Part shown: piece by piece, positions 1 to 45,237 of the stretch
How positions within the stretch are numbered: position 1 is the stretch's first letter
Layout: every line of letters starts with the position of its first letter
Origin: a virus
IMG/VR virus record: IMGVR_UViG_3300043172_000354
DNA: 45,237 nucleotides
Reading direction: 5' to 3' (one strand)
Notes under the pieces: generated by a model
Told to the model about the DNA's origin: nothing
The model's input: only the letters and a program-made list of their open reading frames with translations
Database searches by the model: none
Program-made: the position numbers and the translations under genes

Positions 1-127
1 GTCGATCAGTGAGGTTTCGCCGGTCAACCAGTTCATCATTGAATTACGCTGGAAAGCATCGCCCACGTCTCGATCGAACTGCAAACTATCAAACCTTGCT
101 TTCATTTGTGGCGAAAGATCCCGAACG
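1..127. repeat. Terminal exact direct repeat, copy 1 (= 45111..45237); assembly circularisation overlap
   Basis: The first 127 bases (gtcgatcagtgaggtttcgcc...aagatcccgaacg) are reproduced exactly as the last 127 bases. The repeat lies inside a reading frame that continues across the junction. Confidence 0.95.
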
Positions 128-3100
128 GCTTGTATATCAGCCTTAGACGGAATGCCCCGGAACTCCGCCATGTACTTAGGATCAACATAAGAACTAATCA
201 AGAATTCAGATACCTGCTGTCTTGGTGCGATCTTGGCATTAAGGAATAACTTAGATTTTGCAAACCCGCCGAGCATCCGAGCAACTATATCGCTCAGTTC
301 GTCACCCTCAAATAACTGGCCCTCGATCCGCTCAATAAATTGTGTAATACGTTTTGCTTCTGCTGACCTGCCTTTATCTTCCATATCGACGATCACATCA
401 GGCGTATAAACGGCTTTTACTTCTCGCAGCGGTTCGGCCAGGCCAACGTACTTCGCAGAACTTATGCTTGAATTAAAGACGGTTTCAAAGAATCCAGCCA
501 ACTTTAGCGGATTAGATGTCCCAACTCGCTCCTTAAGCAAACCCATGCTTTCGACAAGCTGATTAGAACCGGCCAACTTTTTACCCTTCGGACCGCGAAC
601 AATCGACCGGCGAGCAGGCCAGTAATTCTCAACATTCGCAATGTCAATGAATTCGATCCTTGCGCTCACTTCGTTAATAGCCTCTTTATTATGCCCGTCC
701 ATCACCTTAGAACCAACCTGCCGGGCAACCTTTTTCTGCTGAGGTGTCAAGGTATCGATCATATTTTCAACTATCTCAACAGTGAAACCTCGCATTTTCT
801 CCTTAACGCCTTTGGTTACGCGATCCATTCCATCGTTGAGAAGAACGGCTAGGTTATGACTATTTCGCGTGTGCATAAATATTGACATTATTTCGTTTGA
901 CGTAAATTCAAAGGAGGCTGCCTTGCCGGAATTATCCTTAAGCGTGAAAGTGTGAACTTCTGGCTTTGGAGCGTGACCGAACGCCTTGCTTACCAGAGAA
1001 ATATCCTTCGGCCTCATAGACCAATTAAGTATATCCTTGCTGGTTACGCCATTATCTTTTTCGATTTCCCTCATTAAGTCCTTTGCGCCGTCAGCGTGCA
1101 GGACTTGATTATCGACCCCGGTATCAATAACATCGTAAACAAATTCAGTCATCGCTCGCTTAGATTCAGACCAAAGCTTATAAGTCCCCGGCCGTGCGCC
1201 GGAAACGGCATCGGAAACAGACTCAAGATTATCGTGTATGAGTTTGAATTTCTTAAGAACCTTTGAACTTGCCTCGCCGCCCAGGTTAGCCGGAATGGAC
1301 GGAGGAGCAGTAATCTCTCTTTTAATCGCTGATCTTCGCCGTATGGCCTCTTTTGCGTTCTCATCCTTCGCCGCGATGGTATCAGCCTCATTCTGGAATC
1401 TGAGAGCGATAAGCGTGTTCGTTATTTGGTCAAGTGATTCAATTGAAAGCTGATTGATAGCGAATGTCTTGGCTGTCATGCCGCTAAGTTCCGTAAGAAT
1501 CTGTTGTGCCTGGAACGCCGCGACCGAATCTTCTCGTGCGGTATCAAGTACCTGCTGCGCCATCGCCCGCATTTCAGCGTTTTTGAGCTCTGTTTCAGGT
1601 CTGATCTTGCCTAATTGCAAGCTGTCAAGAATGCTTTGAGCGGTTCCCGCAAACTCCGGCAACATCTTTTTCGGGTTGATTGCTTTGATTGCTACCTTGA
1701 GACGGTTGACTGCATCCCGCTTTTCAGCACGTAAAACGCCTTTTTCTACTGCAGCGGTAATCTTTTCAAGGTCCCTAGGGGACTTCGCTTCGGCAACACG
1801 CTTCAGGAAATCGCCCCGTTTATCCTTCTCGACGAATGTTTTAACTAGTTCAGACGCAGTTTTTCTTCTTGCATCTGTGAGATTTTGAGCTTGCTTGAGT
1901 TTGAGTATCTCGACTTTTGCCTTCTCGCGGGACTCCTTTTCGCCAGCCCGGAAACCAACAGCCTGACCTTCTTCTTGCGCTTCTCTTAGTTCTCTGGCTA
2001 CGTCTTTTTGTTCCTTGTTTGTTCTTAAGATTTCAGCAATTGTCTCGACCGGAACGCCAGTTGATTTATGCAACTTCTTGATACGACTCTTTAGTTGAGC
2101 GGCTGTTTCCTTTTTTGTTGTCGCGGCTTTTCTTTCCGCGCGAGTAAGTTTGCCCTTTTCGCCCGGTGCTCTTTTAGATAATCTTCCACGCGTTTCGACA
2201 TCTTCTTTAGTCTCCAATAATGGTTCAATTTCGATTTTATGTTCCTGCTCAATGCTTGCAGTTGCTTCGTTTATTTCGGCAACCGTGAATCCCTTATGGA
2301 ACATATCATGCCGCATAGCTGCTATTTCACTAAAAGGATCACCTGATGACATCATTTTGTGAAGGACAATCTGAGGTATGCCGCCGATTTTCTTTCTTGC
2401 GGCTTTTGTCTCTGATAACCTCTGAAGGAATGATGTTACATCCAGTTCGCCGCTAGTCTCTTCAACGCCAGTCTTATTCCGACCGAAACCCTCCATTACT
2501 ATTTGGTCAAATGGCGTACCCTCAGACCGCTTAAAGGTGATATGCTTCCTCAATGATGGATCACCTTCAAGATGTATCTTAACTTCACCCCTGAATTTCT
2601 CGGGTATAAACGCCTTGCCTAACTGAATCTCCTGGCTTTGTAATTCTATCGCTTCCGCTTCAGCCTGGAAAACAGGATCGTTACGAACAGCCTCGGTTAT
2701 CTGTTTCTTGGTTGCGGCGGTAGACTGAACATCGGCTTTTGCCGGTGCTTTGCGCTCAATAACCTCATCCGCTTCAAATCCCTCAAAGAAGTCATCGAAG
2801 TTGTCGTCTGATTTTATTGTTGCTGGCCTTGCTTCTTGGGCTTGGGCGGGCGAAGGCTGGACCACCAGAGTTGATATTATTTGGTCTGCCGAAAAGACTG
2901 CGTATTCAGTAGCCCCGTCAGTCTTGACTATAATGCCATCAAACCCATCTTCTTTAGCTTGGTCTATTTGCTCTCGCGTAGGCGACCTGTCAAGAATAAG
3001 TGGGTTTTCTATATTAAGCTTAGCAGGTCTAATATTGGAACTTTGAAACGTAAATGCCTTCGCTTCAATGCCTATCTCAGCCGCTTCTAGAATGAAATCG

Positions 3101-4767
3101 CTTTCATGCGCCCTACTGAATGTGGCCGCTATTTCTGGGTCATCTGAAAAGAATATAGCCCCTTCTGCGTTTATGTTTTCTGTGTTTTTACCGCTTTGTG
3201 TAATGTCGAACTCGTCGAAACCTTCCGGTGTGCCATGAAATACCGTCAATGGTTCGCCTTTTTCGTCAACTACCTTAGTTTTAGTTAGCTTTGGCTTTTC
3301 CTCTGCAATAGCTTCTGCGTTAACCTGCACTTCCCCCTCAACCTCAATAGACGGCTCGGGGGTTACTTCGACTGATGGGGCTTGCTCTGGGGCAACCTCT
3401 GGAGCTTCTTCGACAGCGATATCCTTCTTGACCGCATTCGCCACCTGTTTAATATTCTGAACCCCACGCCTAGTCAAGTCTACGCCAACACCCACACTTG
3501 CCGCACCGCCGCCCACAACACCGCCTACGAAGGCGTTCTCTGGCATAGCCGCCAATCCCGCCACTATCGCCTTCTTCGCAGCCAGCGACTTGTCAGTGCC
3601 CTTAGTGGTCTCTTTGCCAAAAACCTCTAAGAATGTCTGGTTGAACCCGGTTATTCCTTCTTGGGTTGCGTTCTCGGCGATGAGTGTTAATCCCCGCCGT
3701 ACTGATAAACCCTCTTTAAATCCCTTAATAATGCCCGGCAAGACAAGCATTTCACCACCGATCTCAGCAGCTTCGGATAGTTCGCCAATAATCAAAGATT
3801 TACGAACCGATCCACCAGCCTCTAATTGAGCCTGAAACGCAGCTCCACCCTCAGATTCACCAAGCATTGCAAGGCCAACCAGGGGATTGCCTGTCAATAA
3901 GCTGATTCCAACAGCAGCACCCATCGAAGGTACACCGCTTTGCACGGTAACTCGCATCAACTTGGTAATAGGAGCATTGCTCATAGTAGCAATATCTTGA
4001 GCAGCAGTAAGGTCTTTTTGTTTCCCGCGGAGTATCTTTGCTCCAATATCAGGCAGTCTCGTTACAAGGCCCATGGCCGCACCAGCAACAGAACCCGGCA
4101 AAGGCTTATCTGCCCGTAGGAAATCAATTCTATCAGGAGGAATAAGGAAGTTATTGCCGTCCAGAGGGTTTCTTAGACTGCCAGTAGCAGGGTCCATCTG
4201 AGGAGTTATAGCCTCAAATTGACTTCTCACAGCAGCATCAATATCCTCGCTAATTCCGCCACCGGCAAGCTGAATAGCTCTACGCTTTATTGCTTCGAGT
4301 GTAGAAGCTCCAAGTCCGATAGTTCCAATCTTCAAATTCAAAGGAGTTTCCCGTAAGGCTGTTTTGATGTCATCCCTAAGATTGCGATTAACAACAGACG
4401 CAGACATCTTTTCAAGAGACTCGCCATACAACTCCTTCGCTATACCGGGCGCCATGAATTGAGCATCGAATAAATCAATACCAAACAATTCGGACATAAA
4501 GAAACTATTCTCTATTTCCATTTTGAAATCTTCCGGGTCATCCAGAGTATTGATAAGCTCAGTTGCCATCTGACTTCTAATGGCAGGATGTTTCAGTTTA
4601 TCAGGGTTGTGGTATATGTCATCCATAACTTGCTTACGGAATTCAATTGAATCACTTACATCACCCCCAATAACCTCATCGTCAGAACCCCTGAAAGTGG
4701 GAGGCTCTTGAACGGCTACGGCTTGCTGATCTTCAATAATTTCATCGTCCGAAGTTCTAAAGGGCAT
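1..4767 (-). CDS. Giant internal virion/ejection polyvalent protein, N-terminal 1,589 codons (continues across the circular junction into 44271..45110; 1,868 aa in total)
   Basis: Absent from the ORF track because there is no stop inside the window. I split every line from 4767 down to 1 into triplets and found no tta/cta/tca in the frame p mod 3 = 0. The ATG at 4767..4765 overlaps the TAA of the upstream gene (TAATG). The frame matches ORF 44271..45215 after collapsing the overlap (45215-45110=105). It is the last and largest gene after the nozzle and two internal-protein genes, the T7 gp16 slot. Gly/Ala-rich hydrophobic stretches occupy aa ~223-430, and an ART-like motif block aa ~500-625. 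Confidence 0.9.
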   Translation of the reverse strand, partial: MPFRTSDDEIIEDQQAVAVQEPPTFRGSDDEVIGGDVSDSIEFRKQVMDDIYHNPDKLKHPAIRSQMATELINTLDDPEDFKMEIENSFFMSELFGIDLFDAQFMAPGIAKELYGESLEKMSASVVNRNLRDDIKTALRETPLNLKIGTIGLGASTLEAIKRRAIQLAGGGISEDIDAAVRSQFEAITPQMDPATGSLRNPLDGNNFLIPPDRIDFLRADKPLPGSVAGAAMGLVTRLPDIGAKILRGKQKDLTAAQDIATMSNAPITKLMRVTVQSGVPSMGAAVGISLLTGNPLVGLAMLGESEGGAAFQAQLEAGGSVRKSLIIGELSEAAEIGGEMLVLPGIIKGFKEGLSVRRGLTLIAENATQEGITGFNQTFLEVFGKETTKGTDKSLAAKKAIVAGLAAMPENAFVGGVVGGGAASVGVGVDLTRRGVQNIKQVANAVKKDIAVEEAPEVAPEQAPSVEVTPEPSIEVEGEVQVNAEAIAEEKPKLTKTKVVDEKGEPLTVFHGTPEGFDEFDITQSGKNTENINAEGAIFFSDDPEIAATFSRAHESDFILEAAEIGIEAKAFTFQSSNIRPAKLNIENPLILDRSPTREQIDQAKEDGFDGIIVKTDGATEYAVFSADQIISTLVVQPSPAQAQEARPATIKSDDNFDDFFEGFEADEVIERKAPAKADVQSTAATKKQITEAVRNDPVFQAEAEAIELQSQEIQLGKAFIPEKFRGEVKIHLEGDPSLRKHITFKRSEGTPFDQIVMEGFGRNKTGVEETSGELDVTSFLQRLSETKAARKKIGGIPQIVLHKMMSSGDPFSEIAAMRHDMFHKGFTVAEINEATASIEQEHKIEIEPLLETKEDVETRGRLSKRAPGEKGKLTRAERKAATTKKETAAQLKSRIKKLHKSTGVPVETIAEILRTNKEQKDVARELREAQEEGQAVGFRAGEKESREKAKVEILKLKQAQNLTDARRKTASELVKTFVEKDKRGDFLKRVAEAKSPRDLEKITAAVEKGVLRAEKRDAVNRLKVAIKAINPKKMLPEFAGTAQSILDSLQLGKIRPETELKNAEMRAMAQQVLDTAREDSVAAFQAQQILTELSGMTAKTFAINQLSIESLDQITNTLIALRFQNEADTIAAKDENAKEAIRRRSAIKREITAPPSIPANLGGEASSKVLKKFKLIHDNLESVSDAVSGARPGTYKLWSESKRAMTEFVYDVIDTGVDNQVLHADGAKDLMREIEKDNGVTSKDILNWSMRPKDISLVSKAFGHAPKPEVHTFTLKDNSGKAASFEFTSNEIMSIFMHTRNSHNLAVLLNDGMDRVTKGVKEKMRGFTVEIVENMIDTLTPQQKKVARQVGSKVMDGHNKEAINEVSARIEFIDIANVENYWPARRSIVRGPKGKKLAGSNQLVESMGLLKERVGTSNPLKLAGFFETVFNSSISSAKYVGLAEPLREVKAVYTPDVIVDMEDKGRSAEAKRITQFIERIEGQLFEGDELSDIVARMLGGFAKSKLFLNAKIAPRQQVSEFLISSYVDPKYMAEFRGIPSKADIQAVRDLSPQMKARFDSLQFDRDVGDAFQRNSMMNWLTGETSLID

Positions 4768-6674
4768 TATGGTTTCCTCACAATTTCACCGTCTGTGTCA
4801 ATATATAGTGTACCACTCGGAAAAGCATCGAAAGCAGCTTGATCTTTCGGCGTATTCTCTGGGACTTCGATTTTGTTTGTCTTAACGCCAGGTACGGAGT
4901 TTGCTCGGGCGATGTCAATAGCCTGCTGTGCAGTTCTGCCATCAATAATCGACTGAGCAACGGAATCCTTGCCCGCCTGAGACATGGCTTGGAATGTTTC
5001 GCTTTCTTCAGCAGTCTTAAATCGCTTCCTCGCTATGGCTTCTTCTTCTGTATCTAAAAGGAAGCCAGCTAAGCCAGGTCCGCCAGGAACAAACATTAAG
5101 GCTGCCCCAAGCTTACCCTCTTTTCGTCTTATGAATTTCTCAAGGAAACCAAGAGTAACGTCCTCGATTGCCGGTCTTGACAACGCACTAACTTGTTGCT
5201 GCCATTTACGGGTAAAATCAGGATCGTCAGCATTAGCATCAGCCCACTTGTCAAGTATTGTCTGATTACGTAAAAAGGCGATTCCGATGTCTGCCACGTT
5301 CTTAAGATAATCTCCGTCATCCCTATCGAGCACGCTGATTGCTGCCGACCGAACTCTGTCAAGAGAGGCTTGACCTCTTTTCACTTCGGGCCGCCCCAAT
5401 ACTGGGTTCTTTTTGACGTCCGCAGATTCAGCAGCGGTACTGATATTATCAAGGTTAGTTTTGCCCTCAGTAGCCTTTACGTCCTTAGATACCTTCTTAT
5501 ATTCAGAAATGGCTTCATCGTAAGACAACTCGCCGGATCTTGTTCGCCTGAGTATTCCATCAACCTGGATATTGGTTTCGTCAGAAGTTACAAAATTGGC
5601 CTTCTTGTTAGAATTATTAACCGATGATATATAGGAATTAGCGGATATAATTTGCTTATTCTTTTCAATTTCCGTAATTGGCTGTGCTTTTATAAAAGCG
5701 TGAATCCCATCGAATTCGCCATTATTAAGCTTTCCTTTGATCTCGTTAATCGAATTGTCCGTAACTTGCTGGGACTCCAATTCTGTTTCCGCTCGACTAT
5801 TTCTCACTTGGGTTTCTAGCGACGTCCTAGCCTTTTGTTTTTCTGGTTCCGGCAAGCCAGATGCGTTGATAATATCAATACCAACTTGTAACTTGCCGTC
5901 AGGGTCTTCTATATCAACCGTAGCTTGCCAAGCATCGAAACCAGCAGTTGTTACATTGCCTCGGATTATCCCTGCACGTTTGACATCAGCGTCGGCCTTC
6001 CATGACTCATATCCCGCCATCCTCACCTCGTCAGTGTCCAGCAAAGGATTTTCCCAATCCTCTATTAGCTGGATTTTCGGATTTCCTTTTTCATCTAATA
6101 CCGGTACTGGTTCTCCGTCCTTGTCTTCGGTGGCATACTCTAAGCCGAAATAGTCCATGCCATTTGCAAGCTCAAGCTGGTAATCGGATTCCTGTAACGC
6201 ACTGGCGGTTCTTCTGGTGGCTTCTTTTATTCCCAGGTTCCAATTTTGAGTATAATTTTGAACGTCCTGTGTTTGCTTGGCTCCGAACACACGCCTCGTT
6301 TGCGATAAATCCTCGTTTGCTTTCCATAATTCAAATTCGTTTGCAGCTCTTTTGTTGGTGAATTTGTACGAACTTGTCTGGCCAGCCTTTAGATTGGGAA
6401 TGTATGTTTCGGTATCAGCGTTGGTCTGTAAATCCTGCTCATAGTCGAAAAACTTTGTCAGGTATTCAGTCTTTGAAGAATTAAGCTGGTTATGAAATTC
6501 AGCCTTTTCTTTCTCCTGTATGAATGCTACGCCAAACTCAGTGAGTGCTTCGCCTGTTTTTGCAGCACTTCTATTTCCCTGCGTAGCTGCCTGAATGTCA
6601 GCGGACGAAAGCTGGCCCACACCACTGAGAGGAGCTAATCTTTGATTTCTATATTGTTGTGATATTTCGGGCAT
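4767..6674 (-). CDS. Internal virion (ejection/core) protein, 635 aa
   Basis: Long ORF between the small internal protein and the giant protein (T7 gp15-like slot). Its stop overlaps the next start (TAATG). The sequence is Q/E/K-rich and alpha-helical-looking with no enzymatic motif recognised. Confidence 0.6.
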   Translation of the reverse strand: MPEISQQYRNQRLAPLSGVGQLSSADIQAATQGNRSAAKTGEALTEFGVAFIQEKEKAEFHNQLNSSKTEYLTKFFDYEQDLQTNADTETYIPNLKAGQTSSYKFTNKRAANEFELWKANEDLSQTRRVFGAKQTQDVQNYTQNWNLGIKEATRRTASALQESDYQLELANGMDYFGLEYATEDKDGEPVPVLDEKGNPKIQLIEDWENPLLDTDEVRMAGYESWKADADVKRAGIIRGNVTTAGFDAWQATVDIEDPDGKLQVGIDIINASGLPEPEKQKARTSLETQVRNSRAETELESQQVTDNSINEIKGKLNNGEFDGIHAFIKAQPITEIEKNKQIISANSYISSVNNSNKKANFVTSDETNIQVDGILRRTRSGELSYDEAISEYKKVSKDVKATEGKTNLDNISTAAESADVKKNPVLGRPEVKRGQASLDRVRSAAISVLDRDDGDYLKNVADIGIAFLRNQTILDKWADANADDPDFTRKWQQQVSALSRPAIEDVTLGFLEKFIRRKEGKLGAALMFVPGGPGLAGFLLDTEEEAIARKRFKTAEESETFQAMSQAGKDSVAQSIIDGRTAQQAIDIARANSVPGVKTNKIEVPENTPKDQAAFDAFPSGTLYIDTDGEIVRKP

Positions 6675-6706
6675 TTAAAAGCTCCTTGTTTGTAGGGAAG
6701 TTTCCA

Positions 6707-7456
6707 TTATGCGAATACGCCTCCGCCTGGAATACTTGGTCTACCGGCATTAGTATTGAATAGCGAAGTAGAGATAAAACTTGGTTTTTTCTTGACTTTA
6801 AAAAGTAAACTCTGTAATGATTTCTTTTTGACCTGACTGACACTTCCGGCAACCTGACTACCGCTTCCGGCGACCGAACCTGGCGTCTTCGGACCGCCAA
6901 AGTTACTCAACAGGGCTATCGTTCCAATTCCCTTAGCAAGATCAGCGGCTCCTCTTACCCTTGCACTTCTCCTGGCAAGCTGGCCTTGATACTTCACTAA
7001 CGCTCCTTTATTCCTTAGTTCCGTAGCTTTTACACCATAGTTTCGGGATATTACCAAAGCATCAGCTTCAAACTCCCTTGAGGTGTTTGCCAGGATCGAC
7101 AAATTAGAACCTGTGAGTTGACCGCCGTTAGCTGCCATCTGTGCTATTTGCGAAGCTTGAGCACGTTTGGCCTGTTTGCGTTTCTCTCTGGATTCTTGCT
7201 GGCCGACTTCCTCAAATGACTCAGCCTGTGCGTCGATCTGCTGCTGTTGAATTTCGGCTAACCTGGCAGTTTCTTTGCCTTCTTTTAAGGTCTGGCTGTA
7301 AGATAGTGCTAAGCCTCCACCCGCAAGCGCAAGTGATACAGGGTCGAATCGCTTGAACGGGTGAACGAAGAATATTTGATTACCGCGAACAACCGCCTTT
7401 GCCCCATAAGGGATATGCCTATTCGGGCAAATCATTTTAAATAGTTCATTTTTCAT
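6707..7456 (-). CDS. Putative internal virion protein, 249 aa (T7 gp14-like slot)
   Basis: ORF directly after the GNAT gene with an 11-nt overlap. It has an A/Q/G-rich coiled region (AEIQQQQIDAQAESFEE...RAQASQIAQMAANGG) and a Gly/Ser/Lys-rich tail, typical of small podoviral ejection/pilot proteins. Confidence 0.5.
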   Translation of the reverse strand: MKNELFKMICPNRHIPYGAKAVVRGNQIFFVHPFKRFDPVSLALAGGGLALSYSQTLKEGKETARLAEIQQQQIDAQAESFEEVGQQESREKRKQAKRAQASQIAQMAANGGQLTGSNLSILANTSREFEADALVISRNYGVKATELRNKGALVKYQGQLARRSARVRGAADLAKGIGTIALLSNFGGPKTPGSVAGSGSQVAGSVSQVKKKSLQSLLFKVKKKPSFISTSLFNTNAGRPSIPGGGVFA

Positions 7457-7895
7457 TTGTTGTCCTTGAGAAAAGATATGCGTCGTCTCCGTTTGGTAAA
7501 TAACTTTTCATGCCTTTTGGTGTTTCATTTTTAAATCCAAAGAACTCTACAAATTTAATGCTTACTTTGTTGTTCACATTAACAGATGATTGAAACCTTT
7601 TTACGCCAAACCGTTCGCCTTGATCTTTCAGAAACCTTTTTACGCTTCTAATGGCTACAATATTCCTGTCGCTTCTGATTAAACTAAACCAGACCTCGCA
7701 AACACCAGGCCATAGAATAGTAGCACCGAAACACGCTATCGGTCCACCTTCGTCCTCAAGCACCCAAGCCGGACCTCTACCTTCGTCGAAATACTCATAG
7801 TAGACTTCCCTGAGCGATTCTTGCTCAAGCACCAGAGACGGTATATCCGATGCGGTCATCGGTCTTGTTATAGGTTTAGTTATTTCTTTAATCAC
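7446..7895 (-). CDS. GNAT-fold (acyl-CoA N-acyltransferase-like) protein in the virion module
   Basis: 149 aa. The segment ...GPIACFGATILWPGVCEVWFSLIR...RSVKRFLKDQGERFGVKRFQSSV..N.VSIKFVEFFGF resembles the GNAT core (beta4-alpha3-beta5). It overlaps the nozzle gene stop by 8 nt. Confidence 0.5.
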   Translation of the reverse strand: MIKEITKPITRPMTASDIPSLVLEQESLREVYYEYFDEGRGPAWVLEDEGGPIACFGATILWPGVCEVWFSLIRSDRNIVAIRSVKRFLKDQGERFGVKRFQSSVNVNNKVSIKFVEFFGFKNETPKGMKSYLPNGDDAYLFSRTTNEK

Positions 7896-10311
7896 CGCTA
7901 ACCTGCACTTTCGATTGAATCGCAGTTATATTGAACGGGAAAGGATCTTCCTGTACGAACTTGATCTGAACCTCGTCTGACCAACCGCCGTCAACCTCTA
8001 ATCGTATCAGTCCGGTATAAGGGTCATTTGAACCGTTGGTTGTATCGGGCCATTCCGAGAACATAATATCATACATCACAGGTTCGGTAAATTGTTCTTT
8101 TAATCCATATTGCCCGGTCATTGTCTTGTAGAAACAGGCGTCAATCTCATATACCTTTTTCTTGTACCCTATTGAAAACCCGTTTTGGGTTTGGACTTCT
8201 ATCGGAAAAGTCAAGAACGTAGATGTGTACGGAAGCCCGATTGTAGCACGATTTACTTTGAAGTTCCCCAAGTCAATTTCGCCATCCGTTACAGTTGCCT
8301 CAGTAGATAATGCCTCTGTGAGAGTATAGCCTGGATATACGCCAGAACCATACGCGCCGGACCCATACGGAACAGGGCTTGAAGTTAGCGTATATTCATT
8401 ACCCTCAGCTATCATCACTTGAACAGTCTCACCCTCTAAATGATCGAGCCCTGTTATTGTGTCAGTTAAAATACCAGAATAAGTTAAGCCCGAATCCACA
8501 AACCAAGCATCATCTGGATCGGTTCCCCAGTCCTGCGGCTGCATTTGCTCGATGTATCTAATATCGCCACCGGCTTTTGTTCGCTTTACTACAACCCAAA
8601 CCTGATCTTCGTCTGCTCCAGGTATAACGGCCACTGATTCAAACTCTCCATCAGTAATATGCCTTGCCCACCCAACCACACCCTCATTCCTGTTGTACGT
8701 CAACGATACAAGCTGGCCATCGCTCCTGACGAACCACACTATATCGTCAGGCCGATTTTGTACGGCTATGTCTATCAGACCGGGAGATGTTATATGTTCT
8801 GCCATGACAGTAAGCTCAGGAGAAACGAAACCGTCGCTCTGTAGGTCGTAGATCATATCCCGAACCTTACGCCGGTTACGGTCCACGAATACGATAGATT
8901 CACCGATTAGAGCCGGTTGCATATCAGCACTTCCGACATCGGCCTGCCTTTCTGCTCCGAAACTAGCCGGAGTTAATACAGACGTACTTGACTGGCTGGA
9001 AATCCTTATGGCAGATCCGCTTGTTCCTGCGATGATACCGTTTTTGTCCTGGAGCCATAGAATAGGATTTTGTTTCGTTGCGCTAATTTCTTCGTTAATC
9101 GCCCCATTATCTAAAGTTGATTCCCGCATACTCTCAAGGTCGAAAGATGTGCTTGTCCAGAAACCGTTTGGTTGGTAGGTTGTCCCTGCAAGACATAGCC
9201 TGTTTTGGTACATACAGATAGATCGCGGATAACCCCTGCGAGGACTCCAAGCGCCCTCAGCCCATTTAGTCGTTGCGGCCGTCCCAGCTAGTGTGCTCGT
9301 TACCGTCGCGGTTACGACCTTTGTACTGGTGTAAGCCGTTACCTCAACGTACCCGGAAACATCGGAGTTATAGGAGGTAAGAGTATAATCACAACTTCCA
9401 GCAGTCCGATCAGTCATTGTAACGCGGTATTCATAGCCTGCGTCGGGTTCGTTAAAGGAGTATTCGATATTGGCGGCATCGCCGTTAAGTTTGGGATATA
9501 CCGGCTCCCATGAACCAGCGTCAATAACGCTCTTTTCCAATGTCAGCAGACCGGTCCACGTTCCCTCTAATGTCAACAACCCATCGCCCTCTACGGCAAC
9601 GGTGGAGCTACTTGCATTTGTCGCGATATTACCCGACGTATAAGAGTTAGCTGATTTTTCGATTATCTTCCATAGAGAGCCAACATTGTCAGCGGTAAAG
9701 ATAGCAGACGAAGCAGTCAGGGTGATCGTGCCTGTAGTGGCCGATGGTGTTATGGTGGTTGTCGTGGTGTTCTGGTCAAGGAAAGGCCCCCACTCCCAAT
9801 CTACATCGGCGATCGTCCATTCGTCATGGTCGATCCTAATCAGCTTTTGGGGGGGATCGTCCGGGTGAACAATATACATTACGTCGTTTGACTGGACATA
9901 TTGTATTTCTGATATTTGGTCTTCGCCGTAAACTGTTGAGGTTGCATAAATATCATCATTGTCATCAAGGATTTGACCAGCAACTCCATTTACGCAACGG
10001 AAATACCAGATATTACTATCCGAAAACGACAAAACATAGGCATCATCCGTAGAACTTTCAAAAGAAACTAAATGAGAAACCCTATCGGCATCTGCTACAT
10101 AAATCGTCCCGGCTCTCCGCATTGCGGTTCCCTGTGGTTTGACGAGGAAATTCTCCATCGTCTCAACGCCCAGGTACTTCTTGTCGAGATCAACACGGTA
10201 TCGAAGCAATGGGCTTAGCTCCCCTGAGTTGAAAGCAGTATTCAGGGACGCAGAGAAACCAGTCAGACAAAGAATAGGTAACAGTAATATTAGTAGCAGT
10301 TTTTTAAGCAT
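7888..10311 (-). CDS. Tail nozzle / tail tubular protein B-like protein with an N-terminal signal-peptide-like extension
   Basis: 807 aa, close to T7 gp12 in size. The motif FNSGELSPLLRYRVDLDKKYLGVETMENF..KPQG...RRAGT resembles N-termini of podoviral nozzle-type proteins as I recall them. It is preceded by MLKKLLLILLLPILCLTGFSA. A GGAG lies 4 nt before the ATG. Confidence 0.6.
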   Translation of the reverse strand: MLKKLLLILLLPILCLTGFSASLNTAFNSGELSPLLRYRVDLDKKYLGVETMENFLVKPQGTAMRRAGTIYVADADRVSHLVSFESSTDDAYVLSFSDSNIWYFRCVNGVAGQILDDNDDIYATSTVYGEDQISEIQYVQSNDVMYIVHPDDPPQKLIRIDHDEWTIADVDWEWGPFLDQNTTTTTITPSATTGTITLTASSAIFTADNVGSLWKIIEKSANSYTSGNIATNASSSTVAVEGDGLLTLEGTWTGLLTLEKSVIDAGSWEPVYPKLNGDAANIEYSFNEPDAGYEYRVTMTDRTAGSCDYTLTSYNSDVSGYVEVTAYTSTKVVTATVTSTLAGTAATTKWAEGAWSPRRGYPRSICMYQNRLCLAGTTYQPNGFWTSTSFDLESMRESTLDNGAINEEISATKQNPILWLQDKNGIIAGTSGSAIRISSQSSTSVLTPASFGAERQADVGSADMQPALIGESIVFVDRNRRKVRDMIYDLQSDGFVSPELTVMAEHITSPGLIDIAVQNRPDDIVWFVRSDGQLVSLTYNRNEGVVGWARHITDGEFESVAVIPGADEDQVWVVVKRTKAGGDIRYIEQMQPQDWGTDPDDAWFVDSGLTYSGILTDTITGLDHLEGETVQVMIAEGNEYTLTSSPVPYGSGAYGSGVYPGYTLTEALSTEATVTDGEIDLGNFKVNRATIGLPYTSTFLTFPIEVQTQNGFSIGYKKKVYEIDACFYKTMTGQYGLKEQFTEPVMYDIMFSEWPDTTNGSNDPYTGLIRLEVDGGWSDEVQIKFVQEDPFPFNITAIQSKVQVSGD

Positions 10312-10340
10312 TATGCTCCGCCAGAATTATCTAAATTCCA

Positions 10341-12656
10341 TTAGTTTTGATTCGCCGCGTTATCCATGTGCGATATCATTCGCCAAACATTAGTAGTTGA
10401 TGTTGCTGTTGACTCACAAACCCACATCGTAACGTCGCCGCTCGCTGTCGTTAAATCTGTAGTGCCGCACTCAAGCAGGTTTCCGTCAACATCGTAGACT
10501 ATCGCTCCTTTTGATATTACGGTTATTTCTTGACCGATCACACCATCATCAAATCTTGAAAAAGTAGCTCCGGTTGTGCCGGTAAACCAGAACTTACCGC
10601 CACTGACAGAAGGCGAAGTATCTGTATCGGTAAAAGTCGTTGAAGTATTGACTGTCTGCACTGTTGGCACTGCTGCCGTAACCCATAAATAGCCATTGAC
10701 ATTCTCGCCATTGTCGTAAAGCATAGCTACGCCAGCCGTCAATGGTATGTCAACATAATGCGTATAAGTGTCAGCTGCGAGTCCTCTCCATATTCTTATT
10801 TCTGAATAAGGGGCTCTTCCGAAACAGGTTAGTAATATAGCACCCGTTTTAGTTACAAGTGCCTCCGTAACTTCGCTAACCTCGGCACTCTTTATTGTTT
10901 GTCCCTTTGGGTTTATTGAAGCTATCCGGTAGAAATATTCCTCGCTCGGGTCAAGATTCCCAACTGGTGTTGAATCTTCTTGTACTACTGAGAAGATACT
11001 TGGAGTTGCAGTCATCAAAGGATAGTCCACTATGCCTTCACCTTCAGCATTAGTAACTTGCCAGCCCGCATTGCCATCATTCAGCACTTGGACATTAGAA
11101 CTAAGCAATCCACGGTTTAATTCAAGTTCAGTATTTAAACCTGCATCTGATGACAATATTGTTATACCCGAAGTAGCTAGTTTTCCCCCCGTTATCTGGA
11201 ATCCAGATTTGCTATTTCTTAAGTCAAGCTGAAATCTTGTTCTGGGAGAATTGATGTATATTTCAGGTTTCGTTTTGTGGCTAATTGCAGCAAAGTGCTT
11301 AGTGAGGAAAGTGCAACCAGTGATTGATACCTGACTATTATCTATTATAGCCCCACCATCGCTTATCTCAATCGGATATTGGTCTGTTACAGTACCAATA
11401 AAATCTATCCCGGCAGGATTTTCTTCAGCACTGTCAACCCGAAGGTATGACCACAGGATGCAATCGTTTATTCCAACCCTTGAGTTCTTAATTTTTATTC
11501 CAGGCACGCTTTTGTATGTCTCTAAATGACAGGCGTTGAATTGGATTGCAGTGCAATCTAGTAAGTCAAAAGTACCATTTACACATGCGTTAAATTGACC
11601 TCCGTTGCAATTCTTAATCTTAGCTAGTCCATTAAACTGATGCCAAGGACTTCCGTGACAGCTATCCATAATAAGTCCGTCGCCAGAAAATTCATTTTTA
11701 TAAAGGTAACTACCTTCTGTTATAGTTGTCGGGTTTGCTGCTACGGGTGTTTGTAAACTGAAACTAACCTCTTTAAATGTTACATTGTCACAAACCTGCG
11801 TACATCTCACTCCATAAAGCAGATAGTTCATTTCAACATTCGTCATTGTAAAGAATGAATTATTGAGCCTAATAAATCCCTGCTGTAATGTCTGGGTGGT
11901 ATCACCTAATACTTTTAAATCTCTGACTTCATATCGTAAACCAGGAAATTCCAATGCCGTAGCAGATCCAGATGTCTCATTGAGGTACAAAAGGAAATCT
12001 TCGTCTAAGGCAGCATCGTTAAGATGTAAAACCGTGCCAAAACCCTGACCTCTGAAAGTGAATTTAATATCATTAGTCGTGCTATCAAAATAAACAGAGT
12101 CTTCAAATTTATAAGTGCCATTCTGGAATACAATATTGCCGCCTATTGTACCGATGGCATTTTCTAATGCTTGCAATGGTACTGAATTATTTGTTGAATC
12201 ATCAGCAACGCCACCCCACCATTCCACTAAGAATCCGCTTTGAGGTGTCTTGCTGAATACGACGGTTCCAAGGCCATCGAATAAATCTTGCGGGCTTGCT
12301 GAAACATCACCGCTGATCGTAACCACAATCCCAGTGTCTATCGAAAGCTTTGCGCCCTTAAAGAATACGCAAGGCACTGATAATGTTAGATTGCTCGATA
12401 CCCTGTATGTGCCGCTTGGAAAAAGCAATGTCTTTCCTATGGCGTTTGAATTGAATAGGGCTGTCCTATCATCTGTTGTTCCGTCACCAGTAGCGCCATA
12501 CTCCTTAACGCTTACCCCACCTTTAACTGCATTGAGATAATCATTAAGATCAGTTCCCCATGTGTCAATATCGCCAATATCCGGCAATGAATAGAGTGGT
12601 GCTCCAAAAGCCGTAACACTGCAAAGTAAAACTAAGATTACAATAAACTTTTTCAT
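10341..12656 (-). CDS. Tailspike with right-handed beta-helix (pectate-lyase-fold) depolymerase domain
   Basis: VKEYGATGDGTTDDRTALFNSNAIGKTLLFPSGTYRV is the classic pectate_lyase_3/tailspike N-cap motif. The start is set at MKKFIVIL (12656, preceded by AAGGGAAG). The track start at 12695 is also possible. The N-terminus is signal-peptide-like (MKKFIVILVLLCSVTAFGA/PLY). Confidence 0.8.
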   Translation of the reverse strand: MKKFIVILVLLCSVTAFGAPLYSLPDIGDIDTWGTDLNDYLNAVKGGVSVKEYGATGDGTTDDRTALFNSNAIGKTLLFPSGTYRVSSNLTLSVPCVFFKGAKLSIDTGIVVTISGDVSASPQDLFDGLGTVVFSKTPQSGFLVEWWGGVADDSTNNSVPLQALENAIGTIGGNIVFQNGTYKFEDSVYFDSTTNDIKFTFRGQGFGTVLHLNDAALDEDFLLYLNETSGSATALEFPGLRYEVRDLKVLGDTTQTLQQGFIRLNNSFFTMTNVEMNYLLYGVRCTQVCDNVTFKEVSFSLQTPVAANPTTITEGSYLYKNEFSGDGLIMDSCHGSPWHQFNGLAKIKNCNGGQFNACVNGTFDLLDCTAIQFNACHLETYKSVPGIKIKNSRVGINDCILWSYLRVDSAEENPAGIDFIGTVTDQYPIEISDGGAIIDNSQVSITGCTFLTKHFAAISHKTKPEIYINSPRTRFQLDLRNSKSGFQITGGKLATSGITILSSDAGLNTELELNRGLLSSNVQVLNDGNAGWQVTNAEGEGIVDYPLMTATPSIFSVVQEDSTPVGNLDPSEEYFYRIASINPKGQTIKSAEVSEVTEALVTKTGAILLTCFGRAPYSEIRIWRGLAADTYTHYVDIPLTAGVAMLYDNGENVNGYLWVTAAVPTVQTVNTSTTFTDTDTSPSVSGGKFWFTGTTGATFSRFDDGVIGQEITVISKGAIVYDVDGNLLECGTTDLTTASGDVTMWVCESTATSTTNVWRMISHMDNAANQN

Positions 12657-12695
12657 GATTCTTCCCTTTAGATTATTTTCGTTAGCTACTGACAT

Positions 12696-13016
12696 TTATT
12701 CCTGTATTACATTAGGATCGATTATTTTTGCTTTATCGGCTAACTTACCTTTGCCTTTGAAGTATATAGCCAACAAATAACGCCGTATTATAAGCTTTAT
12801 CCATTGCTTCTTTGTGTGCTGCGGAACCGCCTTGCTAATATCGCCAGGGTCATTAGGATCTGGAACCGTAGGAATCGGTGCTACTTCCAGAAATCCAGCC
12901 GAAAACTCAGCAACCTTATCCGCTGGAATAACGATAGTAATTTCAACATCACCAACCGCGGCGAATATATTACATGCTAATGCCATCAGTAAAACCATTA
13001 TTATTAGTTTCTTCAT
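12696..13016 (-). CDS. Small signal-peptide protein, unknown function
   Basis: 106 aa with AAGGAA 5 nt upstream of the ATG. N-terminus MKKLIIMVLLMALACNIFA/AVGD. Confidence 0.55.
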   Translation of the reverse strand: MKKLIIMVLLMALACNIFAAVGDVEITIVIPADKVAEFSAGFLEVAPIPTVPDPNDPGDISKAVPQHTKKQWIKLIIRRYLLAIYFKGKGKLADKAKIIDPNVIQE

Positions 13017-13025
13017 GTCGTTTCC

Positions 13026-14120
13026 TTAATTATCTACCAAGACCAAATCAAATGCCGCAATTACGCCCATATCTGCTGAAGTCGAATCGCATCTTATTAA
13101 AATATCTGTTTTTTCTGGTATACCTACAGGCACGCCATATTCGTATATCCAGAACTGAGAGGCTGTTGTCATCACTTCCACTTGCCCTTTGATTGCGAAT
13201 ACGCCAGTTGATCCATTATTTACCCTTGCCCGCCATGTGAACACTGCTGAACCTGCCGTTGTTGGATTAGCTCTCGACCCAAGACCTACATAACCCTTGA
13301 CGAAATAACCTGACTTGCCTGATGATACTGTAAATGCCGCCTGCTGTGTCTGACCGTCCATTGCAGCGATAAATGTACCGGCAATAACAGTTGCGTCAAT
13401 TTCAACGGTTATGTCACCTTCGTTCGCGGCTGACGATCCAGCATGGAGTACAATTGACCTATAAAGCCTTACATACTGATTAAGCATAGCAACATCAGTC
13501 TGTCCGTTCAATATCACGGTTTCTGTGGTTATTGTCCAGATACCACTTGAGTCGCTTAATCCCTCAACACTTATAACCCCCGCTCCAGTGTCGGCACTTG
13601 ACGCAACCCTATAAGTATCGCCTGATTCATTAGGGAAGTTTCTCTTTTGCGGGAGTGCTGTTTGAGCAGTTGATCCGCTTGTCATTGGAGTATGAGTTAA
13701 GGTTGTACCGGAAGTGACTTCGTTTACAGTTCCAAACTCACCGTTCGTATCATTTATAACTATATCACCAACCGCAACCCCGTCACCAGTGAAGTTTGCA
13801 CCAGTGTCAATTAACGTAATAAGACTTCCGCCAGTTGCAGTACCCGAACTGACTAATACGCCTACATCGTCAACATCCGTACTTACAGCCTCTACAGTTT
13901 TATTTACGTTTGTGTCCCAGAAAGTGTATAACCCACCACCACCCCAAACGTCTTCCGGCCCACCATTCACCGATTCGTTATGTCCATACTTGTTCATCTG
14001 AGAATGGCCGTAAACTTTACCCTTAGCCACTTCCAGCATGAAGTCTGTTGATCCAATTCGTGACGCATAGCAATTAAAAGTAATCGCCAATATTAAGATT
14101 AAATATAGGAGTTTTTTCAT
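13026..14120 (-). CDS. Putative tail fibre/receptor-binding protein (beta-rich) with signal-peptide-like N-terminus
   Basis: The start is moved to ATG 14120 (MKKLLYLILILAITFNCYA/SRIG), just after the TAA of the upstream gene (TAATATG). The C-terminal half (...NGQTDV...YVRLYRS...EGDITV...GQTQQAAFTVSSGKSGYFVKGY...) looks like a jelly-roll. Confidence 0.5.
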   Translation of the reverse strand: MKKLLYLILILAITFNCYASRIGSTDFMLEVAKGKVYGHSQMNKYGHNESVNGGPEDVWGGGGLYTFWDTNVNKTVEAVSTDVDDVGVLVSSGTATGGSLITLIDTGANFTGDGVAVGDIVINDTNGEFGTVNEVTSGTTLTHTPMTSGSTAQTALPQKRNFPNESGDTYRVASSADTGAGVISVEGLSDSSGIWTITTETVILNGQTDVAMLNQYVRLYRSIVLHAGSSAANEGDITVEIDATVIAGTFIAAMDGQTQQAAFTVSSGKSGYFVKGYVGLGSRANPTTAGSAVFTWRARVNNGSTGVFAIKGQVEVMTTASQFWIYEYGVPVGIPEKTDILIRCDSTSADMGVIAAFDLVLVDN

Positions 14121-14121
14121 A

Positions 14122-15816
14122 TTACCACCATTTATCCGTTGTCTCAAAGGTTAATATTATTACATCGCCAGCATTAAGTATCACATCTACAGTAGAGCCT
14201 AGTATATTCTCTGCTGAGGTTATTGTTATTGTGCCTGTGCCTGAGTTGATTATTCTGAATGTCTGTCCATCTACGCCAGTAGGCAGGGTTACAGTGAATG
14301 TTCCATTGCAGTACACTTGGTCGTCTGTTGCTGGTATAGTCTGAGTTGTCGTGTAGCGAGAGGTGTTCTTTATCCGCCCTGACTCGCTCTTGACCACGCC
14401 TGCTACCTCAAGGGCGTAGGTCGGGGCTGTGGTGTCGCCTATGCGGACGTTGCCGGTTACATTGAAATCTCCGTTAGCGAAAAGCCACGGGCCAGATGCG
14501 TGTGCAGGTAAGAAGCCAGTTATTAAGCTACCTATGTTTAATTCATGGCTTACAGTAGCACCAGACACATCTATGTCGTGACCTATAAGGATGTTCTCGC
14601 TACCAGTCGTTAATGTATTGCCGGTTTGGTAGCCAATAAATGTATTCTCGTTTCCATTAGTCATTGCAAGTGCTGCCTGTGCTCCCACAACCACATTCTT
14701 TCCGCCTGCATCTATAGCCATGCAGGTAGATGCACCGATGGCTACATTCCTGAACGCTGTCTTAATTGCACTCCCTTGCCCCCGTAACGCATTCCACCCT
14801 ACGCCAGTATTCCCACCAAACCCACTAGATATATCCCTTAACGCATTTGTACCTATGCCAACATTTGCGTCTGTCGTGCAAAGTATTCCCGCTTGTTCTC
14901 CAATGAGCATATTATCTGAGGCCGTCCCCAAGAGGAACCCAGCGAATCCTCCTAGACAGATATTCCTCTTGCCAGAAGTTATGCCATTTCCAGCATTAAC
15001 GCCAATTCCTACATTTCTTTCGCCGCTTGCCGTAACATCCTCAAGCGTAGTTGAGTCGCCAATTCTAATATTACTAGTCCCAAAGCCCTCAAATTCTGCA
15101 TTGCCACCAATGAGGTAATTGGTTGCATCAAGTATTCCATCAACAGTAACCTCGCCAAGCGTGCCGTTAAGGATGATGAGGTCAGGGCCAAAGTCTGCCG
15201 TCCCAGCACTGATAGTCCCGGTGGTGGGGAGGGTTAGGTTGCCGGTTAGGGTGAGGTCATCGAGGGGAATTGCTGAGGTTATAACTGTCCCGGTTCTTGA
15301 CCAATAGCCGAGAATCCCGCTGGTTGGTGGAGTTGATGTTAGCTGTTTCGATCCATCTGTGTAAACTCCAAGATTTATCGAAAGTCCGCTGTCAATGATA
15401 TTTCCGAAAGTCCCCAAACCACCTGTGATAGTTGCGGTCCCATCAGTTAAAGTGCCGCCTGTGATTGTGCCGGTGGATGTTAAATTCGTAGCGTGAAGCG
15501 TGTCAGTAATAAACGTCACATCAGCATCGTCGGCAAGCAACCCATCTGCACCTGCGAAGACTACCCGCGTTTCCGTGAGATCAGATACACTTACACTATT
15601 AGCATCAACGGTGTCAACCGTGAGCGTCCCCGCAATTGTAAGATTGTTGACATCAATAATATCATAGCCGGACATATTAAGATCACCCTGCATAGGATTA
15701 GATCCTGTTATTGTCAGGTCTTTTTTCAGATTACTTCTCAGGGTGTAATTAGTACCCGACGTGTCCGCCGAAGCAGAAGCGGTAATAAGCAATAATATTA
15801 AAAGTATCTTTTTCAT
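14122..15816 (-). CDS. Tail fibre protein with repetitive N.aIG..A head-like repeats
   Basis: 564 aa. Repeats such as NVGIGVNAGNGITSGKRNICLG, NVGIGTNALRD, NTGVGWNALRG, NVAIGAS, NTFIGYQTGN and NILIGH are typical of phage fibres and YadA-head-like repeats. ATGA start/stop coupling links it to the adaptor gene. N-terminus MKKILLILLLITASASA/DTSG. Confidence 0.7.
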   Translation of the reverse strand: MKKILLILLLITASASADTSGTNYTLRSNLKKDLTITGSNPMQGDLNMSGYDIIDVNNLTIAGTLTVDTVDANSVSVSDLTETRVVFAGADGLLADDADVTFITDTLHATNLTSTGTITGGTLTDGTATITGGLGTFGNIIDSGLSINLGVYTDGSKQLTSTPPTSGILGYWSRTGTVITSAIPLDDLTLTGNLTLPTTGTISAGTADFGPDLIILNGTLGEVTVDGILDATNYLIGGNAEFEGFGTSNIRIGDSTTLEDVTASGERNVGIGVNAGNGITSGKRNICLGGFAGFLLGTASDNMLIGEQAGILCTTDANVGIGTNALRDISSGFGGNTGVGWNALRGQGSAIKTAFRNVAIGASTCMAIDAGGKNVVVGAQAALAMTNGNENTFIGYQTGNTLTTGSENILIGHDIDVSGATVSHELNIGSLITGFLPAHASGPWLFANGDFNVTGNVRIGDTTAPTYALEVAGVVKSESGRIKNTSRYTTTQTIPATDDQVYCNGTFTVTLPTGVDGQTFRIINSGTGTITITSAENILGSTVDVILNAGDVIILTFETTDKWW

Positions 15817-16667
15817 AGATCATACACACTATTTAATGTATTATTTGCACCATAGGCCCAATCGTTATTATCTTCGTCCTCATACCAAGACTCATCACCG
15901 TTCTTTTCCCTGGCGTGAAGATAAGCCTCGTTTAGTTCAACTTCTATCTTTTGTTCCCGTCTCTGATTTTCAGTTACATTAGGAGCGAGTATGTAAGCGA
16001 TTCTGGCAGAGATCAACCTGTGGAACCATACACGCATTTGAGTGACATCGCTAACAATTGCGCTACCTTGATAGCCTATCCACTTATTGTACCGAATAAA
16101 TGCGTCTACCTGGTTTGTGTAAATAACCGATCCCTCTGGGTAATATGGGAAATTCACTCTGTCGCAGTCGGACCCGCTTGTCTTTAGCAACCAGAGAATA
16201 TCTGATGGACGTTTGAAACCATACTGCCAGTTCCCGTGTTCAAGGGAATCCGTGTCTTCCGGGTAGCCCGCCGCATTGACCCGGGAATTTGTCCCATCGC
16301 TTAAAGTTTCCCCGTCAGTCCAATCACCTGTAGGCTTTGTCACCAAATACACCGTATCAGATAGAACCTCGACAACCGTACAAGTAACGGCGCTCGTACC
16401 GCCAGTGATCGTACCGCCAACATACCAGACTGCCGGCGTTGGTGCGGCATCAATAGTCAGCTTATGGACCTGCACTAAATCCTCGAACTTTACCCGCTTG
16501 CGGCTGAAATACCAATCCTCGGCCAAAAGCTCTCTGACGACACTTTCAAAGATCGCGTTTACCTTTACGGCGTCAGGCTTCGAGGACTCCAGAGACGTAA
16601 TCATACTTTCGCCTATGAGCAGCAATCCAATATTCGCTATTGCAGTTTTTTCAGTATCGTTTGCCAT
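15813..16667 (-). CDS. Tail adaptor / tail tubular protein A-like
   Basis: The N-terminus TAIANIGLLLIGESMITSLESSKPDAVKVNAIFESVVRELLAEDWYFS matches the gp11-type pattern (..A...IGE..I.SL......A......L....W.F). It has no signal peptide and sits downstream of the capsid genes. Confidence 0.65.
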   Translation of the reverse strand: MANDTEKTAIANIGLLLIGESMITSLESSKPDAVKVNAIFESVVRELLAEDWYFSRKRVKFEDLVQVHKLTIDAAPTPAVWYVGGTITGGTSAVTCTVVEVLSDTVYLVTKPTGDWTDGETLSDGTNSRVNAAGYPEDTDSLEHGNWQYGFKRPSDILWLLKTSGSDCDRVNFPYYPEGSVIYTNQVDAFIRYNKWIGYQGSAIVSDVTQMRVWFHRLISARIAYILAPNVTENQRREQKIEVELNEAYLHAREKNGDESWYEDEDNNDWAYGANNTLNSVYDL

Positions 16668-16678
16668 TTCAAAACCTT

Positions 16679-17587
16679 TTAGAATTTACGGCCATAAACG
16701 GTTATATCGCCAGCTTCTTCACCCGTAGCGGCGTCTGCGTCATAAATAACAACCTGAACCCAGTCAATGCCCTTAAGGTCAACAACAAGGCCGGCAACTT
16801 CATTGTCACCTGAATTTATAACCTCAATAGTACCCTTGTTACCGGTACTGGCAGCAGCCCCATCTATTGCGCTTGTCCATTTTGTTGTTTCGTCAAGAGC
16901 AATCGTATCGGCCCACATTGCAGGGTTGATGTAAACTGTAGCCGTGGTGTCAGCCGTAGAAGCTGCACCCGAAGCGACTGCGACATCAGCACTGGTCCAT
17001 GTGGTTATTGGATAGAACCCGGAAGTCAGCTTAGTTTCATTGTCAGATAGAACGTACATTCCTGAACCAACAGCCTGACCCAAGAAAGCATCGGTCTTGG
17101 TGAATGTGGTATCTGCGTGCGTATAAACAACAGCCGCCGTTGTCACGTCAGGACCAAGTGCATCTCCGCCGTCAGGATAGACAACAACAGCCTGTGTGCC
17201 AAGAACGCAGTTACCCTCGGCGATAACCTGTAACATACCATTTTCTCTAGACCAACCGACGATATTGAAGCTGAAAGTATCGTCAACGCCATTGTAGCCT
17301 TTGCCGCAGAAAGAAAACATCCATCGATTATTCAGTCCAGCTCTTGGCGATATTTGGTAAGCCGCTGAGCTCTTATTGGCAAAATTACCTTCCGTAGTCA
17401 GATCATAAACCGCGGCAAAAGTCGCTCCATCTTCGTCAGCAGTCGCGCGTATCTTTACCCATTCGGAATGAAAGCCATCGGCAGGGTCAGCGTTTATAGG
17501 CGAAATTTGCAATGCCATCAATGCAATAAACGCCAGAATTGCCAAACTTACCAAAGCTGCTTTTCCATATCGTTTAATCGTTTTCAT
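16679..17587 (-). CDS. Virion-module protein of unknown function with N-terminal signal/anchor sequence
   Basis: 302 aa with AAGGAA 7 nt upstream. N-terminus MKTIKRYGKAALVSLAILAFIALMALQISPINA/DPADG. The sequence is beta-rich and T/A/G-rich. Confidence 0.5.
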   Translation of the reverse strand: MKTIKRYGKAALVSLAILAFIALMALQISPINADPADGFHSEWVKIRATADEDGATFAAVYDLTTEGNFANKSSAAYQISPRAGLNNRWMFSFCGKGYNGVDDTFSFNIVGWSRENGMLQVIAEGNCVLGTQAVVVYPDGGDALGPDVTTAAVVYTHADTTFTKTDAFLGQAVGSGMYVLSDNETKLTSGFYPITTWTSADVAVASGAASTADTTATVYINPAMWADTIALDETTKWTSAIDGAAASTGNKGTIEVINSGDNEVAGLVVDLKGIDWVQVVIYDADAATGEEAGDITVYGRKF

Positions 17588-17600
17588 TTTTTGAGTTCCT

Positions 17601-17636
17601 TAAAAAACAAGGCGGGCAAGTGTATATACCCGCCTC
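17601..17636 (-). terminator. Rho-independent terminator inside the structural arm
   Basis: On the minus strand: AGGCGGG-TATATACACTTG-CCCGCCT followed by TGTTTTTTAAGG. It lies 4 nt after the stop of ORF 17640..18596. Confidence 0.7.
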
Positions 17637-17639
17637 TAT

Positions 17640-18596
17640 TTAATTGGATTGAGCTATACACACCCAGTCGATTGTCATTGTATTTACAGTCGTAGTTTCA
17701 GCAAATGCACCGTAACAGACACCCATTCCAGTTGCATCGGGCAAAGAAGCTTCTGTGATATGAGCAGTTCCAGCTACTCCATTAACGTAAGGCGTAATAA
17801 CCTGAACAGCACCAGTCATAACACATTTGAAACCCAACTTAACATAGGTTCCGTCAACAAGACCAGTAACCGCACCAGTTGTTTTTTCCTCGGTTGCTCC
17901 ATCTTCTGTAATAAACCCAAGCGTAGCGGTTGTGTCGCCGTCTTCATGGTAAAAACCTATCTTATCAACAACGTCATCAACAACTCCAGACGGCATTATA
18001 GATGTTAGGGTATCAGTTAAGCCAACAAAGAACATTCCTTCTGCGTCCTGCGTGTGGTCAATTCCAGCAAAAGATACCCTAACCTCAAACCAAATAGTCT
18101 TGGTGTCAGCCGGAATAAAAGGAGTTGCGCTATACATGACAGTCAAACCATCGTTAGGAGAGGCGAACGCTTCTGAGCTTACAACCAGTGCGCCTCCGTC
18201 CACTTCTGACTTTGTAGTCAACCCACTCGTTACTTCTGTTTGAATCCAGTCGGCAATTTCAGTGGTAGACGTTCCTGTGAGGAATCCAGGTATCAGGGAG
18301 CCAGCACCGCCCCATCGAGTCGCGTATGTATGGTAATCATAGAACCCTGCTTCTGGGTCGCCTATTCCGATAGCAACTGGACAGTCTTGCCAGAGTGTCG
18401 GGCTTTTGCCTCTGCTAGAATCTGAAGCAGTTCCAGTAAGGAGTCTGTCTTCAAAATCTTCAACCCACGCCCTGAGCGTGTTTCCGACTAGGTTAGAGTA
18501 AGTTTCCTGACTCCACCACTTAATATCAGCCGAAGACGCACCAAAAGCACTCACTGTCAGCATCATTAAAATTAACAAAACAATAAACTTCTTCAT
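17640..18596 (-). CDS. Virion-module protein of unknown function with signal-peptide-like N-terminus (C-terminal jelly-roll-like domain)
   Basis: The start is set at ATG 18596 (MKKFIVLLILMMLTVSAFGA/SSAD) with GAGGTG 6 nt upstream. The track's GTG at 18605 is 3 codons further upstream. Confidence 0.5.
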   Translation of the reverse strand: MKKFIVLLILMMLTVSAFGASSADIKWWSQETYSNLVGNTLRAWVEDFEDRLLTGTASDSSRGKSPTLWQDCPVAIGIGDPEAGFYDYHTYATRWGGAGSLIPGFLTGTSTTEIADWIQTEVTSGLTTKSEVDGGALVVSSEAFASPNDGLTVMYSATPFIPADTKTIWFEVRVSFAGIDHTQDAEGMFFVGLTDTLTSIMPSGVVDDVVDKIGFYHEDGDTTATLGFITEDGATEEKTTGAVTGLVDGTYVKLGFKCVMTGAVQVITPYVNGVAGTAHITEASLPDATGMGVCYGAFAETTTVNTMTIDWVCIAQSN

Positions 18597-18631
18597 TATA
18601 TACACCTCATAAACTTAAGGATTACTTATTA

Positions 18632-18660
18632 GGTGGTGAGCGACCGATTCGCCCACCACC
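18632..18660 (-). promoter_or_regulatory. Strong GC-rich hairpin after the capsid/decoration genes (no downstream U-tract)
   Basis: ggtggtgagcga-ccgat-tcgcccaccacc forms a 12-bp stem with one mismatch. On the minus transcript the U-run precedes the stem rather than following it, so it is not a canonical terminator. Confidence 0.5.
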
Positions 18661-18686
18661 GGGCAAAAAAGAAAACAGGAAAAATT

Positions 18687-19151
18687 CTAAGTCCTTGCTA
18701 CAGGGACTTTCTGGATCGCGTCATTTTCCGTCAATGGTGCAATGCTAAAGTGTGCGTCAGCAGTCTGGCCGGTAGTAAGCGTGGTACTTGTTGCCTTATA
18801 CCACAAACCGACGAACTTCTGAGTCAAGCTCGAAATACCCTCGATATTCTTGACACAACCAGCAACCAATTCGGCCACGCTTACATGAACTGTACCAAGC
18901 TTTACTTCGGTTCCAGTTGTCATATCAGCGTTGTCGTTGGACAAAAGATCGATGTCCATACCTTCATCGCCTGCAACCTGCCCAGAAAGGGGAGGGATCG
19001 TAATATTTACTATCGCGACAATCTGATCATTTTCGATTATGGTATTGCCGCCGCTTTTTTCCAGTTCCATATCGAATACATGTGTACTCACAATACCTGT
19101 GCTATCAAGAGCGCCAAGTGCTTGAGCGTTACTAAATTCAAGATCGTGCAT
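18687..19151 (-). CDS. Putative capsid decoration/cement protein
   Basis: 154 aa, immediately downstream of the major capsid gene. It has the same AGGGAGTT ribosome-binding site as the capsid gene. The sequence is beta-rich, and the position equals that of Bbp16-type cement proteins in BPP-1-like capsid modules (from memory). Confidence 0.45.
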   Translation of the reverse strand: MHDLEFSNAQALGALDSTGIVSTHVFDMELEKSGGNTIIENDQIVAIVNITIPPLSGQVAGDEGMDIDLLSNDNADMTTGTEVKLGTVHVSVAELVAGCVKNIEGISSLTQKFVGLWYKATSTTLTTGQTADAHFSIAPLTENDAIQKVPVART

Positions 19152-19208
19152 TTTAAAACTCCCTAAATAAATTTATTTATATTTCAACTACTGCCAATTA
19201 CGCAGTTA

Positions 19209-20234
19209 TTACGAAACCACATCCTGGCTGTCAGTCATGATCGTGTCGTCAATGTAACGAATCGGAATATTACCCTGGAAGGCAGTTACCTGCTTGCCAA
19301 ATATTTCCATCGGCGACCACATGAGATTTGCTTTATCCAAAGCGTAAATCTCCATCTGAGTCTTGATGGTTGGGTTGCAGTATATCCGCGTGCGGTTACG
19401 ATCAAAGCGGCCGTTATTGAGCAGCTTGATAAGATTTGCAGTACCGCCGTCTTCAAACGACTTTGAACCACCAACCGTAGGATTGATATTGCAAAGACGA
19501 GCGATTTTGCGGTTGTTACCTACTGCAAGACCAGCCCACGCCTTAAGCTGAGCGACATAAGCATAGTAAGCGGCCAGGGTGTCATCTTCATCAAGGACTT
19601 TTTCTTTGCCCTTATCGCGGATGGACACACCAAACGGGGCATTTCTGCCGAATCCGGCTTGCGGGTAAATTCCATACGCTCCGCCGCTCTCATCCGTATT
19701 CCATTCAACAATCAGAACACTCGTGCCGGCACTTGCATAACCGTTGGACTGTACGTTGTTCAGGCCAGAAGGATTAAGAGAACTGAGCCTTTGAAGCAGA
19801 CCGTTCATGTTCTCGCTACCATCGTCCTGATCGCCATTGATGAAAGCATCAACCACATCTTCGCCGAGCTTACGGGCGTGGCCTTCATCTTCCTGACGCA
19901 ACTTTGTTGCAGGATTTGCCAAAGTGTCGATCTCATCTTCATCGATCTCCCTGCGGCGTTCCATAAGCATAACATCTTCGTACACAACCTGTTTGTTGCG
20001 CTTCGATGCTGTTACACCCTTATACATGGTTCTTTTTGTGCTTTTGACCATTCCAGTATCACGGAGGATCTTATGCTTAAGACCCATATTGGCCTCAACA
20101 AATGGAACGTCCATGAAGAAATCGTCGACCAGTTCATTCATTACACTGATGATAGGCAGAACGGTTTTGCCGTCCGAAGTTTCCTTAGCTCTATCAAGAA
20201 GTGTGTACTTTGTGTTAATGTATTTCGTTGCCAT
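19209..20234 (-). CDS. Major capsid protein (HK97-fold class)
   Basis: 341 aa, directly downstream of the scaffold gene with a strong SD (AGGGAG). The motifs ...NMNGLLQRLSS..., the long central helix region (REIDEDEIDTL...RQEDEGHARKLGEDVVDAF) and the position are typical of this class. Confidence 0.8.
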   Translation of the reverse strand: MATKYINTKYTLLDRAKETSDGKTVLPIISVMNELVDDFFMDVPFVEANMGLKHKILRDTGMVKSTKRTMYKGVTASKRNKQVVYEDVMLMERRREIDEDEIDTLANPATKLRQEDEGHARKLGEDVVDAFINGDQDDGSENMNGLLQRLSSLNPSGLNNVQSNGYASAGTSVLIVEWNTDESGGAYGIYPQAGFGRNAPFGVSIRDKGKEKVLDEDDTLAAYYAYVAQLKAWAGLAVGNNRKIARLCNINPTVGGSKSFEDGGTANLIKLLNNGRFDRNRTRIYCNPTIKTQMEIYALDKANLMWSPMEIFGKQVTAFQGNIPIRYIDDTIMTDSQDVVS

Positions 20235-20237
20235 GCT

Positions 20238-20286
20238 GATAACTCCCTAAAATAATTAATATTACATTTATTTTTCGGGAGTTATC
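20238..20286 (-). promoter_or_regulatory. Hairpin sequestering the capsid-gene Shine-Dalgarno
   Basis: gataactccc (20238-20247) pairs perfectly with gggagttatc (20277-20286) around a 29-nt AT-rich loop. The 3' arm on the mRNA contains the GGGAG located 8 nt before the capsid ATG. Confidence 0.6.
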
Positions 20287-20412
20287 CGCACTATACGGCT
20301 TCCCTGACACTTTGCGGCGGTTTGGCCGGTCTGCCCTTTGCAGACTAAGCATCAGATCTCTTTCGAGGTTGTCTGAACTACTATTTTAAACGACTGAGTT
20401 ACCCTTACGGGT

Positions 20413-21183
20413 TCAGCCTACGACATTTCCACCATCATCGTACTCATAGCTTGGAAAGCCGCCTTCTTCTTTTGTGCTTGATTCACCGAAAACAGTCTTG
20501 CCCTCGTTTACAAGCGGAGCAATCTCGGCTAACAGATTTCTAATCACTGGGTTATTGCCGAGTCCATAATTATCGAGAAGGGTTTTAACTTCCGCCCCGC
20601 CCTTGAACTTCGACAGAGCTTCATCAGTTCCCGTGATAAAGCTATCGTATTTCTCTTTGTGCAGTTCCTTCATGCCAGCAACATCGGCTTCTATGAGAGC
20701 TAGGCCCTTATCCTCTAAGCCTTTGAACTGACCCTGCATAGTTTCAACAACACTGGTCCAGATTTTCTCAACTACACCAGCGGGTGCACCAGAGGCTAAA
20801 GCTGCTTCTTTAACTACCGCTGCAATACCAGTAAAACTATCCTTGTCGTCACCATCTGGAATATCCATTGCGTAACCGTCTGCGGAATCAGGGACACCAA
20901 TAGCCTTGCGGTATGCCTTGATAGCGTCTTCGCTGGCATCTTCACCGGGGATCGTGACCATTCCCTTAGCTCGTTCTGCGAATTTCTCGTCAAAAGCTGC
21001 ATCGCCCTTGGTGATATGGCGCTGAGCACTGACATAGTTCTTCAACAGTGTTGCTTGATCATTCACGTTCTCGAACATTTTAGTCGGCTCTGAGTTCGTT
21101 CCAGGGTCATTATAGTAATCATCGCCAAGGTGTTCTTTCACGGTTTCAAGGTTAATCACGCCATCTGTAAATAAATCATTCAT
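20413..21183 (-). CDS. Scaffolding protein
   Basis: 256 aa, acidic and helical, located between the portal region and the capsid gene (T7 gp9 slot). Confidence 0.6.
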   Translation of the reverse strand: MNDLFTDGVINLETVKEHLGDDYYNDPGTNSEPTKMFENVNDQATLLKNYVSAQRHITKGDAAFDEKFAERAKGMVTIPGEDASEDAIKAYRKAIGVPDSADGYAMDIPDGDDKDSFTGIAAVVKEAALASGAPAGVVEKIWTSVVETMQGQFKGLEDKGLALIEADVAGMKELHKEKYDSFITGTDEALSKFKGGAEVKTLLDNYGLGNNPVIRNLLAEIAPLVNEGKTVFGESSTKEEGGFPSYEYDDGGNVVG

Positions 21184-21452
21184 CTTCGTTTGCCCTTTAA
21201 TAGTCTTTTAATCAATGTTTTCAATTTGCCGGGCCTTACAACAGGCCCATGAATAGTATTCAATAACTGCTTTGCGTAATTGCATAAAGCCTGCTGTTCA
21301 GGTGTTTCGCATTCACGCAGGAAATACAGGTCTGATAGTATATCTTCAAGAACAGCCTTGCCGTATTCGCCTGTAAACACGGCAAGGTATATTCTTTGAC
21401 GTTCCTGATCGTCTGCTTCTACATCTTCAATTGGTTCAAGTCCATTAAGCAT
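21180..21452 (-). CDS. Small conserved capsid-module protein (Bbp19-like, tentative)
   Basis: 90 aa. RIYLAVFTGEYGKAVLEDILSDLYF resembles the Bbp19-like phage domain as I remember it. It overlaps the scaffold start by ATGA. Confidence 0.4.
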   Translation of the reverse strand: MLNGLEPIEDVEADDQERQRIYLAVFTGEYGKAVLEDILSDLYFLRECETPEQQALCNYAKQLLNTIHGPVVRPGKLKTLIKRLLKGKRR

Positions 21453-21681
21453 TTAAAGTCTTCTTGTAGTCTAATGGCCATTTACTTTTGTCACCGAGTT
21501 TCTTTAGAGCCTCAAGTTCAACAGCCTTTTCTTCGGCCATTCTTTTTGCTGCGGCCTGTGCCGCTTCAAACCTTGGGGCATCTGCTGTTACAACAGCAGC
21601 CTCGGTGATCGTACGGGCATCAGATTCAGCCGCCCACCTTGACTCACGTTCTGCATCGGATAGTGCAATTTCGGAAGGCAT
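21445..21681 (-). CDS. Hypothetical protein
   Basis: 78-aa ORF in operon orientation, coupled by overlaps on both sides. Confidence 0.45.
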   Translation of the reverse strand: MPSEIALSDAERESRWAAESDARTITEAAVVTADAPRFEAAQAAAKRMAEEKAVELEALKKLGDKSKWPLDYKKTLNA

Positions 21682-21950
21682 TATTCTTTCGACGCCTCGA
21701 TCAATTTACCTAGTTCAATTACGACCTGCTCCAGTTCAAAGATACGCTTTTCGTGGTCGTTGATCGTGCCAACGCCCATTGTAACCTCTGGAGCCTGTGC
21801 TACCGGTGCTTCATCTGTCTCAGTTTCCGGTTCTTCCTGTGCATCAGTAGTATCATCGAGCAACGCCTGAAGCTCTTTGTTTGTCATCTCGTCATCGTAT
21901 CCAACATTCAATGAACCGAGTTCTGCTTTGAGCTGTTCTTTGTTAGCCAT
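21681..21950 (-). CDS. Hypothetical highly acidic protein
   Basis: 89 aa. DDTTDAQEEPETETDEAPVAQAPE is flanked by helical segments. Confidence 0.45.
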   Translation of the reverse strand: MANKEQLKAELGSLNVGYDDEMTNKELQALLDDTTDAQEEPETETDEAPVAQAPEVTMGVGTINDHEKRIFELEQVVIELGKLIEASKE

Positions 21951-21968
21951 CTTTCTAGCCTTTCAAAA

Positions 21969-22229
21969 TTAAATTATTAGTTTACTTTCAGGGAGTGTCA
22001 ATATAACGCCCTGTTCTTCGACTTCAACTTCAACAACTGATAAGTGTATAGAGTTACCAGTTTGCTTCATATCTATTCGGACACCTTTGTTAAGGGCGGC
22101 CACTTCTTCCAATTCAACAACCGCACTGCCACCTAATTTCCTGAGCAAGCATATAACCATCTGGCTTGCCGATAGCTGCAAAGTCTTCGGTTTTGCGCCT
22201 GAATGCTTGTTTCTTTTGAGTGTTACCAT
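21969..22229 (-). CDS. Hypothetical protein
   Basis: 86-aa ORF in operon orientation. Confidence 0.4.
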   Translation of the reverse strand: MVTLKRNKHSGAKPKTLQLSASQMVICLLRKLGGSAVVELEEVAALNKGVRIDMKQTGNSIHLSVVEVEVEEQGVILTLPESKLII

Positions 22230-22238
22230 GTTATTCTT

Positions 22239-22469
22239 TCATGATTCTTTAAATTCTCTCACCACAAGCTCTCTACCGTCCTCAAGGACAATAGAACCAT
22301 CTATTTGCCCGTGACCACAACAACTAGCCTCTGTTGTAATATTCGCAGCATTCAACGCCGCAACAATATCAGCAATACATAAATCAATATCACATCTACG
22401 TCCATTGATTGCCATTGGAACTTGGCACTCATACGTCCCCATATCGCAACATTTACTTGGTTTTTCCAT
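22239..22469 (-). CDS. Hypothetical Cys-rich (probable metal-binding) protein
   Basis: 76 aa with CC..C...C.....C....SCCGHG. Confidence 0.45.
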   Translation of the reverse strand: MEKPSKCCDMGTYECQVPMAINGRRCDIDLCIADIVAALNAANITTEASCCGHGQIDGSIVLEDGRELVVREFKES

Positions 22470-22475
22470 AAATCA

Positions 22476-22709
22476 CTATCCCTCTCTGATTACATTCATA
22501 TCGCGTATGCACCCTTTAGGGATTGTCATTCTTCCGACCACTTCGTCCGCGCTATCAGATTGAAGGATCGTAACGTAATCCTCTCTATCTTCCAATAAGT
22601 ACCCCACTGAGTTAATATGAACGGGCTTTAGTTGTTCTAATTCGTCCTTAGGTTCCCACCCAGAAGTCACGCCCTTGCTGTCATTCCATATTACTTCTAC
22701 AATTTTCAT
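22476..22709 (-). CDS. Hypothetical protein
   Basis: 77-aa ORF immediately downstream of the portal gene. Confidence 0.45.
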   Translation of the reverse strand: MKIVEVIWNDSKGVTSGWEPKDELEQLKPVHINSVGYLLEDREDYVTILQSDSADEVVGRMTIPKGCIRDMNVIREG

Positions 22710-22720
22710 TTTTGCCCTTT

Positions 22721-24406
22721 CTATGCCGCTGCTATCTGGCTTAATACGCTATCTTGTTCAATGTTTTTCGATAAGTCCGGAACCATGCTCGCTGCTTGTT
22801 CTGCCTGCTGTGCCTGTAATAGCTGTTCTTGTTGCTGTGCTGCAATGGCTTGAATCTCCGCAACATCTTCCCGGCTCAATACTATTTCTTCCGGGGTGTT
22901 GCCTGATTCCAATATCTTCCGCATAAGCTCATCGCCATCATAAACAACGTCCGACTGAGGTGCAACTTCCAGAACCTCGCGTATATTCGCTATGGTATTC
23001 CGCAAAGTGCCAGTCTCGTAGTATTGTTGTAAGATCTGAGCAAGTGGCCCGATGTACTGAATATCGATCCTGCCATTCTGTGACTGCAAAACCTCATCCG
23101 GTACTTCCGGCGCACGGCCTGAGTTTAGCTCGATCTCATATATCCTGTCAAATTCCCGATCAGTGATCCCACCAAGCGTACCCAGGAACGGAGCCATCAA
23201 GACCGCACGTTCTGCCTGCATACCTCTAACCATATCAATATTCTTGTAAGCCGACGCATCTGCACTGTTAAGAGCGAGGAATAAGCCCTTGCCGAATCGG
23301 TTATCTACCAGGTCTTGCCATTTCTCGTGATTGTTCTCGCCAAACGGATAACCACTGCTATCGATCAACCGGGAAACGAGATCGCCCATCTTGAGCCCAC
23401 CCATTTCTTTAGTGCCGACAAACGTCTTACCAGCCGCCCCGGTTCGCAGTTTATGTTTCAGCGACGAAGGAATCAACATTGCCGGTCTTGCTGCCTGTTG
23501 TGATGCTATGAGAATGTCCCTACCCATAAAGTTAGCGGTAAGTATCTCAACAAACATCTGACTTACGATACCGCGACCATACGATTCATTGCTCGGCCTG
23601 TTAAGACTCCATGGTATAGGATTCAATGTCTCGGATCCGTCATCCCTGATAATCTTCTTAAACTCAACATTCAAATACTTATGCTGCCACTTCATATTTT
23701 GAACGCCAGCCTTGCCAGGTTCGTAATCCAGGTTCTTGTGGATGGCGTGGATGATCTCGACTTTCTGGTTTGGATTCGTAGCAAGTGCCAGCTTTTGGCT
23801 TTCGCTTAGACTGCCCTCGCCGAACTCATCCTTGATCTGTCCGATAGTCTTAGTAAATCTGTGGTGAATAGCAGCCACCCGACCCCAGAAATCCCTACGA
23901 ATTCTGAACTCGCGAGGGTGAGGACACATAAACATTTGCTTTCCGGACTCCTTATCCTCCTCGATATACATAAACGAATCACCAATAACGCCGGCATCGT
24001 TGATACTTACAAGTTTCTGATTGTAATAGTTCGCTTCATCGGGTCCGCTCTGAGTAAGAACCGCCCGCAGGTGTGCGTCGGTGTCCTGGAGCCATTGACG
24101 AACTCGCTTACTCTCCATCAGCTTATTGTCCGACATTTGCTGGACCCACCAGTTTGTCGACTTCGGCATGTAGTTTCCAAGTATGCCGTTTCCCCATACC
24201 TCTCTTGCAGCTATGGCCGTGGGGTCATAGATGACGCGGGACTTCTTGGTTCGCTTCTTGTCATCAAAAGTATTATACCAATCCATAGCAGGTTCGCGGC
24301 CGGGGTAAGTCAACTGGATCGCAAGCTCTTTAAGCTTCTCGCAGTCCTTAAACTCTATGTCCATCCGCTCTTGCTCGTCGATTATGTTTTTAGGTGTTAT
24401 TGTCAT
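22721..24406 (-). CDS. Portal protein (podovirus head-to-tail connector type)
   Basis: 561 aa. The N-terminal region ...VIYDPTAIAAREVWGNGILGNYMPKSTNWW... and the Q-rich C-terminal tail resemble T7 gp8-type connectors. It lies downstream of the terminase genes. Confidence 0.8.
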   Translation of the reverse strand: MTITPKNIIDEQERMDIEFKDCEKLKELAIQLTYPGREPAMDWYNTFDDKKRTKKSRVIYDPTAIAAREVWGNGILGNYMPKSTNWWVQQMSDNKLMESKRVRQWLQDTDAHLRAVLTQSGPDEANYYNQKLVSINDAGVIGDSFMYIEEDKESGKQMFMCPHPREFRIRRDFWGRVAAIHHRFTKTIGQIKDEFGEGSLSESQKLALATNPNQKVEIIHAIHKNLDYEPGKAGVQNMKWQHKYLNVEFKKIIRDDGSETLNPIPWSLNRPSNESYGRGIVSQMFVEILTANFMGRDILIASQQAARPAMLIPSSLKHKLRTGAAGKTFVGTKEMGGLKMGDLVSRLIDSSGYPFGENNHEKWQDLVDNRFGKGLFLALNSADASAYKNIDMVRGMQAERAVLMAPFLGTLGGITDREFDRIYEIELNSGRAPEVPDEVLQSQNGRIDIQYIGPLAQILQQYYETGTLRNTIANIREVLEVAPQSDVVYDGDELMRKILESGNTPEEIVLSREDVAEIQAIAAQQQEQLLQAQQAEQAASMVPDLSKNIEQDSVLSQIAAA

Positions 24407-24530
24407 TATGCTATTTCCTCGTGAGCTATGCCAATTCTAAGCCAAGCAAAAGACCATACTTTTTTCTTACCAATTATTCCCCTATTCCATTGCGGGATGA
24501 AGAAATTACTTGAATGATATAAATACATAA

Positions 24531-24728
24531 TTAACCAGCCCCTAAAGTCTTACGCGAAATGTTAGCCTCACCAGTTACTTGATTAAGTTGAGTAGCCCTA
24601 CGCCGCTTTGCTAATTGCTTGCGGGTAGTCTCATCAGCGATATTGCTCTGCTGAATCTTCTGGACCGGCTGAGCAACTTTCTGCGTCGGAGGTCTTTTCG
24701 GTTTTCCGCCAAATAGTGAATTTGTCAT
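24531..24728 (-). CDS. Small basic protein
   Basis: 65 aa, K/R/Q-rich with no TM segment. Confidence 0.4.
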   Translation of the reverse strand: MTNSLFGGKPKRPPTQKVAQPVQKIQQSNIADETTRKQLAKRRRATQLNQVTGEANISRKTLGAG

Positions 24729-24916
24729 TATAGAACCTTATCGTCTTTCCAGTCCAAGATAGTTTGTTTGATCATATACGCTATACCAATAACCGCGATA
24801 ACGATAGCGAACGGAAACTTCTTCGGGTCATCGGCCATTGATGCGATCTGCTGCATGGCTATTACGCCCACGAATACCTTTTTACTTTGTCCGGTTGTCA
24901 TGATGTCACCTTTCAT
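24728..24916 (-). CDS. Small membrane protein (two hydrophobic segments; holin-like topology)
   Basis: 62 aa. Hydrophobic segments VFVGVIAMQQIASMA and FPFAIVIAVIGIAYMI. Confidence 0.4.
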   Translation of the reverse strand: MKGDIMTTGQSKKVFVGVIAMQQIASMADDPKKFPFAIVIAVIGIAYMIKQTILDWKDDKVL

Positions 24917-25304
24917 CTATTGGAGGGCTAGGGTCGCCGTTATTGAATATAGTTTTCATGCCAGCCTCTGTGTATTTCCATGTCGGATCAGTTGGTTTAT
25001 CAGGTGTCGGACTAGGCTCGGCTTCATTGAACCGGATTATTAGTTCTTTTGGATCGTCACCTATTCGCACCGAACCCAAGCTTTGGAACTCTGGCAATGT
25101 AAGCTTAGCAATCCGAGTCACTATTTGTTCGTTTTTCTCAGCCAAGAAAGATTCATATTCTTTTGCAATGGAAATTAGTCTATCATTGTCGGCCACGGAC
25201 ATATCTATCAAACGCCTCAGTTCTTTGTTTTGACTTTGATATTGCCAATGCCCGACCACAATCCCACAGGCCACTCCTATCAAAATTAAAGCTACATTTT
25301 TCAT
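24906..25304 (-). CDS. N-terminally membrane-anchored protein with coiled-coil and Pro-rich region
   Basis: 132 aa. TM segment MKNVALILIGVACGIVVG, then a helical region, then PSPTPDKPTDP. Confidence 0.4.
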   Translation of the reverse strand: MKNVALILIGVACGIVVGHWQYQSQNKELRRLIDMSVADNDRLISIAKEYESFLAEKNEQIVTRIAKLTLPEFQSLGSVRIGDDPKELIIRFNEAEPSPTPDKPTDPTWKYTEAGMKTIFNNGDPSPPIDER

Positions 25305-25323
25305 AATCGGTTTCCTTTTCCCT

Positions 25324-26901
25324 TTACAGTTGACTTAATCCCATTGCACAACAGTCATCTTCGACATAATCATCTTCGTCATGTTTCTTTATCGTCCCTT
25401 TGAAGCCTAAAACTTGACCGCCTATTTCGCCATAGCCGTAAACCATGCCAAGAGCCTGGAAAGCATCTGCGCCGTCGCAGCTCCAATCGTCCTCGGGTTT
25501 GTCCTTATACCTCTTTTGGTCCTCATCCCACTCAAACCGATAAAACGACAGGCATTTCACAAGTCTTGTCGTTTTCTTTACGTCAAAGTGGCATTGCGGG
25601 AGGATATCACGTGCAGCCTGAATACTATCTGACTTGTCTGCGACCCTTGGAACCTTTGTTACCTGGTCCACTCCCAACAATTCCTCGACTGTATCGATCA
25701 GCGGTGTTGCTGTTTCCCGGCTCCGTTTGGCTGAATCATGAGGGAAGTAGTGATGTCCATAAACGTATTCCTTGCTTTTAACAACCTTGCAATGGTACAC
25801 AATACCGCGATTAGCTTCCTCATGGTAATCAATGATTCGTATTTCTCTGTTGACGAACTGAGCAAAGATGATCGATGTTGGATGGCCAACGCCCAAGTCC
25901 CAGAAGGTGTATACTGGCTGGCTTTCGGTGTATGGCTGAAACCCGATGCGTCCTTCTTCTCTGACTTTCCCCATTTCTTCGCCAAATACCGCACCAACGA
26001 CAGCTTGTTCAAATGCTTCGGCTGGATAACTTGGGTGTTCACGCTTCATCAGCCGGCCAAGCCCATTCGACCCATCACGTTTTAACGCGTACCATGCTTG
26101 CTGGCCTGATGTTAATTCGATATTATGCTTCTTTGTAAGCTCCAAAAAGTACCGTTTTAGCTCATCAGATACATAAATGCCTTCAGGTTCGGTCGTGTTC
26201 TTTGGGTCATCATGCCAGGCGAAGAAGTGGAATTTACTTTGCATCTTGTTTAGATCGGTTCCGTTAAGCTCCGCAGCAGCAGTATCGGCTTGGGATTGAA
26301 CGCAAGCATCGTAGAAGTCACCAGCGCCACCCTCGGCAGTGCTTTCGTCGAAGAAATACGATCCTTCGTGGAGTGCCGGCAATGTACCAGTAAGAAGCTC
26401 GATCGCCTTTTGAGGGTATTTAGCACATATCTTACCACGTTCTGAGACGTGAAGGAACCGCAAGGTACTTGACCTCATCGACATTGCAACTCTGATCCCG
26501 CTGTTATTGCCGAATTTCAACTCGTTAGCGTTGGACTTCAATAGGGGTATTCTTTCGCGGATCATCTGCGGTAAGTTATCATAGGGGTATTTTACCTTTG
26601 TTGCGAATATCTTTTGTACCGCTTCTTTGGTGTGGGCTATGATGCCGGCTTCGATATTGTCATTGAATAAGCACATGTCCAGGCCGATGATGTCGATTAA
26701 CGTACTGAATCCATGCTGCCGGCTCTTAAGTATCTCGTTCCAATACCATTTTTCGTCCCAGAATTTGCTTTGTGCGAACCTCATTTCAAACTTGACACGC
26801 TCGGAATGCTCATTGATCACCCAATACAGGTTGTTAATACGCCAGTACGGGTCTTCGAGGTTCTTTACAAGCTCAGGTGGTAGTGTTGATTTATATCCCA
26901 T
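25324..26901 (-). CDS. terL: Terminase large subunit
   Basis: 525 aa. ILKSRQHGFSTLI (Walker A-like), LRFLHVSERG (Walker B/coupling) and FFDESTAEG mark the ATPase. The C-terminal nuclease shows HYFPHDSAKR ... DGADAF. It is adjacent to the small subunit and upstream of the portal. Confidence 0.9.
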   Translation of the reverse strand: MGYKSTLPPELVKNLEDPYWRINNLYWVINEHSERVKFEMRFAQSKFWDEKWYWNEILKSRQHGFSTLIDIIGLDMCLFNDNIEAGIIAHTKEAVQKIFATKVKYPYDNLPQMIRERIPLLKSNANELKFGNNSGIRVAMSMRSSTLRFLHVSERGKICAKYPQKAIELLTGTLPALHEGSYFFDESTAEGGAGDFYDACVQSQADTAAAELNGTDLNKMQSKFHFFAWHDDPKNTTEPEGIYVSDELKRYFLELTKKHNIELTSGQQAWYALKRDGSNGLGRLMKREHPSYPAEAFEQAVVGAVFGEEMGKVREEGRIGFQPYTESQPVYTFWDLGVGHPTSIIFAQFVNREIRIIDYHEEANRGIVYHCKVVKSKEYVYGHHYFPHDSAKRSRETATPLIDTVEELLGVDQVTKVPRVADKSDSIQAARDILPQCHFDVKKTTRLVKCLSFYRFEWDEDQKRYKDKPEDDWSCDGADAFQALGMVYGYGEIGGQVLGFKGTIKKHDEDDYVEDDCCAMGLSQL

Positions 26902-27105
26902 TTATGCCTTCTTTGTGCTCATATATTCAAGTATTCCATTAAAGTCGTCAACACTGGAATGCGTTTCGACTACCATGAGAATATCCAAAATGTCCGACCT
27001 GCTTAATGTTTTGCTGTGAAACATACCTTCCAACCTGAAACCATACCTTAGTTCTTTTGGGCCAGTATTGCGGCCAATCTCTTTTTTTGGGCTAAAGTCA
27101 TTCAT
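26902..27105 (-). CDS. Hypothetical protein
   Basis: 67 aa. Its stop abuts the terL ATG (TAAATG), and its start is ATGA-coupled. Confidence 0.4.
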   Translation of the reverse strand: MNDFSPKKEIGRNTGPKELRYGFRLEGMFHSKTLSRSDILDILMVVETHSSVDDFNGILEYMSTKKA

Positions 27106-27356
27106 CGAATCGCCGTTTCTATCGAATGCGTAGGGTTTACACCGCTACAAACCTCATTTATGTAATCAGAAAGGGGATTGCCTTCTGGAGCAATCGATCG
27201 TTTATCAAATATACGCCTAGTAAACAGGTTTATGCGGTCACTAATCGTCGTTGCTAGCTCTTTACTCACGTTTATAGATTCTTCAGCGTCACCGTCGCGG
27301 CATCCGTAATTATCTATGAGGTATTGCCCTTCGGCTTCTATTTCTGATTGTTCCAT
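27102..27356 (-). CDS. Hypothetical protein
   Basis: The start is moved to ATG 27356 (MEQSEIEAEG...), 14 nt after the terS stop. The track start at 27413 would overlap terS by 41 nt. Confidence 0.4.
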   Translation of the reverse strand: MEQSEIEAEGQYLIDNYGCRDGDAEESINVSKELATTISDRINLFTRRIFDKRSIAPEGNPLSDYINEVCSGVNPTHSIETAIR

Positions 27357-27372
27357 CGTCGCATACCCGCTT

Positions 27373-27795
27373 TTACACTTTGTTTTGAGTTTTAATCGGA
27401 AGGCAAGCGCCAACGCCGCCTATTTCCTTCATCAGAGTTGCCAGGTCATCAGTTATACCTATCGTATCTTCACGTTTATCTTTTTGGCCAAGTTCATTCT
27501 TACCTAGGAAGATCAATAAAGCTGGATTACCGTTCTTTGCGGCTTTCATTTGGTGTTTTCTAAGGGTATTTTTTCGTTCTGCCCTTTTCTTTGTTAAAAC
27601 TCCACGGAAATTATCTACTAATGTTTGCAGGGGAATATCCATGATACTTGCTATTGTGTTGTTTTGGCATCCATTTAGTGCCAATGTATTCATTTTCTTG
27701 ATTTGTGCAGGTGTAAAGACTCTTTTGGGCTTACCGACCTTGCCTTCGGGCTTGTTCTTCTTGGCTGTTTTCTTTTTAGCGGTCTTTTTAGCCAT
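27373..27795 (-). CDS. terS: Terminase small subunit
   Basis: 140 aa. A basic N-terminus is followed by an HTH-like segment (TPAQIKKMNTLALNGCQNNTIASIMDIPLQTLVDNF) and the characteristic ALLIFLGKNELGQKD motif. It is located upstream of terL. Confidence 0.75.
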   Translation of the reverse strand: MAKKTAKKKTAKKNKPEGKVGKPKRVFTPAQIKKMNTLALNGCQNNTIASIMDIPLQTLVDNFRGVLTKKRAERKNTLRKHQMKAAKNGNPALLIFLGKNELGQKDKREDTIGITDDLATLMKEIGGVGACLPIKTQNKV

Positions 27796-28003
27796 TCGGT
27801 AAAACCTTTTCCAGTTTATAGAGTGCTTGTTCTGTTTCTGCGATTGCTTGCTTTAGGTCTGTGTCCGATTCGCCTTCAAAGGCATTTAATCCGCTTCTGA
27901 AGTGTTCGATCTGGCTTTTCAAGTTTCCAATTCGATCATCCATATTTAAAGTAATAACACAAATATCGAACTTGTCAACAGAAATGATGTAATTTATCAA
28001 CAT
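27788..28003 (-). CDS. Hypothetical coiled-coil protein (first ORF of the minus arm)
   Basis: 71-aa ORF with no clear SD. An alternative Met at 27943 is possible. Confidence 0.3.
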   Translation of the reverse strand: MLINYIISVDKFDICVITLNMDDRIGNLKSQIEHFRSGLNAFEGESDTDLKQAIAETEQALYKLEKVLPNG

Positions 28004-28197
28004 TTATTTTCTGATGACGCTTTAAATCAACACAGATCTTCTTTTGAATTAACACAATTCTGCTGATATTACCCTGTTTTAGCACTATCCTGCTGACATT
28101 TGCCAATTTCGGGTTTTTCTGTTGGAGATTCTTATTTTATGCCCGATACTATTATCAGAGCAAGTAAACAATACTTTTTATTTAAGGAACTGGACAC
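28004..28197. promoter_or_regulatory. Divergent control region with three degenerate direct repeats
   Basis: This 194-bp gap separates the two oppositely oriented arms. ttaacacaattctgctgatatt (28049-28070) and ttagcactatcctgctgacatt (28079-28100) match at 18 of 22 positions. A weaker third copy starts at tcaacaca (28027). Confidence 0.5.
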
Positions 28198-28410
28198 ATG
28201 AAAACTGATGCACAACGCAAGCATGAATCATTTCTTTCTGTTAAGAACATGCACTTAGACGGGAAAGATCCTCATATTATTAAAGGTCGTATCGGCTTTA
28301 CTTATGCTGGTGCTTTTGCTGTTTGGTCTGTCTTAAAAAATGGGATCTGGACTGCATGTAGTCACAAGCCTAAAACAACAGAAACCCGAACCACAATGGA
28401 ACTAGTCTAA
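28198..28410 (+). CDS. Hypothetical early protein
   Basis: 70 aa, preceded by AAGGAACTGGA + 3 nt + ATG. Confidence 0.5.
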   Translation: MKTDAQRKHESFLSVKNMHLDGKDPHIIKGRIGFTYAGAFAVWSVLKNGIWTACSHKPKTTETRTTMELV

Positions 28411-28482
28411 AATGCTTAAGGCCGGGCCGGTCACACGGTCTGAGCTTAAATATTTTATTACTTTAATGAAGGAACTGGAAAA

Positions 28483-29832
28483 ATGACACAGAAACAGAAA
28501 GAACGAAATCAGGATTTGCGGAATAAATGGAATCACGCAAAACAGCTGCTTAATGATAAGGCTATCAGTGAGATCGAAGCAATCATGCACACCCACGGCC
28601 TCAACTTTTCGCCTACTGGCTATAAGATCGTCGCTATGGAAATGGCACAACAAAAGCTTGAAGGCATTCCATACGTAGATGCAAAGACTTATAAGGGCTG
28701 GTTGGAAAATGGTTTCCAGGTTCGTAAGGGCGAAAAATCAACACTTGGATCGATTACTTGGGTTGGCGTTGGCAAGAAAGAGCCGACACCAGCAAAGCCA
28801 GAAGGCAAATCAGGCTTTTTGTTCCCTAAGAGTTATAACCTTTTCCATCGGTCTCAGGTTGACGCGGTAGGATCACCCACTGACAAACCAACTAAATCAC
28901 CAGAAAAGCGTGTTTATGCTGAGAAAAAGCAATCAAACGCTAAATTCCTATCTATGGCCAATACTTTAACGGCTCAAATTGAAAATAAGATGCGGCCAAT
29001 GACACAAAATCCAACTCCAAAGCGTAATCGCGAATATGCAAGCCGTCTTTGGGAGGGTGGCAACTTGCAAAGGCTTCAAAAGCTTTTACTTGCTATGGCC
29101 GATCGCATTGACAATGACACGCTGCCCGCTGAACTGGCAGGAATAACCAAGAGATCAGACCTTGCAAAACTGGTTTATAAATCCACTAATTCAAGTGATG
29201 GATATTATTCTTGTACCGTTGCCGATGCTTACTCTTATGGCACGCCTGAAGCTTTATCAGCCCAAAAGCTTATTGAAGGCAACCCCGAAGAAGAACGCAA
29301 GCAGCAGGAATTGAACGAAATAAACCAGATGAAGCAATCTTTGTTGTTGCAGAAAATCGATGATTTCTTTCCTACTCCTGATATTATCATTGAAAGAATG
29401 GTTGATCTCGCTGGTATCGAAGAAAACGAATCTGTTTTAGAGCCCAGCGCCGGAATGGGCAACATGTTGGAGTTTTTGCCCGATCGAACTATTGCAGTTG
29501 AACAAAATTTCAGTCTTTTTACATACTTAAAGCGGGTTCGCCCGGATCATACCGTCCTGCAGGATGACTTTTTAGCCCTGAACGGTAATCTTGGTAAGTT
29601 TGACAAAATCGTTATGAATCCGCCATTTAGCAGGGGCGCAGACATAAAGCACATCAAACACGCTTTAGCCCATTTAAACGAAGGTGGCAAACTTGTTGCT
29701 TTATGTGCTAACGGTCCCCGCCAGGCTAAAGAGTTAATGCCCTTGGCTGATCTTTGGGAAGACTTGCCAGCAGGTAGCTTTAAAGAAGCAGGAACCGGCG
29801 TAAATGTTGCATTGCTGGTTATCCAAAACTAA
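28483..29832 (+). CDS. ArdC-N-like ssDNA-binding domain fused to an N6-adenine-type SAM-dependent DNA methyltransferase
   Basis: N-terminal: YVDAKTYKGWLENGFQVRKGEKSTLGSITWV resembles the ArdC N-domain (..tf.qW...G..VrKGEK). C-terminal: VLEPSAGMGNM (motif I) and IVMNPPF (motif IV). Confidence 0.7.
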   Translation: MTQKQKERNQDLRNKWNHAKQLLNDKAISEIEAIMHTHGLNFSPTGYKIVAMEMAQQKLEGIPYVDAKTYKGWLENGFQVRKGEKSTLGSITWVGVGKKEPTPAKPEGKSGFLFPKSYNLFHRSQVDAVGSPTDKPTKSPEKRVYAEKKQSNAKFLSMANTLTAQIENKMRPMTQNPTPKRNREYASRLWEGGNLQRLQKLLLAMADRIDNDTLPAELAGITKRSDLAKLVYKSTNSSDGYYSCTVADAYSYGTPEALSAQKLIEGNPEEERKQQELNEINQMKQSLLLQKIDDFFPTPDIIIERMVDLAGIEENESVLEPSAGMGNMLEFLPDRTIAVEQNFSLFTYLKRVRPDHTVLQDDFLALNGNLGKFDKIVMNPPFSRGADIKHIKHALAHLNEGGKLVALCANGPRQAKELMPLADLWEDLPAGSFKEAGTGVNVALLVIQN

Positions 29833-29843
29833 ACCAGTTCCAG

Positions 29844-29885
29844 GCCCTCCCCTTTCCTGCGTAGGGATCGGGCGGGGGCTTTTTA
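29844..29885 (+). terminator. Probable rho-independent terminator
   Basis: gccctcccc ... gggcgggggc forms a stem with one mismatch and one G-U pair, followed by TTTTT. Confidence 0.5.
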
Positions 29886-29907
29886 TTACTTTTTAAGGAC
29901 ACGAAAA

Positions 29908-30162
29908 ATGATCAAATTCCAAGCAATACGACTTCACAACGGTAGACCGGTAGCAACTAGGGTCGATGGCAAAAAGAAACTTGCGACATTTAAATGTCTT
30001 GCGAGTGAGTTTTTACTTGTCGCTGGCAGCCTGAAACCTCGATTTGAAACAATTGAATGCGAGATAATCGGCGTACCGCTGCAAATCCCCACCAATGGCG
30101 CAATCAAAATCCGCCCCCGCCAATTGTTCACTCGGTTCTTTGATTTCTATGAGGTGAAATAG
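29908..30162 (+). CDS. Hypothetical protein
   Basis: 84-aa ORF with AAGGA upstream. Confidence 0.45.
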   Translation: MIKFQAIRLHNGRPVATRVDGKKKLATFKCLASEFLLVAGSLKPRFETIECEIIGVPLQIPTNGAIKIRPRQLFTRFFDFYEVK

Positions 30163-30575
30163 TGAAACCACTGAAAGCCATAAAATCATTCTTTTCCGGA
30201 CTTCTCGCTACAGTTTCCCCGAAGAACTTCGCCGATTGTGGCGTAAAGGTTAAGCGGCCTACTGGAAAGTTTTTATCCTGCACGCCTCATTGTGCGTATT
30301 GCCAAAAGGTATTCGCTTGGAGCAAGGGTGGCATGGAGGGTATTTTGCCTGAAACGACCGCATTAGTCATGGAGCATGTATCACATTGCCCGGCAAATCC
30401 TCTCGTACAGAAGCTTGACGCCGCTGCTGAAGCTCTCAGGCGGATTGAGTGCTTGACGCATGAGACGGCAAATCTCAGAGACCTCGAAGTAGTGTCCCAC
30501 AAAGACGAAATAATGCTTTCGGTAGCTACGCACAAAATCGCTCAAGAAGCTTGGCGGGCAACTCAGGAAAACTAA
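30162..30575 (+). CDS. Hypothetical Cys/His-rich protein
   Basis: 137 aa with a GTG start overlapping the previous stop. Motif C..HC..C ... HVSHC. Confidence 0.4.
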   Translation: MKPLKAIKSFFSGLLATVSPKNFADCGVKVKRPTGKFLSCTPHCAYCQKVFAWSKGGMEGILPETTALVMEHVSHCPANPLVQKLDAAAEALRRIECLTHETANLRDLEVVSHKDEIMLSVATHKIAQEAWRATQEN

Positions 30576-30619
30576 AATTAACTAAATTAGTATGAAATCA
30601 GTATTTGAAAGGTTGAACA

Positions 30620-32635
30620 ATGAAGAAGATTAAATTAGTAAAAATGGTTCTCAATAACTTCAAAGGTGTCAAGAAGTTCACTTTTGAGCCAAACGGCGAG
30701 AATGCCATCGTATCAGCTGCAAACGGTATCGGCAAGACCACCCTGAAAGATTCTTATCTGTGGTGTTTATTCGGTAAAAACGCGGAAGGCGATTCTAAGT
30801 TTGGGTTGCGCCCGGTCGATAAGGACAATAAGGCGATTAAGGGGCTTACGGTGTCTGTTGAGCTTACTCTTAATATTGACGGTAAAGTCAGCGTTTTCAG
30901 TAAGAAGCACAAAGAGAAGATCGTCAAAAAGCAAATGAAGGGCTTTACTCTTGTATGCTCGATCGACGAGGTTGACTTGCCTATCACGAAGTATGATGCT
31001 CGTATCGCTGAAATCATTCCTTTTGATCCGTTCAAAATCCTTTCGGACCCGTATTACTTCAACAACGAAGATAAGTTCCCCTGGCTGAAACGTCGCGGTG
31101 TTCTTCTTGAGCTTGCTGGTGAACTCGGGGATCCCGAAGGCTTTGACGATTTGCTTGCTGCTCTTGAAGGCCGGCCAATGGACGATTACAAGAAAGTCCT
31201 GAAGACTCGTATCAAAGCGGCAACAGTTCGCCGTGACGAGATCAACCCGCGTATCGATGAAAACCAGCTTAAGCTTGATGATTATGCGGAAACTGCGGTT
31301 GATACCACCAAGCTCGACAAGAGCCGTCACGACTTAATCGGCGAAATAGCTGCACTGGACCTGAATCGGAATAACATTATCGCCGATCAAGATGCTCGAC
31401 AAGGCAAAATCGACGATATTAACGAGCTCAAAGACTCGCTGGCTGAACTTATCCGGGAACTTAAAGCGGATGGTTCAGCAGTTACGGCTCTTATTGCAGA
31501 AAAAACAAAGATCGTCACGGGCGTTGCTGGCAAGCAGGCTGCTTTTGATAAGGCTGGTCAGGCTGTAGAAAATAAAACGGATGACATTGAGATTGCGAAA
31601 GAGCGGCTTAAGACATTGCAGGGTTATCTCAATGTCGCGCGGAATGATTACAAGGAAGCTAAAGATAAATCTATTCAAGAATTGCCAGCCATAGAAGGCG
31701 TTTGCTTTAATTGCGAACAAGGACTGCCCGAGCCTATGAAAGAAAACGCTGGGAATGAGCGACAAAAGGCAATGGATTTACTTTATGCTTCAAAAGTGGC
31801 CGCTCTTAGAACCCTTGCTGAATCCGGTGCAGCTGCAAACGATAAAGTCCAGGGTCAACTTTTAGTCATCAAGGTTATGGAAGAAACCGACCTTCCGGAG
31901 CTTTTGGAATTGCAAGACAAGGCTGAAATCGAGCTTACCGAAGCTGAAGACTACTCGAAGCAAAGAGTAACCGGGATCGATGAACAATTGGCCGGGACTC
32001 CTGACGTGGACACAAGCAAGGACGCCGGCTGTATTAAGCTCAATGAGCAGATAGCCACTGCCGAAACCGACCTCGGGGATCCACCAGCCGACCAGTTGAC
32101 ACAGATCGAAGCTGATCGAACTGAAGCCAGCGAGAAAATCGAAGCCATCAACAAGCAACTTCTTGAGGCTGATGCAGCCAAAGCGATCAAGCCTCGTATT
32201 GACGAACTCATGAAAGAGGAAACCGAAATCGGCCAGCAAATCGCCGGTTGGGAATCAGAGCTTGAAGATATCAAGAATTACACTCAAGCGGAATGCCTCC
32301 TGATCGAATCTGCTATTAACGGCAAATTCAAGCATGTTAAATGGCGTTTGTTCAAGGAATTGCTGAAAAAGAAAGATTTGTCAGACGAAGCCGACACCGT
32401 TCCTTGCTGCGATGCGATGCTTAATGGCGTTGCTTATAGCGATATGAGCGATGGCCAGAAGATATTCGCCGGTATCGACATTATTAACGTACTTTCAGAG
32501 CATTACGGTTTGTCAGTGCCTTTATTTATCGACAGAGCCGAGACTTTCACGATGGAACGTGAATCCACCGGCCAGGTAATCGAACTTCACGCGGTCAAAG
32601 GAGTGACTGCGTTGAAGGTTAAAGTTGAAAAGTGA
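30620..32635 (+). CDS. Rad50/SbcC-like SMC-family ATPase with zinc hook
   Basis: LNNFKGVKKFTFEP...VSAANGIGKTTL covers the N-terminal Walker A. A ~350-aa coiled coil is interrupted by CFNCEQGLP (a CxxC hook). The C-terminus has SDGQKIF (signature) and PLFIDRAE (Walker B). Confidence 0.8.
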   Translation: MKKIKLVKMVLNNFKGVKKFTFEPNGENAIVSAANGIGKTTLKDSYLWCLFGKNAEGDSKFGLRPVDKDNKAIKGLTVSVELTLNIDGKVSVFSKKHKEKIVKKQMKGFTLVCSIDEVDLPITKYDARIAEIIPFDPFKILSDPYYFNNEDKFPWLKRRGVLLELAGELGDPEGFDDLLAALEGRPMDDYKKVLKTRIKAATVRRDEINPRIDENQLKLDDYAETAVDTTKLDKSRHDLIGEIAALDLNRNNIIADQDARQGKIDDINELKDSLAELIRELKADGSAVTALIAEKTKIVTGVAGKQAAFDKAGQAVENKTDDIEIAKERLKTLQGYLNVARNDYKEAKDKSIQELPAIEGVCFNCEQGLPEPMKENAGNERQKAMDLLYASKVAALRTLAESGAAANDKVQGQLLVIKVMEETDLPELLELQDKAEIELTEAEDYSKQRVTGIDEQLAGTPDVDTSKDAGCIKLNEQIATAETDLGDPPADQLTQIEADRTEASEKIEAINKQLLEADAAKAIKPRIDELMKEETEIGQQIAGWESELEDIKNYTQAECLLIESAINGKFKHVKWRLFKELLKKKDLSDEADTVPCCDAMLNGVAYSDMSDGQKIFAGIDIINVLSEHYGLSVPLFIDRAETFTMERESTGQVIELHAVKGVTALKVKVEK

Positions 32636-32645
32636 TCATAACTTG

Positions 32646-32695
32646 GCCCGGCTGTTGGACTATCATACGCCGACAGTTTGACAGTTGGGCTTTTT
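32646..32695 (+). terminator. Rho-independent terminator
   Basis: gcccggctgt / acagttgggc forms a 10-bp stem (two G-U pairs), followed by TTTTT. Confidence 0.55.
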
Positions 32696-32718
32696 AATAA
32701 ATTTATGGAGATATACAA

Positions 32719-32898
32719 ATGGAAATTCATGACCTAATAAAAGATTTCAAAGATACTGAAATTAAGATGATTAGAGCAAAGCTGAAACTTGAGGGTGCTG
32801 TTAGAAAGCATAAGGCTGCTTGCAAGGCCGTAATACGTTGCAGTGACGCCTCTAAGGGCTTTAAGAAAGTAGCTCGTAATGTCATGGAACAACAGTAA
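32719..32898 (+). CDS. Small hypothetical protein (59 aa, below the track cutoff)
   Basis: ATG at 32719 with GGAG 8 nt upstream. The frame is open to TAA at 32896-32898 and fills the gap before recT. Confidence 0.4.
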   Translation: MEIHDLIKDFKDTEIKMIRAKLKLEGAVRKHKAACKAVIRCSDASKGFKKVARNVMEQQ

Positions 32899-32931
32899 CC
32901 CTAAATACTTATAGATAAAGGAAGTAGCGAA

Positions 32932-33843
32932 ATGAACTATAACAACCAATTAGCACCACAAAAAGAAATGACATTAAATCAGTACCTTAGAGCGCCAGCA
33001 GTAGTAACTATGCTTTCCGAAAAGTTGGGACTCAAGGAATCGAAGCTTTTCGGCACTGCTTTGGCATCGGCTACCATGACGAATAAGAAATTGATGGAAT
33101 GTACCAACGATTCACTTTTGAACAGCGCAATGATCGGACACAGCTTAGGTTTGCCACCTTCGCCGCAACTGGGTTATTATTACATGGTTCCGTATAAGAA
33201 CAAAGGCGTAATGGAAGCCAATTTTCAAATCGGCTACAAAGGATATATTCAGCTTGCAATGCGGTCCGGCTCATACAAGAAATTGAATGTTGTCGCTGTT
33301 AAGCAAGGTGAGTTTGTCGCATGGAATCCACTGACCGAAACCTTTGTGGCTAATTTTATGGACGATCCTGTTGAGCGAGAAGGTGCTGCGACTATCGGTT
33401 ATTGCGGTTTCTTTCAGTACACCAACGGTTTTGAGAAAACTGTTTACTGGACCCGTCAAGCTATAGAAACACACGCCGATAAATATTCTATGGCTTACAG
33501 TCTTGACAGACACAAGCTATTGAAAGCCGGAAAGGTTCCCAGTAAGGATATGTGGAAATATTCAAGTTTCTGGTATAAGGATTTTGATGTTATGGCTCTC
33601 AAGACCGTCATACGTAACATGCTTAGTAAATGGGGCATAATGTCAGTGGAAATGCAGTCAGCCTACGAACAAGACGTTCAGGCAGAATGTCTCAGTTATG
33701 ACCAGGTGCAAGCTCAGTCGCAGAACACCATCGCCGACAAAGCTGGTAGTGAAGTTACCGAAGCCAACTTTGAAGACCAGCAGCCAGAAAAGGAACCCGA
33801 ACCAAAGGTTTCCGCTGACGGCATTAACGAAGACTGGATGTAA
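32932..33843 (+). CDS. recT: RecT-family single-strand annealing protein
   Basis: NSAMIGHSLGLPPSPQLGYYYMVPYKNKGVMEANFQIGYKGYIQLAMRSGSYK is a strong RecT signature. The C-terminal tail is acidic. Confidence 0.85.
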   Translation: MNYNNQLAPQKEMTLNQYLRAPAVVTMLSEKLGLKESKLFGTALASATMTNKKLMECTNDSLLNSAMIGHSLGLPPSPQLGYYYMVPYKNKGVMEANFQIGYKGYIQLAMRSGSYKKLNVVAVKQGEFVAWNPLTETFVANFMDDPVEREGAATIGYCGFFQYTNGFEKTVYWTRQAIETHADKYSMAYSLDRHKLLKAGKVPSKDMWKYSSFWYKDFDVMALKTVIRNMLSKWGIMSVEMQSAYEQDVQAECLSYDQVQAQSQNTIADKAGSEVTEANFEDQQPEKEPEPKVSADGINEDWM

Positions 33844-33883
33844 TAAATAAATCAATTTTAATCATTTTTTGAAAGGGAAGTAA

Positions 33884-34534
33884 ATGATCGTTACAAATGA
33901 CAAAGAACGTATTAGGGCTCTATTAGAGTCCACCAACAGGGAGGGAATGGATGGCCTCATAGGATGGCTCTTGACTCAGGGGTTCTTTGAAGCTCCGGCG
34001 TCAACGAAATTCCACGGCTGTTACGAAGGTGGCTTGGCGAAGCACTCGCTTGGTGTTTATGATCACTTGCTGGCTATGATCAAGGGTATGACGCTCGATG
34101 CTGTTGACTTCAACGGACAGAAGCCTCTTGAGATCACCAAGGACACTGTGATTATCGCGGCATTGCTCCATGACGTTTGCAAGGTCAATCAGTATCTTGG
34201 CACTGAAAAGCCGTACAAGTGGAACGGGAAGAACCCTGAAGGCCACGCAAAGCTTTCGATTGCTCGCATTAAGGAGCATATCGAGCTTACAGACCTTGAA
34301 GAAATGATGATCCGTTATCATATGGGTATTTATGGCCTCGTTGAGTATGGCGAGTATCATCTTCTTGGCGATTACACTGATTGTCCTTTCGACAAGAAGA
34401 CCCAAAAAGAGGAACGCCAAAAATGGGGCTACGGAAGATCGTTGCGCAACGCTTGGTATCACAATCCTATCGTCAAGCAAATGTATTTCGCAGACGAAAG
34501 AGCTACTTTGGAGGAAAAAGCACTTGAAGTTTAA
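33884..34534 (+). CDS. HD-domain phosphohydrolase
   Basis: FHGCYEGGLAKHSL ... IIAALLHDVCK ... RYHMG fits the H..HD..D pattern. Confidence 0.75.
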   Translation: MIVTNDKERIRALLESTNREGMDGLIGWLLTQGFFEAPASTKFHGCYEGGLAKHSLGVYDHLLAMIKGMTLDAVDFNGQKPLEITKDTVIIAALLHDVCKVNQYLGTEKPYKWNGKNPEGHAKLSIARIKEHIELTDLEEMMIRYHMGIYGLVEYGEYHLLGDYTDCPFDKKTQKEERQKWGYGRSLRNAWYHNPIVKQMYFADERATLEEKALEV

Positions 34535-35240
34535 GCAGATATATTCCGGCAGCAGTGGCAATCTCTTTACGGTCACTGCTGCCAATGGTAAGCGTATTCT
34601 GATCGAATGCGGCGTTACCTGGTCGAAGCTCCAAAAGGCTCTTGATTTCAACCTTAAGGGGATCGAGGGTTGCTTGGTCAGCCATCAACACAAAGACCAC
34701 AGCAAGGCCATTAAGAACGTAATGACAGCCGGGATAAACGTCTATGCTCTTGAATGCGTTTTTCAGTCTCAGGAGCTTGCAGGACACCACCGGGCTATTC
34801 ATATAAGAAACAAGGATTTGATTAAGCTTGACTCGTTTCAGGTGTTCGCTTTCAGTCTTAACCATGATGTTCCGATAGTTGGATTTATTGTCCATGAGAA
34901 AGCAACCGGCGAGAAGCTTTTATTCGCCACCGATACAAGTCACATTATACAGAAATTTAATTACCCGTTTGATATTATCGCTATTGAATGCTCATTCGAC
35001 GAAGCCGTATTGCAAAAGCGTGTTGACGATGAAGATATTCACATCAGCCTTGCAAAACGCCTCTGGGGAAGTCACCTGGAAAAAGATAATTGCTTGAGCT
35101 ATATCCGAGATAAATGCAATCTTGATAAGTGTCGAGAAATTTACTTGCTCCACTTGTCGGGCGATAATATCGATAAGCGTAAAACTAAACAATATTTTAA
35201 AGACGAACTGTTTTTACCAACATTTATAGTGGGAGATTAA
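34524..35240 (+). CDS. Metallo-beta-lactamase-fold hydrolase (possible nuclease)
   Basis: The start is set at TTG 34524 (GGAGG 9 nt upstream), giving (M)KFKQIYSGSSGNLF. SHQHKDH is the HxHxDH motif. The longer track ORF starts inside the HD gene. Confidence 0.7.
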   Translation: MKFKQIYSGSSGNLFTVTAANGKRILIECGVTWSKLQKALDFNLKGIEGCLVSHQHKDHSKAIKNVMTAGINVYALECVFQSQELAGHHRAIHIRNKDLIKLDSFQVFAFSLNHDVPIVGFIVHEKATGEKLLFATDTSHIIQKFNYPFDIIAIECSFDEAVLQKRVDDEDIHISLAKRLWGSHLEKDNCLSYIRDKCNLDKCREIYLLHLSGDNIDKRKTKQYFKDELFLPTFIVGD

Positions 35241-35242
35241 AA

Positions 35243-35488
35243 ATGCACATACTTTACGAAAAGAAAGTCAGGATAGGATTTTTTACGATACTGTTAATCG
35301 CCGCTTTGCTCATGGGTATTTATTCATGCTGGCCTGAAGCTCCAAAGCCGTCAGGGGTTGTGTTGGTTCCGGTTATAGAGCAGCAACGCGAACTCAACAG
35401 GCGAGGGCATAACATCAAAGAAGATGGTATATTTGGTAAGAATACCGACCTGGCATTGACAATTGAGCTTTCAAAGGAGCGTAAATAA
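35243..35488 (+). CDS. Membrane-anchored protein with peptidoglycan-binding-like motif
   Basis: TM segment IGFFTILLIAALLMGIY. QQRELNRRGHNIKEDGIFGKNTDLAL resembles PG_binding_1. Confidence 0.45.
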   Translation: MHILYEKKVRIGFFTILLIAALLMGIYSCWPEAPKPSGVVLVPVIEQQRELNRRGHNIKEDGIFGKNTDLALTIELSKERK

Positions 35489-35715
35489 TGTTCCTAGGCG
35501 GAGAGTTTACTCTTTTTGGAATCGCAGTAAAGAGCCCTCTGCACTGCCCTTTTAGGTTTGTTGAGACAGTTGGGAAGATTATCCCATGCCTTGCGACTGA
35601 AAGAATCGGCAAAAAGAAAAGACTACAATGCCTTGAGTATGATAACTTTCCAGATAATTGCCCTTTATGGACGGGCGTTAGATTAACGATAAATCCTAAT
35701 GGAGATCAGAAATAA
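35488..35715 (+). CDS. Hypothetical Cys-rich protein
   Basis: 75 aa, TAATG-coupled. Confidence 0.35.
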   Translation: MFLGGEFTLFGIAVKSPLHCPFRFVETVGKIIPCLATERIGKKKRLQCLEYDNFPDNCPLWTGVRLTINPNGDQK

Positions 35716-36323
35716 TGAGCAAAATGAAACCAAAACATTTAAAGCCTGAAATGGCACTGGCTGTACTTGAGGGTCGTAAGAAACAAACGAGAATGCCAGT
35801 TCCAGGGCTTGACGGGGAATGGATATATTCTGGCCCAAACTGCAACGGCGATCATCTATTTGTCGCTGCTGACTGGCAGAAACGCGACATAAAAATCTCT
35901 GACTGCACTGTTATACGTAAAGCAAAGTACAAAATCGGGGACGTACTCTATATCCGCGAGCGGGCAAGGCTGATAGGCGGTGGTGATAGTGCTTCAGAGC
36001 GACTGTTTAAATATGAGTCCGACGGTTCTATTAGTGACCCGGTTGTTATTCCAAGTAGAATTAAGCATATGATAACAGGCCAGTGCTGTTCTAACGGTTG
36101 CTTCCGAGAGCTTGCCAGGACATTCGTTAAGATTACAGGGGTTCGCGTGGAGAAGATTCAGGATATACACGACTTTGACATACAGGCTGAAGGTATAAAA
36201 GGTATTTCGATGGGACACAGAAAAGAGCGATTCAAAGAACTATGGGAGTCAATCTACCCTGGCTCATGGGATCGTAACGACTGGGTATTTGTATACGACT
36301 TTGAGAAATGCGAGAAACCATGA
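35715..36323 (+). CDS. ASCH/PUA-like domain protein
   Basis: LKPEMALAVLEGRKKQTRMPV ... YKIGDVLYIRE ... WVFVYDFE is a typical ASCH pattern. Confidence 0.55.
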   Translation: MSKMKPKHLKPEMALAVLEGRKKQTRMPVPGLDGEWIYSGPNCNGDHLFVAADWQKRDIKISDCTVIRKAKYKIGDVLYIRERARLIGGGDSASERLFKYESDGSISDPVVIPSRIKHMITGQCCSNGCFRELARTFVKITGVRVEKIQDIHDFDIQAEGIKGISMGHRKERFKELWESIYPGSWDRNDWVFVYDFEKCEKP

Positions 36324-36781
36324 GAATATTCAACACCAAACGATTCGAGGAAACTGGCGAAGTAGCAATAATAGGCGCCACGCAAGCCGAGATCGTTGCC
36401 GAAGCTGGCAAATACGCTCATGCCGCGATAATCGTTGAGAATCAATCTGGTCTTGAGAAGATCACCTATGCACAAATCAAGTGGATAAAAGGCGTGTTGC
36501 TGGCTCAGATGGCCGTCCTGACAGGTGAATCAGTTGGTTACTGGGAAGATACTTTAAAACTCAAAGTCATGCCGGATAAGTTTGCCCGGGTTATGACAAA
36601 GACGGAAAGCGCTGAAATTGTACACTTACCGTCCATAGCGATTTTAACCAAAGGTGAGGCCGGGGAATTTATAACAAACTCGGTGGCGTACCTTCGGGAT
36701 GAACAGGAAATATTAAAAGGGAAACGATTCGGCGATACCTTTCATTGGGTTCAGCTGCCGGATCCAGATTTAAGGAGCTAA
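36308..36781 (+). CDS. Hypothetical protein
   Basis: ORF in operon orientation. The ATG at 36320, which forms ATGA with the upstream stop, is an equally good start. Confidence 0.45.
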   Translation: MRETMRIFNTKRFEETGEVAIIGATQAEIVAEAGKYAHAAIIVENQSGLEKITYAQIKWIKGVLLAQMAVLTGESVGYWEDTLKLKVMPDKFARVMTKTESAEIVHLPSIAILTKGEAGEFITNSVAYLRDEQEILKGKRFGDTFHWVQLPDPDLRS

Positions 36782-38184
36782 TTATCTATACTTTAAGAAA
36801 TTACCAGCAAGAAGCAGTTGACGCAGCGATTGAGTGCTTGACCGCCAAGAAACAGAAGAACGGGATCCTTGTTCTGCCTACTGGATCCGGAAAGAGCATC
36901 ATCGTTGCCAAGCTTGTCGAGGTACTTGGAGGCAAAACGATCATATTGCAGCCAACTAAGGAAATCTTAGAACAGAACCTTGAAAAGCTGATCGCTATCG
37001 GATGCAAGAATGTCGGCGTTTATTCGGCGTCGATGAACAAAAAGTATGTCGGCTCGATCACGCTGGCAACTATCGGCAGTGTCGTCAATAAGATTTCTTT
37101 GTTTTCTGAGTTCGACAGGATCATTATCGACGAATGCCATAAGGTTAACGCTAAAGGTGGCATGTACGAGAAGTTTATCAATAAACTTGATATTCCAGTT
37201 CTCGGCTTAACCGCAACCCCTTACCGCATGAGAAGTTATCGGCACTTCAAGACCGGCCAGCCTATCGCGGAATCAAGAATCATTACCAGGACCAGGCCGC
37301 GGATATTCTCCAAGATCGCTCACGTTACCCAGATTCAGGAGTTATTCGACGCGGGTTTCTTATGTCCGATGGAGTACGAATGCGATGCAGACTACAACCC
37401 AAGCCTCATAACGATGACTACTACCGGAATGGGCTTTAATCCTGCAGCACTCGCGAAATACAATAAGAATATGAACATCACAGAGAAGACATTTCTAAGC
37501 GTGATGCAAGCCAAAAGAAAAAGTAATCTGATTTTCACTGAGTTTACCAGCGAATCCAAAGAAGTTATTGAGCTATTCGCAAAAGAGGGCATTAAATGTT
37601 GCGAGGTTTCCGCTGAGACTAAACCAAAGGACCGGGAACGGATTATTCGGAACTTTAAAGCTGGAACTATCAGTCATGTAATAAATGTTGGAACTTTGAC
37701 GACGGGATTTGATTACCCGGAGCTTGCGTGTGTCTGCATGAGCAGTCCAGGTATGTCGGTTGCTCTTTACTACCAAAAGGCCGGCAGGGGCATTAGGATC
37801 GCCGAGGGTAAAGATTCTTGCTTGCTGATAGACCTTTGCGGGAACGTCAAGCGATTCGGCAAGATTGAGACATTTGAGCTTTACGACCAGAACGGCAAGG
37901 GAATGTGGCGATTGAAGTCCAGTGCTGGCAATTTGACCGGTACTGATGTTATTACCGGCAAGAATCTTGAGAAAGTCAAACCCGCTTACAAAGGCCCTGA
38001 AAAGAGCGAGTCGGGATTGCAATTGATTACTTTCGGAAAATATTCAGGAACGCCAGTAAAAGAATTAAGCGACGATTACCTTAAATGGTGCGCTGAAAAC
38101 TTCGATTCTGGCAAATGGAAGAAGATTTTCCGTACTGAATTGGTGAGTAGGGATATAGAAATTGAACACACTATCCCATTTTAA
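36745..38184 (+). CDS. Superfamily-2 DEAD/DEAH-type DNA helicase
   Basis: LRNYQQEAV, LPTGSGKS (motif I), IIIDECH (motif II), GLTATPYR (motif III) and YYQKAGRGIR (motif VI). The C-terminal ITFGKYSGTPVKELSDDYLKWC resembles a DUF3820-like tail. The start is uncertain: TTG 36745, or a non-canonical start just after AAGGAG at 36771. Confidence 0.8.
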   Translation: MGSAAGSRFKELIIYTLRNYQQEAVDAAIECLTAKKQKNGILVLPTGSGKSIIVAKLVEVLGGKTIILQPTKEILEQNLEKLIAIGCKNVGVYSASMNKKYVGSITLATIGSVVNKISLFSEFDRIIIDECHKVNAKGGMYEKFINKLDIPVLGLTATPYRMRSYRHFKTGQPIAESRIITRTRPRIFSKIAHVTQIQELFDAGFLCPMEYECDADYNPSLITMTTTGMGFNPAALAKYNKNMNITEKTFLSVMQAKRKSNLIFTEFTSESKEVIELFAKEGIKCCEVSAETKPKDRERIIRNFKAGTISHVINVGTLTTGFDYPELACVCMSSPGMSVALYYQKAGRGIRIAEGKDSCLLIDLCGNVKRFGKIETFELYDQNGKGMWRLKSSAGNLTGTDVITGKNLEKVKPAYKGPEKSESGLQLITFGKYSGTPVKELSDDYLKWCAENFDSGKWKKIFRTELVSRDIEIEHTIPF

Positions 38185-38230
38185 TTAAATTAGAAGTTGC
38201 AATTTGATAAACAGAGGTTATATTTTAAGC

Positions 38231-38326
38231 GTGAACAATATAGAAAACAATTTAATTTCAAATCTAACTGGCAGGTCTGGTCTACCCGTAAGGACACCAA
38301 CACTCACCGTTTTCGGTATTGTTCAC
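38231..38326 (+). other. 10-bp inverted repeat bracketing 76 nt in a 173-bp non-coding gap, followed by a T8 run
   Basis: gtgaacaata (38231-38240) pairs with tattgttcac (38317-38326). An inner accg-tttt-cggt hairpin is present, and a T8 tract lies at 38340-38347 just before the organiser-gene RBS. Confidence 0.4.
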
Positions 38327-38357
38327 AAGGGCTGCCGCCTTTTTTTTGAGGACTACC

Positions 38358-39224
38358 ATGGCTAAACGATTCTTTACAACCGAACTATTTGACGACCCTG
38401 AGTTCATTGAACTATCTCCGATCGGTAAGGCTTTATGGCAATTCCTATTATCAAAATGCGATATATCCGGCGTTGGCAAATACAGCGAGAAATTAGCGGC
38501 TTTTCTTATTGGGTGCGATGCTCACGAAATAAACACTCAGTTTGATATTTTAATTAAATATGGGTGGGTAGAATTGGCAGAAATCGGCAAATACTTCGTT
38601 ATTGGGTTCTGCGATTTTCAATATGGTGAACTAAAAGACACCGTAAGACCTCATAAAGCCGTTATTAAGCTGTTAATTAAGCATGATTTGTTTGATAGGG
38701 TATGCAAAGGGTATGCTAAGGGTATCGATACCCTTAAGGACAAGGACAAGGACAAGGACAAGGACAAGGACAAGGACAAGGACAAGGACAAGGACAAGGA
38801 CAAGGACAAGGACAAGGACAAGGACAAGGACAAGGACAATAAATTTCCCGATGATTCTATCGAAGTCAGACTTTCAGAGTATTTGTTTAAGCATATGTCC
38901 AGAAGGAAACCTGACTTCAAGAAACCGAATATTCAATCATGGGCAAAACATATCGGCTTGATGATCCGTATCGACAAAAGAGACCCTGACAAGATTAAAT
39001 CAGTTATTGAATGGGTCCAAGGCGATGATTTTTGGCAAAGCAATATATTATCGACAACTAAACTCAGAAAACATTTTGATAAATTGGAAATGCAAAGTGA
39101 ACGAAAAACAATTCAAACAAGCCAGCGAAAACCTCAAGGCCAAATCGACTTCTCAAAGCAAACGTCTAAGCACGGAGTCAGTTTCGACAATAGCCCAAGG
39201 CCAGAACAGCCAAAGCAAACCTGA
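38358..39224 (+). CDS. Replication organiser / DnaD-like replication protein containing a (KD)17 tract
   Basis: The start is set at ATG 38358 (GAGGA 6 nt upstream). [27 protein letters not shown] is an organiser-type N-terminus. The C-terminal ...[49 protein letters not shown] matches the phage replication-protein C-terminal domain as I recall it. Confidence 0.6.
38736..38837 (+). repeat. Perfect hexanucleotide tandem repeat (AAGGAC)x17, in frame
   Basis: Counted directly: 102 nt with no interruption, translating as (KD)17. Confidence 0.95.
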
Positions 39225-39231
39225 TGTTTTG

Positions 39232-39918
39232 ATGTGCGAATGCGGTAAGGCTGCGAGAATGTCCGTTTATGTGGAAATGGTCGGCAAGTACGTTCATTCC
39301 AAGTGGTGTCCAGCCTGTGACGCTGAACACAGCATGAGCGATTCTATGCGAGAAGCTCACGAAAAGCAGCTTAAGATCGACCGGATAATCAACCGCCATA
39401 TCCCAGAGTTGTACCAAGACGCTCAATTAAGTCATATTCAGCCGGAAATACTCGCTCATGTCCAATCTAAGCAACCGGGGCAGGGATTATACATCTGGGG
39501 CGATGTTGGCCGTGGCAAGACCTACATGGCTTCTGCGCTGATGCGGCAATGTATCGAGCAAGGGAAAATGGCGAGACGTGCAGCACTGAAAGATATTATC
39601 GACAAGATTCAGGACACTTTCAGCAATCGAGAAAGCTACGGATCCCCTGAAATGATCTATCAGCAGTTGATCAGGCCGCATTTATTGTGCCTTGAGGATA
39701 TCGGGACCGGTACTGATGGCAGAATTCAGTCAGATTTTAACCAGGACGTGCTTTTAAAGCTGGTCGACCGTAGACTCGAAGCGAAGAAAACGACAGTCAT
39801 TACCAGCAATTTGTCCCCTGAGAACCTTTGCAATGCTTTCGGGACTCGGATTTATAGCAGAATAAGTACGTTTTTGATAATTGAACTTAAAGGCGTGGAC
39901 AGGAGATCGAGCAAATGA
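39232..39918 (+). CDS. DnaC/IstB-like AAA+ helicase loader with N-terminal zinc-ribbon-like Cys pairs
   Basis: The start is set at ATG 39232, just after the organiser stop. CEC...CPAC comes first, then GDVGRGKT (Walker A), LLCLEDIG (Walker B) and VITSN. Confidence 0.75.
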   Translation: MCECGKAARMSVYVEMVGKYVHSKWCPACDAEHSMSDSMREAHEKQLKIDRIINRHIPELYQDAQLSHIQPEILAHVQSKQPGQGLYIWGDVGRGKTYMASALMRQCIEQGKMARRAALKDIIDKIQDTFSNRESYGSPEMIYQQLIRPHLLCLEDIGTGTDGRIQSDFNQDVLLKLVDRRLEAKKTTVITSNLSPENLCNAFGTRIYSRISTFLIIELKGVDRRSSK

Positions 39919-40568
39919 AAATCTTAAATCTATATGCTGGCATTGGTGGCAATCGGAAATTGTGGGGCCCGGAACATGAAGTTACTGCTGTTGAGCTAAA
40001 TAGTGATATTGCAGAAATATACCAAGACTTCTTTCCTGATGACACCGTAATTACTGGCGACGCACATGAATATTTATTGAAGCATTACGATGAGTTTGAA
40101 TTGATATGGGCGAGTCCGCCATGCCCAACGCACTCAAGGATGATGAGAGCAACAAGACACGATTTGAGGAAATATCCAGACATGAAACTATGGCAGGAGA
40201 TTATATTTTTGCAGAATTGGTGCAAATCTCTTTTTGTTGTAGAGAATGTTATTCCGTACTACGAGCCTTTTATACCTGCACAAAAAGCAGGGAGGCATTT
40301 ATTCTGGACTAACTTTAGAATAACAAATATAGACATTCCAAAAGTTAAGGATTTCGTAAAAGATGGAGCCGAATCGCGGATGGTCAATGTAACAAAAGAA
40401 GTATTGATGCGGTACTTAGACATTTACATTACAAAAAACATTTATGACGGTTCGCATGATGAGAGAAAAGTTTTAAGAAACTGCGTACACCCAGAAATAG
40501 GTCTGCATATCTTAAACTGCGCCACTGGTTCAAAAACAAACATGAAGCAAATGCCGCTATTCAAATAA
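39915..40568 (+). CDS. Compact DNA (cytosine-5)-methyltransferase-like protein
   Basis: 217 aa. LNLYAGIGG (motif I), ASPPCPTHS (motif IV with catalytic Cys), FVVENV (motif VI), GRHLFWTNF (VIII-like) and RNCVHPEIG (X-like). The target-recognition region is very short. Confidence 0.65.
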   Translation: MKILNLYAGIGGNRKLWGPEHEVTAVELNSDIAEIYQDFFPDDTVITGDAHEYLLKHYDEFELIWASPPCPTHSRMMRATRHDLRKYPDMKLWQEIIFLQNWCKSLFVVENVIPYYEPFIPAQKAGRHLFWTNFRITNIDIPKVKDFVKDGAESRMVNVTKEVLMRYLDIYITKNIYDGSHDERKVLRNCVHPEIGLHILNCATGSKTNMKQMPLFK

Positions 40569-40598
40569 CTAACTAACAAAATTTAACGGAGAAAAACT

Positions 40599-41117
40599 AT
40601 GCCAAAGAATCCAGGAAAGCAGTTTGAGGCTTCATTCACGGAAAGCATACCTGATAGATGCGACGTTACGAGATTAAAAGACGCCGGCGGTTGGTCGAAC
40701 GCTACGAACATGAGGTTTACCAGTTCTAATCCCTGTGATTTAACTATTTACGCGCATAGGGATAAAGAGCATTTAGTATATGGGTCGTATTATAAATTTG
40801 AATTAAAGTCCACTGAACTGAAATCATTACCGTACGGCAACATCAAAAGCAAAACTGACAAACTTACGGTTTTGGAACGGTCGATCGCGTTCACAAAGGT
40901 TTTAGTTGAATCAGAGAAAAAAGGCGTACACGCTTGCTTTATTGTAAACTTCAGGGCTGTCAAAAAAACTTACATGGTTTATGCGAGCAAGGTTTTAAAT
41001 CACCTGGAAACCGCAGACCGGGCATCGATCCCGATTGCTTGGTTTGAAGAAAATGGAATATTGATCAAGCAGACATTGAAAATCAAGCACTACCGCTACG
41101 ATCTCGAATGGTTGTAG
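40599..41117 (+). CDS. RecU-like PD-(D/E)xK Holliday-junction resolvase/nuclease
   Basis: GKQFEASF..., D in CDLTIY and FELKST (ExK), with a layout like RecU-type resolvases. Confidence 0.5.
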   Translation: MPKNPGKQFEASFTESIPDRCDVTRLKDAGGWSNATNMRFTSSNPCDLTIYAHRDKEHLVYGSYYKFELKSTELKSLPYGNIKSKTDKLTVLERSIAFTKVLVESEKKGVHACFIVNFRAVKKTYMVYASKVLNHLETADRASIPIAWFEENGILIKQTLKIKHYRYDLEWL

Positions 41118-41120
41118 AAT

Positions 41121-41246
41121 ATTCCGCTGCCGTTGTAAGCCGCTGGGCATGGGGATTGCTCTATTCGCAAAGTCGATAGCCCCCTAGGTGGCCTGCTAGT
41201 TAGGCAATGAACTTCCGGGATCGTAAACCGGAAACGGCAGCGGGAT
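41121..41246 (+). ncRNA. Candidate structured RNA element (multi-hairpin, closed by a 14-bp stem)
   Basis: attccgctgccgtt (41121-41134) pairs with aacggcagcgggat (41233-41246), with one G-U pair. Inside are at least three local hairpins: gggg..ctat-t-cg/caaagt/cg-atag-cccc at 41151-41184, gcct/aggc at 41191-41205 and tccgg/ccgga at 41214-41232. No ORF is present. A TATAAT lies at 41248-41253 directly after the stem. Confidence 0.4.
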
Positions 41247-41292
41247 TTATAATTGTAAGTTAAATGTTAATTTTATTTTAAAGGAGTGCCTC

Positions 41293-41616
41293 ATGGCAAA
41301 AGCTGAAGTAAAGAAGAAAGCGGATAAGAAGTTGAAGGGCGGAACCGGCGAGCAAGGTAAATTGATTGACACAAACCCTGAGAACCTCAAGCCGTTTATG
41401 AAGAAAGCGAGACAGTACCGAGCGACTGTTTCTGAAAGGCTGGCGATCCAGCAAAGTGAAGCCGAGCAGAAAGCCGAGCTTCGCGAGTTGGTGGCAGCAG
41501 CAGGCTTGCAACCGCTTCCTAATGGAGATATTCTTTTCAAGTATGAAGATGTTACGATCACGCTTGAAGCTCCAAAAGAAGGAAAGTTGACCGTTAAGGT
41601 TGAAGAAGACGAATGA
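41293..41616 (+). CDS. Hypothetical protein
   Basis: 107 aa with AAGGAG 7 nt upstream. The N-terminus is lysine-rich. Confidence 0.5.
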   Translation: MAKAEVKKKADKKLKGGTGEQGKLIDTNPENLKPFMKKARQYRATVSERLAIQQSEAEQKAELRELVAAAGLQPLPNGDILFKYEDVTITLEAPKEGKLTVKVEEDE

Positions 41617-41677
41617 TCACGAACGCTATGGGCGGCATTAAGTTGTCGTCCATGGCTTTAATTTAAGGAGATTTATT

Positions 41678-42307
41678 GTGAGCGATAAAATATATGATTG
41701 GAAAGAGCTTGAATTACAGAGCCTTGATAAAATATTATGCGCAGGTAATTCTAAGATGAGCCGGAGAATCCAGAAGTTTCAACGGTTGACCGGATCGCCG
41801 AAAGAATATGCCAAGTTTTCGCACGTAGCAGGTGTTGGCGTTTGCCAGTACATGGGGTCCCTCAACGTCCAAGAATCAACCACGCTCAATAAGTGGGCTG
41901 GTAAGTCTGGCGTACAGATCAATCCTATGGGAGAATGGCTTCGTAATTACGACGGTGAGGTTTTTGTGAGGAAAATGGACTTCACAAGAACAGCGATGTT
42001 TCACGAAGAAGATGCTGTTTTCTGGGAAGATCACAAAGACGACCCCTACGAGAACGGTATTGCTGGTAATATGGAATTACTATTGTGCGGATTAAGGCTC
42101 CACAGGTTCGTCAGGTGGATAAACCCAGACTACACACCTACATTTACCGACAGTCCGCATTGCACAGAGCATGAGGCCAAGAGGACGCAGTATCACGACT
42201 TAATGGCTTACGACGAGCCGATCAGCCGTTTACCCCCTTGGATGTGGTGCGAAGAAGTAGATGACTTGTTTAGGTGCGATATTGGGCCGCTAATTAGAAT
42301 CAAATAA
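41678..42307 (+). CDS. Permuted papain-fold (YiiX/C92, NlpC/P60-like) hydrolase; possible endolysin
   Basis: GTG start with AAGGAG upstream. ...FSHVAGVGV...VQESTT...GVQINPMGEWL...DPYENG...SPHCTEHEA follows the His-then-Cys order of YiiX-like amidases. Confidence 0.45.
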   Translation: MSDKIYDWKELELQSLDKILCAGNSKMSRRIQKFQRLTGSPKEYAKFSHVAGVGVCQYMGSLNVQESTTLNKWAGKSGVQINPMGEWLRNYDGEVFVRKMDFTRTAMFHEEDAVFWEDHKDDPYENGIAGNMELLLCGLRLHRFVRWINPDYTPTFTDSPHCTEHEAKRTQYHDLMAYDEPISRLPPWMWCEEVDDLFRCDIGPLIRIK

Positions 42308-42337
42308 CCGTTAATTGAAATGTAAAAAGGATTTGAA

Positions 42338-42664
42338 ATGAAGAAGTTAATCGTAGATATAATATTTGCCCTGCTTATAGCAGCTGCAATCATTGTGGTA
42401 TTCGGGACAGTTATCGTCACTAGTGGCTGCATAAAATGGAAAGTCCCTGTCTCAAACGGAAAGTCTATAGTGCATGAACGGTGGTGGTCTGATGCCTCTG
42501 CGGATAAGGTCGACTTTTTCTTCCAAGACCCGAATGTTACTGTTTGGATTGTCGTTAATGATCCGTGCAGTTCGGTTAATCCAGGCAGGCTTATTATCAC
42601 TGAGCCACGTACCGGGATCAATGCAAGTTTTGAAGCTGGAAAGGGGAATCATCATGCCAGGTAA
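42338..42664 (+). CDS. Membrane/lipoprotein-like protein (spanin candidate)
   Basis: The hydrophobic N-terminus LIVDIIFALLIAAAIIVVFGTVIVTSGC ends in a lipobox-like TSGC. Confidence 0.4.
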   Translation: MKKLIVDIIFALLIAAAIIVVFGTVIVTSGCIKWKVPVSNGKSIVHERWWSDASADKVDFFFQDPNVTVWIVVNDPCSSVNPGRLIITEPRTGINASFEAGKGNHHAR

Positions 42665-42992
42665 AGATATACCAATAGGCGAACCGAAAGAAGGAGACGA
42701 TCTCAGTATCATGTCGCCCGATGGTCTGTACTTAACGATAGAAATCCAGAAAGGCGTCACCGAAGGCGTCAAGGGCCAATTCGACAGATATATAGAGATA
42801 TGCGGAAACTCTAATCTCGATAGTAGCCAATGGATGAACAGGGAGGATTTCTTAATTTTCTGCTTATGTGCGGGATTGGGCTTTAAAGATATATTACTCA
42901 GTGATATTATCAACCAAGCCCTTGTGGCTGGTTGTCTTAATGTTGCTGAATTTCATACAGAAATGGAAACAAAAATTAACGGGAAAGGGTAG
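42654..42992 (+). CDS. Hypothetical protein
   Basis: The start is set at ATG 42654 (AAGGGGAA upstream). The longer track ORF (42474) lies inside the previous gene. Confidence 0.4.
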   Translation: MPGKDIPIGEPKEGDDLSIMSPDGLYLTIEIQKGVTEGVKGQFDRYIEICGNSNLDSSQWMNREDFLIFCLCAGLGFKDILLSDIINQALVAGCLNVAEFHTEMETKINGKG

Positions 42993-42995
42993 GCT

Positions 42996-43202
42996 ATGTG
43001 GGAAAATATAGGATGGTTTATACTCGGAGCATTGATCGCCGGACCAGTTGGCTTTCTGGCTTGCGCACTACTGACAGTTGCAAAAGTGTCGGATTCGCAG
43101 GACGAAGCTACGTACCATAAGAAGATCGCTGTTGGCTACGCAACTCGCGTCAACGATCTTGAAACAGAACTCGAACATCGCAAATTGAATGTGGAGGCGT
43201 AA
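42996..43202 (+). CDS. Small membrane protein with coiled-coil tail (holin or i-spanin candidate)
   Basis: TM segment IGWFILGALIAGPVGFLACALLTV followed by a charged helix. Confidence 0.4.
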   Translation: MWENIGWFILGALIAGPVGFLACALLTVAKVSDSQDEATYHKKIAVGYATRVNDLETELEHRKLNVEA

Positions 43203-43380
43203 GAAGATGACAGCCGACGAACTACTACTACTCAAACGAATCCTGCCAGCCTACACAGAAAGCTACAATTGGATGCTAACTGATATTAAGGCGCGAGCGG
43301 ACGAAATTAAACCTGATGACTATTCGCCTGATTTACTTCTGGCGATTACAGCTAAAGGGCTTATGGACAAGGTAATTTAA
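43189..43380 (+). CDS. Hypothetical protein
   Basis: 63-aa ORF overlapping the previous gene's end. Confidence 0.35.
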   Translation: MWRRKKMTADELLLLKRILPAYTESYNWMLTDIKARADEIKPDDYSPDLLLAITAKGLMDKVI

Positions 43381-43393
43381 CAAAGGAGATCAA

Positions 43394-43549
43394 ATGGCAC
43401 ACGCATCATTAAGTAGCGATAACGGAAAAGGAAAGTATCTAAATAAGTCGGGGTCATTCGCATCATGCGGAGATATTTTAAAACCAGCGAAAGCACCAAA
43501 GAAATCCCTTAAGGAGAACAGGGTCAAGGGTAGGAGGTCGGCGTTTTGA
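43394..43549 (+). CDS. Small basic protein (51 aa, below the track cutoff)
   Basis: ATG at 43394 with AAGGAG 5-6 nt upstream. I translated it by hand to TGA at 43547-43549. The antisense track ORF 43390..43578 has no RBS. Confidence 0.4.
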   Translation: MAHASLSSDNGKGKYLNKSGSFASCGDILKPAKAPKKSLKENRVKGRRSAF

Positions 43550-43565
43550 TTGAGCAAAAAGAAAA

Positions 43566-43602
43566 CCCCTGCGAGCATAAAAACATGGAGAACTCGCAGG
43601 GG
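43566..43602. terminator. Convergence-point terminator hairpin
   Basis: cccctgcgag / ctcgcagggg is a perfect 10-bp stem with a 17-nt loop. An A-run on the plus side (aaaaagaaaa) gives a U-tract for minus-arm transcripts. It sits between the last plus-arm and last minus-arm ORFs. Confidence 0.7.
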
Positions 43603-43618
43603 GAAAGTAGATGATTTG

Positions 43619-43798
43619 TTATTTCTTCTTCACCTTATGCTTTTTCTGTGCAACCAAGATTAACCTTTGTCTAACTTTATGACCATGCGATCTCTTTTTT
43701 GATTCAATTAGGGCTTCGTTGGCTTTCTTGGCCGCCACTGATCTGGCTTTTATTATACGCATCTTCGCCCTGAATCTATCTTCTGGTGTATGAAACAT
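43619..43798 (-). CDS. Small highly basic protein (59 aa, below the track cutoff)
   Basis: The ATG at 43798 is separated by 1 nt from the TGA of the upstream gene (TGACATG). Hand translation gives MFHTPEDRFRAKMRIIKARSVAAKKANEALIESKKRSHGHKVRQRLILVAQKKHKVKKK. Confidence 0.45.
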   Translation of the reverse strand: MFHTPEDRFRAKMRIIKARSVAAKKANEALIESKKRSHGHKVRQRLILVAQKKHKVKKK

Positions 43799-43799
43799 G

Positions 43800-44249
43800 T
43801 CAGTCCTTTGTTAGTGTTTTATATTGAGTTTGAAGTTTTCCAATGTCCACCTGAATACCGCCAATCGCAGAATCGGTTCTCTTTGTGGCTTCTGTCTGCT
43901 GCGTCATATGACCTAATATCAAAGTGAACTGTGAAGATATTTTTTCCGCACGAACCTCACCTGCATTATCGGCGTCTTTAAGCTCCCGATAGTCTTCACT
44001 TTGCTTTTCTTGGAGTTTAGCGAGTACGTCCGCTATCCCCTTCATGGCCAGTCTGTCTTCGGCTTGATTTTCAGCGACAGCGTTTATTTCCACGCTTGCC
44101 TTTGTTGCGTTAGATTTAATATCTTTATCGTAAGCCGTGAACTTGCCGCTGCCCGCCCATACAATACCAACCATGCTACCTAAAAGACCCAGCACAAGAC
44201 TTGTTCCTCCTATGTAAATTCCCAACTTCTTCCATTGCTCCTTAGCCAT
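43800..44249 (-). CDS. Single-pass membrane protein with long coiled coil
   Basis: 149 aa. TM segment LGIYIGGTSLVLGLLGSMVGIVWAG. It follows the giant ejection-protein gene. Confidence 0.45.
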   Translation of the reverse strand: MAKEQWKKLGIYIGGTSLVLGLLGSMVGIVWAGSGKFTAYDKDIKSNATKASVEINAVAENQAEDRLAMKGIADVLAKLQEKQSEDYRELKDADNAGEVRAEKISSQFTLILGHMTQQTEATKRTDSAIGGIQVDIGKLQTQYKTLTKD

Positions 44250-44270
44250 GCTGTTTCTCCTTAAGTGTTA

Positions 44271-45237
44271 TTAAAATTTAGGTGCTTTCTTCTTTTTGTC
44301 GTCAGTTTTGGTTTGCGCTATGACTGTTTGAGCAATATCCTTCGCCCCGTAATAAGGCAAGCCCTTGAGTGATGCGATCGCATTGGCCATACTATCAATT
44401 GCAACAAATAATTCTGTTTTCCATTTCAATTTACCTTTATTCGGACCACTCTTATATTTTTCCTCAGTTACGAAATGCTTGCCGGCCAAAGCGAAACCAC
44501 CTATTCCGTCAAGTAGTATATCCTTCAATATCCCCTCAATTGTGCCATCCTGAAAACCACTTTGTCCGAATGTTGGCTTGTCGGCGAAGATATTGAAGTA
44601 ATACCCAAATGCCTCAGCGAACCACCCTCCAAAGAACGGTAACGACAATACATCTTTCACGGCGTCCCTCATGGCATCGGCTACGTCCTTATGCCGCTTC
44701 TTGATCAGAACTGCCCATGCCAGATTATAGGCGGTAAAGGCCGCGAGGTTCATAGCAACGCTGCCCAGGATACGACCGAGCCTTAATGCGTCTTCGTTGG
44801 TCTTCTTACTGTTAACATAATCAGATACGCCATTATTGACCATTCTCACTAATTGCTCACGTTGCGACATGAACATTGTCAGGGACCTAGTTAACGGACT
44901 GAGACTACTGCCGAGCAATGACCTGTCTTTTACATTCCACACAGGCTGCGTATGGCGAACTACCCACTCAAAGCGGTCTTTGAGTAGAGCTTGCCCCGCT
45001 TCGCTGTCTATAGCTACGTCTGGGTTGTTGTCGACAACCTCAGCCTTTGTTGCTCTGTAAAGGTCAACAATAGCATTTGTGTCAAAGAATTTCATCCCAA
45101 GTGCAGTATGGTCGATCAGTGAGGTTTCGCCGGTCAACCAGTTCATCATTGAATTACGCTGGAAAGCATCGCCCACGTCTCGATCGAACTGCAAACTATC
45201 AAACCTTGCTTTCATTTGTGGCGAAAGATCCCGAACG
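44271..45237 (-). CDS. Giant internal virion/ejection polyvalent protein, C-terminal part (unique part 44271..45110, 279 aa + stop)
   Basis: The track ORF 44271..45215 begins at an internal Met. The frame stays open to the window edge and joins 1..4767 in phase through the 127-bp overlap. The C-terminus is lysine-rich (KTDDKKKKAPKF). Confidence 0.9.
   Translation of the reverse strand, partial: VRDLSPQMKARFDSLQFDRDVGDAFQRNSMMNWLTGETSLIDHTALGMKFFDTNAIVDLYRATKAEVVDNNPDVAIDSEAGQALLKDRFEWVVRHTQPVWNVKDRSLLGSSLSPLTRSLTMFMSQREQLVRMVNNGVSDYVNSKKTNEDALRLGRILGSVAMNLAAFTAYNLAWAVLIKKRHKDVADAMRDAVKDVLSLPFFGGWFAEAFGYYFNIFADKPTFGQSGFQDGTIEGILKDILLDGIGGFALAGKHFVTEEKYKSGPNKGKLKWKTELFVAIDSMANAIASLKGLPYYGAKDIAQTVIAQTKTDDKKKKAPKF
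45111..45237. repeat. Terminal exact direct repeat, copy 2 (= 1..127)
   Basis: Identical to bases 1-127 by direct comparison. Confidence 0.95.

Follow-up and report, generated by a model that had tools for sequence, protein, structure and literature searches.

The question raised by this locus is what is encoded at the start of a 45,237-nt stretch of viral DNA (IMG/VR record IMGVR_UViG_3300043172_000354, hereafter the window), in which the program-made list of open reading frames contains no ORF of at least 100 aa in 1..4766. The first-pass annotation had proposed that a single 5,607-nt gene of 1,868 aa, the largest of the genome, crosses the window junction here, invisible to the ORF track, and that it encodes an inner-core protein of the phage T7 gp16 class. 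The gene proves to be continuous, and we put at roughly 70% the probability that its product is the phage's largest internal virion (ejection) protein, a T7 gp16 or IVP-D counterpart with the build of a polyvalent protein.

A gene divided by the ends of the window

The window begins and ends with the same 127 nt, no terminal repeat longer than this is present in it, and removal of one copy leaves a circle of 45,110 nt. As had been claimed, the minus-strand frame from 4767 to base 1 is free of stop codons for 1,589 aa; on the circle it continues into 45110..44271 to give exactly 1,868 aa and a stop, and rotation of the circular sequence yields one 1,868-aa ORF. The gene is absent from the ORF track because the ORF list leaves out ORFs that run past an end of the source sequence, and it is represented there only by a fragment beginning at an internal ATG (44271..45215, 314 aa). 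The next ORF by size has 807 aa, which leaves this gene the largest of the genome. A GAGGA ribosome-binding site precedes its start ATG, which overlaps the TAA stop codon of an upstream 635-aa gene (TAATG), and the two genes are translationally coupled. The parts of the gene lie as follows:

1..4767, minus strand: 5' part of the gene, codons 1-1589, an open frame with its ATG at 4767-4765
44271..45110, minus strand: 3' part of the gene, codons 1590-1868 and the stop codon at 44271-44273, contiguous by way of a JGI contig
45111-45237: 127-nt duplicate, a copy of 1-127, from the identity of the window ends

The identical 1,868-aa protein is recorded on two contigs. In one of these, JGI contig 3300043219 Ga0484908_000016 (45,237 nt), the gene is internal at 29431-35037, and the 25,607 nt around it are the exact reverse complement of the circularised window, junction included. 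The junction falls at aa 1589/1590, within a motif (LIDxTAxGMKFFD) that is conserved without gaps in homologues, and at least six homologues of 1,600-1,730 aa share the same layout of N module and C module (described below), with an alignment that is unbroken at this point. Because the JGI contig and the homologue motif both span the junction, the 127-nt overlap is an arbitrary assembly break and not a genome end. The typical maximum k-mer of assemblers is 127, and the coincidence of the junction with an assembler-type overlap of this length is the one feature that would suggest a chimera or mis-join, in which the two ends would be non-contiguous in the real genome; given an identical gene with exact flanks inside another contig, and homologues that are continuous over the junction, we regard this as very improbable. 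The largest gene of a circular phage assembly can thus drop from the gene calls if the break falls inside it, and rotation of circular contigs with such breaks before annotation is advisable.

Position in the post-nozzle gene module

The 1,868-aa gene is the last and largest of the module that follows the nozzle gene, in the order tail tubular B, GNAT-like, gp14-like, 635-aa gene and 1,868-aa gene. Its neighbours, with the internal virion protein (IVP) positions that they occupy, are:

7888..10311, minus strand: tail tubular protein B (nozzle), 807 aa, phrog_376, E 1e-177
7446..7895, minus strand: GNAT/acetyltransferase-like gene, 149 aa, at the IVP-A (T7 gp13) position, phrog_1249, E 5.5e-6
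6707..7456, minus strand: gp14-like internal virion protein (IVP-B), 249 aa, phrog_418 'internal virion protein', E 9e-18
4767..6674, minus strand: 635-aa gene at the IVP-C (T7 gp15) position, placed by synteny only

The nozzle also matches PDB entry 8ck1_A, 'Tail Nozzle' (E 9e-81), and is 31-36% identical to the tubular B proteins of pelagiphage and BcepC6B; its closest cultured relatives are the nozzles of phages BcepC6B, Vibrio 1.182.O and HTVC035P. The 149-aa protein matches PF00583 (E 8e-4), its positional counterparts in HTVC035P, Vibrio 1.182.O and OANV1 bear acetyltransferase annotations, and IVP-A has been linked to the acetyltransferase family (PMC4819975). The gp14-like protein matches PF24072, T7_gp14, at E 6e-4, under the curated cutoff, and for the 635-aa protein no homologue was detected in Pfam, PHROGs or the PDB. 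The gene order is shared with the annotated internal virion proteins of HTVC035P, BcepC6B, BPP-1, Vibrio 1.182.O and OANV1, and it recurs in three of four IMG/VR relatives. The gp16-like slot assigned in the first pass therefore stands on gene order, but it is preceded by three smaller genes after the nozzle and not by the two smaller internal proteins that had been described. The same strand block holds terminase-size, portal, capsid, adaptor and nozzle genes; the gene thus has the virion (late) setting expected of polyvalent proteins, and it lies downstream of tubular B, IVP-A and IVP-B, which is the position of IVP-D family members. No muralytic domain was found in the 1,868-aa protein or its neighbours, unlike the situation with T7 gp16, Bbp11 and BcepC6B gp16, and whereas a lysozyme or SLT domain is present in the upstream neighbour in BPP-1 and OANV1, neither is found in the 635-aa protein.

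Modules of the 1,868-aa protein

The protein is divided as follows, with all segments on the minus strand:

4381..4767, minus strand: acidic leader, aa 1-129, net charge about -16 over aa 1-100
3472..4380, minus strand: N module, Gly/Ala-rich, aa 130-432, from the homologue alignment
3268..3471, minus strand: Pro/Glu/Val-rich linker, aa 433-500, from the sequence
2872..3267, minus strand: ART-PolyVal domain, aa 501-632, Pfam PF18760
2068..2775, minus strand: M2 module, aa 665-900, from a local jackhmmer search
1..2070, minus strand: C module, first part, aa 900-1589, phrog_28077
44274..45110, minus strand: C module, second part, aa 1590-1868, reaching the protein C terminus, from the profile and AF2 model
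44703..44792, minus strand: hydrophobic helix within the C module, aa 1696-1725, followed by KKRHK, family-mean hydropathy 1.35

The acidic leader is poorly conserved and the linker is unaligned among homologues. The N module between them is the most conserved part of the protein among close relatives, with 50-74% identity among 32 homologues and 42 invariant columns, and it contains conserved hydrophobic segments at aa 270-306 and 411-432. The Gly/Ala-rich hydrophobic stretches noted in the first pass are thus present, but they are not merely hydrophobic, being the best-conserved part of the clade. The AF2 model of aa 100-450 is all alpha (pLDDT 62), and the N module has no match in Pfam, NCBIfam, the PDB or Foldseek searches. 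The M2 module occurs in about 18 relatives, usually immediately upstream of the C module, and has no PDB match; none of the N, M2 and C modules is matched by any Pfam model, LPD families included.

The enzyme-like domain of the first pass, placed at 2872..3275, agrees in position with aa 501-632 (2872..3267) and is identified by Pfam as ART-PolyVal (PF18760, E 6.7e-15, with a score of 56.5 bits where the cutoff is 31.2, covering profile positions 1-132 of 140). The active site of the family is H-Y-D, with His on strand 1, Tyr on strand 2 and Asp on strand 5 (Iyer et al., PMC5512222). In the protein described here, His511, in an F-H-G-T motif, is shared by all 11 aligned family members and aligns with the catalytic HGT of cholix toxin, and Asp610, in G-F-D-G and probably on strand 5, is invariant in the family alignment. 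The expected strand-2 Tyr is absent and is replaced by Phe539 (A-I-F-F-S), and the second aromatic position is Phe550. A PDB profile search with the domain gave weak top matches that were mostly ARTs, with cholix toxin at E 0.015 and also Tpt1, diphtheria toxin and PARP10/12.

Catalytic activity of the ART domain is uncertain because both nicotinamide-stacking Tyr residues are Phe. It is possible, at somewhat long odds, that the protein is packaged and ejected but that its ART is catalytically dead and serves only as a binding or structural module, given that F539 and F550 take the place of the two Tyr residues that sandwich nicotinamide in the cholix and diphtheria toxins and that the family definition calls for Tyr. 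Against a dead domain, His511 and Asp610 are retained throughout the family alignment, the Pfam score is far over the cutoff, and the first, strand-2 aromatic position is itself variable, with Y, F, W or H in other family members. Exotoxin A with Tyr-to-Phe changes keeps substantial activity, which also argues for a functional enzyme.

The C-terminal region was unassignable in the first pass, and it has no Pfam match here either, but its size is about 950 aa and not some 600, and it belongs to a very large family, comprising PHROGs 28077, 22978 and 9880 (phrog_28077 matches over aa 940-1855, E 2e-44). A profile of the C module built from this protein matches about 10,800 cluster representatives in metagenomes, with clusters taken at 50% identity, and 5,056 of these have E <= 1e-30. 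The module forms the C-terminal end of proteins of 900-3,800 aa, with a median of 4 residues following it. Its AF2 model (aa 900-1868) is almost wholly helical, with pLDDT 80.7 and pTM 0.79; in Foldseek it finds nothing in the PDB (best E 0.5, TM about 0.1), and its structural matches in BFVD (E 1e-22 to 1e-10, TM 0.5-0.64) are giant phage proteins named PolyVal ART, nuclease, LPD or 'structural protein'. The helix at aa 1696-1725 is a candidate membrane-spanning segment: 35 of 38 aligned family members have a 19-mer there whose hydropathy is 1.4 or more.

The comparison with polyvalent proteins suggested in the first pass is apt, since a polyvalent-protein set of domains is seen in 18 long relatives, proteins with the same C module hold GGDEF, PBECR1/5, RadC, InPase, ART, LPD23, 2H-type and methyltransferase domains, and 9 different Pfam effector or LPD families occur among C-module relatives. 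Because distant C-module proteins are found in phages with XkdX and Gram-positive lysis genes, a context unlike that of podoviruses, the C module is not tied to a T7-type core.

Relatives and proposed role

Table 2 of Hardies et al. 2016 lists Bbp10 of BPP-1 as a homologue of T7 IVP-D (gp16), and the extended IVP-D family, the links of which needed stepwise joined profiles, includes Bbp10, F116 p60, H66 gp60 and the C terminus of N4 gp50, with IVPs treated as hosts of cytoplasm-destined domains (PMC4819975). The C-module HMM matches Bbp10 (NP_958679, 2,052 aa) at E 2.3e-36, although the region that Hardies et al. matched may not be the C module, and matches OANV1 gp16 (URC15457, 2,986 aa) at E 1e-29; jackhmmer aligns Bbp10 residues 1150-2015 with the C module. 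The homologous module is about 900 aa in both proteins, with low identity (about 20-25%) that is visible only by profiles. Like the protein described here, both occupy the slot after tubular tail protein B and small internal virion proteins, and both have an N-terminal domain, effector domain(s) and then the C module. OANV1 gp16 combines LPD22 with ART-PolyVal, the latter in common with our protein, whereas Bbp10 combines LPD22 with a PBECR1 nuclease where ART is found here, and in both the N terminus is LPD22 and not the N module.

The gp16-class link thus holds through the family and not by direct similarity to T7 gp16, for which hhalign gives a probability of 0.1% against the C-module profile and 0.3% against the N-module profile, the target in each case being a single sequence and the test a weak one. 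T7 gp16 is not among the Foldseek PDB matches, and no solved ejection or core protein shows structural likeness to the C-module model (no E < 0.5). In both phages the gene is the final and largest one among the internal-protein genes that follow the nozzle, and both proteins are predicted to be largely alpha-helical and have an enzymatic domain besides the structural part; the AF2 models (aa 100-450, aa 900-1868) accord with the large, extensively alpha-helical character of IVP-D proteins. They differ in size (1,318 aa for T7 gp16, 1,868 aa here) and in the extra domain, which in T7 gp16 is a lytic transglycosylase, located at the N terminus and active in the periplasm, and here is an NAD+-dependent ART predicted to be cytoplasm-bound. 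The internal proteins of T7 function in ejection and channel formation, and this is taken as the model for the role proposed below.

Other systems resemble the 1,868-aa protein in part. F116 p60 and H66 gp60 are giant proteins that end the structural module ahead of the lysis genes, and H66 gp60 is described as a structural protein of the virion into which a cytoplasm-destined domain is built (PMC4819975). In F116 p60 an LPD domain lies ahead of ART-PolyVal (Pfam E 1e-39), but it is LPD23 in place of the N module, and the C-terminal part of F116 p60 gave no significant match to the C-module profile (E 0.045). BcepC6B gp17, Vibrio 1.182.O gp17 and HTVC035P gp47 (about 830-865 aa, IVP-D type) have the equivalent final position, without fused cargo, and in Vibrio 1.182.O the preceding gp16 (566 aa) carries ART-PolyVal, such that ART and IVP-D follow one another as two genes. 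The hhalign match between the C module and the BcepC6B gp17/HTVC035P gp47 family is weak but colinear (E 0.011, probability 3.8%) and is no more than suggestive. N4 gp50, by description only, is similarly a giant protein in which a carrier of the IVP-D type encloses an enzyme that acts in the cytoplasm, but its cargo is an RNA polymerase. T4 Alt is a head-packaged ART that is injected with the DNA and modifies host RNA polymerase (PMC5512222), and so is likewise an ART that enters the cell with the phage, but it falls in the R-S-E clade, and in its myovirus it is a small head protein in its own right. Polyvalent proteins are predicted to be packaged and injected (Iyer, Burroughs, Anand, de Souza, Aravind 2017, PMC5512222), and our protein shares with them the signature ART-PolyVal domain and the virion-gene setting, differing in that ART is its single recognisable enzymatic domain.

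Most likely, then, the protein is an IVP-D-type polyvalent ejection protein with an ART, a type already known from other short-tailed phages, and we infer that it is packaged, ejected, membrane-inserted and enzymatically active. The nucleases, methyltransferases, RadC and GGDEF domains of its relatives would also suit intracellular counter-defence, and the protein could instead be a late effector or anti-defence protein of the cytoplasm, acting in the producing cell or released at lysis and forming no part of the virion. We consider this unlikely: the gene is coupled to and co-oriented with internal-virion-protein genes right after the nozzle, and the same slot is taken by known virion proteins in relatives, including the structural H66 gp60, while N4 gp50 is a virion RNA polymerase in an IVP-D homologue (PMC4819975) whose C-terminal region is needed for encapsidation (PMC4819975, PMC5512222). 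Moreover, 'virion structural protein' is the annotation of a BcepC6B gp17 homologue in phage KL4 and 'structural protein' that of a Tenacibaculum phage relative, and a constant carrier of about 950 aa with swappable cargo would be odd for a soluble enzyme.

Still less likely is a place outside the internal core, as a structural protein on the exterior or at the tail tip (central needle, fibre or tail-associated lysin). Such an assignment would fit the location within the tail gene region, the annotation of Bbp10 and OANV1 gp16 as 'lysin / crystallin-motif protein', and the tail-fibre and lysis genes that adjoin distant relatives. The predicted structure is instead almost all alpha-helical with hydrophobic helices, the protein showed no domain of muralytic, beta-helix or fibre type, and the fibre/spike candidates of the phage lie elsewhere, at 10341-12695 and 14122-15816. 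ART requires NAD+, which is present only inside the cell, and on a tail tip such an enzyme would have no substrate.

As an internal ejection protein, a few copies would assemble with the gp14-like and 635-aa proteins into a core on the portal inside the capsid, and at infection these, for the most part unfolded, would exit through the nozzle before the DNA and reassemble as an envelope-spanning conduit. The conserved hydrophobic helices at aa 270-306 and 411-432 (N module) and at aa 1696-1725 (C module) may insert into or dock at the cytoplasmic membrane, by which the ART would meet cytoplasmic NAD+ and might ADP-ribosylate some host target in the first minutes, as T4 Alt does with RNA polymerase. 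The C module would be the constant carrier or structural part and the upstream domains exchangeable cargo, ART here and a nuclease, GGDEF, RadC, pyrophosphatase or methyltransferase in other family members.

A more tentative reading, which we hold to be possible though doubtful, is that the C module is a structurally new and extremely widespread virion-delivery module, since it has a confident model without a PDB neighbour or Pfam model, and that the N module is a second new element, membrane-inserting or channel-forming. If true, the C module would be a general carrier of interchangeable cytoplasm-acting effectors in several phage morphotypes, among them phages with XkdX-type tail genes and Gram-positive lysis genes, and the N module would replace the LPD22 and LPD23 N termini of Bbp10 and F116 p60. 

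The C module is very abundant in metagenomes and has almost no cultured representatives and no solved structure; BPP-1 and OANV1 offer cultivable handles on its packaging, ejection and membrane insertion and on the target of ART-PolyVal. On the main reading, the 1,868-aa protein is a further example of fusion between the ejection machinery of a short-tailed phage and a host-modifying enzyme, here an ART, and one shared module of about 950 aa joins the IVP-D homologues (Hardies 2016) with the polyvalent proteins (Iyer 2017).

A single gene across the window junction

The two ends of the window are identical over 127 nt by direct sequence comparison, and comparison of the ends revealed no longer terminal repeat. 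On translation, the minus frame that opens at 4767 is free of stops down to base 1 (1,589 aa), and once one repeat copy is taken out to leave a 45,110-nt circle, the frame runs on to a stop at 44271-44273, giving a protein of 1,868 aa. The first-pass annotation had proposed a single gene of this size, the largest in the genome, spanning the junction, and rotation of the circular sequence recovers one 1,868-aa ORF, with the second largest ORF being 807 aa. The protein (P0001) is identical on two recorded contigs, one of which is a 45,237-nt JGI contig (3300043219 Ga0484908_000016) where the gene is internal, and the 25.6 kb around it there, once reverse-complemented, match the circularised window exactly. 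The junction, at aa 1589/1590, lies within a motif that aligns gap-free across homologues. From the internal identical gene, the exact 25.6-kb match, and the uninterrupted motif it follows that the window ends are contiguous, that the break point is arbitrary, and that the 127-nt repeat is no physical genome end; a true T7-like terminal repeat is rejected, since the repeat sits within a conserved coding motif. The ORF track shows only a 314-aa internal-ATG fragment (44271..45215) and a seemingly empty first 4.7 kb because ORFs running off the window end are not listed.

The start ATG overlaps the TAA of an upstream 635-aa gene and is preceded by a GAGGA site, an arrangement that suggests translational coupling of the two genes. 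A promoter and terminator scan 3' of the 1,868-aa gene gave matches at chance level only.

Gene neighbourhood and the internal virion protein slot

Features of the window outside the 1,868-aa gene
Minus strand: portal (PF12236)
Minus strand, after the portal: major capsid protein (PF20911)
15813-16667 (-): tail protein, likely tubular tail A or adaptor (phrog_394)
Within 10341-16667 (-), between the phrog_394 tail protein and the nozzle: four fibre/spike-type genes, with products of 564 aa (tailspike-like), 373 aa, 106 aa, and 784 aa (pectate-lyase-like)
7888-10311 (-): tail tubular B/nozzle (phrog_376, E 1e-177; PDB 8ck1 'Tail Nozzle', E 9e-81)
Minus strand, after the nozzle: GNAT-like gene, 149 aa
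Minus strand: gp14-like gene, 249 aa (phrog_418 'internal virion protein', E 9e-18; PF24072, weak)
4767-6674 (-): 635-aa gene in the gp15 (IVP-C) slot, just before the 1,868-aa gene
28483-42307 (+): replication/recombination block (RecT, helicase, IstB/DnaC-like ATPase, RecU-like, DNA methylase, AAA_23)
34332-35240 (+): metallo-beta-lactamase-fold protein (weak match to the anti-Pycsar protein Apyc1, E 8e-6, below cutoff)

Gene order supports the earlier placement of the gene in a T7 gp16-like slot, with the GNAT-like, gp14-like, and 635-aa genes standing between it and the nozzle. With the nozzles of HTVC010P-type pelagiphages, a Vibrio phage, and BcepC6B, the window nozzle shares 31-36% identity. 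In those phages, and likewise in BPP-1 and OANV1, small genes come after the nozzle, a 650-950-aa protein comes next, and one or two large proteins stand after that; in HTVC035P, Vibrio 1.182.O, and OANV1 the gene immediately 3' of the nozzle is an acetyltransferase gene. Such a post-nozzle module comprises IVP-A (acetyltransferase family), IVP-B, IVP-C, and IVP-D, the T7 gp13-, gp14-, gp15-, and gp16-type internal virion proteins, which also host domains destined for the cytoplasm, such as the N4 RNA polymerase and the H66 gp60 methylase (Hardies 2016, PMC4819975). The 635-aa protein has no match in Pfam, PHROGs, or PDB, and whereas BPP-1 Bbp11, BcepC6B gp16, and OANV1 gp15 carry a lysozyme/SLT domain, the 635-aa protein at the same position is without one; domain searches found no muralytic domain in the 1,868-aa protein, its neighbours, or anywhere in the window virion module. 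The fibre/spike genes of the window split the phrog_394 tail gene (likely tubular A or adaptor) from the nozzle, whereas in HTVC035P, Vibrio 1.182.O, BcepC6B, BPP-1, and T7 the tubular A and B genes adjoin and the internal protein genes precede those for the fibres.

The larger window ORFs that were scanned encode RecT, an SNF2/DEAD helicase, an IstB/DnaC-like ATPase, a RecU-like product, a DNA methylase and methyltransferases, and an AAA_23 protein, and they include no RNA or DNA polymerase, so an early dependence of the phage on host enzymes is plausible. In this phage the virion genes are of the T7/epsilon15 type and the replication module is of a non-T7 kind. The metallo-beta-lactamase-fold ORF adjoins an HD-domain protein gene and overlaps the ORF at 33884-34534 (+) by about 200 nt, and one of the two starts is therefore probably mis-set.

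Modules of the 1,868-aa protein

Modules, with borders from BLAST among 35 homologues and local profile searches
aa 1-129: leader, acidic and poorly conserved
aa ~130-432: N module, Gly/Ala-rich, predicted all-helical
aa 433-500: linker, Pro/Glu/Val-rich
aa 501-632: ART-PolyVal domain (PF18760, E 6.7e-15)
aa ~665-900: M2 module, from a local profile search
aa ~900-1868: C module (phrog_28077 match)

The ART-like domain noticed in the first pass is confirmed as Pfam ART-PolyVal. His511-Gly-Thr and Asp610 (G-x-D-G) are invariant in the ART family alignments, and the top matches of the family profile in the PDB, though weak, are mostly ADP-ribosyltransferases (cholix toxin at E 0.015, Tpt1, diphtheria toxin, PARP10/12). 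The active site of the ART-PolyVal family is H-Y-D (Iyer 2017, PMC5512222), and in the cholix alignment the two nicotinamide-stacking Tyr residues correspond to Phe539 and Phe550. With His511 and Asp610 present and Tyr replaced by Phe, two of the three H-Y-D residues are kept and the third remains aromatic in character.

The N module is the best-conserved part of the protein among close relatives, with 46-74% identity in 32 relatives and 42 invariant columns; aa 270-306, with a family-mean hydropathy of 1.76, and aa 411-432 are conserved hydrophobic stretches within it. Its AF2 model is all-helical at modest confidence (pLDDT 62), and a Foldseek search with that model was uninformative (best E 2.4); the module has no match in Pfam, NCBIfam, PDB sequences, or Foldseek PDB. 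A locus scan returned only four viral loci and one MAG contig (Bryobacteraceae), and in three of four IMG/VR relatives a nozzle gene can be recognised upstream of the N-module protein. Some of the IMG/VR N-module relatives are without a C module, and the two modules are therefore separable. T7 gp16 has a Gly/Ala-rich stretch at aa ~288-440 (gene at L013 6596-10552; …lsagiigagvdpls… / …ggdadyagaalggfvfgagmsais…) that is like the N module in composition, with a non-significant hhalign result (probability 0.3%). The M2 module occurs in about 18 relatives, mostly directly ahead of the C module, and has no known relative, its profile giving only chance matches against the PDB.

The sole PHROG match of the whole protein is that of the C module to phrog_28077 (function unknown, E 2e-44). 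A C-module profile of 12 sequences, searched against 1.84 billion cluster representatives, matched about 10,800 proteins at E <= 1e-3, of which 5,056 also reach E <= 1e-30, and most of the matches listed span nearly the whole profile. The module is C-terminal in proteins of 900-3,800 aa, with medians of 4 residues beyond the module and 628 ahead of it (200 sequences), and 18 long members carry GGDEF, PBECR5, PBECR1, RadC, InPase, ART-PolyVal, LPD23, 2'-5' RNA ligase-type, and methyltransferase domains, which is the repertoire of polyvalent proteins (Iyer 2017, PMC5512222). Its AlphaFold2 model, built on a 38-sequence alignment, is confident (pLDDT 80.7, pTM 0.79) and mostly helical with a small beta element. 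A hydrophobic helix at aa 1696-1725, with KKRHK after it, is a conserved feature of 35 of the 38 aligned members. Foldseek found no neighbour of the model in the PDB (best E 0.5, TM about 0.1) and 71 in BFVD at E <= 1e-3 (best 1e-21, TM 0.5-0.64), nearly all of them C-terminal segments of giant proteins from uncultured phages, with names such as nuclease, MuF-C, PolyVal ART, or LPD; the neighbours include one from a cultured phage, a 'structural protein' of Tenacibaculum phage Gundel_1.

Two distant C-module proteins, P0035 and P0198 (L011 5136-13244 and L010 50-4222), lie at the end of the structural module, between fibre genes and holin/lysin genes. The adjoining XkdX and Peptidase_S74 fibre genes, Dp1-type holin, choline-binding or SH3 lysins, and serine recombinase point to temperate phages of Gram-positive hosts, which are possibly non-podoviral.

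Relatives in cultured phages and interpretation

Several searches with the protein gave nothing. Against 50,697 GenBank phage records, tblastn with aa 1-1589 or with the last 885 aa as query returned no match, and NCBIfam had none either; PADLOC yielded a chance-level match only, and chance matches were all that came from the PDB when it was searched by sequence with the entire protein or with the C, N, and M2 profiles. A distant family member used as query against annotated collections found a single match, on a 4.8-kb fragment. Neither the C nor the N module matched the HTVC035P internal proteins by pairwise BLAST/phmmer, or those of HTVC035P, Vibrio 1.182.O, BcepC6B, and T7 in HMM comparisons, where the sole match was that of the ART domain to Vibrio 1.182.O gp16; hhalign of both profiles against T7 gp16 was negative, and the C-terminal part of F116 p60 did not match the C-module HMM. 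Against an 18-sequence BcepC6B gp17 family profile, the C-module profile gave a weak colinear alignment of 356 columns (E 0.011, probability 3.8%) and several further colinear HMM matches, all weak.

The link to cultured phages comes from the C-module HMM, which matches the giant post-nozzle proteins BPP-1 Bbp10 (NP_958679; 2,052 aa; E 2e-36) and OANV1 gp16 (URC15457; 2,986 aa; E 1e-29 over aa 2024-2934), and jackhmmer seeded with Bbp10 recovers the C-module family over Bbp10 aa ~1150-2015. By Pfam, Bbp10 combines LPD22 with PBECR1, OANV1 gp16 combines LPD22 with ART-PolyVal, F116 p60 combines LPD23 with ART-PolyVal, and Vibrio 1.182.O gp16 carries ART-PolyVal. Bbp10 and F116 p60 are both on the list of IVP-D homologues (Hardies 2016, PMC4819975). 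We found no virion proteomics of Bbp10 or OANV1 gp16 in the literature, and the OANV1 paper is without mass spectrometry. OANV1 gp12 (L014 2766-5105) is a 'portal protein' in GenBank, yet it has the tail tubular protein on one side and the acetyltransferase on the other, which is the nozzle (tubular tail B) position, so that this annotation is probably wrong.

Vibrio 1.182.O has its ART protein (gp16) and its IVP-D-type protein (gp17; BcepC6B gp17 family, E 1e-82) encoded by two neighbouring genes, whereas in the window both functions reside in one polypeptide. The N-terminal part of the Vibrio gp16 (L004 12943-14643) is homologous to HTVC035P gp48, a 'putative internal virion protein' (L002 13302-14771; jackhmmer E 9e-82), and therefore it seems that in the Vibrio 1.182.O lineage the ART domain was added to an extra internal protein between IVP-C and IVP-D.

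The best-supported reading of the 1,868-aa protein is an IVP-D-type internal virion (ejection) protein of polyvalent build. Beyond an IVP-module gene homologous to Bbp10 and OANV1 gp16, the picture is drawn by analogy with T7, N4, and T4 Alt: the C module would be a constant carrier with the ART domain as its cargo, the protein would be packaged on the portal core and leave the particle ahead of the DNA, its hydrophobic helices would anchor it at the cytoplasmic membrane, and the ART domain would then modify a host target with cytoplasmic NAD+. The kind is already known from IVP-D homologues with cytoplasmic domains (Hardies 2016, PMC4819975) and from polyvalent proteins with ART-PolyVal (Iyer 2017, PMC5512222), and F116 p60 and OANV1 gp16 are direct precedents. 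New in this case are the particular architecture, the N and M2 modules, neither of which is annotated, and an idea of how large the C-module family is and how orphaned it stands structurally.

Follow-up and report, generated by a model that had tools for sequence, protein, structure and literature searches.

A single-copy ART-PolyVal domain in the last gene of a T7-like structural cluster from an uncultured short-tailed phage

The window analysed here, i.e. the whole 45,237-nucleotide stretch of the virus record IMGVR_UViG_3300043172_000354, begins and ends with an exact 127-bp repeat, with positions 45111-45237 duplicating 1-127. This repeat is an assembly overlap, and the genome is that of a circular, 45.1-kb, uncultured short-tailed phage. 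Because of the exact end repeat, and because a minus-strand ORF runs past window position 1, the gene carrying the ADP-ribosyltransferase (ART) domain resumes at 45110..44271. The full gene spans the circular junction and encodes 1868 aa; its first 1589 codons occupy 1..4767 (minus strand; JGI protein P0001), and the final 279 codons plus the stop codon occupy 44271..45110 (minus strand). The first-pass annotation had given a length of about 1589 aa, which falls short of the true one because the gene wraps the window ends. The start codon, ATG at 4767-4765, and the stop codon of the preceding gene, TAA, overlap as TAATG, and a GAGGAA ribosome-binding site is found 8 nt upstream. Neither tRNAs nor Rfam matches were found within the window.

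The ART gene is the last of a structural arm whose order parallels that of genes 12-16 of phage T7. This order is anchored by a gene for an 807-aa protein like the T7 tail tubular protein B (gp12; 7888..10311, minus strand; phrog_376, E 1e-177), and continues with a 149-aa GNAT protein in the gene-13 slot, a 249-aa protein like the gp14 internal virion protein (6707..7456, minus strand; phrog_418, E 9.4e-18, with a match to Pfam T7_gp14, E 6e-4, that is below the cut-off), a 635-aa gene in the gene-15 position (4767..6674, minus strand; no family match) and the 1868-aa gene. An identical gene order occurs in the related locus L004. The position of the ART gene, past the tail tubular and gp14-like genes, suggests that its product is packaged in the virion. 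Homology searches were negative: an hhalign comparison of a 28-member profile of relatives with T7 gp16 gave a probability of 0.2%, BLASTP did not reveal homology of the 635-aa protein to gp15, and the full ART-carrying protein and its profiles retrieved nothing significant from the PDB sequences. We infer the ejection role of the protein from gene order and size only, and its place in the virion from gene order. A partner gene for ADP-ribose processing (macro, ARH or NADAR) was not found in the 38 ORFs scanned with Pfam.

Homology mapping separates at least four modules in the 1868-aa protein, of which Pfam recognises only the ART domain; all are encoded on the minus strand. The N-terminal module (aa 128-450; 3418..4386) shows 40-71% identity to 32 related proteins (P0002-P0033), and its model is all-helical (pLDDT 75.6), with Foldseek reaching at best E 2.7 in the PDB. 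It contains a hydrophobic Gly/Ala-rich segment (aa 273-303; 3859..3951; Kyte-Doolittle peak 1.65) that is a candidate membrane-inserting helix, and a second hydrophobic, Gly-rich segment follows at aa 400-432 (3472..3570). The ART domain is a self-contained unit flanked by two acidic, proline-rich linkers, one ahead of it (Pro/Ala/Glu-rich; aa 451-497; 3277..3417) and one past it (aa 637-687; 2707..2859). The next module (aa 688-853; 2209..2706) has no Pfam match and is common to P0007, P0008, P0018-20, P0022, P0023, P0025 and P0026. Lastly, the C-terminal module (aa 922-1868; 1..2004 and 44274-45110) shows 53-66% identity with P0002-P0007, matches in P0002 phrog_28077 (function unknown), and includes a hydrophobic helix-like segment near the C-terminus (aa 1707-1725; 44703..44759). 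Besides ART, Pfam finds no domain in the 1868-aa protein, including any peptidoglycan hydrolase or lytic transglycosylase, and P0001 lacks an HExxH motif that could denote a release peptidase; the protein is therefore only a loose fit to the term polyvalent, with no obvious means of releasing the ART domain.

The N-terminal module is common to the 32 relatives and the C-terminal module is also found in six, while the part between them differs. Clear ART-like domains are present in the segment past the N-terminal module in P0001, P0029 and locus L006, and marginal ones in five further proteins (P0005, P0009, P0013, P0016 and P0024). The variable segments of P0003 and P0018 contain HExxH, and there is an LPD38 match among the relatives. 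Over their full length, relatives also match methyltransferase, DarB-like and endolysin-like PHROG families. Relatives differ in the segment past the N-terminal module, which behaves as a region of variable cargo. By eye, the variable segment of P0002 resembled ParB, an assignment that we discarded for lack of Pfam support even at E<=1.

The ART domain occupies residues 498-636, after a 450-residue N-terminal region and within the central variable region. The Pfam profile PF18760 (ART-PolyVal) matches residues 501-632 (2872..3267, minus strand) with 56.5 bits (E 6.6e-15; gathering cut-off of 31.2 bits) along profile positions 1-132 of 140, and the same match is precomputed for the JGI copy of the protein. 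The first-pass annotation had assigned the region to this family, and the profile search bears out both the assignment and the accession given with it. The peptide that it quoted (KVVDEKGEPLTVFHGT...IFFSD...EDGFDGIIVKTDGATEYAVFSADQI) is also as stated, and lies on the minus strand as residues 498-632 of the ORF starting at ATG 4767 (window 3276..2872), the start coordinate given for it being one base off. The region is one copy of an ART-PolyVal ADP-ribosyltransferase domain of the H-aromatic-D clade, related to ARTs of the diphtheria-toxin/PARP type.

An exhaustive profile search retrieved 25,273 cluster representatives of the ART-PolyVal family at E<=1e-3, many of them giant multi-copy proteins; a word-indexed search with the ART domain alone retrieved a single match. 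Among the domains of polyvalent proteins that modify other proteins, ARTs of this family are the most frequent, and polyvalent proteins are predicted to enter the cell along with the DNA (Iyer et al. 2017, PMC5512222; PMC9503650). The suggestion in the first-pass annotation of an enzyme that enters with the DNA corresponds to the model published for the family (Iyer et al. 2017, PMC5512222), and the domain, correctly annotated, is a fresh example of a known polyvalent-protein type (Iyer et al. 2017).

The predicted structure has an ART fold. The AF2 model of the folded unit, aa 495-636 (2860-3285, minus strand), has a pLDDT of 89.9 and a pTM of 0.81; it places H511 in strand 1 (aa 508-513) and F539 in strand 2, with D610 directly ahead of strand 5 (aa 611-615). 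The top 50 Foldseek matches in the PDB are without exception catalytic domains of PARPs or tankyrases (E 5e-4, probability 1.0, TM 0.5-0.58), with the ART domains of tankyrase and PARP4 among the best. In BFVD, the proteins matched best already bear the annotation ART-PolyVal, an N4-like virion RNA polymerase among them (E 1.6e-10). The model thus supports the ART fold anticipated in the first-pass annotation, and neither of the two outcomes that would have spoken against that annotation, the lack of a significant match to an ART profile or a fold at odds with ART, was observed.

According to Iyer et al. (2017, PMC5512222), the active site of ART-PolyVal is made up of H from strand 1, Y from strand 2 and D from strand 5; the predicted catalytic residues here are H511, F539 and D610. 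H511 (codon 3235..3237, minus strand; motif F-H-G-T) is H in 98% of the 466 family copies over which conservation was computed, and D610 (codon 2938..2940, minus strand; motif G-F-D-G), the predicted catalytic acid, is D in 98%. The position of F539 (codon 3151..3153, minus strand) is Y in 36%, F in 34% and W in 11% of the family, so that Phe is a normal variant. Nine of the 12 most conserved positions (>90% in the 466 copies) are kept: H511, G512, G504, P506, P589, G608, D610, G611 and Q629. An Arg-Ser-Glu site does not agree with H511 in strand 1 and D610 as the conserved acid. The Glu proposed previously as catalytic, in H-Y/S-E or R-S-E arrangements, does not fit either, because the family uses H/Y/D and because E621 is E in only 26% of the 466 copies, and so is not the catalytic acid. 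The third motif pointed out with it (aromatic-x-[AV]-F-x-P-x-Q-I-K-S) does exist, but it corresponds to a structural strand instead of to a catalytic element.

In the searchable literature we found no ART-PolyVal member that had been characterised biochemically; therefore, NAD+-dependent ADP-ribosyl transfer by this domain is a family-level prediction. The fold might have been kept and the transfer activity lost, making the domain a structural or NAD+/nucleotide-binding spacer, or a plain NAD+ glycohydrolase, which we consider rather unlikely. Both nicotinamide-stacking aromatics are Phe in place of Tyr (F539 and F550), but Phe is frequent in the family at these positions (34% and 27%) and can still stack on nicotinamide. 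Also pointing to inactivity are K583 and I631, where 72% of the family copies have Y and 86% have K, respectively, together with a score against the family profile of 116 bits, below those of the typical copies in P0034 and P0035 (142-156 bits), and the search of that literature turned up no active family member. Against this, H511 and D610 are intact along with their glycine frames, and the NAD+ loss caused by a glycohydrolase would hurt the phage's own replication.

We consider it probable that this ART-PolyVal domain (H511, F539, D610), in the last gene of a T7-like internal-virion cluster, is delivered with the DNA and ADP-ribosylates a host macromolecule. The 1868-aa protein would be packaged in the capsid core and ejected via the tail at the onset of infection, and its N- and C-terminal modules, both helical and hydrophobic, would form the conserved part that acts as carrier or channel. 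Once in the cytoplasm, the ART domain would use host NAD+ to modify its target ahead of phage gene expression, as with T4 Alt; this target might belong to the machinery of transcription or translation, or be a defence protein. One point that weighs against the scheme is that NAD+ is cytoplasmic, which makes it depend on the topology of the ejected protein.

A protein target is what the authors of the family predict (PMC5512222). The sequence itself does not discriminate between protein and nucleic acid, and the domain could instead be active on host DNA or RNA, or in cis on the entering phage DNA as a protection, in the manner of DarT or of cis-acting polyvalent enzymes of the DarB type. Enzymes directed at DNA or RNA, such as DarT, KptA and some PARPs, are found on the H-Y-[E/D] side of the ART superfamily (PMC9503650), relatives of our protein match PHROG families for DarB-like antirestriction and for DNA methyltransferases, and the ART domain would travel beside DNA. 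However, Pfam shows no nucleic-acid-binding domain near ART in the 1868-aa protein, and we regard a nucleic-acid target as unlikely. It is highly improbable that the protein is not ejected, but is a tail, tape-measure-like or assembly protein whose ART acts late in the producing cell, or never: it has no homology to any proven ejection protein and one relative weakly matches a tape-measure PHROG family, but podovirus-type structural modules do without a tape measure, the T7 core gene order is matched, with the gp14-like gene two genes upstream, and the size, the helical hydrophobic modules and the variable enzymatic insert suit ejected polyvalent proteins (PMC5512222).

A broader and more speculative extension of the preferred reading, delivery of an active ART with the DNA, is that in a rare lineage of T7-like podoviruses the largest core protein would be a modular delivery platform, with a conserved helical N-terminal carrier and hot-swappable cargo, which in some relatives would consist of fast-diverging ARTs, including forms with Arg for His in strand 1. 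The ART would then be a cassette allele in an arms race with host defence, and not a housekeeping enzyme for host takeover. We offer this only as a tentative idea with a modest chance of being right; if true, the target could be a defence protein or a nucleic acid for which ADP-ribosylation is not known so far.

Roseovarius Plymouth podovirus 1 supplies the prototype of the family, its virion RNA polymerase (Iyer et al. 2017, PMC5512222). The domain described here keeps the triad H and D, the G-x-D-G and Q-I-x-S motifs and the same fold, and it too sits in a very large phage protein whose gene lies with the late structural genes. Its carrier, however, is neither an N4-type RNA polymerase nor a MuF protein but a helical protein that lacks annotation, encoded where T7 has gene 16; there is a single ART copy without a zincin peptidase or other recognised partner domain, and the strand-2 Tyr is Phe. 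As for T7 gp16, both proteins are encoded by the last and largest gene of a gp14-gp15-gp16-type cluster past the tail tubular genes, and both are large and mostly helical with one enzymatic module. Nevertheless, the earlier suggestion that ART takes the place of gp16's lytic transglycosylase lacks support, because gp16 homology is not detectable in the hhalign comparison and because the module here is central, whereas that of T7 is N-terminal.

Phage T4 Alt offers a proposed functional likeness, as a capsid-carried ART delivered with the DNA that modifies host proteins at time zero (PMC5512222). Alt belongs, however, to the R-S-E clade, unlike the H-aromatic-D domain examined here. It is also a myoviral head protein in its own right, present in about 40 copies, whereas the ART described here forms a single module within a giant podovirus protein that probably has few copies. 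The best structural matches in the PDB are to the H-Y-E ARTs typified by diphtheria toxin, exotoxin A and PARP, and in a sub-threshold alignment Y-H-G-T and G-F-Y...A..Y-A fall opposite H440, Y470 and Y481 of exotoxin A, with F539 opposite Y470. In contrast to these toxins, whose acid is Glu, the acid here is Asp in G-x-D-G; besides, the domain is much smaller (ca. 140 aa), and its sequence does not resemble theirs significantly (E about 1).

The domain provides a clean, single-copy example of ART-PolyVal whose structural position is defined, namely the slot of gene 16 in a T7-like core cluster. Among phages with short tails or with long non-contractile ones, only about 3% were reported to have ARTs (PMC9503650). 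With no biochemical study found for a family of >25,000 cluster representatives, and with a confident 140-residue model in which H511 and D610 stand out as candidate catalytic residues, it is therefore convenient for first assays of activity and target, and the related proteins constitute natural cargo-swap comparisons. Injected polyvalent effectors carrying ARTs were already published in 2017, so the conceptual gain is modest.

With the 1589-aa fragment as query, a tblastn search of 50,697 phage records yielded nothing at E 1e-5; none of the cultured phages in this set has the protein. In 185,579 species genomes, the sole match was a 49.8-kb contig binned in a Bryobacteraceae MAG, and a single binned contig is too little to assign a host. 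The GC content of the ART segment is 0.436 versus 0.447 for the genome; there is therefore no compositional anomaly, and composition gives no sign of a recent horizontal acquisition of the segment. Elsewhere in the window, an apparent 1.5-kb gene gap at 21.2-22.7 kb is occupied by small minus-strand ORFs.

The last gene of the T7-like core cluster carries an ART-PolyVal domain. Residues 501-632 of its product match Pfam PF18760 with 56.5 bits (cut-off 31.2; E 6.6e-15), over 132 of the 140 profile positions, which bears out the family proposed in the first-pass annotation; the peptide quoted there was likewise located, as residues 498-632 (window 3276..2872) of a minus-strand ORF that starts with an ATG at 4767 and leaves the window at position 1. 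Window positions 1-127 and 45111-45237 form an exact 127-bp direct repeat, which marks the assembly as a closed circle of 45,110 bp. The gene is split over the circular junction, with its last 279 residues encoded at 45110..44271, and the full product has 1868 aa; an identical protein is on record in JGI metagenome 3300043219 (contig Ga0484908_000016, 45,237 bp). Its start codon shares bases with the upstream gene's stop (TAATG) and is preceded by a GAGGAA site. Three stretches of the protein are hydrophobic (aa 273-303, 400-432 and 1707-1725), and acidic Pro-rich linkers flank the ART domain on both sides; the ART segment shows no anomaly in composition.

A word-indexed search using the domain alone as query retrieved a single relative. 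Run exhaustively against 1.84 billion cluster representatives, a four-sequence ART profile yielded 25,273 matches at E<=1e-3, of which 10,237 reach E<=1e-10; the best are giant proteins with up to 18 ART copies each. We took the 149 best proteins and aligned their 466 full-length copies to the query, which keeps G504 (96%), P506 (97%), H511 (98%), G512 (93%), T513 (83%), F540 (78%), P589 (93%), G608 (92%), D610 (98%), G611 (93%), F625 (91%), Q629 (96%) and S632 (85%); the family has an aromatic residue at position 539 (Y 36%, F 34%, W 11%), which is F in the query. This conservation matches the family description of Iyer et al. 2017 (PMC5512222), who locate the active site in a His of strand 1, a Tyr of strand 2 and an Asp of strand 5, and group ART-PolyVal with Tox-ART-HYD2. 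The proposal of E621 as the catalytic Glu did not hold, as only 26% of the 466 copies have E at this position. In all, the domain is a bona fide ART-PolyVal member, with His and Asp intact, and the earlier annotation was essentially right apart from the catalytic residue and the analogy with gp16.

The predicted fold agrees with this assignment. Residues 495-636 were modelled with AlphaFold2 from a 41-sequence alignment (pLDDT 89.9, pTM 0.81); the model places H511 within the first strand (aa 508-513) and F539 within the second (aa 538-541), and a further strand (aa 611-615) starts directly after D610. The top 50 Foldseek matches in the PDB were exclusively PARP-type ART catalytic domains (tankyrase 1 and 2, PARP4; E 5e-4 to 2e-3, probability about 1.0, query TM 0.5-0.58), and the best matches in BFVD were phage proteins annotated as ART-PolyVal (best E 1.6e-10, TM 0.74), including those from crAss-like phages, an N4-like virion RNA polymerase and a MuF fusion. 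When PDB sequences were searched with a profile, exotoxin A and cholix toxin came up below threshold (E about 1), with Y-H-G-T and G-F-Y...Y-A aligned opposite toxin H440, Y470 and Y481; this alignment suggests that F539 and F550 are the two stacking aromatics. Counting against activity are the Phe for Tyr at the stacking positions, although common in the family, K583 where the family has Y in 72%, I631 where it has K in 86%, and that our literature search found no biochemical study of any ART-PolyVal member. An ART-PolyVal domain in a podovirus is of a known kind, because about 3% of podoviruses are reported to have ARTs (PMC9503650) and N4-like virion RNA polymerases are existing examples.

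The arm on the minus strand is a structural module of podovirus type, comprising small and large terminase, portal, protease/scaffold, major capsid protein, a tail tubular A-like protein, fibre- or spike-like proteins, a tail tubular B-like protein (phrog_376, E 1e-177), a 149-aa GNAT-like acetyltransferase (7446-7895; phrog_4177, E 3e-9; Pfam Acetyltransf_1, 20.1 bits vs. a cut-off of 20.7), a 249-aa gp14-like internal virion protein (phrog_418, E 9e-18; Pfam T7_gp14, E 6e-4, below cut-off) and, at the end, the 635-aa and 1868-aa proteins. From the tail tubular B-like gene onwards this is the T7 gene order 12-13-14-15-16, also present in the contig of a relative. The GNAT-like gene occupies the position of T7 gene 13, with the tail tubular B-like gene on one side and the gp14-like gene on the other; a GNAT family is a typical neighbour of ART-PolyVal within polyvalent proteins (Iyer et al. 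2017, PMC5512222), and the product of the gene may be a second packaged enzyme. The portal shows at most about 25% identity to that of any cultured phage, with Pelagibacter podophages being the closest. Six small ORFs (76-90 aa; 21180-22709, minus strand) lie between the scaffold/protease and portal genes, an unusual place within a T7-like structural module.

From synteny, we can reasonably infer an ejection role for the 1868-aa protein, and only infer it, since no homology to the T7 core was found beyond gene order: T7 gp16 does not match the profile of relatives (probability 0.2%), the 635-aa protein does not match T7 gp15, and searches of PDB sequences with the full protein and its profiles gave no significant matches. 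Its conserved N-terminal part (N-module) is modelled as all-helical (pLDDT 75.6), with no match among solved folds. The suggestion that the ART domain replaces the transglycosylase of gp16 is unsupported as an evolutionary claim; the carrier fits the gp16 family by position only, and the polyvalent-protein concept loosely.

BLAST mapping of relatives drawn from a 5.8-billion-cluster collection indicated a modular protein. Thirty-five proteins match the query: itself, 32 with the N-module (P0002-P0033, 40-71% identity) and two with the ART and C-terminal parts only. Four parts were defined: the N-module (BLAST limits aa ~60-470; ~128-450 in the model), the variable segment that follows (aa ~470-690), a third module common to a subset of relatives (aa 688-853) and a C-module (aa ~922-1868), with 53-66% identity in six close relatives, in which the sequence of the variable segment differs. 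Within this segment, ART-like domains are clear in P0029 (Pfam E 8e-6) and an IMG/VR locus (L006; custom profile E 5e-9), and marginal in P0005, P0009, P0013, P0016 and P0024. In P0009, P0013 and P0016 (about aa 450-800) Arg replaces the strand-1 His (V-F-F-R-G, V-V-R-G-S and V-F-R-G-S, respectively), with G-x-D-[GS] retained; on marginal scores and a reading by eye, the active site may have changed type here within a single cargo region. HExxH occurs inside the variable segment of P0003 and P0018, and further downstream in six more relatives; the query has neither this motif nor a second Pfam domain. Scans of the full-length relatives as a whole further identified LPD38 and a methyltransferase with DUF7699, along with PHROG matches of DarB-like and endolysin-like kind. 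The lineage is rare, with four IMG/VR loci and one GTDB contig. Across 185,579 species genomes, the latter (JBDKSR010000321.1, 49.8 kb, in a Bryobacteraceae MAG) is the sole N-module match; the contig is probably of phage origin, placed by binning in an Acidobacteriota MAG, and hints only faintly at the host range of the lineage.

If the 1868-aa protein were packaged and then ejected, its ART domain would gain access to cytoplasmic NAD+ and could ADP-ribosylate a host target as infection begins; T4 Alt acts likewise at infection onset, through an unrelated R-S-E ART (Iyer et al. 2017, PMC5512222). Although the structural module is T7-like, the ORFs scanned yielded no recognisable RNA or DNA polymerase, which suggests reliance on host transcription and makes host RNA polymerase a plausible, albeit speculative, target. 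Nor did these ORFs include an ADP-ribose-removing partner gene. The plus-strand replication/recombination arm (28400-43000) encodes SbcC-like, RecT, HD, SF2 helicase, DnaC/IstB-like ATPase, C5 cytosine methyltransferase and RecU proteins. Its first gene (28483-29832) encodes a 449-aa protein that matches ArdC-N weakly and resembles N6-methyltransferases in its C-terminal half; its best PHROG matches are internal stretches of giant families (1.2-3.9 thousand aa). These are anti-restriction domains of the polyvalent-protein type, here in a stand-alone gene. A metallo-beta-lactamase-fold protein (34332-35240, plus strand) weakly matches the anti-Pycsar nuclease Apyc1, below threshold (25.9 bits vs. 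a cut-off of 50), and its ORF shares about 200 nt with the HD-domain ORF before it (33884-34534), which makes a miscalled start codon in one of the two probable.

Follow-up and report, generated by a model that had tools for sequence, protein, structure and literature searches.

The window analysed here, the whole 45,237-nucleotide stretch, comes from an uncultured podovirus with a circular genome of ~45.1 kb and a T7/BPP-1-like structural module. Seven minus-strand genes between positions 7888 and 18596, which we call A to G, have ATGs with Shine-Dalgarno (SD) support and encode N-termini of the signal peptide (SP) type (Table 1): the tail nozzle (G), four fibre/spike proteins (A, C, D and F), an all-beta protein (B) and a small protein (E). 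The portal, scaffold, capsid, decoration protein, adaptor, GNAT and internal ejection proteins are signal-free. The seven N-termini quoted in an earlier, sequence-only reading are all present in the DNA where it had placed them. They are not strictly consecutive, as it had described them, since the SP-less adaptor gene lies between B and C, nor are they near-identical: the SP-coding DNA of the seven genes shows 58% mean column identity, mostly imposed by composition.

Table 1 Genes and predicted signal peptides of the tail locus; a slash marks a predicted cleavage site.
Feature	Position	Strand	Sequence or evidence
Gene A, fibre-like, 318 aa	17640..18596	-	SD GAGG 7 nt upstream
Gene A signal peptide	~18537-18596	-	MKKFIVLLILMMLTVSAFGA/SSADIKWW
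Gene B, all-beta structural protein, 302 aa	16679..17587	-	
Gene B signal peptide	~17489-17587	-	MKTIKRYGKAALVSLAILAFIALMALQISPINA/DPADGFHSEW
Adaptor (T7 gp11-like tail tubular protein A), no SP	15813..16667	-	N-terminus MANDTEKTAIANIG; phrog_394 E=1.7e-22, PF17212 weak
Gene C, tail fibre/spike-like, 564 aa	14122..15816	-	PHROG tail-spike/virion structural matches
Gene C signal peptide	~15766-15816	-	MKKILLILLLITASASA/DTSGTNYTLR
Gene D, phrog_8198 family, 364 aa	13026..14120	-	phrog_8198 E=1.9e-32
Gene D signal peptide	~14064-14120	-	MKKLLYLILILAITFNCYA/SRIGSTDFMLEV
Gene E, small protein, 106 aa	12696..13016	-	
Gene E signal peptide	~12960-13016	-	MKKLIIMVLLMALACNIFA/AVGDVEIT
Gene F, pectate-lyase-like tailspike, 771 aa (784 aa from ATG 12695)	10341..12656	-	PF12708 E=4.4e-8, PHROG tail matches
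Gene F signal peptide	~12600-12656	-	MKKFIVILVLLCSVTA/FGA/PLYS
Gene G, tail nozzle (T7 gp12-like tail tubular protein B), 807 aa	7888..10311	-	phrog_376 E=1e-177
Gene G signal peptide	~10249-10311	-	MLKKLLLILLLPILCLTGFSA/SLNTAFNSGELSP
Upstream context, no SP: major capsid protein; decoration protein	19209-20234; 18687-19151	-	evidence includes PF20911 GP7
Downstream context (1..7895), no SP: GNAT; gp14-like; gp15-like	7446-7895; 6707-7456; 4767-6674	-	
gp16-like internal protein, no SP, 1868 aa	wraps window ends	-	ART-PolyVal domain

The locus resembles the tail modules of T7, BPP-1 and HTVC010P-type podoviruses in gene content and order and in homology of the nozzle, adaptor, gp14 and GNAT, and its relatives have a Bbp16-like decoration protein. 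G itself combines homology to T7-type nozzles with synteny, being flanked by the GNAT, gp14-, gp15- and gp16-like genes. The locus differs from this type in that its fibre genes lie between adaptor and nozzle; all cultured members and the solved nozzle are also without an N-terminal signal. Gene A has no Pfam or PHROG match, and the AF2 model of B (pLDDT 80.7) gave weak matches only, to phage fibre/endosialidase beta-barrel proteins. No endolysin was recognised in the window; holin/spanin candidates at 24728-25304 and 43800-44249 were assigned by shape alone.

Anatomy of the predicted signal peptides

SPs were called with a home-made n/h/c heuristic combined with comparative evidence. The heuristic was positive on all seven of genes A to G and made no call on terminase, portal, scaffold, capsid, decoration protein, adaptor, GNAT or the gp14-, gp15- and gp16-like proteins, in agreement with the earlier statement that portal, capsid, decoration, adaptor, GNAT and internal proteins lack the pattern. 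Its background was 45 calls among 712 other same-strand ORFs (6%) in 113 related loci without the trait, and arithmetic from this rate puts the chance of 7 of 8 adjacent genes being called at ~1e-8.

Like bacterial SPs of the Sec/SPase I type, the seven N-termini have a positive n-region, an h-region of 10-15 residues and an AxA-like c-region, placed at the extreme N-terminus. The n-regions are positive in 7/7 (MKK, MLKK or MKTIKRYGK), and small residues are found at -3/-1. The h-cores are uncharged, rich in Leu, Ile and Phe (mean Kyte-Doolittle ~3), and 10-15 residues long in A, C, D, E, F and G, with a borderline 17 in B. The AxA site of A, B, C and G stays in register with a conserved mature N-terminus, while in F the cleavage position is ambiguous by 3 residues, with Pro following the GA site. 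SD-like GGAG, AAGGA or GAGG motifs lie 5-9 nt 5' of each MKK-ATG (F has AGGGAAG), except that the ATG of C instead overlaps the adaptor stop, and the starts of A to G agree with independent JGI gene calls.

The lipobox of SPase II substrates, [LVI][ASTVI][GAS]C, was not found in the seven signals: those of A, B and C have no Cys, and the Cys contexts in D, E, F and G (FNC, LAC, LLC and ILC) break the rule of G/A/S at -1, with E fitting weakly. None of the seven n-regions contains the RR of the Tat twin-arginine motif (S/T-R-R-x-F-L-K), and SAR domains were rejected on account of the Leu/Ile/Phe-rich cores and because none of A to G is an endolysin. Bacteroidota SPase I substrates follow a 'Q rule', with Gln at +1 after cleavage (PMC10367356); Gln at +1 was seen in 0/7 signals in the window. 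A separate nozzle subclade (P0038-P0044) reads SA/QP. An oxidative-folding rationale is unsupported, because Cys is no higher in SP-bearing than in SP-less nozzles and the excess across all SP proteins (1.15% vs 0.51%) is not significant (p=0.07).

Conservation across related loci

SP-type loci were represented by >40 independent assemblies from JGI, ENA, Logan and NCBI, and two sets of them were tallied. The pattern of the earlier reading recurs in these relatives: every nozzle ORF carried an SP (39/39; 16/16 and 23/23 in the two sets), as did 54 of the 56 A-F homologues (19/19 and 35/37), against 6 calls among 134 head, adaptor and internal genes (3/65 and 3/69). In the loci without the trait, where nozzle SPs are zero by definition, 3 of 150 head/internal genes were called. 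The syndrome is all-or-none and gene-class-specific, and the adaptor forms the boundary between SP-less and SP-bearing parts; adaptors are SP-less throughout the SP-type relatives, one heuristic false positive being a conserved N-terminal helix.

For the nozzle, alignments uphold the suggestion that the hydrophobic segment is an add-on: that of phrog_376 to G begins at residue 23, cultured-phage homologues align from residue 20-27, and G residue 21 is aligned to chain residue 11 of the 'Tail Nozzle' in PDB entry 8ck1_A (E=9e-81). The G precursor does not have the N-terminus of the cytoplasmic form, with ~8-10 residues before FNxGE; 26 residues precede F27, 21 of them signal. After predicted cleavage, nozzles would have 5-8 residues before FNxGE, versus 8-9 in SP-less homologues. 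As had been noted, no alternative start precedes the motif: the next in-frame ATG/GTG/TTG is codon 35, past the invariant N28, G30 and E31.

About 100 of 120 metagenomic nozzle homologues, with identities from 85% down to 34%, have an SP, and position -1 is Ala in 57 of 81 nozzle SP calls. Sequence and length of the nozzle SPs drift while the physicochemical pattern is retained, a combination of fast sequence drift and constant pattern also seen in bacterial Sec/SPase I SPs. In an NJ tree of 170 nozzles the SP-bearing ones group as one large clade, and nozzle genes divided among three ORFs (L133, L140-142, L155) have a separate signal on every piece. Relatives' nozzles also occur fused to other domains: sialidase, laminin-G, M26 and Glug.

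The other families show comparable features. Homologues of A (318-1018 aa) have an SP followed by a conserved S(T)SAFDI(K/Q)WW, those of C retain xSA/DTSG(T/S)(N/K)Y, and 119 of 120 B homologues combine a hydrophobic N-terminus with a conserved [AVST]xA/[EDA]PxDx[FY]HSxW, the cleavage sites reading AKA/EP, VKA/EP and similar; distant B members (~180-200 aa) have no SP. SPs are also present in the E homologues of L137 (84%) and L130 (32%), the F homologues of L148 and L132, and 37 of 120 D homologues. SP-less D homologues (67-72% identity) start at the predicted +1, with M-SRIGSTDFMLEV (P0378) or MSELRN(T/S)DFMLEV. On the basis of these alignments, the signal has been added on to three protein families (nozzle, B and D), whose SP-less homologues start at the predicted cleavage site or only a few residues from it.

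Whether the extension is lineage-specific had been raised in the sequence-only reading; it is missing from cultured and solved homologues and kept in one large clade, and, judged from the comparisons, the trait is under selection lineage-wide. In this phage and across that clade, all tail parts beyond the adaptor, including the nozzle, are thus predicted to begin with a Sec SP, and it is well supported by the sequences and comparisons that these are genuine, selectively maintained and cleavable SPs of the SPase I type on every structural protein distal to the adaptor. Unlike bacterial Sec/SPase I SPs, they are carried by core virion parts of a tailed phage, and to our knowledge the nozzle, fibres and spikes are cytoplasmic in all studied tailed phages. 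The conflict with cytoplasmic tail assembly that had been pointed out stands, now on stronger evidence, the add-ons being absent from cultured and solved homologues and conserved across a large clade.

An atypical host envelope had also been proposed. The presence of two SP-type relatives in Pirellulales MAG bins is a weak hint in this direction; on the other hand, a podovirus from the same sample without any signals shares the D module at 73% identity, and the trait therefore seems to be a strategy belonging to the phage lineage and not one imposed by the host.

Possible routes of tail assembly

We favour a reading, to which we give about an even chance, in which the Sec SPs are cleavable, the distal tail parts pass by export into the periplasm of a host with two membranes, and at lysis they join heads that the adaptor has capped. 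From the predicted N-termini we infer both export and cleavage of A to G. The very hydrophobic signals would direct the proteins to the Sec translocon of the host, probably during translation via SRP, because highly hydrophobic h-regions favour SRP. SPase I would take off the signals, giving N-termini that correspond to those of ordinary homologues without an SP, and the nozzle, fibres and spikes would fold and form oligomers in the periplasm of a host presumed to have two membranes, with adaptor-capped, DNA-filled heads waiting in the cytoplasm. We infer that the periplasmic tail would join the heads upon breach of the inner membrane at lysis; the two halves would meet only when the holin opens that membrane, before the outer membrane fails. 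Joining after lysis is physically plausible, because spontaneous joining of heads, tails and fibres in lysates is known from classical complementation in vitro, and the lesions made by canonical holins exceed capsid size. Against this reading, the exported hexameric nozzle and trimeric spikes would have to join efficiently within a short time window, and we found no precedent among tailed phages for export of tail proteins followed by joining after the breach.

Uncleaved or late-cleaved signals could instead anchor tail parts at the inner membrane, gathering them on an assembly platform, but we consider this unlikely. The extreme hydrophobicity of the cores would suit membrane retention, membrane-associated assembly steps are established elsewhere (T4 prohead initiation, Ff coat proteins), and the long core of B, 17 residues here and ~20-23 in homologues, could anchor the protein in the membrane instead of being cleaved off. 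However, the 10-15 residues of six of the seven cores are too few to span a membrane stably, the positive n-region predicts an N-in/C-out orientation with the protein bulk periplasmic anyway, and AxA sites in register with mature N-termini, together with SP-less homologues such as those of D starting at +1, point to removal, so that the uncleaved anchors of the earlier reading are disfavoured. The 6-18 helices retained per tail would also be hard to fit; the solved nozzle homologue has 10 residues before the aligned core. It is quite improbable that most of the exported protein acts outside the virion, as free depolymerase or decoys or in receptor masking or superinfection exclusion, with virions built in the cytoplasm from an unexported fraction, for instance on saturation of Sec or collapse of the membrane potential late in infection. 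Free phage depolymerases are well established, F is a pectate-lyase-like spike, and the domains fused to relatives' nozzles would fit such uses, yet a secreted depolymerase, as the earlier reading also had it, leaves the signals on the nozzle core, B, E and every split-nozzle fragment unexplained. Unexported precursors would moreover carry a hydrophobic N-terminus into the virion, and the strict division of gene classes at the adaptor looks like a rule set by assembly topology, not like a set of side functions.

We give very little credence to a pro-peptide or chaperone handle that delays folding or hides the tail proteins and is removed by another protease with no translocation. SPs are established to slow precursor folding, and several defence systems reportedly act in the cytoplasm by sensing or modifying tail proteins, but the full n/h/c and AxA architecture is exactly the recognition pattern of Sec/SPase I, and the window yielded no protease or peptidase encoded by the phage. 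A removable pro-peptide as such, which had been suggested before, is compatible with the evidence and equals the outcome of SPase I cleavage. Mis-called starts, spurious ORFs or ordinary buried hydrophobic N-termini might be suspected where calls rest on a home-made heuristic with ~6% background; such an artefact, or chance, is effectively refuted by the comparative data, given SD-supported starts that JGI called independently, a pattern kept across independent assemblies and a segment that solved and cultured homologues do not have, besides the minute chance expectation.

The favoured route of export and late joining has partial parallels. Sec-exported and SAR endolysins (Lys44 of Oenococcus phage fOg44, P1 Lyz) are late phage proteins that travel via host Sec to the periplasm or cell wall ahead of lysis; they are lysis enzymes, whereas A to G are virion parts, and SAR domains are weakly hydrophobic and Gly/Ala-rich, whereas the A-G signals are rich in Leu and Ile and have AxA sites. 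When heads, tails and fibres complement each other in vitro (T4, P22 tailspike), tail parts join away from the site of head assembly, and the tails of Acidianus two-tailed virus grow outside the cell. Complementation in phages is confined to the test tube, and we know of no natural compartment-separated tail assembly in Caudoviricetes. Filamentous phage Ff provides established examples, pIII and pVIII, of structural proteins with SPs that cross the inner membrane before assembly (cf. PMC4823517). Ff virions are, however, extruded through the envelope with no lysis and have no icosahedral head, whereas here only the distal tail would be exported and the head would be cytoplasmic.

The potential benefits are speculative: a secretory folding environment for enzyme and lectin domains of extracellular type, destruction of receptors from within the infected cell, or concealment of tail proteins from cytoplasmic immune sensors. 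The signals suggest that in this lineage the outer tail matures outside the cytoplasm, in contrast to the tails of studied tailed phages.

Signal-like N-termini in the tail module

The structural genes of this short-tailed phage form a podovirus module on the minus strand, in which the decoration protein is followed, in transcription order, by A, B, the adaptor, C, D, E, F and the nozzle G, and then by a GNAT protein and gp14-like, gp15-like and gp16-like proteins. The sequence-only reading had described seven consecutive tail-module proteins with near-identical Sec-type signal-peptide-like N-termini. The seven quoted N-termini are exact in sequence, but the run is broken by the adaptor, which lacks a signal, and the likeness is one of composition only: column identity of the signal-coding DNA is 58%, which rules out recent duplication of a single signal-peptide cassette. 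The reported absence of the pattern from head, adaptor and internal proteins was borne out: a simple n/h/c heuristic flags each of the seven and no protein of those classes. Elsewhere in the window it flags small membrane proteins and one hydrolase that has a membrane span at its N-terminus.

Positions of features in the window
Feature	Position	Strand	Description
Small terminase	27373-27795	-	
Large terminase	25324-26901	-	
Portal	22721-24406	-	
Scaffold	20413-21183	-	
Capsid	19209-20234	-	
Decoration protein	18687-19151	-	
A	17640-18596	-	signal-bearing, fibre/spike-like
B	16679-17587	-	signal-bearing, all-beta
Adaptor	15813-16667	-	T7 gp11-like
C	14122-15816	-	signal-bearing, fibre/spike-like
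D	13026-14120	-	signal-bearing, phrog_8198 family
E	12696-13016	-	signal-bearing, small protein
F	10341-12656	-	signal-bearing, pectate-lyase-like tailspike
G	7888-10311	-	signal-bearing nozzle, T7 gp12-like
gp16-like internal virion protein	1-4758 plus 44271-45215	-	1868 aa, wraps window ends; ORF 44271-45215 is the C-terminal part
Metallo-beta-lactamase-fold hydrolase	34332-35240	+	phrog_392
Hexanucleotide array	38736-38839		perfect (AAGGAC) x17.3
Terminal direct overlap	1-127 and 45111-45237		127 bp

Each MKK-ATG either lies 5-9 nt downstream of a Shine-Dalgarno-like motif or is coupled to the stop codon before it. In the nozzle, as had been claimed, no alternative start precedes the family motif: the first ATG, GTG or TTG comes no earlier than codon 35, beyond the family-invariant N28, G30 and E31. 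The hydrophobic cores are 10-15 residues long (17 in B), and the seven segments correspond to the sequence-level definition of type I signal peptides. Lipoprotein, Tat, SAR and prepilin signals were rejected, their motifs being absent (no lipobox, no twin arginine), and the seven do not follow the Bacteroidota Q rule, with Gln at +1 in 0/7.

The window derives from contig Ga0484908_000016 of JGI sample 3300043219, and its terminal overlap indicates a circular assembly of ~45.1 kb. Genes of replication and recombination lie on the plus strand: RecT, an SNF2-type helicase, a DnaC/IstB-like loader, RecU and methylases. Searches of the window returned no integrase, tRNA, Rfam match or recognisable endolysin, and no phage-encoded Sec component or signal peptidase; holin and i-spanin candidates were recognised by shape only, and the identification of the lysis genes is tentative. 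The gp16-like protein carries an ART-PolyVal (ADP-ribosyltransferase) domain and may be an ejected effector. The phrog_392 hydrolase has an N-terminal membrane span and a sub-threshold match to the anti-Pycsar nuclease Apyc1 family. The hexanucleotide array, directly preceded by an 11-bp repeat (AGGGTATGCAA x2.6), encodes a (Lys-Asp)17 linker within an ORF that starts at about 38359, just upstream of the DnaC/IstB-like gene.

The signal as an added segment and its conservation

G is securely identified as a nozzle, both by phrog_376 (E=1e-177) and by the solved 'Tail Nozzle' 8ck1_A (E=9e-81). The PHROG profile, the solved chain and all cultured-phage homologues (pelagiphages, BcepC6B and others, 30-36% identity) align only from residue 20-27 on, which upholds the view that the nozzle signal is an extra segment. 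After predicted cleavage, 5-8 residues would precede the FNxGE motif, compared with 8-9 in homologues that lack a signal. In B, a hydrophobic N-terminus and a conserved [AVST]xA/[EDA]PxDx[FY]HSxW junction are found in 119/120 close homologues. An exhaustive profile search also recovered distant members without the hydrophobic N-terminus, which rules out B as a clade-specific export or assembly factor and implies that it is another structural protein with an added signal. Sequence searches of A, B and D against the PDB found nothing, and an AF2 model of B had no significant PDB match and weak BFVD matches only. In the D family, signal-bearing and signal-less forms are intermixed at 67-78% identity. 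The latter start M-SRIGSTDFMLEV or MSELRN(T/S)DFMLEV, at or a few residues from the predicted +1 of D in the window (CYA/SRIGSTDFMLEV), so that in this family the signal comes and goes at one exact junction.

The heuristic accepts 81 of the best 120 metagenomic nozzle homologues, which range from 85% to 34% identity, and misses ~20 more that visibly have signal peptides; those truly without one start ~9 residues before FNxGE. Signal peptides typically drift in sequence and length while keeping their pattern, and among close nozzle relatives, whose mature parts are 75-85% identical, it varies in just this way, with the n/h/c pattern kept. In a neighbour-joining tree of 170 nozzles, the signal-bearing state occupies one large contiguous clade; loci labelled Proteobacteria, Verrucomicrobiota and Lentisphaerota all fall outside it. 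The lineage comprises dozens of genomes of ~45 kb, with nozzle divergence to ~34% identity.

From ENA, Logan, NCBI, IMG/VR and GTDB we collected over 40 related loci, and we tallied calls by gene class in two sets of loci with signal-bearing nozzles. The few head, adaptor or internal positives reflect gp14's own membrane segment or an adaptor helix.

Signal-peptide calls by gene class in related loci
Gene class	Signal-type loci, first set	Signal-type loci, second set	Loci whose nozzle lacks a signal
Nozzle ORFs	16/16	23/23	0 (by definition)
A-F homologues	19/19	35/37	
Other ORFs between decoration gene and nozzle	20/29	7/11	
Head, adaptor and internal genes	3/65	3/69	3/150
Other same-strand ORFs			45/712

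In several independent contigs (L133, 7821-12055; L140-142; L155) three consecutive ORFs, of about 120, 480-860 and 670-790 aa, take the place of a single nozzle gene, and each has a signal of its own. Some relatives encode extra tailspikes after gp16, and there too the signal is present.

Many signal-type nozzles are extended at the C-terminus by Laminin_G_3, sialidase, Peptidase_M26_N or Glug domains (1180-1310 aa in P0009-P0013, P0028, P0030-P0033, P0037 and others), and these nozzles appear themselves to bear receptor-binding or enzymatic modules. One signal-type relative (L134, 2714-3067) encodes a 117-aa protein with a weak match (CSCGSGKKYKKC) to SEC-C, the C-terminal zinc motif through which SecA binds SecB; the window yielded no counterpart. 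Outside the main clade the trait may occur in partial form: in a 'Methanoperedens' MAG contig (L100, 20949-22355) and in Desulfobacterales MAGs (L106/L107), the nozzle lacks a signal and ORFs after gp16 or the nozzle bear one.

Does the trait belong to the lineage or to the host?

Among signal-type relatives, taxonomic labels come from just three bins: two MAG bins labelled 'uncultured Pirellulales' (L082 and L091, phage-only contigs in both cases) and one labelled 'Pacearchaeota', which is implausible. The Pirellulales bins are a weak hint of Planctomycetota hosts. A nozzle subclade (P0038-P0044) has a predicted SA/QP cleavage site, whose Gln at +1 matches the 'Q rule' of Bacteroidota (PMC10367356); the phyla infected may differ between nozzle subclades.

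A podovirus found in the sample that yielded the window (L166, IMGVR_UViG_3300043219_000052, 19904-21330) counts against a host-imposed rule. It has no signal on any structural gene, and shares with the window a homologue of the MAKEQW... membrane protein that comes after gp16. Its D homologue (73% identity) starts 5 residues past the window's predicted cleavage site, and an unrelated 30-aa N-terminus replaces the signal peptide. The C-D-E fibre cassette is also mobile between signal-type genomes with its signals kept: in L137 (8461-11425) it lies between gp14 and gp15 with signals intact, and D and E are 96% and 84% identical to those of the window. These two cases together indicate that the signal follows the assembly mode of the phage, not the domain that carries it.

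A possible two-compartment assembly route

Everything distal to the adaptor bears a conserved Sec signal that looks cleavable and is specific to this gene class. The pattern is real and non-random, and we consider it highly probable that these are functional, cleavable Sec signals. An artefact can be dismissed almost entirely. The signal-bearing proteins would be exported, likely co-translationally and SRP-dependently because the signals are hydrophobic, and trimmed by SPase I to canonical N-termini. They would then fold and oligomerise in the periplasm, and meet heads capped by the adaptor after the holin has opened the inner membrane. The signal-peptide boundary seen at the adaptor is the one expected from such a topology. 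Periplasmic tail maturation with post-holin joining, taken alone, we hold at somewhat under even odds; joined with cleavable signals in one statement, we judge it evenly balanced. That the whole clade builds its virion in two compartments, with adaptor-bearing heads in the cytoplasm and a Sec-exported nozzle-fibre-spike complex in the periplasm until the inner membrane is breached at lysis, is a tentative proposal.

Among other roles for the segments, a membrane tether is unlikely, and dual use, with virions built from non-exported protein, is less likely again; a pro-peptide function without export is improbable. As for why tails would be exported, disulfide-dependent (oxidative) folding is not supported: Cys content does not differ between nozzles with and without a signal, and a comparison of all signal-bearing proteins with core proteins gives p=0.07. 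There may be a connection between the two-compartment route and Planctomycetota hosts whose periplasm is enlarged, evasion of anti-phage sensing in the cytoplasm, or both.

Textbook tailed-phage assembly is wholly cytoplasmic. In a full-text literature search, Sec signals on the tail module of a podovirus were nowhere described, so the pattern is apparently undescribed, although it may be described elsewhere. A rumen phage survey reported 0-2 signal peptides per genome (PMC5723332), and a study of P. gingivalis phages noted them on some phage proteins, though not on a tail module (PMC10367356). The nearest functional precedents are endolysins of the Sec-exported or SAR type and the coat proteins of filamentous phages, which bear signals; neither involves a tailed-phage tail. 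What is new here is the combination of two known things, a Sec signal and a T7-type tail; that it reflects a categorically new, two-compartment route of virion assembly has somewhat less than an even chance.

The trait gives a simple sequence marker for the clade, and a caution for annotation pipelines that exclude virion proteins by signal peptide. It makes testable the post-Sec folding of large oligomeric tail machines, the possible concealment of structural proteins from cytoplasmic immunity, and the transfer of receptor-binding modules between export-type and cytoplasmic-type phages. A deep, diverse lineage keeps the Sec signal on exactly the adaptor-distal parts and restores it on each split-nozzle fragment. 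If export is real, virion morphogenesis would have a new topology, and head-tail joining coupled to lysis a natural example; assembly in two compartments would be a morphogenetic route previously unknown in Caudoviricetes.
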